Source: a virus (taxonomy: Duplodnaviria; Heunggongvirae; Uroviricota; Caudoviricetes). From it: a DNA stretch of 42,200 bases. Both the position numbers and the translations under genes were made by a program. The notes below the pieces were generated by a model. The model did no database searches, was not told the DNA's origin, and was given only the letters and a program-made list of their open reading frames with translations. The DNA lies in the IMG/VR virus record IMGVR_UViG_2522572164_000007. One strand, written 5' to 3'. This document shows positions 1-42,200 of this stretch, one piece after another (within the stretch, counting starts at the first letter, position 1; each line of letters starts with the position of its first letter).

Positions 1-386
1 ATAGCTCAGTGAACCGCCGCAGTTCGGGCAGCACGGCGCCGCAGGCAACAGTCGCTTTTCGTCACGGGGTAGTGATTCAGGGAACGGCTTACGGGTGCGG
101 GTCTGACGCAACGGACGCTGTACTGCCGGGTCATACACCCTACCAGTCAGCGTATCGCTCTCTTTCTGAAGCCGGTTCAGATCGGCTTCCATTTGTGCGA
201 TACGGCGGGAGACTTTTTCGGAACGACTGCCGAAGTTCATCCGGCGGAGTTTATCCAGCTGCGCCTGCAGATGGTCTATTTCGCGCTCCCGGTTGCTCAG
301 CTTTTCCTGCAGGGCGTGGATCAGCGCTTCCTGTTCGGCCAGGCGCTGTTTCAGCAGGAAGATGTCGTCAGAAGAGATGTCGTTCA
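1..386 (-). CDS. tnpC: IS66-family transposase TnpC, N-terminal part (gene runs off the window start)
   Basis: Reverse complement of 1..386 begins ATG at 386 and translates MNDISSDDIFLLKQRLAEQEALIHALQ...CCPNCGG, which I recognise as the IS66 TnpC N-terminus with its zinc-finger motif; no stop before position 1. Confidence 0.8.
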
Positions 387-436
387 TAAGCCCGTATTTT
401 ACCGGGCTTATTCTGTGACAACCAGGATAAAGAGAT

Positions 437-784
437 TTACAGCATGGTCAGGGAGGTCAGCAGCCGCTTGGGCTGTCGCCAGTCGATACCTTCCAGCAGC
501 ATCGCCAGCTGCGCCTGCGTAAGGAACACTTTGCCATCACGGGCTGACGGCCAGGCGAAGCGCCCACGCTCCAGCCGTTTGGTCAGGAGGCACAGTCCGT
601 CACCGGTGGACCACAGCAGTTTAACCTGACTGCCGCTGCGGCCCCGGAAAATGAAAACATGGCCGGACATGGGATCGTCTTTCAGCGCCGTCTGTACTTT
701 CGCAGCCAGGCCGTTGAAGCCATTTCTCATATCGGTGATACCGGCAACCAGCCAAATTTTGGTCCCGGAAGGTAACGGGATCAT
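437..784 (-). CDS. tnpB: IS66-family accessory protein TnpB (Orf2)
   Basis: 115-aa ORF MIPLPSGTKIWLVAGITDMRNGFNGLAAKV...; recalled IS66 Orf2 signature; 4-nt overlap with tnpA as is typical for IS66. Confidence 0.85.
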   Translation of the reverse strand: MIPLPSGTKIWLVAGITDMRNGFNGLAAKVQTALKDDPMSGHVFIFRGRSGSQVKLLWSTGDGLCLLTKRLERGRFAWPSARDGKVFLTQAQLAMLLEGIDWRQPKRLLTSLTML

Positions 785-1182
785 CGCTTCAGTTCCTGTA
801 TCAGCAGAGTCAGGAGCTTTTCGCTGACATTGCCATTGAAGCGGAGCGTCCCGTGCCGGAACGTTACCTCACAGCTGATACTGAGGGTTTCCGGGTCCTC
901 TGCGAGCGATTCTGGCTGTTCGGCAGCTGCATCGAGAGTCACAGGAAGTAGCTGGGGGCTCTCTGAAGAAGGTAATAGCAGCTTTCCCTCACGCAATTGT
1001 TGTCGCCATTTGAACAACAGATTGGCGTTAATGCCATTTTCAAGAGCAAGTTTTGAGATGGATATCCCGGGTTCACAGGAGGCAGCAACGAGCTGCTGTT
1101 TAAATTCGGGAGGATAATTAGGGCAGCCTTTTCGCCTGCCGGGATTCACATTTTTCTGCATATCTGACACTTTGGTTCCCAC
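781..1182 (-). CDS. tnpA: IS66-family TnpA (Orf1), helix-turn-helix protein
   Basis: 133-aa ORF at the expected position and size upstream of tnpB. Confidence 0.75.
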   Translation of the reverse strand: MGTKVSDMQKNVNPGRRKGCPNYPPEFKQQLVAASCEPGISISKLALENGINANLLFKWRQQLREGKLLLPSSESPQLLPVTLDAAAEQPESLAEDPETLSISCEVTFRHGTLRFNGNVSEKLLTLLIQELKR

Positions 1183-1515
1183 TACTTATTTGGTGGACAC
1201 CACTTTGTCTAATTCGTCAGATTCTGACCAGACGGTTCAGGCTGTACGCTTACCACTATTTTATCCCTGTTGAATTTGGTTAAGCCGGTGCAGACGAGCC
1301 GGGAAACGCACATCTGAACCGGCACAATAAAATACAATACAACCCCCTGTTACTGGAGATACGAATGGAATGACGAGGCAGCCTGTCAGTCACAGGGGGC
1401 TGTTGGCATAAAATCAACGGAAAGGCCACCAACACCGGAATTAAGCTCCACAGTCCCCGCACTGGCAATCCATTCCCGGGAAAGGCATTACCGCAAACTG
1501 CTCCGGAGGCAACCA

Positions 1516-1950
1516 TTACAGCCTCAGTAACGGATTATCAGCCCTGGCATCTTCCGACGGCACCTCCTGCCGCCCCCACGCCCTGCTGTATACCCCGGTA
1601 CCGCAGCGTGGGCAGCACTTTTCCCCCTCATAATCTTCGTCACACATCACACAAAACCACTTTCTCACCTTCACCGTATAATCCGGAACCGTCATGCCCT
1701 GCAGATGCAAACGACGGGCCTCTTTCTCTGCCGGGTCAAGCCAGGTACATCGCAGCAGGATTTTTTCAGCGACAGTCATCTGGTCATGTTCAAACCACGG
1801 TGGTTGTCCGTCATTGCCCCGCTGAAGTGTTAACGGGCATCCACAGGACACACAGCACAAAACGTCCTGTCGGTTGTGCTTCGCAGCTTCTTTCGCCGTA
1901 ACAAAATGGCCTTTGCTGTCATTCGCCATATAACAGTTCAGAATTCGCAT
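1516..1950 (-). CDS. Cys-rich hypothetical protein (putative zinc-ribbon), paralogue of the upstream gene
   Basis: ORF 1516..2037 trimmed to the ATG at 1950, which is preceded by AGGAGG. Shares CxxC...PWFEH...C..C...Y.GE..C..C motifs with 1938..2345. Confidence 0.5.
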   Translation of the reverse strand: MRILNCYMANDSKGHFVTAKEAAKHNRQDVLCCVSCGCPLTLQRGNDGQPPWFEHDQMTVAEKILLRCTWLDPAEKEARRLHLQGMTVPDYTVKVRKWFCVMCDEDYEGEKCCPRCGTGVYSRAWGRQEVPSEDARADNPLLRL

Positions 1951-2345
1951 ATTTCCTCCTGAGTTGTCCGGGGAATACTGAATCCTCCGGTCTGGCAGTG
2001 TGTGCAGTACTGCTCCCCATAATAATCGTGGTGACATTGTCTGCAGTGCCAGCTGGCTTTACGCACCACGGGTAAGGCATCCGGTACGAATTGCTGCAGA
2101 CGTTTAATCAACTGTATTTCTCTGCGCTCCGGCCTGACATAAGGGCACTGTTGACCGTGCTCTGTCAGCCTGTCGTCAGTGTGTTCAAACCAGGGAAGTT
2201 CAGTGTCGTATTGCGGATGGTATCTGAGTGCACTGCCACACAAGTGGCAGGTGTAGTTAGCATAAGGTGCGGCCTGTGCAGTACGGGCGCCCGTCAGACG
2301 TCCGTTGCCATCAAGAGCGATAAAGGATTTTGCGTACATAGTCAT
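1938..2345 (-). CDS. Cys-rich hypothetical protein (putative zinc-ribbon)
   Basis: 135-aa ORF with CHLCG...PWFEH...CRQCHHDYYGEQYCTHC; tandem with its paralogue, 13-nt overlap. Confidence 0.5.
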   Translation of the reverse strand: MTMYAKSFIALDGNGRLTGARTAQAAPYANYTCHLCGSALRYHPQYDTELPWFEHTDDRLTEHGQQCPYVRPERREIQLIKRLQQFVPDALPVVRKASWHCRQCHHDYYGEQYCTHCQTGGFSIPRTTQEEICEF

Positions 2346-2598
2346 ATACCTCAGCCGCCAGACGACACGCAGGCAACAGCCGTCCCGGTACGGGCAGCGT
2401 GGTCAGGGTGTGAATGGCGGTTCAGTTAAAATCTGGACTGGAGTTTGGGTAAAGCAGGCTGGTTGCTGTTACAGCACTGTGGTTGTCACACAATGGAACA
2501 CTGACGTAAAAAACAGTCAGTGGGCGAGTGGATACATCGTTGCCGCCAGACAACAACCCATACTTTTGGTTTGCCGGATATTGGCGCGCCAGTCGTGC

Positions 2599-3168
2599 TC
2601 AACTCCGGCTACAGCCAAAATTGCGCTCACCGGTGCAGTGAGCTTTGGTATGCTCCTTCGCCAGATAGTCAGCACGTTCCAGCACCTGCTGAAAGCCGGT
2701 GTCATCATTACGCGCCAGCCACACCGCCGGCCAGGCCGGAAAATGCACCAGCGTGGCATGGCACCCGACATCCACTCCCAGGGCACTGCACCACGCCTGT
2801 TTAATCATCCCGGCCAGAGACTCCGGAGCGCGGTAATCACCGGCACGACACCAGGTATCCCGGTTGACCAGCAGCATCAGGTGATAGTGTTTTTTACCTT
2901 TGCACTCCCCAAACTCCCGGGCCCAGACGTAATGCAGGGTTGTGGGATGCACGCGTTTACCTTCCCGATGCTTACGTTTCTGGTAAGCGTCGATTCGGGC
3001 TTTCAGGGCATTGATGAAGCGGGATATCACAGCTGCGTCCGTTGCTGCCGGTACATCCGGGAGACGCAGGTCAACCCGCAATGCCGTCAGGCGGGGATGA
3101 ACATTCAGTGCGTGCCGCACCGTCTCACGAATACGTTGCTGCCAGAAGGGGTTGTATTTGTAGGTCAT
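2599..3168 (-). CDS. YagK/YfjJ-like (inovirus Gp2 family) protein
   Basis: ORF 2599..3240 trimmed to the ATG at 3168 with a GGAGA RBS; family assignment is from memory of E. coli cryptic-prophage YfjJ/YagK proteins. Confidence 0.45.
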   Translation of the reverse strand: MTYKYNPFWQQRIRETVRHALNVHPRLTALRVDLRLPDVPAATDAAVISRFINALKARIDAYQKRKHREGKRVHPTTLHYVWAREFGECKGKKHYHLMLLVNRDTWCRAGDYRAPESLAGMIKQAWCSALGVDVGCHATLVHFPAWPAVWLARNDDTGFQQVLERADYLAKEHTKAHCTGERNFGCSRS

Positions 3169-3333
3169 GGTTAAATCTCCGTATGGTTCATACGGAATAG
3201 CCACGTATAGCGCGGCGATTTTTTTGATACCGATTTGCATTTCATTTGATACCGCTGAAAAACGCCGATACGCAACTTATTTGATACTAAATCGGCGCTT
3301 TTCTTTTGAGTTTTAGAATGAGTTTTTAAGCGC

Positions 3334-4071
3334 TCATTCACTCTCTTTCAAACCAGTTTTAACTGTTTGTGGTTTTGGGTAAGGGTGGACTTTGAATAGC
3401 TTTGTGTTGAGGCGTTTTCTGGCCCTCTTGTTCAGAAACCGGATGTAACGAAACTGTCGGAACTTATGCACACTGGCTCTGTCGATATTAGCCCTCAGAT
3501 GTTCACCTCGTTGTCCGCCTCGTTTAATGGCACTCCTGCAAATCTCGTGATACCACTCGCCATCAAGTTCATAGAATGTTGATTCATGGCTGCCTACATA
3601 ATCAAAATTGCTGGCCTGATACACGACACCAAGACAGCCACAACGCTCATCTGCAAACGACTGAACCCACTGTACCTGCGGATAAAGCTGCCTGATTAGC
3701 TTGAGCGCGTAACTGATTGCCCTTGATTCGGAGTTTCTCGGCATACAGTCATGCATCCATAGCCGGTTAAGCTCCATATATTCTCGGTTCTGCGTACCCG
3801 TTACGACGCGTGCACCACTGTTTGGGTTAAGGGCGTAACCCCATTGCATTACGCCAACAAGTTCCCGTTCTGAAAATATACCCAGATGAAGGTAGGAATT
3901 ATTTACGAAACGGTGGCTGTAATGTTTATTGACGATAACCAGTCTGGCCAGCCAGCAACTTATTGTCTCAACCCGCAACTCACGGGAGCCATAACCAACG
4001 ATATTGTCGTTATAGCGAATAAGTTCAGGCGTGCTGATGATACGGGATGTGACTTGCTTTCTGTTCCCCAC
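3334..4071 (-). CDS. mom: Mom-like DNA modification protein
   Basis: 245-aa ORF immediately downstream of, and overlapping, a Com-like zinc-finger gene at the far end of a Mu-like genome; size fits Mu Mom (about 230 aa). Start codon uncertain. Confidence 0.6.
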
Positions 4072-4225
4072 GACAGGATTTCCTTGTGTATGTGGGGTGC
4101 TCTGTGGCGCTCGGAGATGTGATTTGATTGAGGGTTTTACAGCGCGGACATTTTACTTCCAGATAACTGAAACTGGCCCGTGCCAGTAGCTTATTGCAGT
4201 GTCGGCACCGTATGTTTCGATACAT
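4025..4225 (-). CDS. com: Com-like zinc-finger translational activator of mom
   Basis: ORF 4025..4270 trimmed to the ATG at 4225 (GGAGG upstream). [30 protein letters not shown] resembles the Mu Com motif IRCKNCNKLL...CPRCK. Confidence 0.7.
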
Positions 4226-4261
4226 GGCCGCATAACCTCCTGCTTTGTTGTTGATGCCTTT

Positions 4262-4450
4262 CTCATGCAATCGATCGACAAAAACGATCGATTCGATTTG
4301 TTTAATTGATACAACAAATAGATTTAAAAGTCATCAACAATGATTCAGGGCGGTGATTATTTACTTAAAGAAACGAAGAGTTAGGTGGTGAAAACGATCA
4401 TAAAATGATCATTTTATTGACTTTTTATACAGTGAAGGTAGGATCGCGCG
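4262..4450 (-). promoter_or_regulatory. com-mom upstream regulatory region with clustered GATC (Dam) sites
   Basis: GATC at 4273, 4286, 4396, 4407 and 4442 (five in under 190 bp), directly upstream of com. Mu Pmom is known to be controlled by Dam methylation of upstream GATC sites that affects OxyR binding. Confidence 0.45.
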
Positions 4451-4497
4451 TATATGTAGTATGTTTCAAATCAACAGGATACTACATAAAAGTGAAA

Positions 4498-4523
4498 CCC
4501 AGCATAGCTGGAACTATGCTGGG
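4498..4523 (-). terminator. Candidate rho-independent terminator on the minus strand, upstream of the com-mom promoter
   Basis: Perfect 10-bp stem CCCAGCATAG / CTATGCTGGG with a 6-nt loop; on the minus strand it is followed by UUUCACUUUUAU. Confidence 0.4.
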
Positions 4524-4631
4524 TCAATCTGTAAAAACTTGCATCAATGCTTTACTTCGAGCTCGTGGCGTATCCTATGATATTCCCCGGTCTCCTGTAA
4601 AGCAGAGATGCATAAAAAGGAGATCTTTATC

Positions 4632-4802
4632 ATGGATAAAGAGCCTGTTTGCCCTGCCTGTAAGACTCCCTTACAGCTCATCTATCGCCGTTCTCGATCT
4701 CAAAATGGCAAGACATACAAACCAAAAAATGCTTCCTGTTTCAGGATGCTGATATGTCCTGCCTGTTCTCCCCGGAGGGAAAATACACAAAACGTGCATT
4801 AA
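4632..4802 (+). CDS. Small zinc-ribbon protein (CPxC...CPxC)
   Basis: ORF 4608..4802 trimmed to the ATG at 4632 with an AAGGAG RBS; MDKEPVCPACKTPLQLIYRRS...ICPACS; convergent with the 81-aa minus-strand gene. Confidence 0.45.
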   Translation: MDKEPVCPACKTPLQLIYRRSRSQNGKTYKPKNASCFRMLICPACSPRRENTQNVH

Positions 4803-4811
4803 CAAATTCAC

Positions 4812-4831
4812 CCGGCAGGGAAACCTGCCGG
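4812..4831. terminator. Bidirectional hairpin terminator between convergent genes
   Basis: CCGGCAGG-GAAA-CCTGCCGG (8-bp GC-rich stem, tetraloop) between the stop at 4802 (+) and the stop at 4841 (-); T-rich runs on both sides. Confidence 0.5.
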
Positions 4832-4840
4832 TCGGTATTG

Positions 4841-5086
4841 TTACATCATAGTACCGTCAGTTCCGGGCTGAACCGGCTCTGGTTGCTCTACGGGTTGAGG
4901 CTCATTTTCCGTGCTGTTTTCAGCCGGAGAACGACCAACCATTCGGGCCAGCACTTCATCAACATATGCGTCGATTTGTGCCTCAAAATCCTTGCGAACC
5001 TGCGCCTTCAGCACGCGGTTCACTTCTTCAGAATAAAGTGCCTGTTTGACAAGCTCTTCAGTAACCGTGCCTTTAATCTCTGGCAT
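4841..5086 (-). CDS. Hypothetical small acidic protein (81 aa)
   Basis: ATG at 5086 preceded by GGAGA; acidic, Pro/Glu-rich C-terminus; no family recognised. Confidence 0.5.
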   Translation of the reverse strand: MPEIKGTVTEELVKQALYSEEVNRVLKAQVRKDFEAQIDAYVDEVLARMVGRSPAENSTENEPQPVEQPEPVQPGTDGTMM

Positions 5087-5121
5087 GAATATTCTCCTTT
5101 CCTTTTCTGGTTCACAAAAAA

Positions 5122-5301
5122 TTAAATCTGACCGGAGTCTTTCGGCTGCGGCATTACAGCACCGCTTTTTATCTTTTCCTCGGCAGCTGCATCAATTTTA
5201 TTTCGAAAATAATTGCGAATAATTTTATAACCACCGCTGACAAGCAACAGACAACAAACCACCGTGCAGAAATACAGCAGGCAGACGTTTATATATGTCA
5301 T
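5122..5301 (-). CDS. Hypothetical small membrane protein (59 aa; below the ORF-track size cutoff)
   Basis: My own translation of the reverse complement from ATG 5301 to TAA 5122: MTYINVCLLYFCTVVCCLLLVSGGYKIIRNYFRNK...; one hydrophobic helix; GAGG upstream; sits between the esterase and the 81-aa gene. Confidence 0.3.
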   Translation of the reverse strand: MTYINVCLLYFCTVVCCLLLVSGGYKIIRNYFRNKIDAAAEEKIKSGAVMPQPKDSGQI

Positions 5302-5358
5302 ATAAGCCTCACTCTTATTAACTGATGTTACAGCCGGATAAATTCCCGGCCGTCACGA

Positions 5359-7416
5359 TTATGCCGCAGGGGTATTAACCTCAAGGACAACGCTCTCAAA
5401 AGACACGCCATAAGTTGCCCCTTTGGTGACATCTGTCAGTGTCAGCGTATCTTTGGCAGGGGAAAGTGCATCTTTCACCATCTGGAATGCCTGGCCCGGA
5501 GTGCCATCCAGCACAGGCGTTACCTGGGCACTTCCCGCCGTAAACTTCAGGACAAGTGTATGCCACTGGTTATTGTAGGCTCCAAATGATCCCAGTTTCG
5601 TATTCCCCCCTGTTTTATGGTGCATCAGATTTAACTGGCCGCCTGTTGTCTGGAGATAATACGCCATCAGGAACGGTGTGCCTGTACCACTCATGGTTAC
5701 ACCTTCCGGGACCGTATCGGTGTGGAGGTAAATACCCAGAGCAAACTGGCCTTCTTTTACTTCACCTGACAGACGGAATTTACAGGTCAACTGACCACCA
5801 TGCTTCAGAAGTTCACCGGCTGCATCAGTTCCATGGGTAAGCGTCCAGGTTTTTCCGCTTTGTTTGGATACGGTCAACGCTTTACCTTCGTCCGTCAGCT
5901 GGATTGTACCATCTGTAATTTTCCAGCCCTGAGCCGGGGCTTCTCCTGCTGATGCTTTAAGTGAAAGCAGCGTACGGAGTGACGGGGATGTCGGATGGGG
6001 GGACTCACTGCCTCCTGGCTGACTACCTGTCGGCGCTTCCGGTTTCCCACCCGGCGCGGGCTGAGGCAGGGCTTCACCATCAGGGGCCACACCGGCAATA
6101 AATGCAGAGGTCAGACCTGCATATTTAAGAATTGCTGATGCAAAACGATCTGAGACCAGAAAACGGCGCGCCCAGGAGCTAAAATGGGTTGCCCTGGATG
6201 CTGTTGTCCAGTTGCCATCTCCCCGTGATTCCGCACCATAATACCCGGCAGAAGCGATATCCGGGTCGTGCTCCGGCAGGTTGGTCGCGGTTTTATTACC
6301 GAACTCATCGTGCATCAGTGGAACAAAGTGAATGTTCTCGGAAGCCCGGTTTTTATATCCGCTATAAATGGTTTCATATGCCGCCGGGTTCTTCTCTTTC
6401 CAGTCATAGGTTGTGTCACCACATAACCACGGCACACTGTCTGATGAACCACCAATACACTGACCGGAGAAAGCACCAAGATCCGCACGGAATTTTTTCA
6501 CCATCGCAGTAAACTGGGCACCATGCTGGGCCGGGGTCGCTTTAAGGTCTCCTTCCCCCTGAATCCATACGACAGATAACAGCACATTCTTTGGATTCGC
6601 CTCAAGTGCCGCTTTAGTTCGACTGACAAGATCCTGATACAGTGGGGTATCCACTCCCCAGCGTAGTGACGCCTCGGCTGCACCACTTGCCGGATCGAAT
6701 GAGCCAACTGCGCCGGTTGTAAAAGCAGAGCCGCCACGGGCACAGGGAACCAGTAAAATCCCGGCATCAGCAGGAATCACCGGTAATACTTTTTTCGCAA
6801 TATGAAGTCCCTGCCCCACACAACCATACTGCCCTTTTTTCAGGTCTGCTTTTGGATGGTTCAGCAGACTCATATTCTGAACATCATGAAGGCAGTGATC
6901 TGCTGGAATGATTTCATTGTATTTGCAGGGAATACCTCCGGGGGTTTGTGTATTCCTGCGTGCCAGCTGCATAATACGTGGATCAGGACGATCATAAGAA
7001 TCCGGAAGGGGCAACCCTTCACCATAAGATGAAGCATTGGACTGGCCGGCTATAACAATCACGTAATACCAGGAAGGGGAGCTGGAAGCCGTTTCATTTC
7101 CTGCCGGACGGGTATGTGTTTCTGCATTATCCCAGTCTGACGGTTCAGCAGTACCGGCAACATCAGCACTTAACGGAATGACAGCACCAATACCCGCTCC
7201 GGTAATTTCCACGTTCGGATCACCGGATACTGGCCTTACCCACAGGCAATCCTGTGTATTAAAACTGATGAGACAGTCAGCAAATGTCATTCCTCCTTTC
7301 GTTTCAGCAGGAGGAAAGGGAGCCTCAAGAAATGCCGCTGTACCACCGGAAACTTTAACGGTAAAGTTTCCGGGCATTGATGATAGTTGAACCCATTTGG
7401 ACGTCATAATATTCAT
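5359..7416 (-). CDS. Sialate O-acetylesterase, NanS-p-like (SGNH hydrolase) with extra N- and C-terminal domains
   Basis: 685-aa ORF with YVIVIAGQSNASSYGEG (GQSN block of SGNH esterases); overall architecture resembles the prophage NanS-p esterases of enterohaemorrhagic E. coli. Confidence 0.7.
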   Translation of the reverse strand: MNIMTSKWVQLSSMPGNFTVKVSGGTAAFLEAPFPPAETKGGMTFADCLISFNTQDCLWVRPVSGDPNVEITGAGIGAVIPLSADVAGTAEPSDWDNAETHTRPAGNETASSSPSWYYVIVIAGQSNASSYGEGLPLPDSYDRPDPRIMQLARRNTQTPGGIPCKYNEIIPADHCLHDVQNMSLLNHPKADLKKGQYGCVGQGLHIAKKVLPVIPADAGILLVPCARGGSAFTTGAVGSFDPASGAAEASLRWGVDTPLYQDLVSRTKAALEANPKNVLLSVVWIQGEGDLKATPAQHGAQFTAMVKKFRADLGAFSGQCIGGSSDSVPWLCGDTTYDWKEKNPAAYETIYSGYKNRASENIHFVPLMHDEFGNKTATNLPEHDPDIASAGYYGAESRGDGNWTTASRATHFSSWARRFLVSDRFASAILKYAGLTSAFIAGVAPDGEALPQPAPGGKPEAPTGSQPGGSESPHPTSPSLRTLLSLKASAGEAPAQGWKITDGTIQLTDEGKALTVSKQSGKTWTLTHGTDAAGELLKHGGQLTCKFRLSGEVKEGQFALGIYLHTDTVPEGVTMSGTGTPFLMAYYLQTTGGQLNLMHHKTGGNTKLGSFGAYNNQWHTLVLKFTAGSAQVTPVLDGTPGQAFQMVKDALSPAKDTLTLTDVTKGATYGVSFESVVLEVNTPAA

Positions 7417-7506
7417 CCTGTTCCTGAATAAACAGAATTATCATATCCACAGACCGATAAACGCCATTTTGCGTTAATTCAGTAAAGGCCCAACAAAGGG
7501 AGCGTC

Positions 7507-8067
7507 TTATTTTTCCGAAACGCTCGCAGGATAATAACGATAAAGGGTTGAAAGGCCGATATCAAAAATAAGTGCCACCTGTCTTCGACTGACACCCCCG
7601 GCCAGTAAACGCCCGACCTGCTCGTATTGTTCCTGCGTGAGACGACGGGGTCTGCCGCCGGTTCGTCCCCTTTCACGGGCAGCTGCAAGACCAGCCCGTG
7701 TCCGTTCGACAATTAATTCACGCTCCATTTCTGCCAGCGCACCCATTATGTGAAAAAAGAAGCGCCCCATGGGGGTTGACGTATCAATGTTGTCAGTAAG
7801 ACTACGAAAATTTATCCCCTGTTGCTGTAATTCATCTGTCAGCGCAACAAGGTGGCGCATACTGCGCCCCAGCCTGTCCAGTTTCCAGACCATCAGTGTG
7901 TCACCGGGTTTTAGTTTCTTCAGTGCCCGCTTCAGTCCCGGCCGCTGTGTCGTTTTACCACTCATTTTATCTTCAAAAATCTGCTCACATCCTGCACATT
8001 CCAGCGCATTTCTTTGTAAACCTGTGTTCTGGTCATTTGTTGATACGCGTATATAGCCAATCAGCAT
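7507..8067 (-). CDS. gin: Serine recombinase, DNA invertase Gin/Hin/Pin/Cin family
   Basis: 186 aa; MLIGYIRVSTNDQNTGLQRNAL... is the resolvase/invertase catalytic N-terminus, with a C-terminal HTH (GRPRRL...STLYRY). Confidence 0.9.
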   Translation of the reverse strand: MLIGYIRVSTNDQNTGLQRNALECAGCEQIFEDKMSGKTTQRPGLKRALKKLKPGDTLMVWKLDRLGRSMRHLVALTDELQQQGINFRSLTDNIDTSTPMGRFFFHIMGALAEMERELIVERTRAGLAAARERGRTGGRPRRLTQEQYEQVGRLLAGGVSRRQVALIFDIGLSTLYRYYPASVSEK

Positions 8068-8122
8068 GTATTTACCTTCCTTAAAAAGAGGTGAAAATGC
8101 CTTTTAAAACAGATATACGGCA

Positions 8123-8148
8123 TCCCTGAAACCTCGGTTTACGGGATA
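8123..8148. other. gix-like recombination site (gin-proximal boundary of the invertible segment)
   Basis: Core AAACCTCGGTTTAC at 8129..8142 matches the Mu gix core as I recall it (TTATCCAAAACCTCGGTTTACAGGAA). Confidence 0.6.
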
Positions 8149-8492
8149 CTGTAAACAGGGCCGCGAATGCCCTGCCATCGAACGGAGCGGCTGTTGCAGC
8201 GAATAAACTCGCCACTCCAAGAAATATTAATGGTGTCCCATTTGACGGAACGCAGGATATAAATATTACATCGGGGATGACGCAGTCTGTGGCTGACTCA
8301 CGTTATGTTCAAAGCATTCGAAGAGGTTCAAGGTCAACGATTGGAATGCAATATAATATTTTTGAGGTTCCTGACGGATGCGTACTTACAGGGCTTGATG
8401 TCGCTGGTGATGGTAATGCAACGGTAACCGCATATTATCGACCTGTTCAGTTTCTGATAGATGGTTCGTGGAAAACAGCTTCCAGCGCATAA
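8130..8492 (+). CDS. Silent alternative tail-fibre C-terminal cassette (S'v-like; promoterless in this orientation)
   Basis: Open frame from the gix site to the stop at 8492; NLGLRDTVNRAANALPS...[23 protein letters not shown] parallels residues of the expressed fibre, then a divergent C-terminus. Confidence 0.6.
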   Translation, partial: NLGLRDTVNRAANALPSNGAAVAANKLATPRNINGVPFDGTQDINITSGMTQSVADSRYVQSIRRGSRSTIGMQYNIFEVPDGCVLTGLDVAGDGNATVTAYYRPVQFLIDGSWKTASSA

Positions 8493-8571
8493 AAGTGCAG
8501 TAGTTCAAAAAACAGATTATCTGAATAAATATATGATGATTTTGTCTTTTCAACAAAAACAAGGTGAAATA

Positions 8572-9093
8572 ATGGAGCTTATTAACGTAAAACGATATTA
8601 CCCGGAACACAAACCCTATGGTGAGGATGTTCAGTATTTCCAGAGTGAGGACGGAAGGGATTTTTATGAATCTATCCCGCTTTTCACAAAGAAATACAAA
8701 CTCTGTATTTCGCCTGTAACGGGTATTATCTGCTCTGTTGCTGAAGATGTCTCTGCTTTATATCCGGCAGGTTTTACTGTTGTTGAAGTGGACGAACTGC
8801 CGGAAGGTGTGAATATTGACGGTAACTGGCAGTTTTCTGATGGCCTGATATCAAAGGTGCCGGTAAACTGGAAGACGGTTGCTGAAAAGCGTCGCTCATC
8901 GCTGCTCCAGGAAGCCAACGAAACCGTGGATGACTGGAAAACAGAATTAAAACTGGACATGATTAGCGATGAAAATAAATTACAGCTGACGCGCTGGATG
9001 GCGTATATCCGACAGCTTAAAGAAATGCACTTTAATGATATTGCCAGTGAGGGGCATTACCAGGCGATTCCCTGGCCGGAAAAACCGGAATAA
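8572..9093 (+). CDS. Tail fibre assembly protein (U'-like)
   Basis: ORF 8461..9093 trimmed to the ATG at 8572 with an AGGTG RBS; C-terminus ...IPWPEKPE resembles the conserved Tfa C-terminus. Confidence 0.65.
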   Translation: MELINVKRYYPEHKPYGEDVQYFQSEDGRDFYESIPLFTKKYKLCISPVTGIICSVAEDVSALYPAGFTVVEVDELPEGVNIDGNWQFSDGLISKVPVNWKTVAEKRRSSLLQEANETVDDWKTELKLDMISDENKLQLTRWMAYIRQLKEMHFNDIASEGHYQAIPWPEKPE

Positions 9094-9127
9094 TTCAGAG
9101 GGTGCATTCAGCACCCTTTTCTGTGGT

Positions 9128-10039
9128 TTACACTGAACTTACCGTTCTCCAGGCATTATTAATATAAATCTGAACCGGGCGATAATAGACCCCACCGATA
9201 TTGTCCGCAGACCGGGAGCCGGTTTCCTGCACGTTAATACCGGAAAGCATACAACCGGAAGGTGCGCTGTAATTCCATGATATTTCATTGCCTCCGGGTG
9301 AATGATAGCTCTGTGCTCCAAGCTGAACATTCTGTACATACCGGCCATCTGCGGTTGACTGCGTCATTCCTGACGTGATGTTGATATCCTGCGTTCCGTC
9401 AAAAGGAACGCCATTAATATTTTTTGGGGTGGCGAGTCTGTTTGCTGCCACGGCGGTTCCACCCGATGGCAGGGCATCAGCAGCCTTATTTACCGTTTCC
9501 CGTAAACCGACGTTATCGATAAAAGCGCCTTTATCCGGAATGTCTGCGCCATTCTGGTCCCTGCGCAGGTAACGGTTATCACCTTCGCTCTTGCTGTAAA
9601 CATCCAGATTATTACGGGCGGTTCCCTTATTCTCCAGGTCGGCGAGATTCTGATCCTTCGCCAGGGCATTAACGTCACCGGGACCAAGACTGTTTTTTGT
9701 GGCAAGCGTCCCCAGACCAAGATAACCACGGGCCAGACGCTGGGCCTCCGCACCGGCATCAGCAATTTCTTTCAGGTTATTTTTCCGGGAAAAAGCATTC
9801 GCAGCGATAATGGCTTTAATAGACAGCGTAAGCTGGTTTAACTGCGCCTTATCCGGCTGAATACTGGCTTCAGCCAGAATATTCAGCAGTTCGGCCTGGA
9901 GAATATTCAGCCAGTCCTGACCAATCCAGCTGATACCTTTTTGTCCGTCACCTTCGGTAAACCAGGTGGTGGTATTACTCTGCGCCGGTGCCAGCGCAGG
10001 CATATTCGCCACGCCGGAATTATTATCAACATGGAACAT
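9128..10039 (-). CDS. Tail fibre protein (S-like; constant part plus the currently expressed variable C-terminus)
   Basis: ORF 9128..10093 trimmed to the ATG at 10039, which overlaps the upstream stop by 1 nt; contains the second gix site; last gene of the tail operon. Confidence 0.7.
9493..9518. other. gix-like recombination site inside the tail-fibre gene
   Basis: Reverse complement reads AACGTCGGTTTACGGGAAAC, sharing TCGGTTTACGGGA with the site at 8123..8148 in inverted orientation. Confidence 0.55.
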
Positions 10040-10599
10040 TAAATATTCTCCTCTTCGTGACTGTTTGCATATACGTAAATAAACGTCTGCCATGCAGGCT
10101 TATAACGGTTCAGAATACATTCCAGCGCACCGCCTTCATAAATACGCAGCGGCGTGAGAATATCATCCAGCACATTCATATTCCGGTAGCCGGTTTCACT
10201 GTTAATCGTGACAATACTGACCCACTGTGAATCCGGTGATGGCTGAATATCTATTTCATAACCAAACTCTGCCGCAAACCGGATATAAAATTCACGGTTA
10301 AGAGAGGGTTTCATCCGGTATTTATTCCCGGCATAACGCTGACGCTCCTGAATGGTTGCGCCGGTCATATCACATTCCGGTAACCCCAGATAACGCTCCC
10401 AGTCTTCCAGCAGCAGACGGGATGAATCAGGAAAACGTTCTGCCAGCATCTGGTTACCGGTCCAGGAAACACGCTCCGTGGAATGACTGAGGCCCAGGCA
10501 CAAAGCCGCAAGAACGGATGACGGCCGCTTATCCCATGCCAGCCCGTCAGGCAGCAACTGCAACAGGGCGCGCTGATGCGGGGTCAGGGTTACAGCCAT
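10039..10599 (-). CDS. Tail/baseplate protein (Mu gp48-like)
   Basis: 186-aa ORF at the Mu gp48 position between the baseplate J-like gene and the fibre. Confidence 0.55.
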
Positions 10600-11675
10600 G
10601 TGATTTCCCCCACGGTCAGCAACTCTGTATCTCCGGCCATCACGGACTTCAGCGGGCTGCGAACTTCAAAATCCTCCAGTCCTTTCACCCCTGCAACAGC
10701 CCGCCAGAATGATGAAGGCAATACAAGTCCACCCGGCCGCGATTCGTTATAAAGCAGGTCTGTTAATGCCTGTTTTACGGCAGCCTGATTTTCCGGCGTT
10801 TTGGGTACAATCCTGATCTCAAACGCCACCGGCTTATTGGTCAGCTTAAACACGCTGATTGTCGGCCCAAGTGGCTGACCAACGGGCTGGCCCGTCGCCG
10901 GATCATCATGACTGCGGATATAATCCGCCACCCGCTTCACATCACCTTCTCCGGGGAAAATGTCAGGGTTATTATCCTGAACAAAAGTCACACCAACACT
11001 ACCCGCCTCAGGCCATTCAGGCTTACACCATGCCCGCGTCACGCCCGGTACTTCCCGTGCCCAGCGTTCAAAATCATACTGTGTTCCCCCTGATGGCGGG
11101 TTCTGTACCCGGAATACCAGCCTGGACAGCAACTCCGGCACCGTTTCCACATCCGCACCACCGGTGAGTCCCGTGCCGGTGACCGTGGCTGTCTGGTTGA
11201 TGCCCGCCTGTGGCGTGATAAAGGACAGGCGGGTTCCGGTCGGGGTATTTCCAGCGCGCCCCGCACTTTCCGCCTCCACATTAACATTCAGTGTTCCGGC
11301 TTTTCCGGTCGCAGAGCCGGTGATGCGGTACACAACCCCATCGCTTCGCTGAAGGAGTACGCCTTCCGTGATCCCTGCATCCGTGGTCAGCATCAGTTGT
11401 ACCGGTCCGTCAGCGCGGGAAGCCGGTTTACGGATGACACCCCAGAATGCGCAGTGTTTCAGGAGTTCGGCTTCATCAGCTTCTGTCGGAATTATCTGCC
11501 GGGAGATCCAGGCCAGATGTTCATGCTCCTGTGCTGACAGACCCGCCAGTGCATACGCAATGGCATTCAGGGTGGTTTCATTCACGCCCGGCTGCGAACC
11601 GGGCAGGCGCTGGCTGATATCCTGTTGTGTCTGTGTGATCAGTTGCGCCAGTGGTAAGGGCTGATAAGGCATCAT
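10590..11675 (-). CDS. Baseplate J-like protein (Mu gp47-like)
   Basis: 361-aa ORF; position and size. Confidence 0.65.
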   Translation of the reverse strand: MMPYQPLPLAQLITQTQQDISQRLPGSQPGVNETTLNAIAYALAGLSAQEHEHLAWISRQIIPTEADEAELLKHCAFWGVIRKPASRADGPVQLMLTTDAGITEGVLLQRSDGVVYRITGSATGKAGTLNVNVEAESAGRAGNTPTGTRLSFITPQAGINQTATVTGTGLTGGADVETVPELLSRLVFRVQNPPSGGTQYDFERWAREVPGVTRAWCKPEWPEAGSVGVTFVQDNNPDIFPGEGDVKRVADYIRSHDDPATGQPVGQPLGPTISVFKLTNKPVAFEIRIVPKTPENQAAVKQALTDLLYNESRPGGLVLPSSFWRAVAGVKGLEDFEVRSPLKSVMAGDTELLTVGEITWL

Positions 11676-12109
11676 TCCCCCTTCATATCAGCATAAAAAA
11701 TCATCGGATGTCTGCTTCCGTCCGGCAGGGTGATTTTCACGGAAAGCGAAAGGCGAGCATGCCCCACACGCATGGCATGACATACCACGGATGTGGCAGC
11801 ACCGCTTTTATGCAGCCACGCCAGCGCTTCATCAGCATAGGCCTGTGCACGGCTGACCACGGAGGACAGCGTCTTTTCACGGCTTAACAGCCAGAGACGG
11901 GAGCCAACGGGGCGCTCCCGGAAACTGTCTCCCCACCATCCCCGACGGTCACGGGTGCCGTCAGGGATTTCATCGGAATCCAGCGCCCGCCTGTCCGTAA
12001 ACAGTGAAATAATGACCGCAGTCAGCAGGCTGTTATCCGTCAGAAGATCTGCGCCGTTCAGTTGCAGGGAACCGCAACCCTGATCCCAGACGACAGCAAT
12101 ATCAGCCAT
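11672..12109 (-). CDS. Baseplate wedge protein (Mu gp46-like)
   Basis: ORF 11672..12322 trimmed to the ATG at 12109 (MADIAVVWDQ...), which overlaps the upstream stop by 8 nt. Confidence 0.55.
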   Translation of the reverse strand: MADIAVVWDQGCGSLQLNGADLLTDNSLLTAVIISLFTDRRALDSDEIPDGTRDRRGWWGDSFRERPVGSRLWLLSREKTLSSVVSRAQAYADEALAWLHKSGAATSVVCHAMRVGHARLSLSVKITLPDGSRHPMIFYADMKGE

Positions 12110-12716
12110 TCTCTGGTCCTCCCGTTTTGCTGCCTTCACCGTTATCGTGATGCACATGACCTGAATAGGTGATCCCGGCAATAACCGCTTCGGACATCGT
12201 GAACGTCCCCTGTGATCTTCCGGTGCCGTCAATGGACACATTGCCTTTGACATGCAGGTTCTTATCCACTGTGACATTACCGGTAAAGTGAGCCTCCGGT
12301 GTATCCACCTGAACACCTTCATCGGCGTAAATCTCCAGCGTCTTACAGGTCACAATGATCCGGCCGTTCTTTGTCAGACGTATGCGGTGCCCCTCATGGT
12401 GATACACGCCGGTATCTCCGGCGGTAAGTCCGGTCGGGCGACTGCGGCGGTCTTCCACCACAAGCACCACGGCCTGATCCCGTTGTCCGCCAGCACAGGC
12501 CAGAAAAACTTCCGCACCAGGCAGGGGGACGCTGATTTGCCCGTACTGCTGGGGGCGTTCAACGTCATCAAAGGTTTCACCATCCATACCGGTGATTTGC
12601 ACATTCTGGATTTTCAGCGTGTCCGTTGTGCCGGTCAGTACACCACGCCCGAACAGCAGACGAACACCCCGCATCACGGGGGCCAGAAGGCGGCTGATGA
12701 CTTCGTCATTCATCAT
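12102..12716 (-). CDS. Baseplate assembly/spike protein (Mu gp45-like, gpV-like)
   Basis: 204-aa ORF; position in the tail operon. Confidence 0.6.
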   Translation of the reverse strand: MMNDEVISRLLAPVMRGVRLLFGRGVLTGTTDTLKIQNVQITGMDGETFDDVERPQQYGQISVPLPGAEVFLACAGGQRDQAVVLVVEDRRSRPTGLTAGDTGVYHHEGHRIRLTKNGRIIVTCKTLEIYADEGVQVDTPEAHFTGNVTVDKNLHVKGNVSIDGTGRSQGTFTMSEAVIAGITYSGHVHHDNGEGSKTGGPENG

Positions 12717-13830
12717 TGAATTTAATCCCCTGTTTTTTCATCTGTGCCCGCACGAAGGCGTCCACGTCACCCGCATTTCCGCTTCCGCTGTTTCCCGGCT
12801 CTGCCGGAACAATAAAGCCGTCACGGGGTGCCAGAATCAGACGGGTGGTTTCGCCGTGATTTGCATCCAGCGAAAACTCCACCTGACAGACAAGAAGATC
12901 ACGCTCTTCCACTCCGGTACGGGGAGCCGTGACAGCCGTCAGCAGGTTGATATCCCACAACTGGCCGTTCTCCCGAAACCAGTGCCGCACGGTGGCTGTC
13001 AGGCGCACAGAGCGGGCAACCGCCCGGCGCATTTCCCGGACAGCCCTCTGGCGTGCACCGTCTGCATCAACAGCATGATCCGCCAGCACAATTTTCGGTC
13101 TGTAACGGTGGATGGCACTGTCTGTCACCGTACCAACTGGTGCGGCCAGCGTTCCGGCTGTCAGTGCATCCCCGGCATGACCACCACCACGCCCGTGCCC
13201 CCGTACACGGTATTCACTGTGGCGCAGACGGTGATCCACGTTGTGATCCAAATCCAGCAGATTTTCGCCCAGCGTCAGCGTGTCACCACGCTGACTGCCG
13301 GCCTGAGTGAAAACCAGTTCACCGGCGGCATTACTGGTTACCAGGACGCCTCTGTGTCTCGCGGCCCGTGTCAGCGCATCTGCCACGGTTTCTGAATTTT
13401 CCAGTGTGAAGGTGGAAAAGGGCCGGGCTGCCGTTGCATCATTTACCTGCCAGCGCACCGTGACCCCGAACGGAGCACACAAATCTGAAGCAATGTGCTC
13501 CAGCGTGCGGTTCCTCCACTGGCTGCCCGGATGAATGGCTGAACAGTCCACCAGGTCACCGGTTTTATCCCGTCCGCTGAGCGTGATCTGAAAACGCGTG
13601 GCGCTGATGCGCTGCCGGACCTGATCCAGCCAGCCAGTGATCACAGGCTGACCGTCAATGCGCAATTCCAGAGACTGACCGGCACGGACGGATGACGGAA
13701 GGCGTACACCGGGCATCATTACCCCCAGTTCAAAGGAGCCCGCCAGATGTTCAAGAGAGCGACGAACACTCACCGTCAGCCAGCCGGAAAAAATCTCACC
13801 GCCCAGATACAGTTCAACCCTGCTGCTCAC
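12706..13830 (-). CDS. Tail protein P-like (baseplate hub, Mu gp44-like)
   Basis: 374-aa ORF downstream of the N-like gene; overlapping coupling. Confidence 0.6.
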   Translation of the reverse strand: MSSRVELYLGGEIFSGWLTVSVRRSLEHLAGSFELGVMMPGVRLPSSVRAGQSLELRIDGQPVITGWLDQVRQRISATRFQITLSGRDKTGDLVDCSAIHPGSQWRNRTLEHIASDLCAPFGVTVRWQVNDATAARPFSTFTLENSETVADALTRAARHRGVLVTSNAAGELVFTQAGSQRGDTLTLGENLLDLDHNVDHRLRHSEYRVRGHGRGGGHAGDALTAGTLAAPVGTVTDSAIHRYRPKIVLADHAVDADGARQRAVREMRRAVARSVRLTATVRHWFRENGQLWDINLLTAVTAPRTGVEERDLLVCQVEFSLDANHGETTRLILAPRDGFIVPAEPGNSGSGNAGDVDAFVRAQMKKQGIKFNDE

Positions 13831-15184
13831 TAATCACCTCCACTGAATGGCCTCCGGGAATGAACAGCGGATCAATAATACCGTTACGGCGCACAAAACG
13901 TTGCCAGCCGGTACTGTTCCCGGTGGCACGGTACAGGGTCACCAGTGCAGGCTCGGTGGTACGTACAGTCACTACTGTTGCACCGGGTAGCTGAACTCCC
14001 CGTGTATTCAGATCCTCTGTCAGTGCCAGTCTGGCATCACGAAGCGTCAGCGCCGTGGCGGTATACCCCTGCCCGGACAGTGTCATCACCTGCCGTTCGA
14101 GCGCTTCGCTTAAGTCACGGTTAATGCGCTGAAGATCAACTGAACTTTCCAGCCAGACAGGCCAGGTACGGTGGGCTGCGTCACTGTCCGGCAGGGTTTC
14201 CTGACTGAGAACCTGATCCAGCAGTTTTCCCACGGTCTGTGCCTGGGCCACCACGGCAGCACTCTGCATTACCGCCCGTATCAGACGAATATTCTTTTGT
14301 GCTGCCGGTGTCAGACCGATGAGAGTCTGCGGATTATCCTGCTCATCCAGCACGTAACGCAGGGAAGATAATGTCCTGTACAGTTGTGGCATTCCCTGAG
14401 AGACGGCGGATGTCGTCCGGCCGATACTGCCACCGGGCCGGGTATTCAGGCCTCCTGAAGACAGTGACGGCAGCGATGGCAGGGTGATCAGGGCACTGAA
14501 AAGCCCCGCAAAAGATGAGGCCATGCGGGAAGGTGCTGTCAGTAATGCCGTGGCATTCCCTTTCAGCGCCGTGAACGTGGCAGTAAAGGCACTGATATCC
14601 TGTACAATCCCCATGCCGGAAACGGCATTTTCCAGGGCGGACACCTTATCGCTGATGGTTTCGGTCATTGCCTGGACATCGTGCATTCCGTCAGAAATCA
14701 CCGTCCAGCCCGCTTCCAGGGTTTCAAAAACCTTCCCGAGCGCGGTGGTACTCTTCTGCTCCAGAATGGCGGCCGTGTCCTGTGTGACAGCAGGTGCGGT
14801 ATCATCACTTACCGGCGTGACATTAATGGTGAACTCAACCACGCCCTGTTCAGCAGCGTTATAACGACTTTCAAAGCTGTTTATCAGCACATTTAACGTG
14901 CCGTAATCCGGGTGAAGCAGCTCCCCGGCACCGGGAGCACGAAGGGCATCACGCAGACGATTTCGCTGTGTCTGAACATCATCCCCCATCACAAGTACAC
15001 TGAACGTAAATTCAGCCAGTTTAGGTCCCAGATCGTCTGCACCACCGGTTTCCCGTAACGGATATTCCCGACGGACAATGTTTCGCCCGCCACGTTCGCG
15101 CTGCTCACGCCAGACGAGGAACGGCACACCACGGAACGCACCACGACCGTCACCAGAGGCCATAATTCCCTCCGTTCCAGACAT
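13814..15184 (-). CDS. DNA circularisation protein N-like (Mu gp43-like)
   Basis: 456-aa ORF immediately downstream of the tape measure; N-terminal ...FRGVPFLV... motif. Confidence 0.6.
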   Translation of the reverse strand: MSGTEGIMASGDGRGAFRGVPFLVWREQRERGGRNIVRREYPLRETGGADDLGPKLAEFTFSVLVMGDDVQTQRNRLRDALRAPGAGELLHPDYGTLNVLINSFESRYNAAEQGVVEFTINVTPVSDDTAPAVTQDTAAILEQKSTTALGKVFETLEAGWTVISDGMHDVQAMTETISDKVSALENAVSGMGIVQDISAFTATFTALKGNATALLTAPSRMASSFAGLFSALITLPSLPSLSSGGLNTRPGGSIGRTTSAVSQGMPQLYRTLSSLRYVLDEQDNPQTLIGLTPAAQKNIRLIRAVMQSAAVVAQAQTVGKLLDQVLSQETLPDSDAAHRTWPVWLESSVDLQRINRDLSEALERQVMTLSGQGYTATALTLRDARLALTEDLNTRGVQLPGATVVTVRTTEPALVTLYRATGNSTGWQRFVRRNGIIDPLFIPGGHSVEVISEQQG

Positions 15185-17225
15185 TCACATCCAGTCCGTG
15201 ACCGGACGTGTCATCAATATCAATACTGCGAGCCTGCCACCCTTCCGGGGCAACCAGCTCCACACGGGCAGAGGCTTTTTGTACCGCCTGTCCACTGCTT
15301 TCATCATCACTGCCCCGTAATTTCTGCCAGGCTTCAGTCAGCCATCCCCCCAGATAGTTACCGAGATAGCTGCCCACCGTAGAACCAATGGCAATCCCCA
15401 CAGGTCCGGCTGCCGCCCCCAGCGCACCACCGGCAATACTGCCTGCAAGAGAGCCGACCGCTTCTCCCTTGTCTGTGGCACTGGCGCTGCCATCCAGCAG
15501 AACCGGGGCTGCCATCGCGCCAGCCCACAGGGCACCTCCACCCAGCCGGCCGGCCAGTCCACCGGCACTGCGGAAAAAGCCGGAGAAACGCCCCAGCCCC
15601 ATGCGGCTACCGACAGACGAAAGTAACCCACCGGCGCGCCCCATCATGCGCCCCCAGAACCCTGCCCCACCAGAAGAGGGAGACGGTGGCACTGGGGACG
15701 GTGGCAGGGGAGGCGTGACCGGTCTTCCGCGCCCCGGTCCGCGTTTCCTGCGGCCCCGCCCCTGACGTCCGCCTGAGGATGTATCGGTCGCGCCGGTGCC
15801 GGACAGTCCTCCTGTGGGCCAGTTTGTTACAAGTACTGGCTGAACGGCTGCCGGATTTACCCCGGTAAGAAAGTTTATAAAACGTTGCCCTCGTCCCTGA
15901 GATGTGCCTGGTGGTGTTCCGGCCGGAGGAGAGCGCCGGAAAGGTGAGGTCAGGAAGGCCGCCGCTGATAATCCGTATCCCAGCAATGCAGCACCCGGAC
16001 GTATAATCCCCGTTCCGACAGCCCGCGCCATTTTCAGGGCACGGGTGGCGAGATACATGTACAGCAGGTATTTCGCGGCGGTCTGTGCCCCCTGACCAAT
16101 GCGATCCAGCGCATCACCATAGCCCGCATCCCGCAGAGCCTGAAGCGTGTCGCGTACCTTTCTGATCGCCTGATAAAACCCTGTCACTGCATCACGGGCA
16201 TACTCAAAGCCCTGGTTCATGGCTGATGCCGTGCTTTCCGCCAGGGAATGGTAACTGCCATCAGATTTGGCACTGTCAACCCATGAAAGAAATCCCCTGA
16301 GATTACCCTTCAGTTTTTCAAATGGCCCACTGTCCATCACATCCCGGGCAAACTGGTCCCAGACGTCACCCATCATGGCCGTCAGGCCACTCCAGGAATT
16401 CATTGCGTCCTTTTGTGCTCCCCTGGCCTGTTCCGCCAGCGTCTGAAATAACAGGCGAATACTGTCCGGCCCAAGCAGCCCTTTTTCACCAAGTTTTCTG
16501 ACCACTTTCTGGTCCACACCCAGACGATCAGCCAGCACGCGGTAGGCATTAATGCCGTAGGTGGCAAGAATATTTGCATCCGCCGCCTGAATACTGCCTC
16601 TTGCATACATCTGTTTCAGTTGCAGGGATGCCCCCTGTGCATCGGACAGTGACCAGCCGCCCACGGCACCCTGATCCTGAAGCATGGTGACAAAATTTCG
16701 GGCCTCCCTGTCACTCATACCAAAGCCCAGACTGGACGTATATTCCTGCATGACGCCAGCCAGCCCCCAGGTGGTTTCCTTCGCATTCTGTATTGCCCAC
16801 CTGCGGACATCATCAGTTTTCGCCCGATCCCCTTTGTAAAGGGAGTTCAGGCGAATCATATAGGTTTCCATCTCCGCTGCCGGGCGAATAAATCCCCGGT
16901 TAAAGCCATATACAGCAGCACCACCGGCCAGCATTCCGTAAAGATTGCTGATCCGCCCGATGGTGCCGGTAATACTGCCCTGAAGACGGTCAAAATCAGA
17001 AGTGACATGGCGGATACTGCCCCGCACCCCGGCCAGCGTGCGCTGCATCCTGCTTCCGAGTACATCTGTTTCCTGCCCGGCACGGCGGGCAGCATTTCCC
17101 AGGCCACCCAGCCCCGCCTGGCCGGAGCGTGAGAATGCCCCCAGCTCCTGTGACCACTGGCGGGATTTGGCTGAGATATTGCCGAGCAAATCAACTATCA
17201 GAGATGCTCTGAGATTTCGGGCCAT
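15150..17225 (-). CDS. Tail tape measure protein
   Basis: 691-aa ORF between the tube/chaperone genes and the baseplate genes; Gly/Pro-rich low-complexity segments. Confidence 0.75.
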   Translation of the reverse strand: MARNLRASLIVDLLGNISAKSRQWSQELGAFSRSGQAGLGGLGNAARRAGQETDVLGSRMQRTLAGVRGSIRHVTSDFDRLQGSITGTIGRISNLYGMLAGGAAVYGFNRGFIRPAAEMETYMIRLNSLYKGDRAKTDDVRRWAIQNAKETTWGLAGVMQEYTSSLGFGMSDREARNFVTMLQDQGAVGGWSLSDAQGASLQLKQMYARGSIQAADANILATYGINAYRVLADRLGVDQKVVRKLGEKGLLGPDSIRLLFQTLAEQARGAQKDAMNSWSGLTAMMGDVWDQFARDVMDSGPFEKLKGNLRGFLSWVDSAKSDGSYHSLAESTASAMNQGFEYARDAVTGFYQAIRKVRDTLQALRDAGYGDALDRIGQGAQTAAKYLLYMYLATRALKMARAVGTGIIRPGAALLGYGLSAAAFLTSPFRRSPPAGTPPGTSQGRGQRFINFLTGVNPAAVQPVLVTNWPTGGLSGTGATDTSSGGRQGRGRRKRGPGRGRPVTPPLPPSPVPPSPSSGGAGFWGRMMGRAGGLLSSVGSRMGLGRFSGFFRSAGGLAGRLGGGALWAGAMAAPVLLDGSASATDKGEAVGSLAGSIAGGALGAAAGPVGIAIGSTVGSYLGNYLGGWLTEAWQKLRGSDDESSGQAVQKASARVELVAPEGWQARSIDIDDTSGHGLDVNVWNGGNYGLW

Positions 17226-17351
17226 ACTTACTGCTTCGTTCTGATGATTTTTTCTGTCTGTCGGCAGTGCCGGTAAAGTTGCGACAGGGGGAGGTTAAGC
17301 GCCCATTCCGGACCGCTTTTTGTCACCATCCCCAGGATAATTGCCGCTTCT

Positions 17352-17846
17352 TCAATCTGATCCCGACACTGCGCCTGATCGCCCCCGGTCAGCTGCCAGC
17401 TTTCCGGCAAGCGCGGTATCCAGCAGGCTGACCGCTGCCATCAGGCGGGAGAGATCGCGCTCGCTTAACTGTCCAATCTGACGGGGTGACAACGGACCTT
17501 CAATGTCTCCCACTGCGGCAATCTGACGGCGCAGCAGTGCAACACCGCGTAACGACGGAGACGCTATCAGCATCGGGCCATTGTTTGTCTCCACCACGCG
17601 CTCGGCTTCTGCTTCTGCGTCAATACTGTCTTTCGCTGTCAGTTCCCGGAACGTGACACGATATTCACGGGTCTCACCAAACGGCAGACCATCAAGCAGA
17701 TCCACATATCCCTTTGCCAGTTGCTCTGTCAGCCCGGCAGTGCGTGGATCAGCCCCCTCAAGTGCTTCCCGGATTGCCTCCATCACGGCTGCCTCGGAAA
17801 CTGCCGTTTTTTTCTTACGTGTGGTCATTTTATTTTTCCTGATCAC
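17352..17846 (-). CDS. Tail assembly protein (Mu gp41-like)
   Basis: 164-aa acidic ORF between the tube and tape measure genes. Confidence 0.5.
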   Translation of the reverse strand: MIRKNKMTTRKKKTAVSEAAVMEAIREALEGADPRTAGLTEQLAKGYVDLLDGLPFGETREYRVTFRELTAKDSIDAEAEAERVVETNNGPMLIASPSLRGVALLRRQIAAVGDIEGPLSPRQIGQLSERDLSRLMAAVSLLDTALAGKLAADRGRSGAVSGSD

Positions 17847-18208
17847 TGAACACGGGTACTGGAGGCGCTGGCGAACTTCACGGAGATCTCCCCGCCACCG
17901 TCAAGCGAGGCCGGTTCACTGCTCCAGGCCTTCGTCATCATGTGGACTTCGCCGGTATCCGCCACAAACTCGATAGTGACCGCAGTCCAGTTGTTGATTT
18001 CATCGGCGGCTGGTGAACCTTCTCCGCCTGCCGGAAATTTGCAGTCCAGCGTCGCTTCACGTGGTTTCTGGCGGTAACCATAGACTTTCGCGCCTTTCAC
18101 CACTTCACGTTCAAAACCAGACGGAGAAAATGTAGCTCCCTCAAGCGTCTCGTATTCCTGACCGTTCACACGGATAGTGGCCGTACCCTGATACTGTTTT
18201 CCGCTCAT
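17843..18208 (-). CDS. Tail tube protein (Mu M-like)
   Basis: 121-aa ORF immediately downstream of the sheath gene. Confidence 0.7.
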   Translation of the reverse strand: MSGKQYQGTATIRVNGQEYETLEGATFSPSGFEREVVKGAKVYGYRQKPREATLDCKFPAGGEGSPAADEINNWTAVTIEFVADTGEVHMMTKAWSSEPASLDGGGEISVKFASASSTRVQ

Positions 18209-18216
18209 GCCTTACC

Positions 18217-19719
18217 TCACAAAATGAAACGGATCTGTGCTGCCAGGAAGCGGAACTGGTTAACCAGATCCGGCGTGCATAACACGTCAAGACGGTTTCG
18301 ATCTGACGCATTACGCTCCACAAGCAGATTCTTTTTAAAGGTGTCCAGATTTTCGACCAGCCCGAGTTCCACCCACTCTTCACCCAGCGAAATTAACTGA
18401 AGCTTCATGATCTCCGGCGTCACGATATTCTGACCGGCACGAACGGGCGTCCCGTCATCAGCCAGTTTATGGCGCGGAAAACGTTGTGTGATAAAAGTAC
18501 GCAGGGAATAACGCAGCCAGGAGAGGGTGTAGATGGTTTCCACATCCAGATAGCTGGGATCACTTTCGCCGTACACGTTCTGGCGATACATGGTCACCTG
18601 ACGTTCGATCTGAACCACATCACCGGCAGCCACACTGACCGTGGCAATCCCTCCCCACAGCAGACTGTTACGCTCTTCACGCGTCAGACGATCGGCCGGA
18701 GCCGGGGCCATGCGTGACGGAAGCGCCAGCGTCTGAAGCGGACGCGCAGGATCTGCTCCCAGAGAGGGTGCACAGGTGGCACAGACCGCCGCTGCCCAGA
18801 GGTAATCCGGTTCAGGGGCTTTGGGAATGGATGTGCAGGTCGCCAGAAAATCATTGCGTTTTGCCCCGAATGCCTGCACCTCACCAAACGTGCCGGTATG
18901 TGCCAGCCACAGCACGCCGTCAGACATTTTGGCCGGTCCCCAGCGTTTCAGAAGCTCATCACTGATGATTTTCAGGTTTGCATCATCCTTATAGGGCATG
19001 ACGACATAGTTGTACTGGCGATCGCCCATACCCGCCACGCTTCGGGTGATATCCGGGTTAGCCGCTTTTTGTTTCGGATAGGCTATAGCGACCTGTATTC
19101 CTTCCGGGGTTGCTTCCCCGTCGTGATAGTTCAGGCGCACATCATGAACGGAGCATTCACCGGTAAAGCGGGCGGTGATCCCCAGAGACCCTTTCAGACC
19201 TGCGCCATTATCACCACTTCCTGCACCAGAGGAGGCCGTGAAGGGCGCGTCAGGATCGGCATTGATCAGCGCGGCCAGCTCGTCGGTCAGTTCTTTGCCT
19301 TTCTTACCTTTTGGTGCCGGGAGTGTATAACGCCGCCCCCCCACGCAGGCATAAACAATCCCGTCACGGGTGACCGTTCCGGTCAGATTCATGGCCGCAG
19401 CCGTTGCCTGTCCGGTGCCGTTCCCCTGAGCAATGGCATACAGTTCAGCATCAGGATTGATGGCGATAAATTCCGCCACCATCAGGGCAATCATGGAGCC
19501 GCGCCCCCAGAGTTCTGTTGCCTGAGACGCACGGGTGATCCTGACCGGAACATCCAGAACACCGGCACCGTCCACGGCATTCTCTTTCATTCTCGCCTGA
19601 CCAAACAGCAGCACACACTGACGCTGTGCCGGAGTGCCGGTGACAGCCATGGAGTTATTAAACTCAACCTCAATCAGCGGTATACGGCGGTCATTACCGA
19701 TCCCGTCAAAATTAATCAT
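18217..19719 (-). CDS. Contractile tail sheath protein (Mu L-like)
   Basis: 500-aa ORF; size and position. Confidence 0.8.
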   Translation of the reverse strand: MINFDGIGNDRRIPLIEVEFNNSMAVTGTPAQRQCVLLFGQARMKENAVDGAGVLDVPVRITRASQATELWGRGSMIALMVAEFIAINPDAELYAIAQGNGTGQATAAAMNLTGTVTRDGIVYACVGGRRYTLPAPKGKKGKELTDELAALINADPDAPFTASSGAGSGDNGAGLKGSLGITARFTGECSVHDVRLNYHDGEATPEGIQVAIAYPKQKAANPDITRSVAGMGDRQYNYVVMPYKDDANLKIISDELLKRWGPAKMSDGVLWLAHTGTFGEVQAFGAKRNDFLATCTSIPKAPEPDYLWAAAVCATCAPSLGADPARPLQTLALPSRMAPAPADRLTREERNSLLWGGIATVSVAAGDVVQIERQVTMYRQNVYGESDPSYLDVETIYTLSWLRYSLRTFITQRFPRHKLADDGTPVRAGQNIVTPEIMKLQLISLGEEWVELGLVENLDTFKKNLLVERNASDRNRLDVLCTPDLVNQFRFLAAQIRFIL

Positions 19720-19961
19720 TGCGGTTTCTCCTTATCGGATGCCGGTTGGGCGACCGGTTTTTCTGTCGCAGTCGTTGCATCCGCAGATACAGCCGGAGCC
19801 TCTTCAGCGGCTTTTTCAGCCTGAATGACATCGCCGTCATCAAGACGCCGACACCAGAACGGCGTAAAGGGCTTTTCCTCCCCCTCCTGTGCCAGCGGGC
19901 GCATTGTGTCGGGATCACGAATCAGGCGTCCCGGCGCGGGTTTGATAAAGATGGTTTTCAT
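19716..19961 (-). CDS. Hypothetical virion protein (Mu gp38-like)
   Basis: 81-aa ORF, translationally coupled to the sheath gene. Confidence 0.5.
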   Translation of the reverse strand: MKTIFIKPAPGRLIRDPDTMRPLAQEGEEKPFTPFWCRRLDDGDVIQAEKAAEEAPAVSADATTATEKPVAQPASDKEKPQ

Positions 19962-20522
19962 TTACAGTTCCTCCGGCGGTTCGACCGCCGTTGTCGTGTT
20001 CCCCGGCAAATCAATATGTGCCTCAAACGGCGGCGTACCGGGCGGCTCCACAAAGGTTTCGTAATGACGCAGGAAGTCGTCCAGCGAGCTGGTATCGGTC
20101 AGCGGTGCGATCATTTCCTCGCAGGAGAAATAAAGCGCATACATCACCGCACCACTGTCCGCCTGGGTTTCGGTGTAACCGTTGACCGCCTTTTCAAAGT
20201 AAAGCGGTGAGGTTTTTTCTGTTCTGAAGCCGTTAAGCACGGCAATCAGCCGGGCCACAATCTGATACAGTCCGGGACGGCTGGCCTCACGCCCGTTGAG
20301 CATGTCGCCGATGACGTAGAACACCCAGTGACTGACCAGGCGACCACGGGTACGGCCTTCACCGGCACCCAGCCAGGCAACGTAGATCGCCGGGGCGTTA
20401 ATCAGCATGGTGCGCAGTACGCTGTCGCTCCAGTCGCCGGGATGCGTGTCAACAGACACCAGTTCATTCCCGAAATACTCACGGATACGGGCGATGTATG
20501 CCTGTTCGGTTTCCGTAATCAT
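19962..20522 (-). CDS. Head-tail joining/virion protein (Mu gp37-like)
   Basis: 186-aa ORF; position. Confidence 0.5.
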   Translation of the reverse strand: MITETEQAYIARIREYFGNELVSVDTHPGDWSDSVLRTMLINAPAIYVAWLGAGEGRTRGRLVSHWVFYVIGDMLNGREASRPGLYQIVARLIAVLNGFRTEKTSPLYFEKAVNGYTETQADSGAVMYALYFSCEEMIAPLTDTSSLDDFLRHYETFVEPPGTPPFEAHIDLPGNTTTAVEPPEEL

Positions 20523-20938
20523 ATGAAGCCCTTCTGGTTGCGCCCGAATACCGCTGCATCAGACTGAACCTGTGGTAAATCCCCGGATTCAGGGGCCGCA
20601 CCGTTCGTATCCACACCGACCGGCACATTGCCGTTCATGACATCTTTCAGCCAGGCCAGCGCTTCACGGTAACGGTCACGCGCCTGATCGGAGGCTCGCT
20701 GATCGCACAGGTAATAAAAGGCAATCGCGCAACAGTGCTGAACAAGAACGGCCGGAATAACCTCCAGCGGCAACGTGTAACGGGCGGACAGATAGCTGTC
20801 GATAAGGGCTGACGCATCTGTCAGCGCCCGGTTCAGCTTGCGCGTGTCCGGCTCATCCGAACGGGGCACAGCCAGTAACGGCCTGAGCAAATCCTCGCGG
20901 TAACGCGCCCGCATATCGGTTTCAGTGGCGTAATTCAT
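20519..20938 (-). CDS. Head-tail connector protein (Mu gp36-like)
   Basis: 139-aa ORF; position. Confidence 0.5.
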   Translation of the reverse strand: MNYATETDMRARYREDLLRPLLAVPRSDEPDTRKLNRALTDASALIDSYLSARYTLPLEVIPAVLVQHCCAIAFYYLCDQRASDQARDRYREALAWLKDVMNGNVPVGVDTNGAAPESGDLPQVQSDAAVFGRNQKGFI

Positions 20939-21315
20939 GCACGGGCCTGTTCCGCTTTGTTACCGGTCTTTTTCCGGGGAGCATCCTGTCCGGCTTCGGC
21001 TTCGGCTTCGGCTTCGGCTTCGGCTTCGGCTTCGGCTAAATCTGTACCGGCCACTGCATGAACCACACCCGCCACGCTCCCCGCATCATCAGCAGACGTC
21101 TGTAGTATTCGCACAGTGAGGCATGGCTCCTCCTCCAGTCGGGCAAGCTGCTCCGGGGTGACCTCAACCTGCTGACGTCCACGCGTGAACAGGAACCCCG
21201 CACGACGAAACGCCGAACGACTGCAACGCACTTCTGCCAGCACCGTGACAGAATTGTCACCACTGACCTGAAGACCTGAATCATCTGTTGCTGCCACAGT
21301 GTGATGTTCATTCAT
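20935..21315 (-). CDS. Hypothetical head-associated protein containing an (Ala-Glu)n repeat
   Basis: 126-aa ORF immediately downstream of the major capsid gene; contains AEAEAEAEAEAEAEA. Confidence 0.5.
   Translation of the reverse strand: MNEHHTVAATDDSGLQVSGDNSVTVLAEVRCSRSAFRRAGFLFTRGRQQVEVTPEQLARLEEEPCLTVRILQTSADDAGSVAGVVHAVAGTDLAEAEAEAEAEAEAEAGQDAPRKKTGNKAEQARA
20992..21033. repeat. Perfect hexanucleotide tandem repeat (GGCTTC) x7
   Basis: Read directly from the sequence; in-frame within CDS 20935..21315, encoding (Glu-Ala)n on the minus strand. Confidence 0.95.
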
Positions 21316-21358
21316 ATTTGCCCTCCGCAGGGGCCGGGCCGTAAGCCCGGCTCACCGT

Positions 21359-22306
21359 TTACAGATAATCCGCGACAACCAGCTCCAGCTTGCCCTTCAT
21401 CTCGTTAGAGACGGTTGCGTTTCCGTCTGCGAACAGTTCACGCTCCAGCAGCTGCACCGCCTGTTTTTCCAGCGAGGTGGGGACAACAATATGGGTGGGT
21501 TTAATGCCGAGTTTGCGGCCACCGTCAGCGGTAAATTCGCGCATGGCTGACCAGCCGTGCCACAGTGCATCCAGCGTCAGCGGTGACTGCATCATGTAGG
21601 CCATCTGCCAGAAGCCGTAGCCCACATTGCGACGGGCGGATGCACCAAACACAAATTCGTTATCGGTGAATGCGCGACCTTCATCGACTTTGGTCTGGGC
21701 AACCAGTTCAGCCTTACGGCGATCCTGATAAATCAGCGGTTTTACCGCGCGGGAGCAGTCAAGCAGATACCAGGCCGGACCGCTGTAATCAGCCTGTGCG
21801 CCGACAGAGCCGGTTTTTGCCACAAACATATTGCTGACCATCTGCGCATCCCCGGAGCCATCCACTTTGGGGTAAACCGGATGTTCGGTATCAAAGAAGT
21901 TCTGACCGTCATAGCAGGCCGCACTGATCCCGTCACGCAGGGCAGCAAAGACCAGCTCATCCGGTTGTACCGCCGCAGCGCGCCCCATCTCCTGGAACAA
22001 CGGGGAATAAATACCGAGGTTGTCGTCTTCGAAGTCATCGCGGCTAATGGCGACAGTGCCTTCAAAAGTTTTGTTCACGATGGCATAGCCATAGGCTTTC
22101 ATCTTCTCGATGACGCGGGAGCCGATCCACTCACGGAACTGCGGGAACTGCCCCAGCCAGCCGTAGGTGTTGGATTTCGATGTGGAGGGCACGGTCATCG
22201 CAATTTTTTTATACTGCGACGGGGCCATGGACATCCCGGCCTGAAAATCAGAACGGTAGCCCGTCATCAGGGCGGTGATCATCGCCGGTGTAATCGGGGT
22301 AGGCAT
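21359..22306 (-). CDS. Major capsid protein (Mu T-like)
   Basis: 315-aa ORF immediately downstream of the protease/scaffold gene; size matches Mu T. Confidence 0.75.
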   Translation of the reverse strand: MPTPITPAMITALMTGYRSDFQAGMSMAPSQYKKIAMTVPSTSKSNTYGWLGQFPQFREWIGSRVIEKMKAYGYAIVNKTFEGTVAISRDDFEDDNLGIYSPLFQEMGRAAAVQPDELVFAALRDGISAACYDGQNFFDTEHPVYPKVDGSGDAQMVSNMFVAKTGSVGAQADYSGPAWYLLDCSRAVKPLIYQDRRKAELVAQTKVDEGRAFTDNEFVFGASARRNVGYGFWQMAYMMQSPLTLDALWHGWSAMREFTADGGRKLGIKPTHIVVPTSLEKQAVQLLERELFADGNATVSNEMKGKLELVVADYL

Positions 22307-23430
22307 TATTGCATTTCCTCTTTCATTTTCAGGAACTCGGCTTCGGTTTTACCCAGCAGTTTGGCGGCCGCGATATCTTCAGCCGACAGCGCAGCGGTGG
22401 CAGTCTTTTTATCCGGCACGGTCACGGTGTCGGTCTGAAGAGAGGTCAGGGCCGCAACCGGCTGGCGGGCGTCAAGCTGTGCAGAAAGTGCCGCAACGCC
22501 AATCTGCCCGCCCAGTTGTTCCAGATAGCCGCGTTCGCTTTTGAAGATGCGCCCTTCGGATTCAGCCTTGTCCAGCACCTGCTCCAGCGTGGTGCTGCCG
22601 TGCTGCGCCGACAGCGCAACGTATTCGGTACGCAGGGCGTTATACGTTTCAACGGGCACGTATTTCGTCAGATCAATAATGCCGCCAGCCGGTGTGCCTT
22701 TTGCGGTTTCCAGCTCTGCCGACAGACTGGCGACCTGTGTTTTCAGGTTGTCGTGTGCATCCGCACGGGTTTTGATCCCGGTGAGGGCAGACAGCGCCGC
22801 CGTGCCCAGCTCCGGCGTAAATTCGTCACCGTCAGCCACGGTCAGACCGAGCGCCGTCAGCAACTGGCGTAATTGCTCATTCATGGAGGTATCCTTTAAA
22901 GGAGGGTTTAAGGCGTTATAAAGGTCATCCGCCGACAGCGCGGCGACAGGATTCATGCCGGTCAGACCGGGGTCACCGGTAATAGCCAGCATCCGAAGTT
23001 CGACAGGTTCGCCGGTGTTCTCGTCATAGCCAATCACCGGTGAAAACCAGGGGAATTCGTTATTACGCAGATGTTCAAGGGCCGGAGGGTTCCACTTCGG
23101 GCGCACCTCGAAGCCACGCTCTTCACTGAAGCGAAAATTCTCCGGTGAGGCCATCACAAAACCGGCAGCCGGTGCCTGATGCCCCTTAATCAGGGTCTGG
23201 TGGTTGTAGTCAATTTTCACCGGCTGATTGAGCGCCACAACCCGGGATACCATGCGCTCAACGGTCGCACGGTTAATCAGCCAGCCCTCGGCCGGTTTTT
23301 CCGGGCGACCGTCACGGGCCTTTACCCGACCGGCTGGCATGATCTGACACCAGTCACCGTCCCCGTCTGCGGACAGGCTGATGGCATTCAGAATGGCATA
23401 AGCAAGTTTGGGCGTGTTTTTCGTCTTCAT
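22306..23430 (-). CDS. Head protease/scaffold protein (Mu I-like)
   Basis: 374-aa ORF; Ala/Leu-rich coiled-coil C-terminal half; position. Confidence 0.7.
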   Translation of the reverse strand: MKTKNTPKLAYAILNAISLSADGDGDWCQIMPAGRVKARDGRPEKPAEGWLINRATVERMVSRVVALNQPVKIDYNHQTLIKGHQAPAAGFVMASPENFRFSEERGFEVRPKWNPPALEHLRNNEFPWFSPVIGYDENTGEPVELRMLAITGDPGLTGMNPVAALSADDLYNALNPPLKDTSMNEQLRQLLTALGLTVADGDEFTPELGTAALSALTGIKTRADAHDNLKTQVASLSAELETAKGTPAGGIIDLTKYVPVETYNALRTEYVALSAQHGSTTLEQVLDKAESEGRIFKSERGYLEQLGGQIGVAALSAQLDARQPVAALTSLQTDTVTVPDKKTATAALSAEDIAAAKLLGKTEAEFLKMKEEMQ

Positions 23431-23606
23431 TCCGGCAGCATAAGCCGGGAATTTTCAGGGCGGGTTTTGCGGGATTTCAGGAAGTGCTTCCAGGGGAAAA
23501 ATACAAAGGCGCTTCACGCAGATTTTAAAGCCCGTTAAATACAGGTTAGAAAATCACGACACGCGCCTGAAGGGGGTAAGGTAATGCATTTGCATACCTT
23601 AAACAA

Positions 23607-24080
23607 TTAAGGCGTTTCTGTGGCCTTTTTAAAGCGTTTTCTGATTTCGTCCATGATCTCCTGCTCTGCCACCTGATCAAAGCCCATATACGGGCGTGCG
23701 CCAATGGCCGCCGGTCCCGGTGGCATACCAGGCAGGCCACCCCACTGATGAATGGCCGCATAAGGCTCATTTGATCCAATCAGCGCCCAGGTATCGCCAT
23801 AATCCGTGGTCAGGCGTCGGGCCAGATCGCCGTTCAGCGTCAGGATTTTGCCGGGCATGTATCCCTTACGGGTACGCCACTTGCGGTAAGGATCTGACCA
23901 GTCATGCCAGCGTTCGCCGTCCGGCTCTTTTTCCTGTTCAAACGCCATTTCTGACGATGACAGAAGACTCGCCGCCACACTGCGGGCCAGGTCTTTCCCT
24001 CCACCCACAAACTGAAGCCGGGCAAAGACCCGCTGGAGACGCGTAACGTCAACAACGACAGCGGCATCAATGGATGACAT
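23607..24080 (-). CDS. Virion morphogenesis protein (Mu G-like)
   Basis: 157-aa ORF between the F-like and I-like genes. Confidence 0.65.
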   Translation of the reverse strand: MSSIDAAVVVDVTRLQRVFARLQFVGGGKDLARSVAASLLSSSEMAFEQEKEPDGERWHDWSDPYRKWRTRKGYMPGKILTLNGDLARRLTTDYGDTWALIGSNEPYAAIHQWGGLPGMPPGPAAIGARPYMGFDQVAEQEIMDEIRKRFKKATETP

Positions 24081-24201
24081 ATTGCCTCCGCATAAAGGAT
24101 GAATATAAAATAAACAGGCGGTCAGTGTACGCTTAACTGGTAAAGTCGGTGCCTGCCTCCGGGTGGATCATGTATGCGGGTTCAACCCCCGCCACTGACC
24201 G

Positions 24202-25533
24202 TTAATCAATATCTCCTTCCAGTACCTCAAGCATTCCACCCCGGATATCCGATTTCAGCTTATCCATATTGATAACCCGGTAAGCATTCACAATCACATC
24301 CAGTTTATCCGGCTGACGCTTCAGGCTGTACGGCGCATTAACGGCAATCTGCACACTGCTATCCTTACTTTCCACGATATACATCAGATTGTTGTGGCGT
24401 TTGTCCCACAGCACCGCTTTTGGCTTTGCCAGCATTGCCGGTAATCGACCGAAATCCTCCGGCGTCAGGGCGATACCGTCATTCTGATGTTTCATGCTGT
24501 CCGCATGGAGCACATTTTTACCGCTCATCGCCAGCAGGCGGGCCGGTGGCGTTCCCGTCCGGCTTTCCACCGCCTGCGCAATGCTTTCGGTCATAAAGCC
24601 CAGCGTGCGGATATCGTTACCGCCTCGCCGGGTTTTCATGATGTTTTTTGCCCAGATGCGGAACGCCAGCTGCCGCTCCGGGCTGTTGTTCATCTCCTGC
24701 ACTACCATTTCCCGCAGCGCCGGGCTTTTCACCTCGATCAGTTTACGGATCAACGCCTGGTCTGTGCCGAACGCCGCCGAGCCGGGGTTATATGACCAGC
24801 CCACATCCGGTGTCATGGTTCTGGTGCCATCTGAATATGTGGTCACCGGCATTTCTCTGACTTCTCCGGTCTGCTTATCCACGCCAGCCTCAACATTGCG
24901 GGTGGAGAGATGATCCTGACCGGATGAAACAGACAGCCCCATCGCATCCAGACGGGCCTGAGACAATGGCCGGACACGGCAGCGACAGTTCCAGCCATTG
25001 GGCGGGTAGTGTGTATTCCAGAACGGATCGTCATAGCGGAATACCAGCCCGTTAAGGGCGGAATGTGCCGGGCGGGTGCGGCTGTCCATCACCGCCACAT
25101 ACTGCCAGAACGGATGCGTGTCCGTGTTGTTCATCATCTGCGTGTAACGCCCGGCATTGTAAGCCACACGGGTGTTCACGTTGTAAATCAGCGCCAGACG
25201 GCGGGGACTGCCCAGCTGCACTTCTTCCGCGTTACCGGCACTGTCCACCACAATCTGTTTTCCCCACCATCCCAGCTTTTGCAGGCGGGGTGTCAGCGTG
25301 CGAATAAATGCTTTCTGTGAAATCCCCTCATCAACAGCACGCTGCACTTCCGCCTGTAGTGTGGTCAGTACGTCCAGGCGTGCCACTTTTGCCGCCGTGA
25401 ATGAACGGGCATGAACATCCGCGTCTGTTTCGAACCAGTTCCAGCTGATATGCGCCCCTTTGGCGCGGAAGTATGCCACCGCCTCTTTTGAGGCAAGTGT
25501 GGCGGCATAACCTAAATCAATCCCTTGTGCCAT
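24202..25533 (-). CDS. Head morphogenesis protein (Mu F-like)
   Basis: 443-aa ORF overlapping the portal gene end. Confidence 0.7.
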   Translation of the reverse strand: MAQGIDLGYAATLASKEAVAYFRAKGAHISWNWFETDADVHARSFTAAKVARLDVLTTLQAEVQRAVDEGISQKAFIRTLTPRLQKLGWWGKQIVVDSAGNAEEVQLGSPRRLALIYNVNTRVAYNAGRYTQMMNNTDTHPFWQYVAVMDSRTRPAHSALNGLVFRYDDPFWNTHYPPNGWNCRCRVRPLSQARLDAMGLSVSSGQDHLSTRNVEAGVDKQTGEVREMPVTTYSDGTRTMTPDVGWSYNPGSAAFGTDQALIRKLIEVKSPALREMVVQEMNNSPERQLAFRIWAKNIMKTRRGGNDIRTLGFMTESIAQAVESRTGTPPARLLAMSGKNVLHADSMKHQNDGIALTPEDFGRLPAMLAKPKAVLWDKRHNNLMYIVESKDSSVQIAVNAPYSLKRQPDKLDVIVNAYRVINMDKLKSDIRGGMLEVLEGDID

Positions 25534-27115
25534 CCAGCATCCCCTTCATTTCCGCAGCAAACATGGCATCACTGAGCAGCGTCATCAGGCGGGAATCATC
25601 CATTTCACGGTAAAGGGCAGGCAGGTCTGCCAGTGCCTCCGCCAGCCCCCGCGTTCTGATGGCATCAATGACCGGCTCCAGTACCGGGTCGATGGCCTCC
25701 TGTAACCGACGGGCAGGCACCGCATCCCCCATGTCGTCCAGTTCATCTCGGGGGCTGCTCTTCGCTTCCGGCAGTCTGGCAGCCAGCGCCGTCTGCTCTG
25801 TCTTCTCCTGTTTTTCCGGTGGCATCTCTTTGTCTGTCTGAGCAGGTTCATTGCCACTCTGACGGACACGGAAGATGGCTTCGCCGGGCGTGGGCTGCGG
25901 AATACCCGTCTGCTCACGTATCCAGGGATCAGAAATATCCATCCCCGTACTGAGCTGCATCACCGCACTGGTGATTTTGGTGATATCCCCCGGCTCTTTT
26001 GTCTGGAAACAGATACGCGGCAGGCGACGGATATCTATGGCGTGGGCGGTGTTCAGGGCATACAGCGGATACACCAGATCGCGGTTCAGCGTGGCGGCCA
26101 GCTGACGTAAATCAGAATCCCTGATTTCCCGGCGCACCTCGTTATGCACTTCACCCAGCGAGCGCGCGCCCTTGTCTCCGGCTTCCGTGGTCAGCGTGCC
26201 GCCGAGGATAGCTTTGGAGATGGAACGCTCCCCCCACGAAATCATGGTTTCAAACGGATCGGCCTGACCGTTCGCTGCCGCCTGAAACTCCAGCGACATC
26301 CCGGCCGGGATGATCCCGCCTGTACGTCGCCCGATATCCATCACCGCCCGCATCAGGGCGCTTTTCTGCTCCGGCGTTGCCCCGGACGGGTATTTACCGA
26401 CCTTCATCGGCAGGCCGTACACCTCCAGAAATTCAGCCAGATCGCGCACGGAATAGTTTTTGAAAATGAACGGCCAGATAAGCGTCCTGACAAGCCCCGT
26501 TGCGCCGCCGTAACCGGTGCGTGAACGTGACTGATGCACTATCCAGCCAAAGGGCTGAAACGCCACCCCGGCATGGCTGCCGTCACGCAGCCGCAGTTCG
26601 CTCAAATCATCCGGGTTAAGGCAGAAATGCCCGCTGTCACGCCAGCGGATGGCGCGGATGATGTGCATTTTACCGAGCATCCCGTGCTCAATCTCCATGC
26701 AGGAATAGCCTTTCAGGATGGCATCGGTGGCATCAAACAGCATGGCATCAAACCAGTCGGCGGAATGCAGATATTCGTCGAGCATTTCCGCGTCCTTTTT
26801 CTCATTCGCGCTGGCGTTCGGTGGCGGCTCAATACTCCAGGGCACCCCCTGAATGGCAAGGCGTCGCTTGCCCAGCTCAGCAAAAAGGTGGGTATCCTTT
26901 TCTTCAATGTCAGCGGCAAGATCGGACTGGGCAATCAGATCGCCACGTTCAGCCCCGCGAAGGCACTGTGCCGCCCGGTTCGGGGTGATACCCGAGGCCG
27001 GATGTTCAATATAACGGCTGGCAATCTGCGGAATATCCAGCGCGGCACTCTGCATCTCCGGGTCAAAGGAGAAAGGTTTTCCGTCAAGATCAATTATGCG
27101 TCCCACTACCAGCAC
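25517..27115 (-). CDS. Portal protein (Mu gp29-like)
   Basis: 532-aa ORF immediately downstream of the large terminase gene. Confidence 0.75.
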   Translation of the reverse strand: MLVVGRIIDLDGKPFSFDPEMQSAALDIPQIASRYIEHPASGITPNRAAQCLRGAERGDLIAQSDLAADIEEKDTHLFAELGKRRLAIQGVPWSIEPPPNASANEKKDAEMLDEYLHSADWFDAMLFDATDAILKGYSCMEIEHGMLGKMHIIRAIRWRDSGHFCLNPDDLSELRLRDGSHAGVAFQPFGWIVHQSRSRTGYGGATGLVRTLIWPFIFKNYSVRDLAEFLEVYGLPMKVGKYPSGATPEQKSALMRAVMDIGRRTGGIIPAGMSLEFQAAANGQADPFETMISWGERSISKAILGGTLTTEAGDKGARSLGEVHNEVRREIRDSDLRQLAATLNRDLVYPLYALNTAHAIDIRRLPRICFQTKEPGDITKITSAVMQLSTGMDISDPWIREQTGIPQPTPGEAIFRVRQSGNEPAQTDKEMPPEKQEKTEQTALAARLPEAKSSPRDELDDMGDAVPARRLQEAIDPVLEPVIDAIRTRGLAEALADLPALYREMDDSRLMTLLSDAMFAAEMKGMLDGTRD

Positions 27116-28770
27116 CCCCGATCAAATTCATGATATGCCTCATCGTCATCACGATAACCGCCCTCTATTGCCCGCGACCGCTCCGGCAGCGCCTGACAGG
27201 CTGATTCATCCAGGATGAAGCCCTCCATGTATGACGCCCGGTTTGCCATACAGAGCGCCACGGCAAAATCACCATGGCGGCGGGCGTTCACAGCCGTTGC
27301 GTTCTGGTCCTTCGTACGCCCCTTGTCGATTTGCGGGATACCGTTAACCACCTTCACATGGCGCAAATCATCAAGCGTGGTCTGATGGCGGGCGACGAGG
27401 ATATTCTGATCTTCAAACTCGGCCTTCAGTTTTGGCATCCACTCGCCGTACCACTTCGGCGATAACATCACGCTGTCGATGATGTCCGGGCCAAAGGCCA
27501 GCAGCGCGGCTTCGGCCAGATAGCCGCCGTTACCGGTGGCGTCGAACGCTGCACCAACCAGGGCCGGAACGCGGGTCAGGATGTACATCATCACCTGCTC
27601 CTGCTGGGCATATGGCAGGTTACGCAGCTCCACGCGAAACACCTCGCGTTTTGCCAGGGATTCAGTGATTTCCAGCAGCACAAAGCAGGAGAGGTCACCG
27701 GTGCGGGCAAAGTCTTCCCCGAAGCTGAAGCGGGAACGGGGATTTAACGCCTCTAAAAGCGGTTTTAAATGTTCTTCAGACCAGGTTAAAACCTCCGATT
27801 CACGCAGCCATGCGGCACGGCTGATGAAGTCGTCCGGGGCTTCAAACGTCAGAATCGGGATGTCGCGGATCATCGCCATTTCAATAAGCGCGTGAGGAAT
27901 ATAGGCACCGCCGGATTTTTTCGGGATACAGCCGTATTCCTCGTCGGCATCCTCACGGGTCGGGGCGTTTTTGTAGAGATCATCACGCCACTTCTGCTCG
28001 CTTTCCGGCGACCATTCGCGGCCGGTGACATAACAGATACGACGGTACAGCCCGTCCGCAATGGCATCATCCAGGGTAATGCGGTGGACGCTGTAATCCT
28101 TGCGCCCCTCGCGGGCTTCCTGAATGTACTGATTAAACAGATTATCGACGCCGTTATGCGTGGAGATAATACGCACGCGCGCGCCCCACATGGTGAGCGC
28201 CATTGCCGCCTTGAGAAGCTCATCCAGTGACTCGTGGAACGCGGCTTCATCAATCACCACATCCCCCTGAAGGCCGCGCAGGTTTGACGGACGGGAAGAC
28301 AGTGCCTGAATTTTGAATCCACTGTTCGGAAAGCGGATCATGTAGGTCAGAATTTCTTCTTTTTTATCCCGATCCCAGAAGGTCTGCTCATACACATCAG
28401 CATCTGCCAGCTGGTTAAAGGCACGGGAGAACAGTGCGCAGGCAGAAATATATTCCAGCGCCATCTCCTGCTTTGACCCCACATAAAACACATTGCGGCC
28501 ACCGCGCCGCTTCGGTTTTGCAGCGGTAATGACGTTACGCCCGGCTTCCGCCCAGGTAAGCCCGGTACGGCGGGATTTTTCCGCGATGCAGACCTCGCTT
28601 TCATCCTCAAACCAGCGGGCCTGATAATCCAGAAACACCGGCATATCACCGGGCAAATCAAGGCTGTCCGGCACATCCACGCCCAGCAGGGCTTTTTCAC
28701 CGGCCAGATCAATTTTGCGGGTGGAGACGGTATTCGTCAGTAAGGGTGAGAGTTCTTCGGCGTTATTCAT
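27106..28770 (-). CDS. Terminase large subunit (Mu gp28-like)
   Basis: 554-aa ORF; position and size; acidic nuclease-like segments. Confidence 0.75.
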   Translation of the reverse strand: MNNAEELSPLLTNTVSTRKIDLAGEKALLGVDVPDSLDLPGDMPVFLDYQARWFEDESEVCIAEKSRRTGLTWAEAGRNVITAAKPKRRGGRNVFYVGSKQEMALEYISACALFSRAFNQLADADVYEQTFWDRDKKEEILTYMIRFPNSGFKIQALSSRPSNLRGLQGDVVIDEAAFHESLDELLKAAMALTMWGARVRIISTHNGVDNLFNQYIQEAREGRKDYSVHRITLDDAIADGLYRRICYVTGREWSPESEQKWRDDLYKNAPTREDADEEYGCIPKKSGGAYIPHALIEMAMIRDIPILTFEAPDDFISRAAWLRESEVLTWSEEHLKPLLEALNPRSRFSFGEDFARTGDLSCFVLLEITESLAKREVFRVELRNLPYAQQEQVMMYILTRVPALVGAAFDATGNGGYLAEAALLAFGPDIIDSVMLSPKWYGEWMPKLKAEFEDQNILVARHQTTLDDLRHVKVVNGIPQIDKGRTKDQNATAVNARRHGDFAVALCMANRASYMEGFILDESACQALPERSRAIEGGYRDDDEAYHEFDRGCW

Positions 28771-29351
28771 CAGGCTTTACCCAACAGAATCCCCTTAATA
28801 CGGGACTCAAGCTGTTCACTCATCCCGTCCACGCCGCGCAGCTCGTCGGTGACCGCGTTTGCCATCTCTTCAGCAAATGCGGCCCGGATTTCTTTTTCAC
28901 GCTTAATGCTGCGCTCGGCGGCACTTTCCGCACGCTGTGCTGACAGGAGGATGTCTTTGATGAGGCGCATATCCACGTCGCTGTCGCTGTTCAGAGATTC
29001 GGTCGCGGCACGCAGGCGGCGGTACATCAGGGCGCGGGACATTTCCAGAATCAGCGCTGTGGTTTCACCGGTTGGCTTGTCCCCCAGTTCGGCCATCATG
29101 GCTTTTGTCTGCTCGCGTAAATCACGCAGGTTACGGGCAATCAGCTCATTACGGGAGGCTTCCCGGCTGATGGCCGCCGGTGAAAGCTGCTGCTCTTCCG
29201 GCAGGCCCGCCTCACGGATCAGACGGTTGATTTCCTCGCGGATCTGGACCTGCGTCAGACGTTTTTCACGCAGCATTTCCAGCAGCGGCTTACGGATGCT
29301 GTCGGGGAGCAAATCCACCTTGCGTACACGACCACGCGTCGGCTTGTCCAT
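28770..29351 (-). CDS. Terminase small-subunit-like protein (Mu gp27-like)
   Basis: 193-aa ORF immediately upstream of the large terminase gene. Confidence 0.55.
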   Translation of the reverse strand: MDKPTRGRVRKVDLLPDSIRKPLLEMLREKRLTQVQIREEINRLIREAGLPEEQQLSPAAISREASRNELIARNLRDLREQTKAMMAELGDKPTGETTALILEMSRALMYRRLRAATESLNSDSDVDMRLIKDILLSAQRAESAAERSIKREKEIRAAFAEEMANAVTDELRGVDGMSEQLESRIKGILLGKA

Positions 29352-29353
29352 CG

Positions 29354-29644
29354 TTACCCCCTTGCGCGTGGTTTCTTCACACCCGGAACGCAGGCCCGGC
29401 CTTCCGCCACATCCTGCCCCCGGCCGGTCAGCTCTGCGATGAAATAACCGTTAATCAGAACGCGTTTGCGCACCAGTCCCTGCTCGGCAAGCCAGGCAAT
29501 GTGGGTGTGAACGGTGTCGCGGGACACGCGGTGGCCGTAATCATCCAGACAGTCCTGGAGCACGGATTCACCCAGTTCACCGTTGTAATCTGCCAGCGAC
29601 CGCAGAATGACCAGACGCTGATCTTCAGTAATGAAATCACTCAT
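29354..29644 (-). CDS. Hypothetical protein (Mu gp26-like)
   Basis: 96-aa ORF; position. Confidence 0.45.
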   Translation of the reverse strand: MSDFITEDQRLVILRSLADYNGELGESVLQDCLDDYGHRVSRDTVHTHIAWLAEQGLVRKRVLINGYFIAELTGRGQDVAEGRACVPGVKKPRARG

Positions 29645-29949
29645 TGCGTTTTTTTCCTTACAGCCTGCTCCAGCAGCAGTTCGTTCTGATAGGAGACAGA
29701 GCGGAGCGTGGCGTTCGTGGTTTTCAGTTCACCCCGCAGGGTCACGATTTCCACATTCAGACGGTTGACCTCGGCTTCTGTCGGCAGTGACGACAGGCGG
29801 GTTTCCACCTTCTCAACGCGGTCGGAGAGTTTTTCAAAGGCCTCGCGGGGGACAAACGTTTTGCGCATCAGCGCCATGAATATCCCGCCAGCGGTTGCCG
29901 TCGCCGAAAGGATCGGCACAACATAATCTTTAACGATGCTGACCCACAT
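29641..29949 (-). CDS. Membrane protein with N-terminal transmembrane helix (Mu gp25-like; possible lysis accessory)
   Basis: 102 aa; hydrophobic VPILSATATAGGIFMALM followed by a coiled-coil-like region. Confidence 0.45.
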   Translation of the reverse strand: MWVSIVKDYVVPILSATATAGGIFMALMRKTFVPREAFEKLSDRVEKVETRLSSLPTEAEVNRLNVEIVTLRGELKTTNATLRSVSYQNELLLEQAVRKKTQ

Positions 29950-30157
29950 TACGGGCCTCCATGATGTTCTGGCAGTTCACACAACGGATGGCATCAGGCA
30001 CAGCAACAAGACGTGCGGCGGGGATCTCTCCGCCACAGTCCGCGCAGACACGTCTGCCCGGCGTATCCACTGCCTGGCGCTTACGTGTCAGCCGGTTACA
30101 AAGGGCGCGTTCTGATCCCCGCTCCATCACAGCCTGAGCACGATCTGAATCATCCAT
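29930..30157 (-). CDS. TraR/DksA-family C4 zinc-finger protein
   Basis: 75 aa; CADCGGEIPAARL...RCVNCQ four-Cys motif. Confidence 0.6.
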   Translation of the reverse strand: MDDSDRAQAVMERGSERALCNRLTRKRQAVDTPGRRVCADCGGEIPAARLVAVPDAIRCVNCQNIMEARNVGQHR

Positions 30158-30166
30158 ACCTTTTCC

Positions 30167-30538
30167 TTACTTCGTTTTTCCTGCCGGAACAGCAGGCGTT
30201 CCGGCCATATCAGTAAATTCATGTTGTCGCCGCGTCTCCAGACGACGAATACTGGCCTTGTCCACGTTGCAGTTCTTGATCACCGCCAGCAGTTGCAGGT
30301 TGTAAGTGACCGATGCCCCAAACGTGAACGGCTCCGGCGCAGGAGGGACTAGGCAGTCAGCCAGCCATTCAGCGGGGATCGGCACCGGCTTCACAGGCAC
30401 GTATTTCACAGACGGCCCGGCGCACCCGATCAGCCACATCATCAGGAACAGGGGCAGAGGCCGCAGGCACTGCTGCCAGCGACCGGCGGACAACGCTCTG
30501 CTGCCCCTCGCTGTGCTGAATGTTCTGTTGTTTTTCAT
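30167..30538 (-). CDS. Candidate o-spanin (outer-membrane lipoprotein; start uncertain)
   Basis: Lipobox LIGC after a hydrophobic stretch, then a Pro-rich periplasmic region; overlaps the candidate i-spanin in another frame. Confidence 0.45.
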   Translation of the reverse strand: MKNNRTFSTARGSRALSAGRWQQCLRPLPLFLMMWLIGCAGPSVKYVPVKPVPIPAEWLADCLVPPAPEPFTFGASVTYNLQLLAVIKNCNVDKASIRRLETRRQHEFTDMAGTPAVPAGKTK

Positions 30539-30869
30539 TCGTGGCCGCCTCACTGATTTGTGAAATGAGTTGCAGGGTGTGCTGCTGATTTGCCAGCACC
30601 TGACGCGCCTCATCCCGCTCACGCACAAGCACCTGATTATTGTCTTCAAGGCGCTGCGTCTTCTGGTGCATTCCCCATATCGCGGCAACCAGTACAGCGA
30701 TAATCCCCAGCGCCGCCATGCACGCCCCGGCAATCAGGGCCGGTAAGGCATTATTCACCGCAGCCACAGGACACCCCGTAACAGCAGTACCGCACACAGC
30801 AGCGCTATCATGATCGGTCGCCAGAAGCGGTTCAGACTTTCGGCAAATCGTAGCGACATAACCATTCAT
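30369..30869 (-). CDS. Candidate i-spanin (start uncertain)
   Basis: Hydrophobic LPALIAGACMAALGIIAVLVAAIW followed by a charged, Gln-rich coiled-coil-like region; directly downstream of the endolysin gene. Confidence 0.4.
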   Translation of the reverse strand: MNGYVATICRKSEPLLATDHDSAAVCGTAVTGCPVAAVNNALPALIAGACMAALGIIAVLVAAIWGMHQKTQRLEDNNQVLVRERDEARQVLANQQHTLQLISQISEAATNEKQQNIQHSEGQQSVVRRSLAAVPAASAPVPDDVADRVRRAVCEIRACEAGADPR

Positions 30870-31332
30870 CCGCCGAACGGCGGGCCTCAAGGCCGGGGAG
30901 CTTCACCCCCTTTGAATAAATCCAGCGGATATACTGCTTACAGGACGCGGGCATCTGCCCGGCATTGATCAGGCGCAGAAGCGTGGAGTTGCGAAAGTTC
31001 GTTTCACCGGCCCAGAAGATCCACGAAGCCAGCGCCACCGTCTGACCACGGGTAAGCGGCACCTGAACACGCCGATCAATGGCCGCAAAGGCCCATTTCA
31101 TGTCCTTTTCCAGTAGTTCCAGGCATTCTTCATCCGTCAGGGTCATACCCGGTTTCACATCCGGGCCGGTATGGCCGTAACAGATGGTGGGTGTACCGGT
31201 GGGATCGATATACGTGGAGTTTTCTTTCCCTTCCCAGTAACCGGTGTAATGCGTGGCAATCGTGAACGTCCCGGCACCGGCCAGAACAAGGGCAATCAGC
31301 TTTTTACGCAGTGGTGCGGGGAGTTTTGGCAT
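30832..31332 (-). CDS. lys: SAR endolysin (lysozyme, glycoside hydrolase family 24)
   Basis: 166 aa; N-terminal Gly/Ala-rich weakly hydrophobic segment LIALVLAGAGTFTIA; catalytic triad spacing E-x8-D-x5-T. Confidence 0.8.
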   Translation of the reverse strand: MPKLPAPLRKKLIALVLAGAGTFTIATHYTGYWEGKENSTYIDPTGTPTICYGHTGPDVKPGMTLTDEECLELLEKDMKWAFAAIDRRVQVPLTRGQTVALASWIFWAGETNFRNSTLLRLINAGQMPASCKQYIRWIYSKGVKLPGLEARRSADEWLCRYDLPKV

Positions 31333-31403
31333 TGTTACGCTGTCTCATGATGTTCTCTGAGTCAGCGTAACGGTGAAGGAAAGGCGGCAGGCTTTGCGGA
31401 ATA

Positions 31404-31829
31404 TCAGAAAAGTGGCGGTTGTGTTCTTGCCAGATGCAGACGGCGCTGTTCACGTATGACGGTATAAATCTGGGTTTCTGACATCCGGTAATGGCGGCGA
31501 AGGGATTCAATTTTCTCGCCCCGGTCCCAGCGCGAAAATATCTCATTGTTTCGCAGCTCGGCAAAGAGAGATTCCCCGACCGGCAGGTAATAACCCCGTC
31601 CGCCCATATAGGCTGCCTGAGCCGCAGCCACCTTGCGTGCCAGTTTGCCGGCCAGTACCGGCTCAATCCCCTGACGCTGAAGTTCTGCGCCGGTGACTTC
31701 AACCAGTTCTGACAGGGTCCGCGGCCAGTTCTTTTTGAGAACATCATCAGGGATGTCATCAAGGCGGTCGATAAGGGCGTGCAGTTGCTCACTGTCACCA
31801 CCAAACATGCTCATCTGAGTTTCTGCCAT
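31404..31829 (-). CDS. mor: Mor/C-family transcriptional activator
   Basis: 141-aa ORF immediately downstream of the GemA-like gene and upstream of lys, with a C-terminal HTH-like region. Confidence 0.7.
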   Translation of the reverse strand: MAETQMSMFGGDSEQLHALIDRLDDIPDDVLKKNWPRTLSELVEVTGAELQRQGIEPVLAGKLARKVAAAQAAYMGGRGYYLPVGESLFAELRNNEIFSRWDRGEKIESLRRHYRMSETQIYTVIREQRRLHLARTQPPLF

Positions 31830-31898
31830 ATCAGCCTCCGGTTCTCGCGTTCCCGGTAAGTTTAAAATAAAAATCCCGCGTTGTGGCGGGATTTGGGG

Positions 31899-32408
31899 TT
31901 AACGGGGAAGTGATTTTTCATACTGCCTGCAAACGGCGTCATACCCCATCAGCGTGCGTTCGGGCATTCCCATCGCGGCCAGCATTTTGCGGCGGTGCCA
32001 TCGCTTGAGACGCTCCAGCACATCTGAGGCCAGGGCGGGGTGTTGCTCCAGCCACTGCCAGTTTGCCACACCTTCGCCGCCGTTTTGCGCGGCCGTCTGC
32101 GATTTCACCCAGCGGTTAAGGGCGGTTTCCGCACCATCAGAGATAAAGCCCTGCCGGTGCATCACCTTCCAGATGGCGCGAATTTTAGCGGTCACCGTAC
32201 CCGGTTTTAAGGCCCGGTTAACCGGGTTCTGACGCACTTTAAAACCGCGTTTTTTGAAAACATCCAGCACGCGGGATAACTCATCCGGTGACATATCCCG
32301 GCAGCTGGTTTTGCCGGTGACCGCCAGTAGTACGGATGTGTAGGTTTCATCATCCAGGGCAAGCTCGCGTTTTGCCACATGAATGGCAGATATCAGTTTC
32401 CCTCTCAT
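31899..32408 (-). CDS. gemA: GemA-like protein (Mu gp16-like)
   Basis: 169-aa ORF; N-terminal ...IHVAKRELALDDETY... motif; position upstream of mor. Confidence 0.6.
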   Translation of the reverse strand: MRGKLISAIHVAKRELALDDETYTSVLLAVTGKTSCRDMSPDELSRVLDVFKKRGFKVRQNPVNRALKPGTVTAKIRAIWKVMHRQGFISDGAETALNRWVKSQTAAQNGGEGVANWQWLEQHPALASDVLERLKRWHRRKMLAAMGMPERTLMGYDAVCRQYEKSLPR

Positions 32409-32701
32409 GCTGTATCAACACTCCTGCGGATATGATAGGTATTATTTTCCCGATCGAGCTGAACCCGATACTCCGGAGGAATCACAAAAATATTAAAACC
32501 ATCATCAGTTTTTATTCTTGAGTAGCATTCCCCCTTATGATATCTGGCCAGTGTATTAATCAGAGAAGTCGCAGCCTGCCCAATCAGGTATTTTTTATGA
32601 AAAATACTGATAACTTTCCGGCACAGCCATCGTGTAATGACGAATGCACCGAAAAAGGATGTGATATATAAATACCAGAACAACTGCGAACTACTGTCCA
32701 T
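32405..32701 (-). CDS. Hypothetical membrane protein
   Basis: 98-aa ORF with N-terminal hydrophobic helix LFWYLYITSFFGAFVI. Confidence 0.45.
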   Translation of the reverse strand: MDSSSQLFWYLYITSFFGAFVITRWLCRKVISIFHKKYLIGQAATSLINTLARYHKGECYSRIKTDDGFNIFVIPPEYRVQLDRENNTYHIRRSVDTA

Positions 32702-32888
32702 TATCTTTCTCCTTATTCAGTCTTCTGCGGCATTCGGCACAGTCATCAGGGCTTTCAAATGTATCCGGCTCGCGATTATGAGCCAGATATAACCACCGTC
32801 CACATATACTGATATTTTCGCCTGTTTTAAAAAAATGATGCTTCCTGGCCATTAGTGGCCGCGCCCATCCAGCGGGTAGACTATTCAT
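32691..32888 (-). CDS. Hypothetical small Cys-containing protein
   Basis: 65-aa ORF with four Cys in a zinc-ribbon-like arrangement. Confidence 0.4.
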   Translation of the reverse strand: MNSLPAGWARPLMARKHHFFKTGENISICGRWLYLAHNREPDTFESPDDCAECRRRLNKEKDNGQ

Positions 32889-33216
32889 TTGCTTTATCCT
32901 CCATGCTGGACAGAATCATATGTATTAATGTCGGGCGTGGAGATATACGCATTTCATTAAGCGTCTGAAGGGCAGCAACAGCTGCCTGTTTATCGGTGCC
33001 TTTGGCAATTTCAGCAAGAGAATGCACAATCCATAATGGGCTTAACGCTACGGCTGAATGCAGAATCATGTCATCCATAATAATTTCTGGCATATCCCGT
33101 TTGTCACATTCTTTATCCATAAAAGAAACGATTTTTTCTGCATCTTCCGGTTTCATTCCTCCGGCGATGAGAATTTTACGATATTCATAAGACGATCTTA
33201 ATTCAATACTCATCAT
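32881..33216 (-). CDS. Hypothetical early protein
   Basis: 111-aa ORF, tightly packed in the early operon. Confidence 0.45.
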   Translation of the reverse strand: MMSIELRSSYEYRKILIAGGMKPEDAEKIVSFMDKECDKRDMPEIIMDDMILHSAVALSPLWIVHSLAEIAKGTDKQAAVAALQTLNEMRISPRPTLIHMILSSMEDKANE

Positions 33217-33228
33217 TCACCTGCCTGT

Positions 33229-33597
33229 TTAATCAGTTTCCAGTGCTTTGCTACGGGCAACAGCCTCACACTCAAAAAATACCGACTCCGGCACACGCTC
33301 CTTTAATTCACGAACAAGAAAATCATTAACGAGTTCATGACGTCTTATATTTCTTTCCTTTTCCTCCTGGCGCAATACAGCAAGGCGGTATTCAACAGTC
33401 CGGCGTTGTTTCTGAAAGACAGCCAGTGCTTTTCTGGCAGAGTTACGCCATGTATCATCGCCACAGGGTTCGTATTCAAGCTGAAATTTAATCTCTTCAA
33501 TGGTTTCTTTTATTTTTGCCAGCAAGCTAAGACAGTCGCTGATTGTCTTCAGTTTTTCATTATCAATATAACTTCTCACGCATTCACCTCCCGTCAT
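33229..33597 (-). CDS. Hypothetical early protein
   Basis: ORF 33229..33621 trimmed to the ATG at 33597, which overlaps the upstream stop (ATGA). Confidence 0.45.
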   Translation of the reverse strand: MTGGECVRSYIDNEKLKTISDCLSLLAKIKETIEEIKFQLEYEPCGDDTWRNSARKALAVFQKQRRTVEYRLAVLRQEEKERNIRRHELVNDFLVRELKERVPESVFFECEAVARSKALETD

Positions 33598-33905
33598 TCC
33601 GGTAAAGCTGAAATATGGCACCAGTGCGTCACCTGTCCGTCCTCATCTTCAAGGCAGGCTCCGGTTTCTTCATCAATAAAAAAGCCTTCATACCCCATAT
33701 GGCCGATGCGCAGTTCCTGTTGGTCACCATACTGAACAATCAGCACGACAGCCTCCATATCAGGCGGGAAAGCATCATTCAGTGAATGCCAGGGATAACC
33801 GCGCAAATCCCCGAAATAAACACCGGTCAGCGTTCCGCCACAGACCGGCATTCCGACGGCACACACAAGGGGTTCATCTGATTCAACAAATAATGTCGTT
33901 ATCAT
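33594..33905 (-). CDS. Hypothetical early protein
   Basis: 103-aa ORF; overlap-coupled to its neighbours. Confidence 0.45.
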   Translation of the reverse strand: MITTLFVESDEPLVCAVGMPVCGGTLTGVYFGDLRGYPWHSLNDAFPPDMEAVVLIVQYGDQQELRIGHMGYEGFFIDEETGACLEDEDGQVTHWCHISALPE

Positions 33906-34453
33906 GGCATTAATTCCCGTAATACAACATCTTCGGCAGTCCGACGACGGTGATAAATAAAACTCACCGCGCCCTCGGATAATTCAAATTTCTCGCCGAT
34001 TTCCCTAAAGGTAAGACGCCGTGGTGATTCAGCATCCCGTAATTCACGAATAAGACGAACATCATCGTCAGGTATGCGGGTGAAGGGCAGCAACTCTCCG
34101 TATTTTTTCATGCTTACGCCAATATATCGCGCCCGATTATGGACAGAATCCCGGTCTCGCCCCAGATATTCTCCTATTTGCTTACCGGTCATTGTTCTGG
34201 CATTTTTTCGGATAAATTTATCTTCATCAGGTTTAAATCTGAGGCGTTTGCATTTGAGCAACTCCGGGTAAGTACCGCGTAATAAAACAATCCGGTTATG
34301 TACACCCCAGAAACTTCTTTTTATCCTGACAGCAATATCCTTAACCGGGGTGGATGGATAAAGCGCAATCAGCAGCGCATCTTCTTCAGGTGTCCATGCG
34401 CGAACATGAGCGGGTGCACGGCCTTTTCTCCCCATGGGTTGTAATATCATCAT
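33902..34453 (-). CDS. Putative DNA-binding protein with two Myb/SANT-like repeats
   Basis: 183 aa; WTPEEDALLIALY...GVHNRIVLLR and FKPDEDKFIRKNA...VHNRARYIGV repeats, plus a C-terminal HTH-like segment. Confidence 0.45.
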   Translation of the reverse strand: MMILQPMGRKGRAPAHVRAWTPEEDALLIALYPSTPVKDIAVRIKRSFWGVHNRIVLLRGTYPELLKCKRLRFKPDEDKFIRKNARTMTGKQIGEYLGRDRDSVHNRARYIGVSMKKYGELLPFTRIPDDDVRLIRELRDAESPRRLTFREIGEKFELSEGAVSFIYHRRRTAEDVVLRELMP

Positions 34454-34456
34454 GCA

Positions 34457-34972
34457 TCACCCCCTGACTCGCTTTTCAGCAGCATAAAACTCATCAGACA
34501 GAATTTCGGTCATTTTCTGTTTTGCGGGTTTTACGCCGCACTGAAGGTAAATCACATCGTCAACGCAGAACCACTCCACAGGGCCAAACAGGATTGCCGA
34601 GAAATCAATGCCCAGCCAGAACAACAGTGCATCGGTTCTGGCATACGTGACGGGCGAATATTCACGCCACAGACTGTTAAGTTCGTCAGAGGCAACGCGC
34701 AGGGCTTTGGGAATACGTGATGTGCGCGGTGTGCAGCTCCAGCCATTCGACGCAGTTGGTTTTCGCCATAAATCACGATGAAAAGGATATTTGTCCTCCG
34801 TAAAACGCAGTCCCTTAAAACAAAAACCACTGATACTGAATTCAAATACCGACCGGCACGCAACATTCAGCACGGCCTCAAGGCGTTTCGCCTCATCTTT
34901 TACCGTCTGGCAGTCCTGCTGGTATTTTTGCCATGCAGCCAGCGCGGAAGGGTTTGATGTTTTAAAGAACAT
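34457..34972 (-). CDS. Hypothetical early protein
   Basis: 171-aa ORF in the operon. Confidence 0.45.
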   Translation of the reverse strand: MFFKTSNPSALAAWQKYQQDCQTVKDEAKRLEAVLNVACRSVFEFSISGFCFKGLRFTEDKYPFHRDLWRKPTASNGWSCTPRTSRIPKALRVASDELNSLWREYSPVTYARTDALLFWLGIDFSAILFGPVEWFCVDDVIYLQCGVKPAKQKMTEILSDEFYAAEKRVRG

Positions 34973-35505
34973 TACGCCACCTCCGCTGATATCCCGGCAG
35001 GCGCGGCCGTCCGGTCAACAATCAGGTAACGCAGAACGCGCGAGGTGATATTCCAGCCGCTTAAACCGCAGATAATGACGCCCAGGCGGATGTCGATATA
35101 CGCCATCACAAACTGGGGCACGCCTTCTTTCATGGCCTGCTCATCAACTTCAGCCACCACATAAACGGTTTCACAGGTCAGCACGCCCTGAGCAAATTCC
35201 CACGCCATCGACGGAATATCATGCCCTTCAATCCACGGCAGGGATTTTCTGAAGCTGCACCACTGAACATCATCAGCCGCAGACTCCTGGCTGCATTTGC
35301 GACGAACCGGCTGCACCGGGCGGGGACGCGGAATATCATAAAAACCGTTACATTCCGTCAGCACCCCGGCATCGACCGCATCACGCAGAAAATAAACCAT
35401 CGAGGATGGCGGCATATTCATTTTTTCAGCCAGAATGCCGCAGGTCAGACGCCCGTAAATACTCAGCCAGTTTTTAACCCCTTCAAGCACTTTTGCATCA
35501 ATCAT
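34972..35505 (-). CDS. Hypothetical early protein (possible winged-helix N-terminus)
   Basis: 177-aa ORF. Confidence 0.45.
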   Translation of the reverse strand: MIDAKVLEGVKNWLSIYGRLTCGILAEKMNMPPSSMVYFLRDAVDAGVLTECNGFYDIPRPRPVQPVRRKCSQESAADDVQWCSFRKSLPWIEGHDIPSMAWEFAQGVLTCETVYVVAEVDEQAMKEGVPQFVMAYIDIRLGVIICGLSGWNITSRVLRYLIVDRTAAPAGISAEVA

Positions 35506-35508
35506 GAA

Positions 35509-36051
35509 TTATTCCTCCGTCAGCGCCACATATTCAGAATGTTTAATCTCCTGGCATTCTTCAGGAATACCCCCTTTTATTTCCCTGCCATAAGCGCCTA
35601 CTTTAAACACCACGCACAGGACATCACGGGAGAGCGACGGGGTCCACCAGGAGTCCGTGTTAAACATGGAGGGGATTCTCATTACCCCCAGCTTTTCACA
35701 GAGCCAGACAAGGAAATCAGGACGCTTTCTTAACTCACGTTCAGCGGTTTCAATCATTGCGGCAATCGCCGGACCTTCAGGGCATGACTCATCAGGTCTG
35801 GCAATAAAGCACGGTCCGTCCCCGATAAAAGCCACATCATCGCGCTTACGCCAGCCCGCAGGCAGAGAACCAGAAAAATAAAACTCACTGATTACGTCCA
35901 TGGCGAACGGCTTTAAGCGCAATCCGGCAGCGCCTGTATTTTTCAGTAATGCCCGAAGAATACTGTTGCGTAGCGGTAAAACATCCCGCTGATATTCGGT
36001 TAAATATTTATTTGTGTACACTATGTCTAATTTGAAATAAAAATATGCCAT
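35509..36051 (-). CDS. Hypothetical early protein
   Basis: 180-aa ORF; preceded by a 97-bp non-coding gap after the Gam-like gene. Confidence 0.45.
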   Translation of the reverse strand: MAYFYFKLDIVYTNKYLTEYQRDVLPLRNSILRALLKNTGAAGLRLKPFAMDVISEFYFSGSLPAGWRKRDDVAFIGDGPCFIARPDESCPEGPAIAAMIETAERELRKRPDFLVWLCEKLGVMRIPSMFNTDSWWTPSLSRDVLCVVFKVGAYGREIKGGIPEECQEIKHSEYVALTEE

Positions 36052-36148
36052 ATTTCCTGTTCCTTATTTTCAGTTTACAGGCGCAGGCAGTCCCCTGACG
36101 CGAGCGCCATAATTAACACGATGTGATATTTAAAGATTTAATGCGGTG

Positions 36149-36679
36149 TTATTTATTCAGTCCGGCGTCCTGTTCAAAAGGCTCGACATAAAAACTTTCA
36201 GCGCCTTTATTCACCTTTATACCGGCAATGCCCTTCACCGCATCTGGCTCCGCCAGGACAGCTTGCTTATTCACTTCCTCTTTCGTGCGGATGAAGCGCT
36301 CAAGGCCCATACGGCGCAGCATTTCAATCACGCCTTCCACATCACGGCTGACGCTGCATGATGGCGTTCCCAGCCGCCATGACACCGTTCCGGTGGTCAG
36401 ATTGGCTGTTTTGGTTTCGCCGCCGTTCGTCAGCTCATTGCGGTTGGTTTTACACCAGTCATGAATCCCCTTAAAAAGCACTTTGATTTCTTTTTTAAGG
36501 TTTTCAATCTGCGGCGTATAACGGGCGGTGATTTCTGCCACTTCGTCATTCATCGCTGTTTCCAGGCGCAGCGCCTCTCGCTGAATATCGCCCAGGGTGC
36601 GGATATCGCGGCTGACCTCTTCACGGGTCTGCGGTGCTGCCTCGGCTGCGGCCTTTAATTTTGTAACGCGTTTAGCCAT
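36149..36679 (-). CDS. gam: Gam-like host-nuclease inhibitor (DNA end-binding protein)
   Basis: 176-aa ORF; size and early-region position match Mu Gam. Confidence 0.75.
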   Translation of the reverse strand: MAKRVTKLKAAAEAAPQTREEVSRDIRTLGDIQREALRLETAMNDEVAEITARYTPQIENLKKEIKVLFKGIHDWCKTNRNELTNGGETKTANLTTGTVSWRLGTPSCSVSRDVEGVIEMLRRMGLERFIRTKEEVNKQAVLAEPDAVKGIAGIKVNKGAESFYVEPFEQDAGLNK

Positions 36680-36690
36680 TTTGTTTTTCC

Positions 36691-36984
36691 TTATTGCAGT
36701 GTGCCTGATGCTTTATGCACGCGGTGGCGTTTAATGATGGCATCCGCCCCAAAAGCCTGTACAGATGCCTGAAATTCCGCTGAGAGAAACTGAATAATTT
36801 CAGGACTGTGATACTGGAGAATACTTGCATAAACGTCACAGAGTGACGTCGGCCTGTTATCCGTATCACGTTCTGTTTTTACATCCACACCAATCTTTTC
36901 ATGCACTTCAACACTGTCATTGCCTGCCGGTTTTTCGTCATGCGAAACATGCTCAAATTCAAAAATAACGCGTACTTTGCTCAT
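36691..36984 (-). CDS. Hypothetical early protein, paralogue B (MSKVRVIFEF...)
   Basis: ORF 36691..37011 trimmed to the ATG at 36984; N-terminus shared with the upstream gene. Confidence 0.45.
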   Translation of the reverse strand: MSKVRVIFEFEHVSHDEKPAGNDSVEVHEKIGVDVKTERDTDNRPTSLCDVYASILQYHSPEIIQFLSAEFQASVQAFGADAIIKRHRVHKASGTLQ

Positions 36985-36988
36985 GGAA

Positions 36989-37261
36989 TTACCCCTGCTG
37001 ATTAAATTCATTACCGTTAATAACCCCGGAAGCCATGCCCCTGTCTTTCATGAATGCACTGGCTTTCATTGCCACAAGCTCTGCGAAGTTTCTGCTTTCT
37101 GCCAGCATAACCACCCCAAAAATCATGGCGGGGCTATCATTTTTCTGCTTTATTCCGGTTGAACGTATATCCAGACTTACCCCCATGTGCACTGTTCCAT
37201 CAGCGTTTTTACGGATAACGTCCTCCTTGTATTCGAAAATAATGCGCACGACTTTACTCAT
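36989..37261 (-). CDS. Hypothetical early protein, paralogue A (MSKVVRIIFEY...)
   Basis: 90-aa ORF, tandem with paralogue B. Confidence 0.45.
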   Translation of the reverse strand: MSKVVRIIFEYKEDVIRKNADGTVHMGVSLDIRSTGIKQKNDSPAMIFGVVMLAESRNFAELVAMKASAFMKDRGMASGVINGNEFNQQG

Positions 37262-37539
37262 CCTCTGGCCCTCGTTCTGTTTGGATAACTGACCCGGCGT
37301 CTGACCTCACGGCAGAACTGAACCATGGCATTAAAGGCTTCTTCTTCCGTCACCGCTTCCGGTATTCCAGGAACCAGTAGCTGTTCCTGTTCATCGCGTC
37401 CATGACGCGCCACAACATCAATCACATGCCGTACCGTGGCGGGCTTTCCGGCAACTATCGGCAATGCACCTTCCGGCAGGACGTAACCAAACTCAATAAG
37501 ACCACTCGACCACGCCCATGCAATGAGATTTTTTTTCAC
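37258..37539 (-). CDS. Hypothetical early protein
   Basis: 93-aa ORF. Confidence 0.45.
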   Translation of the reverse strand: MKKNLIAWAWSSGLIEFGYVLPEGALPIVAGKPATVRHVIDVVARHGRDEQEQLLVPGIPEAVTEEEAFNAMVQFCREVRRRVSYPNRTRARG

Positions 37540-37540
37540 C

Positions 37541-37807
37541 TCACACCTCCCAGTAAACCGTGCAGCCGCTGATGCGGGTGGCCTTCACACGGCGGCGCAG
37601 GCCGTTGGTCTGTATGGTGATTTCAATTTCACCGGTTCCCTGCACGTTGCCTACCGGCGGCGTGGTTTTCAGTGCAAAACGTTGCGGATAGCGCTTACTG
37701 CGTTCCAGTACCGCACCGGCAAGTTCGGTCAGACGGCGCGCGCTGTTCAGGGAGTCGAATAAATTCATTTTGTTACCGCAGGATTGCATATTCATATAAC
37801 ACCTCAT
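37541..37807 (-). CDS. Hypothetical early protein
   Basis: 88-aa ORF; start uncertain. Confidence 0.4.
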   Translation of the reverse strand: MRCYMNMQSCGNKMNLFDSLNSARRLTELAGAVLERSKRYPQRFALKTTPPVGNVQGTGEIEITIQTNGLRRRVKATRISGCTVYWEV

Positions 37808-38035
37808 TTAGCTGACTTGTTTCGCACCAACAGAACGGCATATTCCGCTGTAAACGTCTGTCGCACCTTCGCGATCAAGTCCGGCAGATATCACCATTCG
37901 TGTGCGGTCATTAAATTCAAAAAGTAAATCGCCACATGCTTTATTTTCGGCCAGTGAAATCACCTTCACGTTATCGAAATTAACCAGGTAAAAGCGTCCG
38001 TAAATATCAGGAATATTAAATACCGCCATAATCAC
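37808..38035 (-). CDS. Hypothetical early protein at the position of Mu kil
   Basis: 75-aa ORF overlapping the end of the MuB-like gene (ATGA); Mu kil occupies this position and size, but identity is not shown by sequence. Confidence 0.4.
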   Translation of the reverse strand: MIMAVFNIPDIYGRFYLVNFDNVKVISLAENKACGDLLFEFNDRTRMVISAGLDREGATDVYSGICRSVGAKQVS

Positions 38036-38964
38036 ACCTGTGAGAGTAATTCAGGGTTGGTATAAACCTCTTTAAAGGCCGCATTAATATGTTTTTCTGT
38101 CAGCGCCGCGCCTTCACCGCTGGCGGTGAGCCACGCCTGGTTAAGCGTATGTGTCAGAACGCGTAATGCTCCCGGCTTTTCAGCGATAGCCTGCATGACG
38201 GCCAGCTCGGCCTCACCACTGATACCCCATGCCCTGGCAATGGCCAGCACATCCGCCTTTTTGGCCTTGCGAAGTTGTTTTGTACGGGCAAGACGGCTGA
38301 ACAGGCGCGATAAATCATCAAAGGCGCGGCGTCCACCTTTAAACAATCCGCGCGGGTTACCAATAAGCACCATCCCGATCCCCGTGGCGTCCTGAATTGC
38401 CCGGAGTTGCTCCAGACCGTCAATACCAAGATGATCCGCCTCATCCACAATCACCAGTCCACGCGTTCCCGTCAGGCGACGGCGGATGGCGCGGGATAAT
38501 GCCCCTTTGTTCGCGCGGGTGTAATCAATCCCCAGCGCATCGGCCAGCTCCAGCAGACACTCCGTGACGCTGGAGTGCGCGGGTGACAGGGTGATCATCC
38601 AGGTGTTTGGTTGCTCCTGGCAGTAATTACGGGCAGTGGCCGTTTTACCCACACCCGGTACGCCCACAATAACGTTAATACAGCCCATCAGGCGAACCGC
38701 CTGAAACAGTGCGCGCAGCTCCTGGACTGTCTGAGTTTCCACAAACTGCGGCGGTTCCGGCAGTGCGCTTTGTTTATTCCAGTTCTCATACCAGGAGCGC
38801 AGGGAAGCAGCCACAGCGGCGTTATCGCCTTTATATTTCCCCTTGCGGAAAGCCGATAATGTGCCGTCGGAAATTCCCGCCTCTCTGGCGATGGCATACT
38901 GCGTCAGCACGCCGCCATCAATAAGTTCATCAATGGTCTTGATTACATCGTTTATATCGGTCAT
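38032..38964 (-). CDS. B: MuB-like AAA+ ATPase (target DNA activator)
   Basis: 310 aa; Walker A GVPGVGKT, Walker B LVIVDEADHL, N-terminal HTH; immediately downstream of the transposase. Confidence 0.85.
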   Translation of the reverse strand: MTDINDVIKTIDELIDGGVLTQYAIAREAGISDGTLSAFRKGKYKGDNAAVAASLRSWYENWNKQSALPEPPQFVETQTVQELRALFQAVRLMGCINVIVGVPGVGKTATARNYCQEQPNTWMITLSPAHSSVTECLLELADALGIDYTRANKGALSRAIRRRLTGTRGLVIVDEADHLGIDGLEQLRAIQDATGIGMVLIGNPRGLFKGGRRAFDDLSRLFSRLARTKQLRKAKKADVLAIARAWGISGEAELAVMQAIAEKPGALRVLTHTLNQAWLTASGEGAALTEKHINAAFKEVYTNPELLSQV

Positions 38965-39039
38965 ATTATTACCTCGCGTTTGTGTAGTTCCTTTGTTTAA
39001 TCAAATAACCTGAGTCGCCGCTCGGGTTATTTTTTTATT

Positions 39040-41130
39040 TCAGGCCAGAGGGTCATTTTCTTTTAATTTCGCTTCGAGCAACTGCAATCCCCGCTGGAAA
39101 TTACGCTCGTATTCTTCATCAGGCTCATCATCAACGGCAGGTTGCTGAACGGTCACCGTATTACCCACAGGGCGGTATATGTTTTCCAGCCAGGGCTCCT
39201 GCGGCTTGTGCTCCAGCACGTTGACAACCTCATCCTCGGCATCACGGATTTTTTCCTCTGCGCGTTTACGCATACCTTTAAGGCGTTGCTGCTGTTTGTA
39301 GTATTCCGCGCTGACCGGGAAGGCTTCGCGTTTATTGCCGTCCCATACCGCCTCGCAAATCACGCTGCCATCCGGGCGACGTACGGTAATTCGTTCGGCA
39401 TCATGAATGTCATAGCTGATAAGCACCTTGCGGCCATGCTCATCACTCAGCTCGGGCGCGTAGTAAATATTATTCAGCCAGCGTATTTCACAGCGTCTTA
39501 CAGGGCGTTCCACCATTGGCCGGAACATATCCCGCAGCTCAACATCGGACAGCCATTCAATTTCCGTGTCCTCTTCTGCCAGGCGTTTTTTTCTGAACTC
39601 CGCCGGGCTGTAATGCTTCCCGTTCGGCTTCATGGGTAATTCATCGTGCGGCCGGTTGTTGTACCACTCAACGCCATCACGAATGGCATCAATCAGTTCA
39701 GACCAGGACGGTAAATCACGCATCGCTGACTGTTGCCGGGCGTTCAGCCGTTTGCCCTGTTGCAGGGCGGTAAATGCCGAGCGTAAATCGCGGTTGGTTT
39801 TGCGTAACGTCTCGCGATCTGCACCTTTCCCGAAATAGGTGCGGTATTTACGGGCTATGCGCATCGGTAATGTGCGGTTAAGCCGTTCGATAATGCCTCG
39901 CCCCTGCGGATTACCGGCAATCCCGGTCGGGTGATTAATCCCCAGTCGCGGCAGTATCCCCACAACCTCCTTATCCAGGACGTCGGCGGTTTCCCCGGAG
40001 CCGTTATCCGAGTAATACAGAAACGGTTTGCCGTGATGGCGAATGCCGTGCTGTATGGCACCGGCTACGGCGAAAACATTTTCAGCCAGGTCAAGGCTCC
40101 AGCCCACCACAAAGCGCGTGCCACCGTCGATAACAAAGGTCACTTCCGGTGCAAATGGCCGACCGTGAACCGGGTGTGCGCATTTCAGCTTCATGCCGTG
40201 ACCGTCACCAATCCAGACATAATTCACCGGCATTCTGGACCAGTCGCGGCGCGTGAATCCCTCAAGCTGGCGGTATTCACTGCCGGTCACCCGGCCTTTT
40301 TGTTTCACCACTTCCGGCAGTTTCTTCATTGCGCGGCGGATGGTGTCGTAAGACGGCATGATATCGAGCATATAAGGCTCATCAGCGTGCCGGTGCTGCC
40401 ATTCAGCGACAAAATCCTCGTAAGCCTCGGTCATTGGTCGGCCGTTTGACTGGCGATACTGCGCCAGAAATTCGGGCAGCCAGTTAATATCTTCGGCTTT
40501 TATTTCCTGGCGCTTACCAGGTGCCAGCAAAAGCAGGCGTTCAGCGGCGTTCTGCGCCTTGTTAAAGGCTGCAATCCAGCGTTTCAGCGTGATTTCACTC
40601 AACGCACGGCTGTTTCCCTTTTTGGCGTTCGCCGTCTCAACCATTGCCACAATGCGCTCGTCCAGTTGCGAACGTGCCAGGTTGTCAACGATAAACCGGA
40701 TAGCCTTCGCACAGCTGAAACCAGGTTGTTGCGCGACTTTCAGAACTTCGCTGACGATCGCGATTCGTGCATCAGCCACCTGGCGCTGGTTTTCAGTCAG
40801 GGCATTGAGGCGTTCAACCATCAGTTGTGGTGATCCGCGATATGCCTCCACCGCATCAACCACGGCAGGCGAGCGTCTGGCCTTTGTCACCACCGGAGCC
40901 GGTGATTCATCAGCTTTTTGCGTCATCAGTTGAAGGGCATAACGTTCACGCAATACTTGTTGCGCGCCAGAAGGCAAACAATCGATATTAAATTCGATTG
41001 CTTTTGTCCCCTTACGTTTGCGTAACATGGCTGCATTTCCCGCAGCTGCTTTTGTGAGTCGATGGCGAATGTTATGTTCCATCATTGGTAAATCAGGAAG
41101 ACCAACACATTCTTTTGCTGTTACCCACAT
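39040..41130 (-). CDS. A: MuA-like DDE transposase
   Basis: 696-aa ORF; size and position between ner and B. Confidence 0.85.
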   Translation of the reverse strand: MWVTAKECVGLPDLPMMEHNIRHRLTKAAAGNAAMLRKRKGTKAIEFNIDCLPSGAQQVLRERYALQLMTQKADESPAPVVTKARRSPAVVDAVEAYRGSPQLMVERLNALTENQRQVADARIAIVSEVLKVAQQPGFSCAKAIRFIVDNLARSQLDERIVAMVETANAKKGNSRALSEITLKRWIAAFNKAQNAAERLLLLAPGKRQEIKAEDINWLPEFLAQYRQSNGRPMTEAYEDFVAEWQHRHADEPYMLDIMPSYDTIRRAMKKLPEVVKQKGRVTGSEYRQLEGFTRRDWSRMPVNYVWIGDGHGMKLKCAHPVHGRPFAPEVTFVIDGGTRFVVGWSLDLAENVFAVAGAIQHGIRHHGKPFLYYSDNGSGETADVLDKEVVGILPRLGINHPTGIAGNPQGRGIIERLNRTLPMRIARKYRTYFGKGADRETLRKTNRDLRSAFTALQQGKRLNARQQSAMRDLPSWSELIDAIRDGVEWYNNRPHDELPMKPNGKHYSPAEFRKKRLAEEDTEIEWLSDVELRDMFRPMVERPVRRCEIRWLNNIYYAPELSDEHGRKVLISYDIHDAERITVRRPDGSVICEAVWDGNKREAFPVSAEYYKQQQRLKGMRKRAEEKIRDAEDEVVNVLEHKPQEPWLENIYRPVGNTVTVQQPAVDDEPDEEYERNFQRGLQLLEAKLKENDPLA

Positions 41131-41140
41131 ACATCCCCCA

Positions 41141-41407
41141 TCAAGCCACTTCTCTGGCGTCCACCTGGTATCTGCTGGGCCAGATTACAGCAGGTTCAAC
41201 CCCTATTTTTTCGGCGATGGCGGCTTCGTATTTACGGCACTGGCGGTAAAACACATTGCGCATTGATCCGCTTTTTAATCCTAACTCCCTTTCCAGTTCA
41301 GGGAGGTCTGTGCCTTTGTTTTCAAGGGCTGCATATACCGCTTTAGCAGACCAGTCACACCCCTCTCGAACAAACAAATTATTCGATGCTTGTCTGGATA
41401 CCCTCAT
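41141..41407 (-). CDS. ner: Ner-like DNA-binding regulator
   Basis: 88 aa; C-terminal ...EPAVIWPSRYQ... matches the Mu Ner motif (...KPEVIWPSRYQ). Confidence 0.75.
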   Translation of the reverse strand: MRVSRQASNNLFVREGCDWSAKAVYAALENKGTDLPELERELGLKSGSMRNVFYRQCRKYEAAIAEKIGVEPAVIWPSRYQVDAREVA

Positions 41408-41423
41408 TGTGTGATCCTCTCAT

Positions 41424-41469
41424 GTTTACCTAAACCGATAATCAAAACCGGTTATCGATTTAGGTAAAC
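41424..41469. promoter_or_regulatory. Operator-like dyad between ner and the repressor gene
   Basis: GTTTACCTAAACCGATAA - 10 bp - TTATCGATTTAGGTAAAC; 17 of 18 bases form an inverted repeat. Confidence 0.5.
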
Positions 41470-41558
41470 GATACTCGAACAATAATCCGAGATCAAGCTT
41501 TTTGTTCGGTTTATTGTTTGGTTTTTCTTTTGTGCGTTTTTGTAGGAAAACCATTTTT

Positions 41559-42200
41559 ATGACAAATAGTTATGAAGAAAAAACCGATGTGAAAAGGGAA
41601 AAGTTAGATCGGATTATTAGCCGGAGCACAATAAACCGCTTTGGTGAAAGGCTCAAAGTGGCCATGAAAGGGATGAGTAATGCCGAATTAGCGAGACGAA
41701 GTGGCATGTCCGAAACAACAATAAGGAAATACCTACAGGGAAAGATTTACCCTGCACTTGATAGCCTGGCTATTGTTGCTGACGCTTGCGGGGTATCTCT
41801 GACTTGGCTCGCGACTGGAGAACAACAAGCAAACCAAACAATAGTTCGAGATGATGCTAAACAAAATTATGACAATGAGTATGAATTACTCATTCACTTA
41901 CTTCATAAGCTCAAAAAAGAAGAATGTGTATTACTGGTTGATTTCATATCGCGTGAGGGCGTAAACACCCTTATAAGATTGGTGGCAATGAATGCCTCTA
42001 CGATCAGCCAGGATGCCGTAGAAAGCATCATTGATACGTTACCGTTACGTCCAGTGCTAAAAAATGCAATAAAAGTAGGAATGGCGGGAAGCGAAGACAC
42101 TGACAAAGAGATTTTGCGCGTTATTGAGAAGTACAACTCGAGCAATAACGCCACCCAGGAATCAAGGGCAGTGACAGTAAAGAAAAATGTTGTTGGTTAA
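41559..42200 (+). CDS. Prophage repressor, XRE-family HTH
   Basis: ORF 41502..42200 trimmed to the ATG at 41559 with an AGGAAA RBS; HTH SNAELARRSGMSETTIRKYLQGK; divergent from ner, as Mu c is. Confidence 0.6.
   Translation: MTNSYEEKTDVKREKLDRIISRSTINRFGERLKVAMKGMSNAELARRSGMSETTIRKYLQGKIYPALDSLAIVADACGVSLTWLATGEQQANQTIVRDDAKQNYDNEYELLIHLLHKLKKEECVLLVDFISREGVNTLIRLVAMNASTISQDAVESIIDTLPLRPVLKNAIKVGMAGSEDTDKEILRVIEKYNSSNNATQESRAVTVKKNVVG

Follow-up and report, generated by a model that had tools for sequence, protein, structure and literature searches.

The window, meaning the whole 42,200-nucleotide stretch of IMG/VR record IMGVR_UViG_2522572164_000007, carries on its minus strand a series of late genes resembling those of phage Mu, and within this series a short gene containing a perfect hexanucleotide repeat lies between the genes for the major head subunit and a head-tail adaptor. 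The array, the gene that bears it and the genes that define its surroundings are the following.

3334 to 4071: Mom
7507 to 8067: Gin-type invertase
20519 to 20938, minus strand: homologue of the Mu gp36 head-tail adaptor, downstream of the repeat-bearing gene (Pfam PF07030, E 3.5e-35)
20935 to 21315, minus strand: 126-aa coding sequence, truncated homologue of Mu gp35 and FluMu HI1506, 'HI1506-related protein' (ORF, Pfam, PDB 2OUT, Foldseek, tblastn, RefSeq annotation of relatives)
20991 to 21037, minus strand: perfect hexanucleotide array, (GGCTTC)7.8 as read on the plus strand (Tandem Repeats Finder, unit count, shuffle control)
21359 to 22306, minus strand: Mu-like major head subunit gpT, upstream of the repeat-bearing gene (Pfam PF10124, E 6.6e-119)
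22306 to 23430, minus strand: Mu-like protease I
38032 to 38964: Mu transposase B
39040 to 41130: Mu transposase A

The order of gpT, repeat-bearing gene and gp36 is the same as in Mu, where gene 35 lies between T and gp36. The TGA of the repeat-bearing gene overlaps the ATG of gp36 as ATGA (20935..20938), and beyond gp36 the minus strand continues with gp37, a DUF2635 protein and the tail sheath. Taken together, the Mu late genes, transposases A and B, the Gin-type invertase and Mom indicate that the window holds a Mu-like prophage of the Sp18 type in essentially complete form. Such a prophage has been described in E. coli O157 Sakai (PMC2669165; PMC7430833), and the repeat is mentioned neither in the account of Sp18 (PMC2669165) nor in that of O157 repeats and mobile elements (PMC7430833).

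Tandem Repeats Finder delimits a 47-bp perfect period-6 tract at 20991..21037, comprising 7.8 copies with 100% matches, 0 indels and a score of 94, and direct reading divides 20992..21033 into exactly seven GGCTTC units followed by GGC, in agreement with the in-frame (GGCTTC)7 repeat reported at 20992-21033 in the preliminary description. The same program detects no other array of more than 4 copies in the window. When the window was shuffled 300 times, the longest perfect period-6 run averaged 13.3 bp and reached at most 17 bp, compared with the 47 bp observed, and the repeat is confirmed as real and far beyond chance. The minus strand is the coding strand, on which the unit reads GCC-GAA and encodes Ala-Glu, such that residues 94-108 of the 126-aa ORF are AEAEAEAEAEAEAEA, i.e. 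(Ala-Glu)7-Ala, and each repeat unit adds one Ala-Glu to the protein. An (Arg-Leu)n ORF on the plus strand (20937..21119) was considered as a gene and rejected as a by-product of the repeat. The repeat-bearing gene also contains, in its disordered N-terminal part, another small perfect direct repeat, (GACCTGAA)x2 at 21265..21280, which is short enough to be due to chance.

The encoded protein contains a FluMu_N domain (PF17891) at residues 36-72, scoring 35.3 bits against the Pfam gathering threshold of 25.8. Its sole sequence match in the PDB is 2OUT, in which the structure of H. influenzae FluMu HI1506 was determined by NMR; the match covers residues 25-92, with an E of 1.5e-4. 2OUT is also the only credible fold match in a Foldseek search of the PDB (probability 1.00), and connector, decoration and scaffold proteins are absent from the fold matches. 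Gene 35 of Mu, D108 and SfMu is matched by tblastn, Mu gp35 being 55.6% identical over residues 23-58, and the product of this gene is annotated in the Mu record as 'head-to-tail connector complex protein'. Matches in PHROGs were to families of unknown function, no NCBIfam model matched the repeat-bearing protein, and a literature search for HI1506 found no papers.

When the window protein is aligned with Mu gp35, a homologue from Edwardsiella and eight diverse representatives, the usual layout of the family becomes apparent: a variable N-terminus, FluMu_N, a linker that is again variable and, at the C-terminus, a conserved domain of ~50 residues (…NxRIRxAVAxL…GxPKVxAV…LG…Q…AAL). This three-helix domain is present in Mu gp35, the Edwardsiella protein (P0084) and P0086-P0096 and is missing from the window protein, and all E. 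coli relatives of the latter likewise lack it, with 18-21 basic residues remaining after the array. As judged from the alignment, the window protein is a truncated member of the Mu gp35/HI1506 family. With Mu gp35 and HI1506 it shares a homologous N-terminal domain, the position between T and gp36 and a flexible segment following the N-domain; it differs in that Mu gp35 and its aligned relatives continue into the C-terminal domain and have no tandem repeat, whereas here the Ala-Glu array is followed by an 18-aa basic tail. Two further regions can be marked along the coding sequence.

21088 to 21252, minus strand: folded core, residues 22-76 (beta-hairpin, helix, strand), corresponding to the FluMu_N domain (AlphaFold2 pLDDT 82-90; Pfam match)
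20938 to 20991, minus strand: 18-aa basic C-terminal tail GQDAPRKKTGNKAEQARA after the array, net charge about +3 (translation, alignment, charge, pLDDT below 50)

In the AlphaFold2 model, computed from a 14-sequence alignment, residues 77-126 have a pLDDT below 50 and no secondary structure, the match to 2OUT is likewise confined to residues 25-92, and the array is accordingly predicted to sit in an intrinsically disordered segment C-terminal to the sole folded domain. At pH 7 the protein has a net charge of about -3 in the 1-unit allele, falling to -20 when 18 units are present. Where the array sits, Mu gp35 reads 'LAEAGG' and the shortest E. coli alleles read 'DLAEAGQD', and the array probably arose in the linker by expansion of an ancestral AEA motif, seeded at the site of 'LAEAGG'. 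The tail occupies the place at which relatives start their three-helix domain and aligns weakly with that start; going by this weak alignment, the gene appears as if truncated against the start of gp36.

The preliminary description had spoken of a linker in a head-associated virion protein, and both terms need qualification. A flexible segment between folded domains does exist in Mu gp35 and the full-length relatives, but with the C-terminal domain absent from the E. coli lineage, the tract is a disordered C-terminal tail rather than an inter-domain linker, followed here by 18 basic residues. For HI1506, the notion of a linker between two folded domains is taken from the title of PDB entry 2OUT, which calls it a two-domain protein, and from the NMR study, in which an unstructured linker of about 30 residues reportedly joins the two domains; the family is also reported to have been proposed there to bind nucleic acid through basic patches. 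As for the virion, gene position and the annotation of Mu gp35 point to a putative head-associated protein, whereas gp35 is not resolved in the 2025 cryo-EM structure of the Mu virion, the capsid of which has no cement proteins (PMC11915804). A role as capsid decoration or cement protein finds no support, given this absence from Mu, 2OUT as the sole PDB sequence match and the lack of a decoration fold among the structural matches. In the Mu-like siphophage JBD30, gp39, a minor capsid or decoration protein with a beta-tadpole fold, is encoded directly after the major capsid gene (PMC11445458). Like the gene for gp39, the window gene belongs to a transposable phage and comes directly after the major capsid gene, and neither the PDB sequence search nor Foldseek found a sequence or fold match between the two proteins.

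The variability of the array was assessed with a query of 1,282 bp around the gene, which was compared with 5,426 complete E. coli genomes and matched 233 records in 232 of them, including O157:H7, O111 and O121, with the chromosomal position of the prophage varying among the matching genomes. The matches amount to 271 places, as some genomes have 2-4 copies of the prophage. Sampling at even steps down the ranking of these 233 records gave 59 places, which fall into 27 length classes spanning -30 to +66 nt relative to the window. Length differences within the repeat gene are multiples of 3 in all 59 sampled alleles; the only two differences that are not, a gp36 frameshift and a 1-nt intergenic difference, leave the repeat gene in frame. 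Perfect units in the ten complete genomes that were fetched number 18, 15, 13, 14, 13, 14, 13, 2, 7 and 4, next to 7 in the window. Among these genomes are the cattle isolates 118, 138, 116, 130, 135 and 141, which have 15, 13, 14, 13, 14 and 13 units, respectively; the 11,237 bp that flank the array show 0 mismatches among them, and their chromosomes measure 5,453,897 to 5,455,348 bp. Other pairs of loci show 18 vs 4 units with 2 flank mismatches and 2 vs 7 units with 1, the flank comparison being limited to pairs with 0-2 mismatches, since position-by-position counts across indels (1980-4785) are meaningless and were dropped. In protein clusters and IMG/VR contigs the array has 1 to 16 units, which brings the overall range among relatives to 1 to at least 18 units. 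The comparison of copy number among related prophages that had been suggested at the outset thus finds it far from invariant; the expectation that every change would be in frame, lengthening or shortening the protein without switching the gene off, holds for 59 of 59 sampled E. coli alleles, and the idea of a length-variable Ala-Glu spacer gains support from the whole-unit variation among relatives.

Short and degenerate alleles accompany the long and pure ones. Alleles of 1 unit are common and widespread, one protein cluster of this kind having 150 member sequences (P0057), and are also found in contigs L023 and L025-L027. Derived units (AG, EV, ES, ET and AK) are present in the protein clusters and IMG/VR contigs and have themselves been duplicated, as in AEAEAEAGAGAGAG. 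In one E. coli protein of 119 aa, encoded on a 484-kb contig (P0073), the tract is read as (Lys-Pro)n ('...VAVWWFMQPAGTKPKPKPDEGYSRKKTG...') and a compensating frameshift restores the normal C-terminus. The derived units and the (Lys-Pro)n reading imply that the constraint on the sequence of the segment is weak. In IMG/VR and the protein libraries, on which the distribution outside E. coli-type phages is based, the hexamer array is confined to the truncated E. coli-type lineage, and no hexamer repeat is found in the relatives that keep the C-terminal domain (Mu, L037-L043). Contigs (L019 and L020) and many NCBI proteins labelled 'partial' (among them P0056, P0062, P0064, P0068 and P0069) end in or at the array; short-read assemblies evidently break at long alleles, and copy number is therefore probably under-reported in drafts. 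In E. coli OkiPb01679 (L044, 201..621), gp36 is annotated as frameshifted next to an intact repeat gene of 136 aa; this length implies an allele of about 12 units, and the prophage copy may be defective.

Multilocus variable-number tandem repeat typing (MLVA) of enterohaemorrhagic E. coli (EHEC) makes use of a locus, EHC-5, that belongs to the scheme of Izumiya 2010 for O157, O26 and O111 and has been in routine typing use since 2010, its primers being reprinted in S5 Table of PMC10062581. Both primers find exact sites in the window.

20952 to 20974, plus strand: EHC-5 reverse primer site, CCGCTTTGTTACCGGTCTTTTTC, 0 mismatches (primer from S5 Table of PMC10062581)
21086 to 21108, minus strand: EHC-5 forward primer site, ATACTACAGACGTCTGCTGATGA, 0 mismatches (primer from S5 Table of PMC10062581)

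Each primer has a single site in the window, against a chance expectation of 0.00, and the two sites are convergent and flank the array, predicting a 157-bp amplicon (20952..21108) with the array inside. The same table gives 34 primers for the other 17 MLVA loci, and not one of these matches the window. Because both EHC-5 primers match exactly and bracket the array, the array, on the evidence of the primers as reprinted in PMC10062581, is the already known EHC-5 VNTR, and the window differs from the published locus solely in its allele of 7 units. In a Japanese O157 MLVA study, most isolates gave no amplification at EHC-5 and the rest were highly variable (PMC10062581). Entries in S2 Table of that study include repeat numbers of 2, 3, 5, 6, 7, 9, 10, 11, 12, 13 and 14, as well as the isolates CEC18128 and CEC18136, which have 5 vs 9 repeats at EHC-5 and are identical at 16 other loci (PMC10062581). 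The polymorphism and frequent absence among strains that characterise EHC-5 are found for the array as well, in the genome counts and in published typing. Literature searches for the GGCTTC motif with MLVA or O157, and for a Mu-like VNTR in O157, returned nothing relevant, and a gene or protein-level consequence of EHC-5 is not discussed in the typing literature examined.

These observations are well accounted for, and in our judgement probably correctly so, by regarding the array as the EHC-5 VNTR in a truncated gp35/HI1506-family gene of an Sp18-type prophage, with a length polymorphism that is driven by slippage and largely neutral. Slipped-strand mispairing while the chromosome of the lysogen is replicated would add and remove units, at a rate that would be much higher than that of point substitution. 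That alleles differ despite identical or near-identical flanks of ~11 kb argues that the array outpaces point substitutions during the residence of the phage as a prophage. The length changes would be tolerated since they fall in an unstructured segment and the unit length is divisible by three; we infer from this that they are largely neutral, and tolerated, largely neutral changes would make the locus work as an epidemiological marker and not as a switch.

A switch is what the architecture of the locus might otherwise suggest, as phase-variable contingency loci classically have a perfect simple-sequence repeat within their coding region, and the ATGA overlap with the start of gp36 would allow slippage to be thought of as toggling either the gene itself or the translationally coupled gp36. 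In the contingency loci of Haemophilus and Neisseria, perfect short coding repeats undergo slipped-strand mispairing, the unit is not a multiple of 3 and expression is toggled, whereas in the window array only the length of the protein changes. With a unit of 6 bp, whole-unit slippage leaves the frame unaffected, as seen in every one of the 59 sampled alleles, and the array stops 53 nt before the start codon of gp36 and hence does not overlap the expected ribosome-binding region. Since the unit length is a multiple of 3 and does not shift the frame, a phase-variation switch is excluded, and the chance that the locus acts in this manner is negligible. It is also very improbable that the copy-number differences are errors of sequencing or assembly in a low-complexity tract. 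Several short-read contigs and many 'partial' NCBI proteins do end inside the array, indicating that assemblers have trouble with it, and some differences between long-read assemblies could be assembly noise, but complete long-read genomes show clean whole-unit differences between otherwise identical flanks, and MLVA by PCR fragment length, in which the locus has long been routinely used, yields the same allele range (PMC10062581). As PCR fragment data are independent of genome assembly, artefact is ruled out as a general explanation.

Adaptive tuning, the main rival, in which the length and charge of the acidic Ala-Glu tract would be selected as a rapidly adjustable property of the gp35-like protein, is unlikely, though it draws on several features of the alleles. 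Acting as a DNA mimic or an electrostatic spacer, the tract could, for instance, modulate the binding of the basic tail or the folded domain to DNA or to the connector, and slippage would then endow the phage population with functional heterogeneity. Very pure arrays persist, with as many as 18 units, and the 13-18 perfectly pure units in O157-type prophages could reflect selection for a long acidic tract; the tract directly adjoins the basic tail with its charge of about +3, and the change in net charge from -3 to -20 across alleles could matter if the protein family binds nucleic acid. Nonetheless, different alleles occur in near-clonal lysogens, where the gene is one of the silent late genes of the resident prophage, implying that changes arise without phage-level selection, while 1-unit alleles are common and widespread and both the point-mutated units (AG, EV, ES, ET, AK) and the (Lys-Pro)n allele are tolerated. 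We also know of no phenotype for Mu gp35, which counts against tuning. A more specific proposal, that the length of the acidic disordered spacer governs the contact that a connector-associated gp35 makes with DNA or the neck through its basic tail or its basic N-domain, is decidedly improbable; if such a selected electrostatic spacer were real, slippage in the prophage would pre-generate virions differing in their head-completion or DNA-retention properties. The interest of the array at the level of the protein hinges on whether tract length affects the function of Mu gp35-family proteins, and its meaning at that level is probably small.

Under the slippage-driven, largely neutral polymorphism favoured here, a routine EHEC typing marker turns out to be a coding repeat, borne by one of the late genes of a transposable Mu-like prophage, and this would explain both the frequent 'null' alleles of EHC-5 and its very fast change. 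The locus also illustrates neatly how a disordered part of a protein takes up large in-frame changes in length, the number of Ala-Glu units ranging from 1 to at least 18. VNTRs such as O157-3, -9, -17, -19, -25 and -37 are likewise built of 6-bp repeat units. With EHC-5 they share a presumed origin of variation in slippage, their use in typing and their inclusion in the same scheme (PMC10062581). Unlike them, EHC-5 is carried by a transposable Mu-like prophage found at varied chromosomal sites (PMC7430833), and because it rides on this element it is absent from most strains and differs in chromosomal site.

Two further features of the prophage lie at a distance from the array. Between the Gin-type invertase and Mom sits a 685-aa ORF (5359..7416, minus strand) with a sialic-acid-specific acetylesterase domain (SASA, PF03629) and DUF6645, which resembles the NanS-p esterases of EHEC prophages and looks like cargo of the Mu-like prophage. 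A match to the Rfam tRNA model at 24121..24200 on the plus strand (30.9 bits against a gathering score of 29, E 1.4e-4), antisense to the late operon, lies in the 120-nt gap between the Mu G-like gene (23607..24080) and the F-like gene (24202..25533). ARAGORN finds no tRNA anywhere in the window, and RefSeq annotates a 'tRNA-OTHER' at the equivalent place in the relatives L001, L008, L009 and L010 and not in L002-L007; the match could be a degenerate or unusual tRNA-like element.

Follow-up and report, generated by a model that had tools for sequence, protein, structure and literature searches.

A probable Mu-like, holin-less lysis cassette with a DUF2730 releasin homologue and an unannotated small membrane ORF in an Escherichia coli prophage

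The lysis cassette and its prophage

[quoted passage not shown] The holin-less releasin design is already known, having been described for Mu in 2022. The only new point of the cassette is a tiny, unannotated but conserved gene for a membrane peptide, located between the endolysin and i-spanin genes. The cassette lies in a window of 42,200 nucleotides, the whole stretch of DNA analysed (IMG/VR virus record IMGVR_UViG_2522572164_000007).

According to Chamblee et al. (2022, mBio, PMC9239132), Mu lyses with no holin, its gp22 being a SAR endolysin and its gp23 and gp23.1 spanins. Release of the endolysin requires gp25, a DUF2730 protein referred to as the "releasin", which is a membrane-tethered cytoplasmic protein (PMC9239132). 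The first-pass annotation of the window, made from the sequence alone, mentioned a report of a non-holin membrane factor in Mu lysis, and this was correct, the factor being gp25. The cassette that it described at 29641-31332 is borne out by family matches and matches to Mu, with all of the described genes in place.

The order of the cassette is that of Mu genes 22-23-23.1-24-25-26-27-28. Identities to the Mu proteins (BLASTP) are 39% for gp22, 27% for gp23, 35% for gp25, 63% for gp26 and 57% for gp27, and a 554-aa ORF occupies the gp28 position downstream of the gp27 homologue. The boundary between the lysis block and the packaging genes is marked by the winged-helix-like gp26 homologue (29354..29644, minus strand; 63% identity, E 2e-39; NF050184, E 3e-33). 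Directly upstream of the lysis genes is a Mor/C-family transcription activator (31404..31829, minus strand; PF08765, E 3e-32), which is 40% identical to Mu C and 27% identical to Mu Mor. No other Mor-family gene was seen in the interval from gemA to the endolysin, and a terminator-like hairpin (31894..31871) lies between it and gemA. An Rfam search of 28000..33000 gave no match.

GemA, Mor, gp27 and Mom are all found within the window, together with large ORFs at the positions of MuA, MuB and gp28. We infer that the host prophage is a Mu-like transposable prophage of E. coli of the Sp18 type, which occurs in 231 of 5426 complete E. coli genomes. Members of this lineage are common in Shiga-toxin-producing E. 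coli and can reside within Stx prophages.

The SAR endolysin

The endolysin (30832..31332, minus strand) is a GH24 muramidase (PF00959, E 6e-37) with a SAR-type N-terminus, homologous to Mu gp22 (39% identity, E 1e-32), and also matches a PHROG endolysin family. Its triad, E34-x8-D43-x5-T49, was located by pattern; E34 and T49 are invariant and D43 is nearly invariant among 55 endolysin homologues. Most of 80 genome loci, as well as locus L037, encode non-Mu SAR endolysins without DUF2730 and were excluded from the comparisons.

The extreme N-terminus, MPKLPAPLRKK, has a net charge of +4 and contains four basic residues (K3, R9, K10 and K11). It is followed at residues 12-29 by LIALVLAGAGTFTIATHY, a weakly hydrophobic segment in which 9 of the 18 residues are Gly, Ala or Thr. 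The Kyte-Doolittle 17-residue maximum of this segment is 1.68, compared with 2.70 for the i-spanin helix. The R endolysin of phage 21 (R21; PDB 3HDE) aligns with residues 5-161, SAR domain included (E 1e-24), and the N-terminus also aligns with the SAR domain of Mu gp22. Both the character of the segment and this homology to two experimentally proven SAR domains support, at the level of sequence, the SAR-type N-terminus proposed in the first-pass annotation. The AF2 model of the endolysin (pLDDT 94) matches the full-length active forms of R21 and RrrD, with TM scores over 161 columns of 0.86 (3HDE) and 0.85 (4ZPU). In this prediction, helices 6-17 and 22-34 are packed on the catalytic body with block-mean pLDDT values of 84-97.

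Residues K6 and K7 of Mu gp22 make its release dependent on gp25, while K9 is irrelevant in Mu (PMC9239132). In the alignment, K6 and K7 face A6 and P7 of the window endolysin, and K9 faces R9. The basic pair of Mu is therefore absent position by position, although the total positive charge is as high as that of Mu, and releasin dependence cannot be read from homology. Such dependence is possible for this endolysin, if not supported position by position.

The DUF2730 and zinc-finger proteins

Counting on from the endolysin, the gene in fourth place in the annotation (fifth with the small ORF included) encodes a 102-aa homologue of the Mu gp25 releasin (29641..29949, minus strand). Described previously as a single-helix membrane protein, it can be placed within DUF2730 over its whole length (PF10805, E 7e-20), residues 6-97 aligning with profile positions 3-101 of 102. 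It outscores Mu gp25 itself on this profile (E 2.5e-13 for gp25), matches phrog_736 (E 9e-32) and is 35% identical to gp25 over 91 residues (BLASTP, E 5e-17). Chamblee et al. noted that the DUF2730 gene was located within five genes downstream of the endolysin in all 34 phages that they analysed (PMC9239132). The suggestion that the locus is the same as, or a variant of, the Mu system agrees with this match, with the synteny and with the gp26 homologue, gp27 homologue and gp28-position ORF that follow.

In this protein, a hydrophobic helix at about residues 10-28 is followed by R29-K30 and by a helical C-terminal domain of 74 aa. An RR/RK junction motif has been described for the DUF2730 family (PMC9239132), and 12 close homologues all have R29, followed by either K or R. 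On the positive-inside rule alone, the protein is predicted to have an N-out/C-in topology with a cytoplasmic C-terminal domain. This domain has a net charge of +3 and contains no His. The AF2 model is moderately confident (pLDDT 75, pTM 0.37) and contains helices at 3-30, 35-54 and 58-101, with high confidence only from approximately residue 40. Position 87 (H84 in Mu) falls within the motif S-H-Q-x-E-L-L-L-E. The window and 19 other loci of its clade have Tyr at this position, and 35 other loci, including those of Mu, Serratia, Salmonella and Citrobacter, have His. The gene overlaps that of the gp26 homologue and adjoins the packaging genes.

The position of Mu gp24 is held by a C4 zinc-finger protein (29930..30157, minus strand), recognised as of the TraR/DksA type in the first reading and matching PF01258 (E 2.5e-12), TIGR02419 (E 4e-22) and phrog_54. 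Its similarity to Mu gp24 is weak (E 0.04). We know of no role for TraR/DksA zinc-finger proteins in lysis.

The spanin pair

The i-spanin (30369..30767, minus strand) is an Rz/LysB-like homologue of Mu gp23 (27% identity, E 1e-6). It matches phrog_214, "Rz-like spanin" (E 8e-33), a score taken on the read from GTG 30758 within the enclosing ORF 30890..30369. The protein consists of an N-terminal transmembrane helix, with the hydropathy maximum of 2.70 near residue 8 of the same read (Kyte-Doolittle), a helical periplasmic domain and a C-terminal Cys120/Cys125. The most likely start codon of the gene is GTG 30767; the ATG of diverged relatives falls at the same place in the alignment, as does that of the gene called in locus L123. 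Longer versions from TTG 30890, ATG 30869 or the GTG 30797 chosen by PGAP were rejected, since the frame upstream of 30767 behaves as non-coding and the ATG start of the relatives aligns at this position.

The o-spanin (30167..30538, minus strand) is an Rz1/LysC-like homologue of Mu gp23.1 with matches to PF23793 LysC (E 6e-16), the Pfam family also matched by gp23.1, and to phrog_3001 (E 7e-42). It is of the outer-membrane lipoprotein type, with the lipobox LIGC followed by Ala and a mature part of 85 aa containing 11 Pro. The ATG at 30538 is kept in all relatives examined. The first 170 nt of the gene overlap the i-spanin gene in a different frame, and the remaining 202 nt extend beyond the i-spanin stop. 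As a result of this extension the pair is overlapped; the Rz/Rz1-style pair reported earlier as embedded is a spanin pair by its phrog_214 and PF23793 matches, but not an embedded one. The current annotation truncates the o-spanin and mis-starts the i-spanin.

The search for a holin

A hydropathy scan was applied to all ORFs of at least 25 aa and the candidates were then compared with the Pfam, PHROGs and NCBIfam collections. Convincing hydrophobic helices were found only in the endolysin, the small ORF, the two spanins, the DUF2730 protein, a 98-aa early-region ORF and a DUF1378 cargo ORF. There was no holin-family match among the candidate membrane ORFs in the prophage part of the window, which ends inside an ORF at the repressor end and leaves a few hundred bases of the prophage outside. 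The 98-aa ORF (32701..32405) matches an uncharacterised PHROG only. Homologues of Mu gp18-20 are absent from the window, gp19 and gp20 among them.

In Stx phages a lambdoid holin is located next to DUF1378. A holin beside the DUF1378 ORF of the window (5122..5301) was considered and rejected, as each ORF downstream of it either encodes a soluble protein or runs along the opposite strand. The first-pass annotation had seen no classical holin and had named a canonical holin elsewhere as evidence against its reading. Neither the hydropathy nor the family searches, which covered the prophage part of the window throughout, recovered one; a single sub-threshold trace, to PF11351 (E 0.031), was obtained with the Serratia version of the small ORF.

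The small membrane ORF

Three membrane proteins had been counted in the cassette, a count that overlooked a conserved ORF with a single hydrophobic helix (30755..30865, minus strand). This unannotated ORF encodes 36 aa from ATG 30865, or more likely 34 aa from ATG 30859, and overlaps both the 3′ end of the endolysin gene and the start of the i-spanin gene. The helix is flanked by W15 and W34 and has no polar face; its sole non-hydrophobic residues are one Cys and one Arg.

The ORF is present in 55 related loci, with relatives in at least five enterobacterial genera (Escherichia, Citrobacter, Edwardsiella, Serratia and Salmonella), and a start codon is found at the codon-3 position in 53. The exceptions are locus L043, where the frame is open and starts upstream, and locus L025, where a 1-nt insertion fuses the endolysin and the small ORF. 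The fusion is probably an assembly error or a mutation. It prompted consideration of a programmed frameshift from the endolysin into the small ORF, which was rejected as no slippery site is conserved and the A-run is missing from the diverged group.

The small ORF is under protein-level constraint. The pN/pS ratio is 0.52 in its frame, compared with 1.12 and 2.06 in the other two. In a substitution-placement simulation, amino-acid similarity in the small-ORF frame was above that for random placement of the same substitutions in 8 of 8 pairs (p <0.0002 to 0.02), with p values of 0.03-0.98 for the other two frames. A codon-position test on the variable columns of the ORF was not significant (p 0.07-0.2).

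No match was found for the window version in Pfam, PHROG or NCBIfam. The PF11351 trace comes from the Serratia version, which scores 15 bits against a cut-off of 24.8, and is treated as noise. A 44-aa query, the version of locus L031, recovered only 4 unnamed clusters from a database of 5.8 billion proteins. A scan of metagenomes gave close relatives only, and tblastn against phages found little, the search being hampered by low-complexity masking. A marginal similarity to DUF1378 was also observed (21 of 500 shuffles). The ORF is absent from Mu-proper loci; in Mu itself the overlap of gp22 and gp23 leaves no room for it.

A tentative case may be made that this is a fifth gene of the lysis cassette, encoding a translationally coupled, single-pass peptide of 34-36 aa that takes part in lysis control. 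It could, for instance, be a miniature membrane trigger, or it could serve one of three components (SAR helix, releasin or i-spanin helix) as a partner or a brake.

It is unlikely that the peptide is a trigger in the stronger sense that the cassette is not holin-less, with the peptide acting as a pinholin-like protein or depolarising toxin which times lysis by collapsing the membrane potential and thereby releases the SAR endolysin. The conservation of the protein sequence across at least five genera, the tight coupling within the late lysis operon through overlaps at both ends and the Trp-flanked hydrophobic helix would suit such a role, and depolarisation releases the SAR endolysins of other phages (PMC9239132). 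The helix, however, has no polar face, and the only approach to a holin family is the sub-threshold Serratia match. The ORF was no more similar to Mu gp19, Mu gp20, S21-68, TisB or the 98-aa ORF than shuffled controls were. To our knowledge it is also far shorter than characterised holins. Mu itself lyses with the releasin alone in the absence of this ORF, and dinitrophenol delays Mu lysis rather than triggering it (PMC9239132). For Chamblee et al., a holin is by working definition a protein that turns lethal once dinitrophenol depolarises the membrane (PMC9239132).

The proposed lysis mechanism

In the preferred reading of a Mu-like module, the Mor/C-family activator would switch on late transcription. 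The GH24 endolysin would be exported via Sec and remain inactive, tethered to the inner membrane by its weakly hydrophobic SAR helix, which basic residues clustered on the cytoplasmic face would hold in place. The DUF2730 protein, with its N-out/C-in helix and helical cytoplasmic domain, would help the SAR helix to leave the bilayer. The freed endolysin would refold and degrade the cell wall, following which the complex of i-spanin and o-spanin would disrupt the outer membrane. No holin would take part. Both the topologies and the requirement of the DUF2730 protein for release are inferred by analogy with Mu. The unaligned K6/K7, the +3 charge of the cytoplasmic domain, the His-to-Tyr change and the small ORF as a candidate trigger are points against a Mu-type reading.

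There is little probability that the DUF2730 protein has no role in lysis and serves, for example, in packaging or morphogenesis, the endolysin either releasing itself as an ordinary SAR endolysin or being exported via Sec with a cleavable signal peptide. The overlap of its gene with that of gp26 next to the packaging genes is in keeping with such a function, as is the lack of positional conservation of the critical K6/K7 of Mu, yet the protein belongs to a sequence type that includes a proven releasin. Signal-peptidase sites can be read at A18-G19-A20, which is A-x-A-like, and at T24-I25-A26. The N-terminus is nevertheless homologous to two proven uncleaved SAR domains, those of Mu gp22 and R21, and is confidently predicted to be part of the folded enzyme. 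[quoted passage not shown]

Least probable is decay of the module in this clade to an inactive prophage remnant, its releasin disabled by the His-to-Tyr change at the most conserved motif of the family, since H87 has no demonstrated role, the cassette ORFs are all intact, their alleles recur in 125 records at ≥99% identity and, if the window is of the Sp18 type as proposed, an in silico assessment found Sp18 of O157 Sakai to be intact and scored its lysis function as conserved (PMC2669165).

Significance

The mechanism of the releasin is unsolved, and Chamblee et al. have proposed protease, charge-neutralisation and channel/chaperone models (PMC9239132). A diverged second endolysin-releasin pair offers tests of these models, as its basic residues lie elsewhere, its cytoplasmic domain is net-positive and the conserved His of the family is Tyr. 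If functional, the pair would argue against the His-dependent protease model and the acidic-microenvironment model.

The small membrane ORF may encode an additional lysis factor, and it shows that annotation misses genes in this cassette. If the peptide does act in lysis, the holin-less Mu design would have a variant with an added membrane component. As the prophage lineage is common in Shiga-toxin-producing E. coli and may sit in Stx prophages, its mode of lysis bears on the release of both phage and toxin.

Comparison with known systems

The closest known system is that of Mu, which has the same gene order, strand and neighbours, with a Mor/C-family gene upstream and gp26, gp27 and the gp28-position ORF downstream. 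The families are also the same: a GH24 endolysin with a SAR N-terminus, an overlapped LysC-type o-spanin, a C4 zinc finger and a full-length DUF2730 protein with an N-terminal helix and RK/RR junction. A holin-family protein is absent in both. The lysis proteins, however, are only 27-39% identical, and Mu does not contain the small ORF present between endolysin and i-spanin in the window. The basic residues of the endolysin are K6, K7 and K9 in Mu as opposed to K3, R9, K10 and K11, and the SAR helix has a Gly-rich run in Mu and 2 Gly in the window. The cytoplasmic domain of the DUF2730 protein, at +3 and without His in the window, has a charge of -1 and 2 His in Mu, where it has been described as predominantly anionic (PMC9239132). 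The zinc finger of the window is a bona fide TraR/DksA member, whereas Mu gp24 falls below the threshold of that family. The window also differs in having no gp18-20 homologues, and only one Mor-family activator was seen in the interval from gemA to the endolysin.

Mu gp20 (39 aa, one helix) resembles the small ORF in size and in its short polar N-terminus and C-terminal hydrophobic helix, but has no sequence similarity to it above shuffled controls. Its gene is located in the middle operon upstream of C, whereas the small ORF is inside the late lysis block. It has been reported that gp20 has no holin activity and is dispensable for lysis (PMC9239132).

Among SAR endolysins of known structure, R21 of phage 21 (3HDE/3HDF) is homologous to the window endolysin over its full length, including the SAR domain, and the predicted fold has TM scores of 0.85-0.86 to R21 and to RrrD of DLP12 (4ZPU). 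The N-terminus of R21 has two basic residues (R6 and K7) and that of the window endolysin four. Phage 21 controls release through the two-helix pinholin S21-68, encoded beside R, and the window has no such gene.

Phage P2 carries the holin Y and LysA upstream of or around its endolysin, and nothing comparable was found in the window. The lysB/lysC pair of P2 is the point of likeness, as its o-spanin belongs to the LysC family (PF23793) and its genes are overlapped, as in the window and in Mu.

Assignment of the lysis cassette (29641-31332) to the already known, holin-less and releasin-type kind of Mu is supported. In Mu, gp22 is a SAR endolysin, gp23 and gp23.1 are the spanins, and gp25, the 'releasin', is a membrane-tethered cytoplasmic DUF2730 protein needed for the release of gp22 (Chamblee et al. 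2022, PMC9239132). The first-pass annotation, whose listed genes are all present at the locus, had pointed to such a non-holin factor in Mu, correctly according to that paper, and had proposed that the locus may be the same or a variant. Family membership, synteny and the lack of a holin, each directly observed in the window, support this proposal.

Prophage and genomic setting

Nearly the entire window is a Mu-like transposable prophage reading on the minus strand. GemA, a Mor-family activator, Mu gp27, the Mu Gp11 C-terminal domain, a Gin-like invertase and Mom were identified with Pfam, and direct reading suggests the presence of Com. The positions of MuA, MuB and gp28 are each occupied by a large ORF. 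The 1.8-kb lysis region, present in 231 out of 5426 complete E. coli genomes, shares 100% identity with E. coli 13E0780 and 99.9% with an O157:H7 strain. At the DNA level it is too diverged to match phage Mu, gene 26 excepted. In two Stx-converting phage records, the lysis region falls in a segment that the annotation gives as an inserted Mu-like phage. The copy in LC727881.1 and LC727895.1 (Stx2c- and Stx1a-converting phage genomes) is 98.8% identical, with a 2.6 kb query, and is a prophage within a prophage. We infer that the window prophage is of the Sp18 type of O157 Sakai; the in silico verdict on Sp18 was intact (PMC2669165).

To the left of Mom lie IS66-family orf1/orf2 (PF01527, PF05717; in 437..3240), two tandem DUF7828 and zinc-ribbon paralogues (1516..2037 and 1938..2345) and a YagK/YfjJ-family protein (2599..3240). 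This non-Mu DNA (437..3240) is taken as a host island or other element harbouring the prophage insertion. A cargo block (5122..7416, minus strand), bounded by gin (7507..8067) on one side and com/mom (4025..4270, 3334..4071) on the other, encodes a 685-aa SASA/DUF6645 esterase, read as NanS-p-like, and a 59-aa DUF1378 membrane protein (PF07125, E 9e-24). In lambdoid Stx phages, the normal place of this pair is directly upstream of the holin; no holin follows the pair in the window.

Endolysin

The GH24-type endolysin gene listed in the first-pass annotation (31332..30832) matches PF00959 (E 6e-37) and encodes the triad E34-x8-D43-x5-T49. The protein begins with MPKLPAPLRKK followed by LIALVLAGAGTFTIATHY, an 18-residue segment half made up of Gly, Ala and Thr (nine residues). 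Its hydropathy peaks at 1.68, whereas the i-spanin helix, a true anchor, reaches 2.70. Among solved structures, full-length phage 21 R (R21; 3HDE, E 1e-24) and DLP12 RrrD are nearest in sequence. The alignment with 3HDE begins at residue 5 and therefore spans the proven SAR domain of R21. In an AlphaFold model built with 55 homologues (pLDDT 94), residues 6-34 are packed onto the enzyme body, and the model superposes on full-length R21 and RrrD with a TM of 0.85-0.86 over 161 columns. The modelled fold fits an N-terminus that is retained and refolds, rather than a discarded signal peptide.

Absence of a holin

All ORFs of at least 25 aa were scanned for hydrophobic helices, and the plausible membrane ORFs were run against Pfam, PHROGs and NCBIfam. 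Besides the endolysin, the spanins and the DUF2730 protein, the prophage has three membrane ORFs, of 34-36 aa, 98 aa (early region) and 59 aa (the DUF1378 cargo), none of which belongs to a holin family in these databases. No homologue of Mu gp19 or gp20 occurs in the window. The absence of a canonical holin thus holds for the whole window. The window boundary falls within an ORF at the repressor end, where a holin is not expected.

The 98-aa early-region protein (32405..32701, minus strand) matches the uncharacterised phrog_17269 and lies in a low-GC stretch. It has a single N-terminal helix followed by basic residues and is predicted to be N-out/C-in, a topology class common to releasin, with which it has no homology.

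A small ORF between endolysin and i-spanin

An unannotated 36-aa ORF with a single helix (30865..30755, minus strand; MVMSLRFAESLNRFWRPIMIALLCAVLLLRGVLWLR) is located between the endolysin stop (30832) and the i-spanin, overlapping the 3' end of the endolysin gene and, with its stop, the region where the i-spanin starts. Its probable start is ATG 30859, with better spacing to the upstream GGCGGA; a start codon is found at that codon position in 53 of 55 related loci. The frame is open, with the layout unchanged, in relatives belonging to at least five enterobacterial genera (E. coli, Citrobacter, Edwardsiella, Serratia and Salmonella); Mu-proper loci, with their overlapping genes 22 and 23, lack it. 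Twelve positions are invariant, W34 and the C-terminal LRG-x-LWL among them.

Where the ORF shares its sequence with no other gene (60 nt), its frame has a pN/pS of 0.52, and the two alternative frames have 1.12 and 2.06. In a simulation with random re-placement of the observed substitutions, the amino-acid similarity kept by this frame was exceptional in all eight pairs (p <0.0002 to 0.02), as against p 0.03-0.98 for the other frames. No significance was reached in a cruder test of codon positions in the variable columns. The peptide matches no family, and only four unnamed clusters were found among 5.8 billion proteins. We consider it likely that the ORF is a real gene. Its position argues for a role of the peptide in the envelope steps of lysis. 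That it acts as a miniature trigger is improbable. The absence of a polar face on its helix speaks against a pore. In one viral contig (L025, ~3850..4070), a 1-nt insertion (AAAG to AAAAG), probably an assembly error or a mutation, joins the small ORF's C-terminal helix to the endolysin frame.

Spanins

The i-spanin (long ORF 30369..30890, minus strand) matches phrog_214 (E 8e-33) and Mu gp23 (27% identity, E 1e-6). The o-spanin (30167..30538, minus strand) is a PF23793 LysC protein (E 6e-16), a family shared with Mu gp23.1, with the lipobox LIGC and a mature part of 85 aa containing 11 Pro. The pair had been described as embedded. Instead, the o-spanin gene begins within that of the i-spanin and extends 202 nt past its end, so that the two are overlapped, as in Mu and P2 and unlike the embedded pair of lambda.

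The o-spanin signal peptide (30422..30538, minus strand) is unusually long, at 39 residues, with a basic n-region of ~25 residues and a short hydrophobic core. The ATG at 30538 is kept in all relatives examined, as is the long-signal-peptide layout. The RefSeq start of LysC, GTG 30409, lies past the lipobox Cys, truncating the protein with loss of the signal peptide. For the i-spanin ('endopeptidase'), RefSeq has GTG 30797, and in another genome ATG 30719, inside the helix. For the window and NZ_CP020106, the RefSeq starts of both genes are inconsistent with conservation. GTG 30797 is probably too far upstream, because the frame before ~30767 is not coding by pN/pS and substitution-placement analysis. 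The GTG at 30767 lines up with an ATG in diverged relatives, and also with the gene as called in a Salmonella locus.

Zinc finger and DUF2730 protein

The reported TraR/DksA zinc finger is a 75-aa C4 protein (PF01258, TIGR02419) at the Mu gp24 position. The single-helix membrane protein after it (29641..29949, 102 aa) proves to be a DUF2730 protein (PF10805, E 7e-20, profile positions 3-101 of 102) with 35% identity to Mu gp25 (E 5e-17). Its hydrophobic segment (residues 10-28) is followed by R29-K30, in agreement with the family's RR/RK junction motif. AlphaFold places helices at 3-30, 35-54 and 58-101, with high confidence in the C-terminal part only. Homologues of gp26 (63%) and gp27 (57%) come directly after, then an ORF at the gp28 position.

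In Mu, K6 and K7 of gp22 confer gp25 dependence (PMC9239132). These residues stand opposite A6/P7 of the window endolysin, whose basic residues are K3, R9, K10 and K11; R21 has only R6 and K7, aligned with R9 and K10. No position-by-position inference of releasin dependence is possible from these residues. The N-terminus is nonetheless more positive than that of an ordinary SAR endolysin, which is consistent with a locked helix needing help. There is little likelihood that the DUF2730 protein is irrelevant to lysis here, with the endolysin released spontaneously or cleaved. Dependence on the DUF2730 protein, together with the topologies and the timing, we infer from Mu.

Residue 87 of the DUF2730 protein is Tyr, at the equivalent of Mu gp25 H84 in the most conserved motif, S-H-Q-x-E-L-L-L-E. 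Tyr occupies this position in 20 loci of the window's clade (the window and 19 related), and His in 35, among them the homologues from Mu, Serratia, Salmonella and Citrobacter; the window protein is devoid of His. That H87Y has left the module of this clade inactive is very improbable. If the Tyr-87, net +3 allele is functional, it counts against the His-dependent protease and acidic-microenvironment models discussed in PMC9239132.

Proposed lysis pathway and comparison with Mu

In the DUF2730-dependent pathway, late transcription would lead to synthesis and export of the endolysin, which its SAR helix and basic N-terminus would keep inactive in the inner membrane. The DUF2730 protein, N-out/C-in, would promote escape of the helix. 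The refolded muramidase would degrade the wall, after which the spanin complex would break the outer membrane. Two points are worth follow-up: the membrane peptide, conserved and unannotated, and the natural variation in sequence, which bears on releasin action.

The survey of 34 active phages represented Enterobacterales by Muvirus members alone and did not individually analyse the Sp18-type lineage (PMC9239132); the Mu system therefore has a diverged natural homologue in the window. Two Gly are present in the SAR helix, compared with a Gly-rich run in Mu, and the cytoplasmic domain of the DUF2730 protein is net +3 without His, whereas that of Mu is net -1 with two. A single Mor/C-family activator (31404..31829, minus strand) lies between gemA and the endolysin gene, while Mu has two, Mor and C, with genes 18-20 between. 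A strong terminator-like hairpin (31871..31894, minus strand; 9 bp stem and T-run) is situated between gemA and the activator. The one activator and the hairpin suggest a regulatory cascade shorter than that of Mu.

Follow-up and report, generated by a model that had tools for sequence, protein, structure and literature searches.

The closest described systems to the locus treated here come from phages Mu and T4. Phage Mu encodes two paralogous transcriptional activators, Mor and C, with a middle operon (gp18-gp20) lying between them. The Mor/C family has more than 40 members, found mostly in prophages, and its proteins are about 100-150 aa long, with an acidic N-terminal half and a basic C-terminal half that bears a helix-turn-helix (PMC2582627). 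The sites of Mu C and Mor are imperfect dyads of 16 bp that have their centre at -43.5 and footprints of about -30 to -55 (PMC2582627; PMC4287176). In this family, the site overlaps the -35 region from its upstream side (PMC2582627; PMC4287176; bioRxiv 10.1101/2025.05.02.651988), and a C site placed over the -10/+1 region, as in the synthetic Prep promoter, leads to repression (PMC2582627). In the AF083977 annotation, whose late-promoter features cite an S1-mapping paper (PMID 2522923), all four Mu late promoters follow the pattern ATAAYCN-21 nt-hexamer, with the hexamers TAGACT, CAAACT, TATCCT and TAAGAT. The GenBank features for the Mu promoters Plys and Pm do not define +1, and predicted starts are therefore given here as ranges.

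Control of a lysis gene through the structure of its RNA is known from phage T4. The long upstream transcripts of gene e hold a hairpin that sequesters the ribosome site for lysozyme, and hairpin control is also found at soc, 49 and I-TevI (PMC3014915). A related device exists in Mu itself, where a hairpin closes the ribosome site of mom, a potentially harmful late gene, and is opened by the Com protein.

The DNA analysed here is a stretch of 42.2 kb (42,200 nucleotides, hereafter the window), which is a Mu-like prophage of E. coli O157:H7, named Sp18 in strain Sakai and predicted to be intact by Asadulghani et al. (PMC2669165). The 1.65-kb region around the activator-lys junction matches many chromosomes of E. 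coli O157:H7 and other Shiga-toxin-producing E. coli (STEC) with 100% identity, and was found in 231 of 5,426 complete E. coli genomes; two Stx-phage records hold the same DNA and label it an inserted Mu-like phage. For an identical copy, RefSeq describes a complete Mu-like prophage that extends from the repressor and transposase A and B as far as com and mom. Besides Com and Mom, the prophage encodes a TraR/DksA zinc-finger protein. Near the junction, all phage genes lie on the minus strand, and the order of the C-like activator followed by lys is that of Mu (Table 1). On the coding strand, the gap between the two genes reads TGA-tattccgcaaagcctgccgcctttccttcacc-GTTACGCTGACTCA-gagaacatca-TGAGACAGCGTAAC-a-ATG. 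The Lys protein is 39% identical to Mu gp22 over 158 aa, in an alignment that starts at residue 1, and its N-terminal region resembles the signal-arrest-release (SAR) domain of gp22, which is annotated as a SAR endolysin. Endolysins of this type are exported without a holin, so translation of lys from the same transcript that makes the activator would plausibly be costly.

Table 1. Coordinates, strand and properties of the features of the activator-lys junction, of the gene I promoter and of the region upstream of the activator gene
Feature	Position in window	Strand	Remarks
Mor/C-family activator gene	31404-31829	-	141 aa; Pfam PF08765, E=2.8e-32
Activator-lys gap	31333-31403	-	71 bp
lys, lysozyme-family endolysin	30832-31332	-	Pfam Phage_lysozyme, E=6e-37
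Predicted activator-binding block CACTTTTCTGATATTCCGCAAAGCCTGCC	31386-31414	-	about -57 to -29; overlaps the end of the activator gene (last codons and TGA stop)
Predicted lys -10 hexamer TACGCT	31364-31369	-	within the 5' arm of the hairpin; 20 nt downstream of the block
Predicted lys late start	about 31357 (range 31356-31362)	-	from motif geometry
Dyad, short arms	GTTACGCTG 31334-31342; CAGCGTAAC 31363-31371	-	20 nt between the arms
RNA hairpin	5' arm 31371-31358; loop 31357-31348; 3' arm 31347-31334	- (sense strand)	predicted fold
Gene I promoter signature	22-mer 23459-23480; TATGCT 23437-23442; ATG 23430	-	second copy, at protease gene I
Late-promoter core with one mismatch, CCCCAAATCCCGCC	31885-31898	-	begins directly downstream of the gemA stop
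Terminator-like palindrome AAATCCCGC-N6-GCGGGATTT	31871-31894	-	overlaps the late-promoter core
TATTTT and TAAACT	31864-31869 and 31859-31864	-	downstream of the palindrome

The activator is a typical member of its family. It matches PF08765 over the full length of the profile (residues 34-140 on profile positions 2-107 of 107) with 111.3 bits against a gathering cut-off of 24.9, and matches the PHROG "late transcriptional activator" at E=3e-45. With 141 aa, it is comparable in size to Mor and C, and as read from the sequence its N-terminus (DSEQLHALIDRLDDIPDD) is acidic and its C-terminus (RRHYRMSETQIYTVIREQRRLHLAR) basic. Its identity is 39% to Mu C (137 aa), with which it aligns from end to end, versus 27% to Mu Mor, and among solved structures the Mu C chains match best (9l0x, E=1e-26), followed by Mor (1rr7, E=2e-9). 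Judged by similarity and position, the protein is the orthologue of Mu C.

According to the first-pass annotation, only one Mor/C homologue is visible, immediately upstream of lys, and a search of the whole prophage bore this out. A phmmer comparison with the six-frame stop-to-stop ORFs of at least 40 aa gave no second Mor/C paralogue (next-best E 4.9). An unfiltered Mor/C HMM, built from the activator, two close relatives, Mu C, Mu Mor and a Pasteurella homologue, had its sole match across the six frames of the window at 31407-31898 on the minus strand. The same HMM recovers both paralogues in every Mu-type locus (L002, L060-L083), and the RefSeq annotation of the identical prophage likewise lists one Mor-family protein. 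In contrast to the Mu-type pair of Mor followed by C, the window has one such gene. Among IMG/VR relatives, within 2.5 kb on either side, two homologues occur in the Mu-proper group only, and one in L039-L059, L062, L064-L065 and L084-L089. The single-activator layout, shared by most of the relatives retrieved, is therefore common, ordinary in itself and an already known state. In one contig of the same phage (L007, P0076), a 1-nt deletion lengthens the activator ORF.

The late promoter of lys can be placed through a motif that recurs in the prophage. The 22-mer CTGAWATYCCGCAAARCCYGCC has exactly two copies in the window, at 31386-31407 and upstream of protease gene I, even when up to 3 mismatches are allowed, versus 0 expected by chance. 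In both copies, TTAYGCTG follows 15 nt downstream, which gives the common pattern CAAARCC-20 nt-TAYGCT; the lys version, CAAAGCC-20 nt-TACGCT, parallels CAAAACC-20 nt-TATGCT at gene I, and the similarity of the two reaches upstream to CACTT. The assigned start codon of gene I is consistent with the alignment to Mu gpI, and the spacing of 6 or 7 nt between its hexamer and the ATG is kept in relatives. As read from the sequence, TACGCT is the only TAnnnT hexamer in the 71-bp gap, where a scan found no two-hexamer match to a sigma-70 promoter. The region 31357-31414, as a candidate late promoter of the Mu type, has a -10 hexamer with no usable -35 and an upstream element shared at a fixed distance. 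Mu Plys carries ATAATCC-21 nt-TAGACT where the prophage carries CAAAGCC-20 nt-TACGCT, and the prophage sequence ..ATATTCCGCAAAGCCTGCC..-TACGCTGACTCAGAGAA resembles, and aligns with, ..CATAATCCCGCACCTGCC..-TAGACTGCCATCAGAGAA of Mu Plys.

Conservation among relatives points to the same elements. In the distinct gaps of close relatives, the 22-mer and the adjacent CTTTT (the block from CTTTTCTGA to CCTGCC) differ at one G/T position only. Variation is free over the 13-14 nt that follow, and from GTTACGCTG to the ATG it is confined to the unpaired position of the stem and a single base of the loop. Such a succession of constant site, variable spacer and constant -10 region is promoter-like, and the site, hexamer and start were assigned on this basis. 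Relatives have xAAxCC-21 nt-TAnnCT at the same place. Additionally, in two further lineages, Plys and PI of the same phage share ACTAAC-N3-ACCGTAAWCC in L039 and L147, and AGCGTAATCCC in L093 and L150, in each case 21 nt upstream of the hexamer; the spacing from site to hexamer is 20 nt in the prophage versus 21 nt in Mu and other relatives. Through the recurrence of the motif, the block at 31386-31414 is the likely candidate site of the activator at the lys promoter. For the annotation of Mu-like prophages, the late-promoter signature is CACTTYY-N7-CCSCAAANCCYGCC, 20 nt, TAYGCT. Two further late promoters would be expected by analogy with Mu PP and Pmom, but in searches with motif-plus-hexamer patterns no place scored well besides lys, gene I and the gap before the activator gene. 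A position at 11108 on the minus strand is a weak candidate, and the region upstream of com may be another.

The dyad lies downstream of this block. The first-pass annotation had described it within the gap, and it is real, although its end, placed at 31372, was one base too far; GTTACGCTG-20 nt-CAGCGTAAC occupies 31334-31371. It extends to 14-nt arms (31334-31347 and 31358-31371) that are complementary at 13 of 14 positions and enclose a 10-nt loop. The exact dyad has one copy in the window, and none of 100 dinucleotide shuffles contains such a dyad. As RNA, the hairpin ends 1 nt before the lys AUG, and its 3' arm covers positions -15 to -2 of lys, including a weak GAGA Shine-Dalgarno sequence. 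The 68-nt RNA segment that ends at ATG+6 folds at -20.1 kcal/mol (z=-4.1), a 121-nt segment gives z=-3.05 and the DNA fold of the dyad z=-6.0; at most 1 in 500 shuffles folds as well as the hairpin (p=0.002). Rfam 15 covariance models gave no match at E<=1 on either strand of 30700-32500. An out-of-frame ATG at 31348, opening a 14-codon ORF, was considered as a feature and rejected, being absent in L039 and L093.

What the hairpin does to the start of lys depends, in partition-function folding, on where the RNA begins. The mean probability of being unpaired for lys -18 to -1 is 0.18 in read-through RNA that starts at 31560, 31450 or 31372, rises to 0.40 for RNA from 31362 and reaches about 0.60 for RNA from 31358 or 31356. 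RNA from upstream can form the 9-bp outer stem and RNA from the predicted late start cannot, and the hairpin is present in the minimum-free-energy fold of read-through RNAs of 81-269 nt. Around the lys start codon (-18 to +3), 13 of 21 nt have their pairing partner in RNA upstream of the predicted transcription start (p=0.014). The predicted fold thus has the ribosome site in a stable helix of the long transcript, as in T4 gene e, with the AUG itself mostly unpaired even in the read-through fold (0.65-0.96).

In our reading, the dyad most likely acts in RNA, as a hairpin that closes off the ribosome site of lys in read-through transcripts, with the -10 element of the late promoter nested within it and the late RNA translated; we give this a probability of about 55%. 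The reading draws on features that were computed, namely a sole Mor/C homologue, the dyad, a motif that recurs at the same spacing, the fold predicted for the RNA and the comparable layouts of relatives. A terminator scan found no terminator-like site in the activator-lys gap, so transcripts of the activator gene would run on into lys. Such read-through RNA would carry the whole hairpin, and the ribosome-binding region would in consequence be masked and endolysin not made early. When the activator fires the late promoter, RNA would start near 31357 without the 5' arm, the hairpin could not form and lys would be translated. The start, the binding of the activator, the read-through and the effect on translation are all predictions of this scheme; the placement of the -10-like hexamer within the 5' arm comes from motif geometry and comparison, and the start is in turn predicted from it.

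The likeness to T4 gene e lies in the predicted layout, with the -10 hexamer in the 5' arm and the 3' arm abutting the AUG; the two share no sequence relationship. The control in T4 was shown experimentally, whereas that in the prophage is predicted, and T4 late promoters use gp55, gp33 and gp45 with a TATAAATA element, whereas the prophage promoter would be a sigma-70 promoter that depends on a Mor/C activator. As with Com and mom, a hairpin would close the ribosome site of a potentially harmful late gene, but the predicted release in the prophage is the choice of transcription start and implies no factor. In Mu itself, a predicted terminator directly follows C, and the 94-bp gap offers only the weak pairing GCCAUCA/UGAUGGC, in contrast to the prophage with its strong hairpin and no terminator. 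The nested late promoter and hairpin would be a new instance of a known mechanism.

Approximately 20 junctions between an activator gene and a lysis gene were compared, with activators 38-60% identical and roughly 11 sequence families. The distance from hexamer to ATG in these junctions is 25-38 nt, mostly 29-31. Although their sequences are largely unrelated, the segment from hexamer to ATG is more structured than dinucleotide shuffles in 14 of 15 representatives (p<0.05), and most of them combine a 5' arm that overlaps the hexamer with a 3' arm that runs up to the ATG or holds the Shine-Dalgarno sequence; examples of such nesting are L060 (ACCCTCCTT/AAGGAGGGT), L042, L040, L050, L039 and L093. 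Ribosome-site bases paired upstream of the predicted start exceed those of shuffles at a combined p of 5e-5, in a set of representatives that are not fully independent. In Pasteurellaceae-type relatives, TAAACT begins the hairpin, which is followed by six or seven U and then the ATG, and three unrelated inner-stem sequences pair perfectly. The hairpins of L056 and L089 contain U.G pairs, which are possible on the sense strand only. Masking is weak or lacking in Mu-type loci (including L063), L045, L048 and L052, and in L058 and L091 the hairpin lies downstream of the likely start.

Among close relatives, the picture is one of invariance. All 26 paired positions are unchanged among 22 distinct relatives at least 84% identical, while 33 of the adjacent 95 nt vary, and the prophage hairpin accordingly has no covariation support. 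Relatives at intermediate distance that could provide covariation were not found; a metagenome scan gave 17 loci, with proteins all either at least 84% or 57% identical. Of two genome-contig scans, one yielded no relatives and the other only three, and a word-indexed protein search reached only relatives at least 64% identical; the contigs of its hits of lowest identity (P0076, P0082 and P0083) carry the same phage.

Other explanations of the dyad have to be weighed at the level of DNA and of RNA. The first-pass annotation took it for a possible DNA site at which the Mor/C-family activator switches on the lys late promoter. In favour of this are its place in the activator-lys gap, its conservation among close relatives and the fact that Mor and C bind imperfect dyads (PMC2582627; bioRxiv 10.1101/2025.05.02.651988). 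The idea was not borne out, and we regard it as very improbable. With 1 nt between its edge and the lys ATG, the dyad would occupy about -14 to +24 of whichever promoter served lys, including the only plausible one, rather than lying upstream of the -35 region; an activator site centred at -43.5 on the dyad would put the start about 23 nt past the ATG, inside lys. The dyad thus lies outside the footprint range of -30 to -55. No related element was seen at other late promoters; one-mismatch matches to its arm number 12 in the window versus 7.5 expected, which is no significant enrichment, none of them upstream of a late operon, gene I included, and the sequence that does recur there is the 22-mer, which the dyad does not resemble. 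Additionally, relatives with activators 57-60% identical do not share the dyad sequence, although they keep the class of upstream motif. It is also conceivable that the symmetry has no function, that it acts in DNA as an operator for a repressor or host protein over -14 to +24, or that it is conserved merely for the -10 element, start region and ribosome site. Constraints on the promoter and the ribosome site explain all of the conservation among close relatives, and the conservation of the hairpin could stem from the -10 element and the ribosome-binding region alone. With the hexamer 31 nt from the ATG, any stable hairpin over the ribosome site must reach it, which makes the overlap partly geometric and, together with the missing covariation, lends this view some weight. 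We still hold it to be doubtful, since complementarity at 13 of 14 positions over 14-nt arms was unseen in shuffles, unrelated sequences in relatives keep the pairing, and the U.G pairs of some relatives would be C.A mismatches on the other strand. As for an operator in particular, half-sites whose centres are 24-29 bp apart, as they are here, are atypical.

At the level of RNA, the hairpin might belong to the late lys mRNA itself, with a start upstream of 31371, as a stabilising 5' stem-loop or as a ribosome site opened by a trans-acting factor in the manner of Com and mom. The stability of the stem agrees with this, as do the presence in the prophage of Com, Mom and the TraR/DksA protein and the two relatives (L058 and L091) whose hairpin apparently lies downstream of the likely start. 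It is unlikely nonetheless, because no TAnnnT hexamer occurs between the activator stop codon and the hairpin, the conserved geometry of motif, 20 nt and hexamer puts the start inside the hairpin, and no opening factor was identified. A terminator or attenuator that halts early or middle transcription before lys would find parallels in the predicted terminator between C and Plys of Mu and in the Pasteurellaceae-type relatives, whose equivalent hairpin with its run of U directly before the ATG has the G+C-rich stem and U tract of an intrinsic terminator. After the prophage hairpin comes AAUGCCAAAACUC / AAUGCCAAAAC, which has no U tract, and the scan of the gap was negative, which makes termination here a distinctly improbable role. 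The reading that we retain is a predicted hairpin in read-through RNA by which the ribosome site of lys would be masked.

The region upstream of the activator gene, a gap of 69 bp, bears on how the activator is itself controlled. The late-promoter core, with at most 1 mismatch allowed, has four matches in the window versus 0.5 expected, and one of them lies in this gap, preceded by CACTTCC at a distance of 7 nt, as at gene I. The spacing from this site to a hexamer is 19 or 24 nt, versus 20 nt at the two late promoters. Single-activator relatives have AATCCCGC..GCGGGATTTTTT(A/G)TATAAT or TATACT at the same place. The motif hints at autoregulation, by which the activator would stimulate its own synthesis. 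The palindrome that overlaps the core was considered as a Mor-type site at -43.5 and rejected, its dyad centre being about 16-18 nt upstream of the nearest good hexamer; it is better understood as holding the late-promoter core in its 5' arm. The layout would be compatible with early transcription that leaks through the terminator, after which the activator stimulates its own promoter. Another early regulator may take part, a candidate being the 183-aa phrog_323 protein. A simplified two-tier cascade, as suggested by the first-pass annotation, is plausible as a prediction from the sequence.

Taken together with the relatives, the locus raises the tentative idea that many Mu-like phages may tie the translation of their first late genes to the site of transcription initiation. 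The -10 element of lys would be nested in a hairpin that masks the ribosome site, or terminates transcription, for RNA arriving from upstream; at gene I, the promoter would lie 6-7 nt from the ATG, and only leaderless RNA initiated at that promoter would be translated. A single C-like activator, acting also on its own terminator-overlapping promoter, would replace the cascade from Mor to C. If the masking model at lys holds, it would explain how a phage that has one activator and lacks a terminator in front of lys keeps its endolysin from being made too early, in a prophage that is carried by many Shiga-toxin-producing E. coli. It would also extend the principle of T4 gene e to the sigma-70, activator-dependent promoters of transposable phages.

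The mRNA of the protease gene I is predicted to be leaderless, because its -10-like hexamer lies so close to the start codon and because no Shine-Dalgarno element was found at the gene start (23430-23480, minus strand). The spacing between the hexamer and the ATG, of 6 or 7 nt, is conserved among the relatives compared here (L133, L137-L140, L143, L147, L149 and L150), despite their differing hexamers, such as TAAGCT, TACGAT and CACACT. In contrast, the leader of Mu gene I is 33 nt long and includes a Shine-Dalgarno element. The gene I hexamer is also enclosed by a 5-bp GC hairpin, CCGGC-ttatgct-GCCGG.

Features of the prophage, with positions in the window
Feature	Position	Strand	Remarks
-10-like hexamer TATGCT	23437-23442	-	6 nt between hexamer end and protease gene I ATG (23430)
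Perfect palindrome, terminator-like, AAATCCCGC-N6-GCGGGATTT	within 31859-31898	-	immediately 3' of the gemA stop codon
Weak late-promoter-like site, CAGAACCCGCC-16 nt-TATGAT	11060-11110	-	lies in the baseplate J gene; tail-fibre genes follow downstream
14-codon ORF, out-of-frame ATG	31304-31348	-	overlaps the start of lys
Early-region protein, 183 aa	33902-34453	-	phrog_323 'transcriptional regulator, D5-like', E=7e-58

Hairpins also occur at lysis-gene starts of Pasteurellaceae-type Mu-like phages. In most of the loci compared (L056, L057, L084, L006, L064, L065, L087-L089, L059 and L062), the ATG of an amidase gene is directly preceded by a hairpin that begins inside a TAAACT hexamer and has a run of six or seven U residues behind it. 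Perfect pairing is retained by three unrelated inner-stem sequences. The structure resembles an intrinsic terminator whose 5' arm holds a promoter element. Mu itself has a weak form of the arrangement seen at lys, the endolysin gene of the window: between the late promoter Plys and the lys start (L002, 2951-2987; segment p(dG)=0.026), the lys start codon is covered by UGAUGGC, a possible pairing partner of GCCAUCA, which stands directly 3' of TAGACT, the -10 hexamer. At the lys hairpin of the window, the out-of-frame ATG of a 14-codon ORF sits at the boundary of loop and 3' arm; this ORF is probably not meaningful, because it is missing from relatives whose activator is 57-60% identical.

The search for other late promoters yielded a weak site within the baseplate J gene, which could be a counterpart of the Mu late promoter PP, likewise intragenic. 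Upstream of com and mom, at 4226-4400, no convincing late-promoter-like site was found. Gene coordinates in the mom/com region (3300-4300) are offset by about 121 nt relative to NZ_CP022050.2. Homology to Mu Com suggests ATG 4225 as the start of the com reading frame; after correction for the 121-nt offset, this start lies close to the upstream boundary that the reference annotation gives for the com CDS of 201 nt. One metagenomic contig (L009, 590-709) departs from all others right after TGATATTCCGCA; the break point, within the predicted activator site, may reflect a rearrangement or an assembly chimera.

Upstream of the single Mor/C-family activator gene, the 5' arm and flank of the palindrome behind gemA differ from the late-promoter core at a single position, and the 9-mer AAATCCCGC is common to this palindrome and the gene I site. 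TATTTT and then TAAACT follow downstream. The promoter of the activator gene may be stimulated by the activator itself. The 183-aa early-region protein, for which no counterpart is named in Mu, weakly matches the Pfam entries for sigma-70 region 4 and for HTH families; it could act as a further regulator within the cascade.

Follow-up and report, generated by a model that had tools for sequence, protein, structure and literature searches.

Among the closest described counterparts of the locus analysed here is the SEE (semi-essential early) region of phage Mu (for background on this region see PMC4553209). In the Mu sequence (AF083977) it extends from Mu_5 to Mu_16, at about 4.3-8.8 kb, between B and the Mor/C regulator, with tightly coupled genes on one strand and a 98-bp gap after gam. 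In SuMu and Mannheimia phage 3927AP2 a single Mor-family regulator is directly followed by a lysis gene, and the SEE annotation comprises only gam and gemA (PMC4553209). The Pseudomonas transposable phages (D3112, DMS3 and the JBD series; Casadabanvirus) share with our locus Gam, GemA and one further family, that of o3, which in those phages is encoded immediately downstream of gam, while their other accessory genes are all different and the post-gam hairpin described below is absent. The same region, 94-98% identical in nucleotide sequence from end to end of the interval, is found in the "Mu-like phage" inserted in the Stx phages LC727881 and LC727895 and, among 5,426 complete genomes of E. 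coli, in 233, NZ_AP026099 being one example. These copies have the same 15 CDS plus gp16 annotated, and the only differences concern which cassettes and alleles they carry; in LC727881, for instance, the HTH gene is followed by two additional small ORFs, and the allele of o15 is 52% identical to ours.

We propose, with a probability of about 0.85, that positions 32405..38035 of the window (the whole stretch of 42,200 nucleotides that was analysed) represent the accessory, "semi-essential" part of the early genes in a transposable, Mu-like prophage of a kind common in E. coli. The layout reported in the first-pass annotation, 16 tightly coupled minus-strand ORFs from B to mor interrupted by a 97-bp gap after gam, was borne out: 16 co-oriented minus-strand ORFs lie between B (38032..38964) and a Mor-family gene (31404..31829), 15 of them in the interval and the sixteenth, gemA (31899..32408), just outside it. 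Neighbouring genes overlap by up to 11 nt or are separated by up to 14 nt, with the 97-bp gap (36052..36148) as the sole exception. The order on this strand is repressor, ner, A, B, the 15 ORFs, gemA, the mor-family gene and lysozyme. The block occupies the same slot as the Mu SEE region, on the same strand and with the same tight coupling. The 15 genes directly downstream of ner, A and B are translationally coupled and most likely belong to a single early operon, co-transcribed from the early promoter; in the block itself, six sigma-70-like sites were found against 9.5 expected by chance, hence no excess. The early transcript probably ends at 31871..31894 (minus strand), directly after gemA, where a 9-bp stem followed by TTATTTT resembles an intrinsic terminator. 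Differently from Mu, this terminator separates gemA from a single Mor/C-family gene, and lysozyme comes directly next, as in SuMu and 3927AP2 from other hosts.

Only Gam and GemA had been considered recognisable in the first-pass annotation. This was too restrictive: by sequence and profile comparison six of the 16 proteins, Kil, Gam, gp11, gp12, a gp9/E8-like protein and GemA, have counterparts in phage Mu. PHROG families 323, 1949 and 2314 are common to Mu and the block, and 2679 weakly so; Pfam also gave a MuB_C match (E 2.5e-25). The Kil-like protein (37541..37807, minus strand; 88 aa, shortened to 84 aa if, as in PGAP, the ATG at 37795 is taken as the start) is only remotely related to its Mu counterpart. 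It matches phrog_2679 "Kil" (E 8e-46), a family also matched by Mu Kil itself (E 9e-5), and hhalign pairs it with the Mu Kil family over 64 columns (probability 91%, E 9e-7). In BLASTP the two are 33% identical over the C-terminal 39 aa, and support for the proposed homology comes mainly from the C-terminal half. Gam (36149..36679, minus strand; 176 aa), a Mu-type, Ku-like DNA-end-binding protein (Pfam Phage_Mu_Gam, E 2e-40), is 55% identical to Mu Gam over its full length, and GemA (gp16 family, 169 aa, minus strand; Pfam GemA, E 2e-30), encoded by the last gene of the block, is 43% identical to Mu GemA. By homology, the Kil-like protein would block host cell division, Gam would cap DNA ends against RecBCD and GemA would modulate host gene expression.

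The gp11 homologue (34972..35505, minus strand; 177 aa) is 67% identical to Mu gp11 by BLASTP, belongs with it to phrog_1949 and carries the Pfam domain PF25754 Gp11_C (E 8e-40) after an N-terminal region that looks HTH-like from its sequence; it had no match in the PDB sequence search. The gp12 homologue (34457..34972, minus strand; 171 aa; 54% identity to Mu gp12 by BLASTP) has a phage-specific fold, its confident structure model giving no informative structural or functional match. Next to it lies a 183-aa DNA-binding (HTH) protein (33902..34453, minus strand) with two Myb/SANT-like repeats and a third HTH, and with weak Pfam matches to HTH, Myb and sigma70_r4 families. Repeats 1 and 2 are homologous to each other (probability 97.6%, E 3e-12), and the part of the protein equivalent to Mu gp9/E8 is residues 62-171 (match to the Mu gp9 family in hhalign, probability 100%, E 1e-43; phrog_323 in common). 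With respect to Mu, this gene has an extra Myb-like repeat and follows gp12, whereas the Mu gene precedes gam. Together with o7, these are the four successive proteins of 171-183 aa noted earlier, which are indeed present at 33902..36051 (180, 177, 171 and 183 aa). They do not form a related set, no pair exceeding 3% probability in hhalign; the similar size of the gp11-like and gp12-like proteins is simply that of their Mu counterparts, gp11 and gp12, which both have 176 aa.

Concerning its gene families the block is an ordinary one, and what sets it apart is a conserved hairpin after gam. The gap (36052..36148, minus strand; 97 bp here, 98 bp in Mu, with the same hairpin inside) consists of a conserved AT-rich spacer followed by a GC-rich hairpin at 36080..36108 (minus strand), GGCGC-UC-GCGUC-AGGG-GACUGC-CU-GCGCC, whose apex reads GCGUCAGGG. 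Of 84 Mu-like loci, 57 contain it, in every case on the gam strand and within 120 nt of the gam stop, and the next gene may be o7, g11, c78, c133 or c104. The element has a single copy in the window (zero matches expected by chance), with folding energies between -15 and -21 kcal/mol for six variants of it, and has neither a downstream U-tract nor a match in Rfam. We suggest that it works at the level of the early mRNA, where it would mark a processing site, stabilise the transcript or stop transcription in part, and that it separates a conserved proximal half of the block from a variable distal half. A protein-binding site in DNA or RNA fits equally well, since there is no U-tract and the apex, although conserved in sequence, shows 0 compensatory pairs. 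The element could then be a DNA site rather than an mRNA element, be it a palindrome bound by a protein or a joint where recombination exchanges the distal cassettes. That the apex (GCGTCAGGG) and the GGCGC/GCGCC arms are conserved without covariation agrees with this, as does the fixity of the element and of the upstream AT-rich spacer while the following gene changes. However, the element invariably lies on the coding strand within the operon, and its outer stem is either invariant or extended on both sides at once, as seen in variants of the L057/L072 type (UUCGGCGC...GCGCCGAA), a pattern compatible with selection for pairing; moreover, the phage offers no second copy as a recombination partner, and there is no known candidate for a binding protein. 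We regard a DNA site as a tentative, minority possibility and the mRNA element as the preferred interpretation.

The remaining ten of the 16 proteins (o1, o3, PPa, PPb, o7 and o11-o15) belong, as judged from family matches, to uncharacterised but known phage families without a Mu counterpart; conversely, Mu gp6, gp7, gp8, gp13, gp14 and Mu_54 are missing here. The core of the block consists of o1, the Kil-like protein, the gp7-slot pair, Gam, the hairpin, the gp11-like, gp12-like and gp9-like Myb/HTH proteins and GemA, whereas o3, o7 and o11-o15 are cassettes that are gained, lost or swapped for divergent alleles between otherwise near-identical prophages. o1 (37808..38035, minus strand; phrog_3375, E 3e-46; 75 aa if read from a GTG, 73 aa if the ATG at 38029 is the start) is a lineage-specific, extra gene between B and kil with respect to Mu, with no counterpart among Mu proteins; it occurs in all 15 complete loci of the lineage, in two allele classes (73-77% and 95-99% identity). 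o3 (37258..37539, minus strand; 93 aa) is a small beta3-alpha-alpha protein from a large family, whose confident structure model had no informative structural or functional match. Its database name, "host nuclease inhibitor protein", is unsupported and goes back to a merged ORF annotation in D3112. Directly after the hairpin, the optional cassette gene o7 (35509..36051, minus strand; 180 aa; phrog_2260, E 5e-72) encodes an invariant C-terminal motif, IKHSEYVAL-EE. It is missing from Mu and from some members of the lineage and is replaced in others by a 24-25%-identical allele. Its relatives form only 14 clusters, the most distant being a Salmonella "DUF5420" protein (38%); Pfam DUF5420 is reached by 3 of 7 relatives at best E 0.015, and the o7 of the window itself is not matched.

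The five variable cassettes before gemA, all on the minus strand, are o11 (33594..33905; 103 aa; phrog_6925, E 2e-52; 10 of 15 loci), o12 (33229..33621; 130 aa; phrog_6158, E 2e-57; 7 of 15 loci), o13 (32881..33216; 111 aa; phrog_1988, E 6e-45), o14 (32691..32888; 65 aa; phrog_2358, E 4e-34; 8 of 15 loci) and o15 (32405..32701; 98 aa; phrog_17269, E 5e-68). o11 is possibly DUF551-like, an identical protein being named "DUF551 domain-containing protein" in UniRef, with no Pfam match at E 0.01. o13 occurs in phages of the Mu lineage as well, where it sits between gp13 and gp14, and o14 contains three Cys and three His residues. o15 is probably membrane-anchored because of its N-terminal hydrophobic stretch (LFWYLYITSFFGAFVITRWL); its alleles fall in two classes (51-52% and 92-99% identity) and its dN/dS of 0.66 is the highest of the block.

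The idea that this slot is a hot spot for host-takeover and anti-restriction genes holds only in part. Gene turnover is evident, since 15 complete B..gemA loci of the same lineage show 12 different gene orders, and five genes (PPb, o7, HTH, o1 and o15) have undergone deep allele replacement, but the anti-restriction component found no supporting match in PADLOC or in PDB sequence searches. In PADLOC the HTH protein had one marginal, sub-threshold match (E 0.0035, to a homing-endonuclease model), and the other nine proteins scanned had none; PDB sequence searches were empty and fold searches returned nothing informative. mom, the known anti-restriction gene of Mu, lies at the other end of the prophage (3334..4071). 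One could still suppose that the block is chiefly a counter-defence island, in which the cassettes (o3, o7, o11-o15) and the diversified pair each inhibit one particular immunity of the host, for example restriction-modification, abortive infection or a system linked to RecBCD. Presence/absence and allele replacement between near-identical prophages are typical of arms-race genes, the proteins appear to be early-expressed, small and non-enzymatic, without cellular homologues, and Gam, an anti-RecBCD protein, is in the same block. For Gam and GemA of a Mu-like Pseudomonas phage there is a genetic interaction with Gabija, a defence system (PMC12407980). The G+C content, 44-52% in the block against 55-60% in the late genes, is below that of the rest of the phage. 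On the other hand, no ORF matches a known defence or anti-defence family in these searches, dN/dS is below 1 for all of them, the sole "inhibitor" label, on o3, comes from the merged D3112 annotation, and accessory regions of temperate phages are often mosaic regardless of function. We consider such an island doubtful. In the semi-essential region that we favour, the other small proteins would act as non-enzymatic binders adjusting host physiology early in lytic growth, each individually dispensable.

PPa (36989..37261, minus strand; 90 aa; phrog_4107, E 5e-56) and PPb (36691..36984, minus strand; 97 aa; phrog_2230, E 4e-40) had been described as tandem paralogues that share an N-terminus and then diverge. 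They are probably paralogous, with most of the signal at the N-terminus, where both read MSKV(V)R(I/V)IFE(Y/F): hhalign aligned them over 77 columns (probability 86%, E 5e-6, score 35.5, from shallow alignments with Neff about 1.4), above all 60 column-shuffled controls (maximum score 16.9). The wording of the claim was also accurate, since without the first 21 residues the match falls to 12% (E 0.0025). PPa is 86-100% identical within the lineage, while the alleles of PPb split deeply into two classes (identity 62-65% and 91-100%) and PPb has only 6 matches in 1.84 billion representative proteins. Compared with gp7-slot proteins of other Mu-lineage phages, PPb shows 28-30% identity (E about 1e-6); homology to Mu gp7 itself (phrog_10252) was not supported. 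A duplication followed by specificity switching, with the two copies now binding different variants of one host target, is in our opinion unlikely. The profile match that no shuffled control approaches, the adjacency of the copies in 13 of 15 loci, the depth of the PPb classes and the single related gene in the same slot of other Mu-lineage phages would accord with it, but the similarity is mostly within the first ~20 residues of shallow alignments, dN/dS is below 1 in both copies (0.32 and 0.46) and homology to Mu gp7 itself is not supported.

As to the reality of the genes, each of the 15 ORFs matches a PHROG family (E 4e-34 to 2e-105), and PGAP called the identical set of 15 CDS plus gp16 in a RefSeq genome of 98.3% identity. 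On dN/dS values of 0.06-0.66 against close relatives, all ORFs of the block are conserved and under purifying selection. That some of them are chance reading frames in a transcribed spacer is highly improbable: several are short (65-98 aa) and annotated merely as "hypothetical", but all have the family matches and the dN/dS below 1 given above, the contigs on which identical or near-identical proteins have been annotated number from hundreds to more than 1000, GGAGG/AAGGA-type ribosome-binding sites precede nearly all starts, and the six overlapping plus-strand ORFs have no PHROG match. Two further starts may be placed otherwise: the reading frame of PPb stays open as far as 37011, for a protein of 106 aa, and o12 has an alternative GTG at 33579 (116 aa), chosen by PGAP, with a better ribosome-binding site.

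The block at 32405-38035 lies between the transposition gene B (38032-38964, minus strand) and the Mor/C regulator (31404-31829, minus), on the strand of ner, A and B, and homologues of kil, gam and gemA are all present in the block and the adjoining gemA. It is an ordinary, already-sequenced kind of region, of the class of the semi-essential early (SEE, accessory) region of phage Mu (AF083977), with an anatomy that is now known in more detail. The gene order starts with the repressor (41502-42200, plus) and continues through ner, transposase A (39040-41130, minus) and B to the block, and beyond it through gemA (31899-32408, minus), a single Mor/C-family gene and lysozyme (30832-31332, minus) to the late genes. 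The late genes have a G+C content of 55-60%, the block one of 44-52%. Mapping of the accessory early genes in Mu-like phages goes back to the 1980s; to our knowledge, roles have been assigned only to Kil, Gam and GemA/Mor. Over 32405-38035 the window shares 94.7% identity with a "Mu-like phage" that is inserted into Stx2c phage LC727881. Among 5,426 complete E. coli genomes, 233 match the block, with identities reaching 98.3%, and entries from E. coli O104:H4 Ec11-9941 include identical copies of three of its proteins. About 4% of the complete E. coli genomes carry the prophage lineage, Shiga-toxin-producing strains among them.

The layout described in the first-pass annotation was recovered: 15 minus-strand ORFs fill the block, gemA being the sixteenth. 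PGAP (NCBI) calls the same 15 CDS in a 98.3%-identical copy, and only four start codons differ: those of o1 (which is the first ORF after B), the Kil-like ORF, o12 and o13. Neighbouring ORFs overlap by up to 11 nt or are separated by up to 14 nt, with the sole exception of the 97-bp gap after gam, also noted at first pass and located at 36052-36148. The ORFs are coding: all 15 match PHROG families (E 4e-34 to 2e-105), a ribosome-binding site of GGAGG/AAGGA type precedes nearly every start, and dN/dS is 0.06-0.66 against close relatives, a rough estimate drawn from a small number of non-independent pairs. The six plus-strand ORFs overlapping the block had no PHROG match.

It had been claimed that only Gam and GemA are recognisable, and this has to be revised, since Kil-like, gp11, gp12 and gp9/E8 homologues were also identified. 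Searching each ORF with profiles placed all 15 in PHROG families; six of the 16 proteins have Mu counterparts (Gam, GemA, gp11-like, gp12-like, Kil-like and gp9/E8-like), while ten have none. Among the six, Kil, Gam and GemA have genetically defined roles. Gam (36149-36679) is of the Mu type, its residues 19-167 covering profile positions 1-149 of 149 in PF07352 (E 2e-40), with 55% identity to Mu Gam over 175 aa. GemA (gp16, PF06252) covers profile positions 1-119 of 119 (E 2e-30) and is 43% identical to Mu GemA. The gp11-like protein (34972-35505) matches Pfam Gp11_C (PF25754, E 8e-40) and Mu gp11 at 67% identity over 177 aa; the gp12-like protein (34457-34972) is 54% identical to Mu gp12 over 169 aa, and PF26885, the Mu gp12 family, is carried by all 77 of its 77 database relatives. 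Literature searches returned no functions for gp11 or gp12.

Judged by profile similarity, the ORF at 37541-37807 is a remote homologue of Mu Kil (gp5). It matches phrog_2679 "Kil" at E 8e-46 and the Mu Kil family at 91% probability (hhalign, E 9e-7), and of Mu Kil itself only the C-terminal half matches phrog_2679 (9e-5). In Mu, kil is the first gene after B, whereas here o1 (37808-38035) stands between B and the Kil-like ORF. The helix-turn-helix (HTH) protein at 33902-34453 shares phrog_323 with Mu gp9/E8, and its residues 62-171 align with Mu gp9 at 100% probability (hhalign, E 1e-43). It consists of two homologous Myb/SANT-like repeats (97.6% probability) and a third HTH; Mu gp9 (95 aa) corresponds only to the last two units of this 183-aa protein, which has an extra N-terminal Myb-like repeat. 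The gp9-family gene lies upstream of gam in Mu but downstream of the gp12 homologue in the window. A sub-threshold sigma-70 match of the HTH protein was the one exception to the lack of matches in NCBIfam.

Mu itself has no counterpart of o1, o3 (37258-37539), the tandem pair PPa (36989-37261) and PPb (36691-36984), o7 (35509-36051), o11 (33594-33905), o12 (33229-33621), o13 (32881-33216), o14 (32691-32888) and o15 (32405-32701), and databases label these ten proteins hypothetical. Through Gam, 80 Mu-like loci were collected and their ORFs clustered; 15 complete loci from B to gemA, with Gam 95-99% identical to that of the window, form the lineage set. As many as 12 gene orders occur among the 15 loci. 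Constant in all 15 are o1, kil, the family of the gp7-slot pair PPa/PPb, gam, gp11, gp12 and the HTH gene, and o7 is present in 14. Variable genes are o3 and o11 (10/15 each), o13 (12/15), o12 (7/15), and o14 and o15 (8/15 each), and the segment adjoining gemA is filled by alternative cassettes, some of which are homologues of Mu gp13/gp14. The block thus shows classical accessory-region mosaicism, which is compatible with arms-race genes and not specific to them. Dimorphic alleles were also observed when loci L002-L029 (Gam 95-99%) were compared with the window: identities are 62-65% versus 91-100% for PPb, 24-25% versus 90-99% for o7, 72-73% versus 86-99% for the HTH protein, 73-77% versus 95-99% for o1 and 51-52% versus 92-99% for o15.

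PPa and PPb had been described as a tandem pair sharing an N-terminus and then diverging, and this description is borne out: the match drops to 12% probability (E 0.0025) without the first 21 residues, so the signal of paralogy is mostly N-terminal. The two are likely paralogous: by BLASTP they are weakly similar (22% identity, E 0.009), their family alignments match at 86% probability over 77 columns (hhalign, E 5e-6), and the real alignment score of 35.5 compares with a best of 16.9 among 60 column-shuffled controls. PPb is 28-30% identical (E ~1e-6) to the gp7-slot protein of other Mu-lineage phages, and phmmer against 1.84 billion representative proteins found only six close relatives of it. 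Homology of either protein to Mu gp7/E6 (phrog_10252) was rejected (hhalign probability ~1%, different PHROGs). Both have dN/dS below 1, and the "specificity switching" suggested for the pair at first pass is best treated as a hypothesis.

The four consecutive proteins of 171-183 aa after the gap (o7, gp11-like, gp12-like and HTH) are not paralogues, no pair exceeding 3% probability (hhalign); the gp11-like and gp12-like proteins inherit their size from Mu gp11 and gp12, each of 176 aa. The first of the four, o7, is an optional insertion between the post-gam gap and gp11: it is missing from Mu and from several lineage members, while some Mu-lineage phages have it, and four lineage members have in its place an allele of only 24-25% identity. 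Its family is very small: a search of 5.8 billion proteins yields 14 clusters. An assignment to DUF5420 (PF17457) was rejected, as o7 of the window has no match and three of seven relatives reach E 0.015 at best; a Salmonella relative 38% identical to o7 is named DUF5420, so that by sequence o7 may be related to this family at best marginally. As to o11, it is possibly DUF551-like: Pfam DUF551 gives no match at E 0.01, but UniRef names an identical protein DUF551 domain-containing. When proteins are clustered at 90% identity in the protein collection, the 84-aa Kil-like protein falls together with the 93-aa o3 and the 180-aa o7 with the 177-aa gp11-like protein. The members of these mixed clusters are unrelated and presumably bridged by fused or mis-called ORFs, and cluster sizes in this collection therefore need caution.

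The o3 family is large (at least 2135 clusters) and carries the name "host nuclease inhibitor protein". The name has no support from homology, as o3 has no similarity to Mu Gam, and it appears to be an annotation artefact. The 266-aa "gam" CDS of phage D3112 (AY394005, locus L324, record positions 7567-8367) consists of Gam (1-161) and an o3-like ORF (176-248) joined through an out-of-frame stretch, while in phages related to D3112 a single nucleotide separates the gam stop codon from the start codon of o3. This merged CDS is the probable source of the name on thousands of o3-family proteins. An MbtH-like identity for o3 was also rejected, the combination of a strong fold match and the MbtH signature motif being absent. 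Structure models of o3 and of the gp12-like protein gave no function for either, and sequence searches of the PDB with profiles or single sequences (gp11-like, gp12-like, o3, HTH and o7) returned no match under E 0.1.

The gap after gam is 98 bp long in Mu and 97 bp in the window, and both hold a conserved AT-rich spacer and a GC-rich hairpin (GGCGC UC GCGUC AGGG GACUGC CU GCGCC), which lies at 36080-36108 on the minus strand here and at about 6369-6398 of AF083977 in Mu. The hairpin is unique in the window, where chance predicts 0 matches, and was found in 57 of 84 Mu-like loci. In each of these it lies on the strand of gam and no more than 120 nt from the gam stop, and the loci contain no further copy; among the 84, it was absent from the more distant lineages of Pseudomonas or Haemophilus type. 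The gene that follows it is o7 (28 loci), gp11 (22 loci), or c78, c133 or c104. Six variants fold at -15 to -21 kcal/mol, the window copy at -15.5. No variation was seen in the GGCGC/GCGCC stem or in the apex GCGUCAGGG, which leaves RNAalifold without compensatory pairs; in variants of the type of loci L057 and L072 the stem is lengthened on both sides together (UUCGGCGC...GCGCCGAA). The hairpin would act on the mRNA, as a processing, stabilising or attenuating site, where the conserved half of the early operon gives way to the exchangeable one. With stem and apex unchanged throughout, it may instead be a sequence-specific protein-binding site, a reading to be weighed against the paired lengthening of the stem. 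An intrinsic (Rho-independent) terminator was rejected, since the stem is followed by UGUAAACUGAAAAU, with no U-tract, and the terminator scan did not report it; an 11-codon mini-ORF covering the hairpin in the window and in Mu was dismissed because L057/L072-type variants do not keep it.

Rfam covariance models over 31300-38200 gave no match at E <= 1, and literature searches returned no description of a post-gam hairpin. When viral contigs were scanned with the hairpin pattern, the true copies among the matches listed were all beside gam and most matches were due to chance; in genome contigs the 120 matches listed were all chance occurrences in GC-rich genomes, with no Gam nearby. The 14-mer GCGTCAGGGGATTG, the apex of the Mu-lineage hairpin, also occurs inside the mor-family coding sequence (31663-31677, minus), and the 9-mer GCGTCAGG[GA] occurs five times in the window, with ~0.6 expected under a first-order Markov model; these occurrences may reflect chance or a codon effect. 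The hairpin is present in Mu too, and provides a simple way to test how the long early transcript is divided up.

Concerning function, the block would form the distal part of the early operon and share its transcription from the early promoter. By analogy with Mu, the Kil-like protein would block division, Gam would shield DNA ends from RecBCD and GemA would alter host gene expression, roles proposed from established Mu genetics, summarised in part in PMC4553209. The Myb/HTH protein is predicted to bind DNA, and the remaining small proteins would be dispensable modulators of host functions. A PADLOC search of 10 ORFs, with defence models only, returned one marginal sub-threshold match (HTH protein to a homing-endonuclease model, E 0.0035) and no positive evidence of anti-restriction or anti-CRISPR activity. 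In a Mu-like Pseudomonas phage, Gam and GemA sensitise the phage to the Gabija defence system (preprint, PMC12407980); an interplay of the early region with host immunity, through Gam and GemA, is therefore real.

We consider it unlikely that either at least one of o3, o7, the gp7-slot pair, o11-o15 and the gp12 homologue (a phage-specific fold) is a new inhibitor of host defence or DNA repair, or the GCGUCAGGG hairpin is an undescribed cis-acting RNA element of Mu-like phages; if so, such an element would delimit the expression of the conserved half of the early operon from that of the exchangeable half. Because the fixed core and the exchangeable genes are now distinguished and the o3 label is unfounded, the block is a reasonable source of candidates for screens of toxicity and counter-defence. 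The conserved post-gam hairpin and the corrected name of the o3 family are modestly novel by-products, and the current understanding of Mu-like phages is unchanged by these results.

A strong intrinsic-terminator-like hairpin with a T-run lies directly 3' of gemA (31871-31894, minus). The Mor/C-family gene begins 41 nt beyond this terminator and lysozyme follows it directly. The regulator resembles Mu C (39%) more closely than it does Mu Mor (26%), and in this phage a single regulator seems to take the place of the two of Mu; SuMu-type phages are reported to be arranged in this way (PMC4553209). At the opposite end of the prophage from the block, where Mu has nothing between invertase and mom, the window carries a cargo of ~3.3 kb (4405-7416) between a gin-like invertase (7507-8067) and mom (3334-4071). 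In Mu, mom is the known anti-restriction gene. The cargo encodes a 685-aa protein (5359-7416, minus) with a SASA/sialate-O-acetylesterase domain and DUF6645, and two plus-strand ORFs (4405-4752 and 4754-5125) free of Pfam matches. The DNA flanking the right end holds IS66-family orf1/orf2 (437-1182), a DUF7828 and zinc-ribbon protein (1516-2037) and a YagK/YfjJ_C protein (2599-3240), and since these flanking genes occupy 437-3240, the prophage end is placed near 3.3 kb.

Follow-up and report, generated by a model that had tools for sequence, protein, structure and literature searches.

A predicted D5-like DNA-binding protein with three tandem helix-turn-helix modules in the early operon of a Mu-like prophage of Shiga-toxigenic Escherichia coli

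The window analyzed here (the whole 42,200-nucleotide stretch of IMG/VR record IMGVR_UViG_2522572164_000007) is a Mu-like prophage of Shiga-toxigenic Escherichia coli (STEC), near-identical to regions described as "inserted Mu-like phage" in Stx phage records and in O157:H7 chromosomes. Its early operon comprises, in order, ner, the transposase genes A and B, small open reading frames (ORFs), gam, a 180-aa ORF and homologs of Mu gp11 and gp12, followed by the gene of interest, several further small ORFs, gemA, mor and lysozyme. The gene of interest occupies 33902–34453 on the minus strand (stop codon 33902–33904 included), begins ATGATG and encodes a protein of 183 aa with a pI of 10.2. A Shine–Dalgarno-like AGGGGG (34460–34465, minus strand, read from the sequence) lies 6 nt 5′ of the ATG within the final codons of the gp12-like gene that precedes it, this Shine–Dalgarno sequence and the upstream stop being 3 nt apart, and the TGA stop of the gene shares an ATGA with the start codon of the next gene, which encodes 103 aa (33902–33905, minus strand). 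From the position of the Shine–Dalgarno sequence at the upstream stop and from the ATGA overlap, it follows that the gene is an internal, translationally coupled member of a long co-directional operon of Mu type, and the first-pass annotation of this ORF as encoding an early-operon protein is upheld, with its exact boundaries and with the minus strand added, as the annotation gave none.

The genes immediately upstream are homologs of Mu gp12 (34457–34972, minus strand; PHROG 2314) and Mu gp11 (34972–35505, minus strand; Pfam Gp11_C, E 8e-40; PHROG 1949), both of unknown function, and beyond them the 180-aa ORF (35509–36051; PHROG 2260) lacks a counterpart in Mu and occurs in only some related prophages. 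Elsewhere in the window, gemA and the Mor-family gene are separated by a strong terminator-like hairpin (31871–31894, minus strand; a T run follows its 9-bp stem), and the interval from gemA to lysozyme holds a single Mor/C-family activator, where Mu carries both mor and C. The divergent repressor/ner intergenic region contains an inverted repeat (41424–41469), near-perfect over 18 nt around a 10-nt spacer, which is probably an operator. Near the right end of the prophage is a homolog of the Mom family of DNA-modification proteins (3334–4071, minus strand; Pfam Mom, E 8e-77), and between mom and a gin-like invertase (7507–8067, minus strand; Resolvase and HTH_7) is a 685-aa ORF (5359–7416, minus strand) with a sialate O-acetylesterase (SASA) domain and DUF6645, which looks like a cargo gene carried within the Mu-like prophage. 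The left part of the window (437–1182, 1516–2345 and 2599–3240, all minus strand) contains IS66-family ORFs (TnpB_IS66, HTH_Tnp_1), two tandem overlapping paralogs with DUF7828 and a zinc ribbon, and a YagK/YfjJ-family ORF.

The AlphaFold2 model of the 183-aa protein, built from a 24-sequence alignment, consists of three three-helix bundles and a C-terminal helix, without beta strands (mean pLDDT 84); the pTM is 0.51, so that the model does not fix how the modules are oriented to one another. All parts of the protein are encoded on the minus strand. A basic N-terminal arm (residues 1–19; 34397–34453) with a net charge of +4, low pLDDT and a motif kept across the family (PMGxxGxxPAHVRA) precedes module R1 (residues 20–62; 34268–34396), a Myb-like bundle with predicted helices at 22–31, 37–44 and 48–59. 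Module R2 (residues 73–115; 34109–34237; helices 75–84, 90–97 and 101–110) is a Myb/GcrA-like bundle and is joined by a linker (residues 116–125; 34079–34108) bearing the family-invariant motif K117-x-G119-(D/E) to module R3 (residues 126–170; 33944–34078), a diverged helix-turn-helix (HTH) with helices at 129–140, 149–156 and 160–169. The C-terminal tail (residues 171–183; 33905–33943) holds a helix at 173–181 and the conserved RxTAxD...LLP. The lack of any HTH or Myb-like fold in a predicted structure had been named at the outset as grounds for abandoning the DNA-binding reading; the model contains that fold.

The first-pass annotation had read the protein as two repeats of the form W/F-x-P-E/D-E-D...HNR plus a C-terminal HTH-like segment. 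R1 indeed starts W20-T-P-E-E-D and carries V51-H-N-R, R2 starts F73-K-P-D-E-D and carries V104-H-N-R, and a degenerate third copy starts I126-P-D-D-D, giving a repeat period of exactly 53 residues. When module profiles cut from the 24-homolog alignment were compared with hhalign, R1 and R2 matched over 42 ungapped columns with a probability of 98.1% (E 9.3e-14), and the match of R2 to R3 was weak but in register (64%, E 6.7e-5). In shuffles of the single sequence, the R1–R2 local alignment score was equaled in 8 of 2000 and the R2–R3 score in 36 of 2000; similarity of R1 to R3 was significant neither by these shuffles nor by hhalign of the family profiles. The shuffles and profile comparisons thus bear out two true repeats followed by a C-terminal HTH-like segment, the latter being the HTH module R3 of the AlphaFold2 model and best seen as a diverged third module.

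Conservation is distributed unevenly over this architecture. In a 30-sequence alignment of the family W20, K117, G119 and D129 are invariant and the family signature reads K-x-G-(D/E)...T-(K/R)-x-x-D-x-D-V-x-L-I-R-x-L-R-D. In the 24-sequence alignment, every module varies most in its third helix (entropy 1.69, 1.81 and 2.02 bits in R1, R2 and R3, respectively), and helices 1 and 2 of R3 are the best-conserved part of the protein (0.48 and 0.24 bits). Charge is likewise divided: the N-terminal arm, R1, the linker and R2 together carry a net charge of +13, and R3 with the tail carries −1.

Its sequence places the gene product in the phage family of D5-like DNA-binding proteins (PHROG 323). Residues 2–182 match the profile phrog_323 ("transcriptional regulator, D5-like") at positions 80–256 with E 7.4e-58, and D5 of phage T5 (T5.118), from which the profile takes its name and which is the founding member of the family, matches the same profile with E 1.2e-71. 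T5 D5 also aligns directly with our 30-sequence family profile (hhalign 97.7%, E 2.2e-12, 24% identity over 166 columns), and the alignment spans all three modules (D5 residues 71–252 on residues 17–183). Both are early-expressed HTH proteins; T5 D5, at 255 aa, shares the three modules and has in addition a 70-residue N-terminal region and a lysine/alanine-rich tail that the prophage protein lacks. Their settings also differ, T5 D5 being a protein of a virulent phage whose gene adjoins replication genes and the prophage gene lying in a Mu-type early operon. T5 D5 binds DNA cooperatively and independently of sequence. Its annotation describes a DNA-binding protein on which DNA replication and late transcription depend and which takes part in shutting off earlier expression (first reported by McCorquodale et al. 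1979, J Virol 29:322, as cited in PMC12630848). This homology lends good support to the first-pass prediction that the prophage protein binds DNA; the DNA binding and the roles in replication and late transcription are experimental for T5 D5, whereas the prophage protein is known here from its sequence and model, and at just 24% identity D5 function may not transfer. Another T5 protein, ORF55 (the trigger of DRT4), was considered as a relative and rejected as unrelated.

Outside phages, a counterpart is the R2R3 DNA-binding domain of eukaryotic Myb. Searched against PDB sequences, the family profile reaches c-Myb R2R3 (1h88_C) with E 5.5e-6 and both repeats in register over residues 19–107; a PDB search with the single sequence gave nothing significant. 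Like c-Myb R2R3, the prophage protein has tandem three-helix repeats of about 52–53 residues starting W-[ST]-x-E-E-D, and in general it shows the Myb/SANT arrangement of tandem repeats of ~50 aa in which helices 2 and 3 form the HTH. Of the three regularly spaced hallmark tryptophans of a Myb repeat it keeps just the first (W20, invariant, with F/W at position 73 and F73 in R2 here), and aliphatic or variable residues stand at the other two positions. It departs from c-Myb in not conserving the base-contacting K/N residues and in having a third module that is not Myb-like. No HTH or Myb model of Pfam reaches its gathering score on the protein itself (Myb, 16.9 bits against a cut-off of 24.4, over residues 19–31 only). 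Several orthologs exceed the Myb threshold (PF00249/PF13921), among them P0045 (32.4 bits) and P0019–P0030, as do many relatives built as repeat arrays.

In fold, the AlphaFold2 model best matches the DNA-binding domain of GcrA and SANT/Myb domains, and a Foldseek search of the whole model against the PDB gave no significant match. Module 2 shares with the DNA-binding domain of Caulobacter GcrA (PDB 5yiu/5yiv) a similar helix 2–helix 3 signature, LGR-x-x-x-V-x-x-R-x-x-x-LG, and a GcrA-like monomeric mode of binding is plausible. GcrA, however, has one such module where the prophage protein has three, and the prophage protein lacks the sigma-70-interacting domain of GcrA.

Many orthologs carry the name "AsnC family protein" in RefSeq and NCBI, and RefSeq names the prophage protein either "DNA-binding protein" or "AsnC family protein". 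The reading as a regulator of the AsnC/Lrp family or of sigma-70 type would draw on this naming, on weak Pfam matches of residues 131–169 (HTH_AsnC-type, 20.9 bits, over residues 131–163 only; Sigma70_r4, 21.5 bits), on the only NCBIfam match (TIGR02937, sigma-70 superfamily, 16.5 bits) and on the sigma-A chains that top the Foldseek PDB list. All three scores, however, lie under the curated cut-offs (27, 24.1 and 42.9 bits, respectively), the matches cover just the generic HTH of module 3, and the sigma-A matches have E about 0.1 and TM 0.18–0.21; the profile of module 3 alone likewise retrieves only generic weak HTH matches in the PDB (SloR, LrpC, FliA). AsnC/Lrp proteins join a winged HTH to a C-terminal alpha/beta RAM domain and sigma-70 factors combine regions 2 and 4, whereas the model here consists of helices only and lacks both a RAM/ACT-like beta domain and sigma region 2. 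Domain architecture effectively refutes both readings, to which we assign hardly any probability, and the RefSeq name "AsnC family" is spurious for this protein.

The first-pass annotation further held that the protein is not part of canonical Mu, and here it has to be corrected. Mu gp9 (Mup09, formerly E8), a 99-aa protein encoded directly upstream of gam, carries the PHROG 323 annotation, matches phrog_323 with E 5.2e-29 and aligns to modules 2 and 3 of the family (hhalign 97.8%, E 8.8e-13, 36% identity); it is a two-module homolog in the same early region, which a tblastn search of phage genomes at E 1e-5, returning no Mu match, had missed. The claim holds to the extent that Mu has no such gene at this position: both genes lie in the early semi-essential region of a transposable phage, but gp9 is upstream of gam and the D5-like gene follows the gp11 and gp12 homologs, where Mu has gp13 and gp14. 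Mu gp9 is confined to modules 2 and 3, with a shorter linker that lacks the K-x-G-D motif. A profile scan of all ORFs in the window detected no paralog, and this prophage has no copy at the gp9 position. Our literature search found no paper mentioning Mup09, Mu gp9 or WP_000973023. Non-essential early functions that stimulate Mu replication ("arm") map to this part of Mu, and we take gp9-type proteins to be candidates for the arm function.

The D5-like gene occurs in about 4% of complete E. coli genomes (232 of 5426). An exhaustive profile search recovered 12,883 representative proteins at E < 1e-3, about thirty of which stand for full-length clusters of about 180 aa, and many of the relatives are long proteins with 4–10 tandem repeats of R1/R2 type (P0035, P0036 and P0043 are made up of such repeats alone); one metagenomic representative (P0033, 807 aa) joins a superfamily-2 helicase (ResIII and Helicase_C) to nine tandem Myb-like repeats. 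Structural neighbors among viral proteins include multi-HTH proteins of jumbo phages and HNH endonucleases. Fusions of the repeat to helicases and to HNH endonucleases, together with these neighbors, mark it as a widely used DNA-targeting module. A scan of species-representative genomes, which says nothing about distribution, gave only one distant Verrucomicrobial match.

We surveyed genomic context at 65 viral-contig loci. About 45 are Mu-like and keep the block of gp11-like, gp12-like and D5-like genes, and 20 are P2-like prophages (integrase, repressor and the gpA replication endonuclease). In 19 of the 20 P2-like loci the D5-like homolog lies directly downstream of a Dam-type adenine methylase, and it is often translationally coupled to a gene for a C5-methylase or a PAPS-reductase-like protein, followed by gpA. 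Two loci exemplify these coupled early blocks: L054 (5057–10052) encodes a Dam-type methylase, the D5-like protein, a PAPS-reductase-like protein and gpA, and L057 (4993–9972) has a C5 cytosine methylase in the third place. Together with the structural match to the GcrA DNA-binding domain, and with mycobacteriophage matches inside or beside methylase or HNH genes, the methylase neighborhood raises the idea of a GcrA-like protein that reads N6-methyladenine and so links the methylation state of DNA to RNA polymerase. We consider this quite improbable: the sigma-interacting domain is missing, Pfam GcrA (PF07750) does not match the protein, and of the residues that form the m6A pocket of GcrA (R33, N34, I37 and G38, the last two as reported in PMC5887438), the equivalents of I37 and G38 are H and N here and variable across the family. 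In addition, the homolog in the early operon of the cultured P2-like Citrobacter phage Shae_phiSM has no methylase nearby, nor does the gene in the Mu-like context, which weakens any obligatory link with DNA methylation; the Shae_phiSM case shows the methylase association to be frequent rather than obligatory.

The pattern of variation among alleles bears on how the gene evolves. Relative to the related Mu-like prophage L038, nucleotide identity is 90–98% in the flanking genes and 57–87% within the D5-like gene, and the drop is bounded by the ends of that gene. Synonymous divergence is 0.70 in the gene (1.35 in module 3) with a dN/dS of 0.24, compared with dS of 0.13–0.21 and dN/dS of 0.07–0.21 in three neighboring genes. 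An allele 72–73% identical to the one studied here occurs at 19 loci whose neighboring genes are 91–98% identical, and the amino-acid changes that set alleles apart are concentrated in the third helix of each module and in the loop that follows. Positive selection as the source of this divergence was rejected (dS is 3–5 times that of the flanks, at dN/dS 0.24); since dS is raised relative to the flanks and dN/dS is 0.24, the comparisons indicate that the gene behaves as an allelic cassette, swapped for an older allele by recombination and held under purifying selection.

Cassette-like replacement with sharp edges, and occurrence in unrelated phage backbones, could also be expected of a homing endonuclease remnant that has lost its nuclease and survives as a selfish DNA-binding cassette of little use to the phage. 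Weak matches to homing-endonuclease models exist (PADLOC HEase, E 0.0035; the homing/HNH endonuclease models PHROGs 1891 and 6156), and structural neighbors are annotated as endonucleases. The matches concern the DNA-binding part only, however (positions 3–152 of 266 in the PADLOC model); a nuclease domain is absent from the protein, in which the Pfam search finds no HNH domain, and from adjacent genes. Purifying selection (dN/dS 0.24), a fixed and translationally coupled operon position in more than 40 Mu-like loci, presence in 232 complete E. coli genomes and retention of homologs in T5, where D5 is functionally important, all speak against a useless remnant, which we judge decidedly improbable.

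A stronger competitor is a lineage-specific, sequence-specific transcription factor, each allele of which would recognize a composite site of its own in phage or host DNA, in line with the first-pass suggestion that the protein could regulate host or phage genes. Allele differences fall in helix 3 of all three modules with helices 1 and 2 near constant, the exchanged segment ends at the gene boundaries, and the Myb R2R3 and GcrA relatives are sequence-specific binders (PMC5887438). Against it, a target-site search of the early region yielded no candidate site or repeated motif (direct and inverted repeats were short two-copy matches at chance-level counts), and the T5 D5 annotation and PMC12630848 describe a DNA-binding protein and name no specific site. 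The allele difference, moreover, reflects older divergence (dS 0.70 vs 0.13–0.21) and not positive selection, and the variable third helices could mark relaxed constraint instead of divergent specificity. Scans for promoters and terminators in the early region gave counts no higher than chance. We therefore hold this reading to be possible but the less probable course.

On balance we favor, with moderate confidence, the view that the protein is a D5-like DNA-binding protein with three Myb/SANT/homeodomain-like modules that, by analogy with T5 D5, most likely has an accessory role early in the phage cycle. Helix 3 of each module would dock in the major groove of DNA, in the manner of c-Myb R2R3 or the GcrA DNA-binding domain, and the basic N-terminal arm, R1, linker and R2 would supply most of the affinity for DNA. 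The neutral, best-conserved surface of R3 helices 1 and 2, with the C-terminal tail, would probably engage a conserved partner or fix the geometry. Against DNA binding, SANT-type modules can make protein–protein instead of DNA contacts. The protein would influence phage DNA replication or transposition, the switch from early to late transcription, or both, rather than act as a classical repressor.

According to a 2026 preprint, the HTH protein T5 D5 binds type IX retron msdDNA, thereby bringing about abortive infection, and is mildly toxic by itself (10.64898/2026.07.11.737809). One might accordingly picture the prophage gene as a cassette of lineage-variable DNA-binding specificity, whose recognition helices diverge and whose alleles are swapped since DNA-decoy immune sensors detect the D5-like family; in a variant of this picture, the protein could work with the neighboring Dam-type methylases of P2-like prophages. 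We think this unlikely, but if it were true prophage alleles would differ in the sensors that they trigger or evade.

HTH DNA-binding proteins are common in phage early operons, and nothing about this one is surprising in kind: it is a fairly ordinary member of a known but poorly studied phage family. The analysis nevertheless corrects a misleading database name ("AsnC family protein") and links three genes that had stood unconnected, namely an early gene of an STEC Mu-like prophage, Mu gp9/E8, whose function has been unknown ever since the Mu genome was annotated, and the experimentally studied D5 of T5. Through the link to T5 D5, part of the poorly understood semi-essential early region of Mu acquires a concrete hypothesis, and, as T5 D5 has been reported to trigger a retron, the D5-like proteins of temperate phages may matter in interactions between phages and bacterial defenses.

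Follow-up and report, generated by a model that had tools for sequence, protein, structure and literature searches.

The window analysed here, the whole stretch of 42,200 nucleotides, is a Mu-like transposable prophage of Escherichia coli that is related to the prophages of O157 strains. It has a MuA-type DDE transposase, a MuB ATPase and a TG...CA-type end. Three genes lie together on the minus strand: ner (41141–41407), which encodes an 88-residue protein of the Ner family (HTH_35, 73.2 bits against a cut-off of 25, 1.7e-20), then the gene for a Mu-type transposase A (39040–41130; Pfam Mu-transpos_C, 62.5 bits, and HTH_Tnp_Mu_1), and then that for a MuB-type AAA+ transposition protein B (38032–38964; Phage-MuB_C, 88.6 bits). 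Directly upstream of A and B, ner is therefore the first gene of the early operon. The gene for a repressor of 213 amino acids (41559–42200) runs in the opposite direction on the plus strand, from an ATG at 41559 to a stop codon at 42198–42200, the last bases of the window. The space between these divergent genes holds a 46-bp dyad at 41424–41469.

Matches to this region were found in 36 of 5,426 complete genomes, 2 of which match over the full length at 99.6–99.9% identity; a megablast search of a phage collection with 41100–42200 gave no match. The relatives used for comparison come from genomes of E. coli, from searches at the protein level and from genome contigs. In the 99.9%-identical genome and in O157 genomes, the left end of the prophage (...GGTTACA) lies 367 bp past the repressor stop codon. 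Three GTATCAAA repeats near this end (L001 4286–4440; also in L002) are probably binding sites at which the transposase recognizes the prophage end, and the O157 copy (L002) has an additional 11-bp tandem copy (TTTGAAGATGT) close to the left prophage end. The Mu-like prophage of strain Z1835 sits inside a head-completion gene of another prophage, and that of strain 61_150228 adjoins a truncated nucleoside hydrolase gene.

The repressor and how common its type is

A first, sequence-only reading of this DNA had taken the repressor to be of the XRE type and not of the Mu c type, and domain searches bear this out. Residues 36–84 (nucleotides 41664–41810) match HTH_3 (PF01381; 46.8 bits, cut-off 23), the protein also matches Phage_CI_repr (24.3 bits, cut-off 22), and it falls essentially over its full length (residues 3–203) into phrog_3037, 'transcriptional repressor' (1.3e-54). 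Peptidase_S24 was absent among 13 Pfam families at E ≤ 0.01, and the protein is in this respect not a self-cleaving repressor of the LexA or lambda CI kind. We detected no similarity to Mu c (BLASTP, E = 1.5) and no match to PF02316, the family that Mu c (182.7 bits), D108 c (173.3 bits) and the N terminus of MuA (177.2 bits) all matched as positive controls. The kinship between Mu c and the MuA N terminus, which the same reading had mentioned, is thus real, and the N terminus of the transposase in the window (40711–41130) still matches this Mu DNA-binding domain (27.5 bits, cut-off 23.3). A faint central match to the Pfam YfeC-like family occurs in both the window repressor (41559–42200; 25.7 bits) and Mu c (L004 342–929; 23.1 bits; cut-off 22.9); common to repressors with unrelated DNA-binding domains, it may be compositional.

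The pairing of this repressor with Ner, A and B had also been read as an unusual mosaic, a view that did not survive comparison. A Ner-anchored scan of one genome per species gave 80 loci, and together with reference phages it provided 24 Mu-like loci with a transposase directly downstream of ner. The upstream repressor is of the XRE type in 20 of these, of the c type in one (Mu) and was not detected in three. The usual and widespread layout has an XRE repressor beside Ner, A and B; it is Mu that is exceptional in its type of repressor, which matters when Mu serves as the model for annotating such prophages. Matches to the N-terminal half of the window repressor came from 73 phage records. Most are transposable phages of Pseudomonas, in which the gene bears the annotation 'repressor' or 'CI-like repressor' and is situated ~0.8–1.2 kb from the genome end; the best match (50%) is in Klebsiella phage Kp4866-3. 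Yersinia phages that are classed in Muvirus likewise have an HTH_3 repressor, and their transposase is 79% identical to that of the window. In the Gilliamella loci (L028–L085), an XRE gene and a ner-like gene point away from each other, the next 1.5 kb downstream yielded no transposase, and a lone CCGATAATC half-site lies upstream of ner inside a TTGTAA...TTACAA palindrome; this module may be domesticated or organized differently.

Anatomy of the intergenic region

The dyad agrees in full with its first description: 18-nt arms that match at 17 of 18 positions (GTTTACCTAAACCGATAA at 41424–41441 and TTATCGATTTAGGTAAAC at 41452–41469) flank a 10-nt spacer. No other inverted repeat of this grade (18-nt arms, at most one mismatch, spacer of 0–30 nt) occurs in the 42.2 kb, and 100 dinucleotide-preserving shuffles gave none. 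The 46 bp are composed of four 7-bp half-sites with 6-bp gaps, GTTTACC-N6-GATAATC-N6-GGTTATC-N6-GGTAAAC; one end abuts the putative −10 hexamer of the early promoter and the other stops 16 nt before the ner ATG. The two inner half-sites form a core palindrome (41437–41456), here GATAATC-N6-GGTTATC, which is the single match in the window to GATAAY-N8-RTTATC and is probably the conserved and functional unit. The third half-site, GGTAAAC (41424–41430, minus strand), lies just upstream of the ner ribosome-binding site and reads GRTAAAC in relatives, with TAA invariant in their alignment. The fourth, GTTTACC (41463–41469, minus strand), is promoter-proximal, between the −10 hexamer and the putative transcription start, and occurs as a perfect complement in the E. 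coli lineage only. The dyad is a credible candidate for a protein-binding operator, as had been proposed; it is real and almost certainly functional. Two shorter repeats stand out elsewhere in the window: a 28-bp near-perfect palindrome without a spacer at 7346–7373 (CCGGAAACTTTAAC/GGTAAAGTTTCCGG; 14-nt arms, 1 mismatch), of a kind that is rare in the window and expected 0.09 times per shuffle, and the only other inverted repeat of that quality, at 31334–31371, with 14-nt arms and a 10-nt spacer (TTACGCTG...CAGCGTAA region).

The core palindrome was found at 15 loci, from Escherichia, Klebsiella, Izhakiella, Pluralibacter, Leminorella, Sodalis, Xenorhabdus, Photorhabdus, Aeromonas and Edwardsiella, which share one plan. 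Read towards ner, an inverted repeat brackets a TTGAC-type −35 element, and its ner-proximal half fills the 17-nt promoter spacer; a TAnnnT hexamer comes next, followed by GATAAY-N8-RTTATC, GRTAAAC, the ribosome-binding site and the ner ATG. GATAA and TTATC never change in the 15 loci, and the distance to the downstream ner ATG is always ~29 nt; the 8 nt that separate the two halves vary freely. The 82 nt upstream of ner contain 1.95 GATAAY words on average, compared with 0.14 in the background. By this plan, the early promoter Pe of the window would have its −35 element at 41491–41496 (TTGATC, minus strand; relatives keep TTGAC at the same column) and, 17 nt away, its −10 element at 41468–41473 (TATCGT, minus strand). 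We placed it by alignment to relatives with better hexamers, that is, from conservation: the A at position 2 and the T at position 6 of the TAnnnT hexamer are invariant across the 15 loci. The window hexamers agree with the sigma-70 consensus at 8 of 12 positions only, which is why a consensus scan of 41300–41700 found no promoter. Early transcription would begin near 41461, so that the dyad would extend from about −8 to +38. For the repressor gene, inspection of the plus strand by eye yielded no convincing promoter candidate.

A different repeat surrounds the putative −35 element. The inverted pair AACAATAATCCGA-N15-TCGGTTTATTGTT (41478–41518) is our proposed main operator of the XRE repressor, and three further AAWAAWCCG half-sites, at 41578–41586 (plus strand), 41610–41618 (minus strand) and 41630–41638 (plus strand), are a proposed second operator cluster within the first 27 codons of the repressor gene, where relatives have equivalent copies. 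AAWAAWCCG occurs 7 times in the window, compared with 2.0 expected, and 5 of the 7 fall within 41481–41638 as copies of the longer repeat AAWAAWCCGA. From phage to phage, both arms of the −35 repeat vary together, along with the in-gene copies and the recognition helix of the repressor. Helices that resemble SETTIRKY go with the half-site AAWCCGA (Escherichia, Klebsiella, Izhakiella, Pluralibacter, Leminorella and Sodalis, as well as one Xenorhabdus and one Aeromonas locus with variant helices), SEAALRTY and SDKAIRDY helices with AAACACG (Photorhabdus and Xenorhabdus), and the LPFSTLNNY helix with CAAAAGAAAG (a Yersinia phage, Edwardsiella and Sodalis). Because they track the recognition helix, the −35 and in-gene repeats are the best candidates for repressor operators. 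The GATAA...TTATC palindrome is the same whichever of the three groups a locus belongs to.

A search for additional half-sites beyond the window edge had been suggested. Such half-sites do exist, but inside the window, at 41481–41638; the sequence past the edge, as read in the 99.9%-identical genome, contains no repressor half-sites. That genome, NZ_AP026099 (L001 4164–4203), has an exact GATAATC and an exact GATTATC 7-mer with a 26-nt gap, 63–102 bp past the last base of the window and between the repressor stop and the left end; absent from 14 relatives, this pair is probably due to chance. In an IMG/VR relative with 97% identity, none of the 10 substitutions in 41408–41700 touches the dyad or any of the five repressor half-sites. 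Scanning viral contigs with the repressor returned 3 loci, all of which fit the model, with no reciprocal swaps.

Comparison with O157-type prophages (L002, O157:H7 Z1835) identified a swapped cassette of ~0.5 kb at 41470–41975, with ~50% identity, that contains the N-terminal two-thirds of the repressor and its candidate operators. Identity is 97.8% up to 41469, which covers ner and the dyad, and 91% to the right of 41975, in the repressor C terminus; the C-terminal third of the repressor is common to both alleles. The drop in identity falls exactly at 41469/41470, the edge of the dyad, and the Ner of the O157-type prophage is 100% identical. The dyad thus belongs to the ner block, and it has a single substitution there (45 of 46 bases are the same). 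Half-sites that resemble AAWAAWCCG are present in both alleles, and the recognition helices (SETTIRKY and SEATVRNY) are similar.

What may bind the dyad

We consider it rather probable that the dyad is a Ner operator laid over the start of the early promoter and that the XRE repressor acts on the separate AAWAAWCCGA repeats. The repressor would occupy the inverted pair around the Pe −35 element (41478–41518) and the three in-gene copies (41578–41638) and so shut off transcription of ner, A and B, with cooperative binding or looping as possibilities. Just downstream of the putative −10 hexamer and over the presumed start, the dyad would serve Ner, the first product of the early transcript. Ner monomers would bind the GATAAYC-type half-sites, the orientation of which alternates every 13 bp, and would thereby turn down Pe and any transcription that crosses towards the repressor gene. 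In Mu and D108, Ner turns down the early promoter and transcription in the direction of the repressor. We infer the position of the promoter, the pairing of each protein with its sites and the regulatory outcome from the sequence patterns described above.

The dyad was originally assigned to the XRE repressor, a dimer or tetramer of which would then block early transcription. The position between divergent genes suits such an operator, long palindromes are typical for helix-turn-helix dimers, and the dyad is found nowhere without an XRE repressor of this family at the same locus. Every palindrome locus carries both Ner and a repressor of these families, however, so that presence and absence alone cannot separate the two proteins. 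What argues against the repressor is that the core stays constant over three recognition-helix groups while the −35 repeat changes with the helices. In the O157 comparison, the DNA-binding half of the repressor has fallen to ~50–55% nucleotide identity, whereas the dyad has kept 45 of 46 bases and travels with an identical Ner. In Vibrio, the loci L020 and L046 combine a repressor of this XRE family with a divergent Ner and lack the GATAA palindrome. The assignment to the repressor is therefore probably wrong, and we regard it as unlikely.

The comparison of Ner proteins gives a mixed picture. The palindrome is constant across Ners that are 45–100% identical (45–59% among those of the palindrome loci) and is absent with more divergent Ners (Mu, D108, L018, L020 and L046). 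The Ners of Photorhabdus and Xenorhabdus are closer to Mu Ner (60%), yet the Mu repeat differs. A search for a recognition-helix code in Ner gave no clean result: all palindrome-positive Ners have Arg or Lys at position 50, but so do the negatives L017, L027 and L046, and L027 has a helix pattern like that of the positives with no GATAA palindrome. A palindrome that holds constant while all of the phage regulators diverge, in hosts that are all Gammaproteobacteria, might instead be the site of a host protein (Fur-like or another global regulator) or, as a transposition enhancer, of the N-terminal domain of the transposase, which has kept its Mu-type DNA-binding domain alongside a repressor that is not homologous to it. 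The Fur box is a 19-bp site with GATAAT hexamers as its units, and the hexamer is therefore suggestive of Fur, but the GATAAT-N8-ATTATC spacing does not fit such a box (~11 of 19 positions by hand alignment). Against a host factor in general, chromosomal ner-like genes of the same hosts lack the motif (0.23 GATAAY words per upstream window, compared with 1.95). The transposases of palindrome loci are ~25% identical, compared with 45–59% for Ner, and the transposition enhancer of Mu coincides with the repressor operators and not with the Ner site, both of which weigh against the transposase. We judge a host or transposase site to be about as improbable as a repressor operator.

The dyad could also act as an RNA stem-loop at the 5′ end of the ner-A-B mRNA, with or without protein binding, and could stabilize the transcript or mask the ribosome-binding site. 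The transcribed strand folds at −23.7 kcal/mol (z = −3.9; 0 of 200 shuffles fold as well), 76.6% of cells pair in the 15-locus alignment compared with 27–46% after the partners are shifted, and in the flanks several pairs have changed on either side. The five core pairs, however, never vary in the 15 loci, a pattern of sequence conservation and not of compensatory change; with a start near 41461 the promoter-proximal outer arm would be untranscribed; and no hairpin of the relatives includes the conserved third half-site, GRTAAAC. We consider a role in RNA unlikely as well. A terminator was rejected, as the dyad has no U-tract.

Known systems and what the arrangement may mean

The Ner of the window matches the solved structures of Mu Ner (1ner, 8.2e-8) and of EnrR (7f9h, 6.5e-7), belongs to phrog_769 and conserves the IWPSRY motif together with N51 and R55. 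It is 37.5% identical to Mu Ner, from which it differs by a 17-residue N-terminal extension. Mu has CTAAGT-N6-ACTTAG at 1035–1052, inside imperfect 18-nt arms at 1023–1064 and within the stretch 991–1101 that its record annotates as the Ner binding region; D108 has a perfect repeat, CCGTGAGCTAC-N8-GTAGCTCACGG, at 996–1025, 24 nt before ner. We take these inverted repeats before ner to be the Ner operators of Mu and D108. Each resembles the core of the window dyad in sequence geometry and position, as an inverted repeat with a 6–8-bp spacer that is placed between ner and the early promoter and covers the start of early transcription (putative in the window), and ner is the first gene of an early ner-A-B operon. 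The half-sites differ (GATAAYC in the window, TARCTAAGT in Mu and CCGTGAGCTAC in D108), as does their number, with four half-sites at 13-bp spacing in the window and two boxes in Mu and D108.

EnrR of Edwardsiella belongs to the same family as the window Ner and aligns residue for residue with it, and the N-terminal extensions of the two proteins are similarly long. A monomer, EnrR binds to an AT-rich palindrome (AATAAATNATTTATT) and touches DNA with its N-terminal extension; of its top two ChIP peaks, one is found upstream of the gene for EnrR itself (PMC9023278). Among the residues that contact bases in EnrR, Arg55 is kept in the window Ner and Arg47 is replaced by Gly47. Unlike the phage protein, EnrR is a chromosomal, global nucleoid-associated regulator with a short continuous site.

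Other Mu-like phages with CI/XRE-type repressors (Pseudomonas D3112/B3-like phages, Kp4866-3, Yersinia vB_YpM and Vibrio Mu-like phages) resemble the window in having an XRE-type repressor near the left end that is transcribed leftward, divergent from the early operon, as has been described for B3/Fc02 (PMC9936078). Identity to the N-terminal half of the window repressor ranges from 36% (Pseudomonas) to 50% (Kp4866-3), and the window repressor has no match to a Pfam LexA-type peptidase. Kp4866-3 shares its operator repeat, promoter and GATAA palindrome with the window, and relative to these phages the extended 46-bp symmetry is confined to the E. coli lineage. Like the O1–O3 operators of Mu c, the candidate operators of the window come in several copies over ~160 bp beside the repressor gene and, as measured in the 99.9%-identical genome, roughly 0.9–1.1 kb from the left end of the prophage; unlike those of Mu c, some copies lie inside the repressor coding sequence. 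The repressors themselves are of different fold families, PF02316 for Mu c and HTH_3 for the window, and the homology between repressor and transposase N terminus that lies behind the operator/enhancer overlap of Mu is therefore absent here. A transposition enhancer, if there is one, can thus not be predicted from repressor homology as it can in Mu.

In Mu, repressor and transposase compete for the same operator/enhancer sites. A broader possibility, which we put forward tentatively, is that alternating GATAAYC half-sites every 13 bp represent an undescribed class of Ner operator, which remains fixed while a ~0.5-kb repressor/operator cassette is swapped beside it, and that the competition rule of Mu does not apply in most Mu-like phages, as their repressor is unrelated to the transposase N-terminal domain. 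Such an operator class would be widely conserved in transposable prophages of Enterobacterales and Aeromonas, and the cassette would comprise the DNA-binding half of the repressor and its own operators, exchanged as a unit between phages. The GATAAYC motif and the swap that it bounds appear to be undescribed in the searchable literature, although both are of kinds that are already known. Both the kind of repressor and the order of the genes are ordinary among Mu-like prophages, and no new kind of system is revealed. The analysis provides a testable map of the switch, with candidate sites for the repressor and for Ner and a candidate place for the early promoter, that applies to a family of Mu-like prophages of E. 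coli (O157:H7 among them) and of many related genera.
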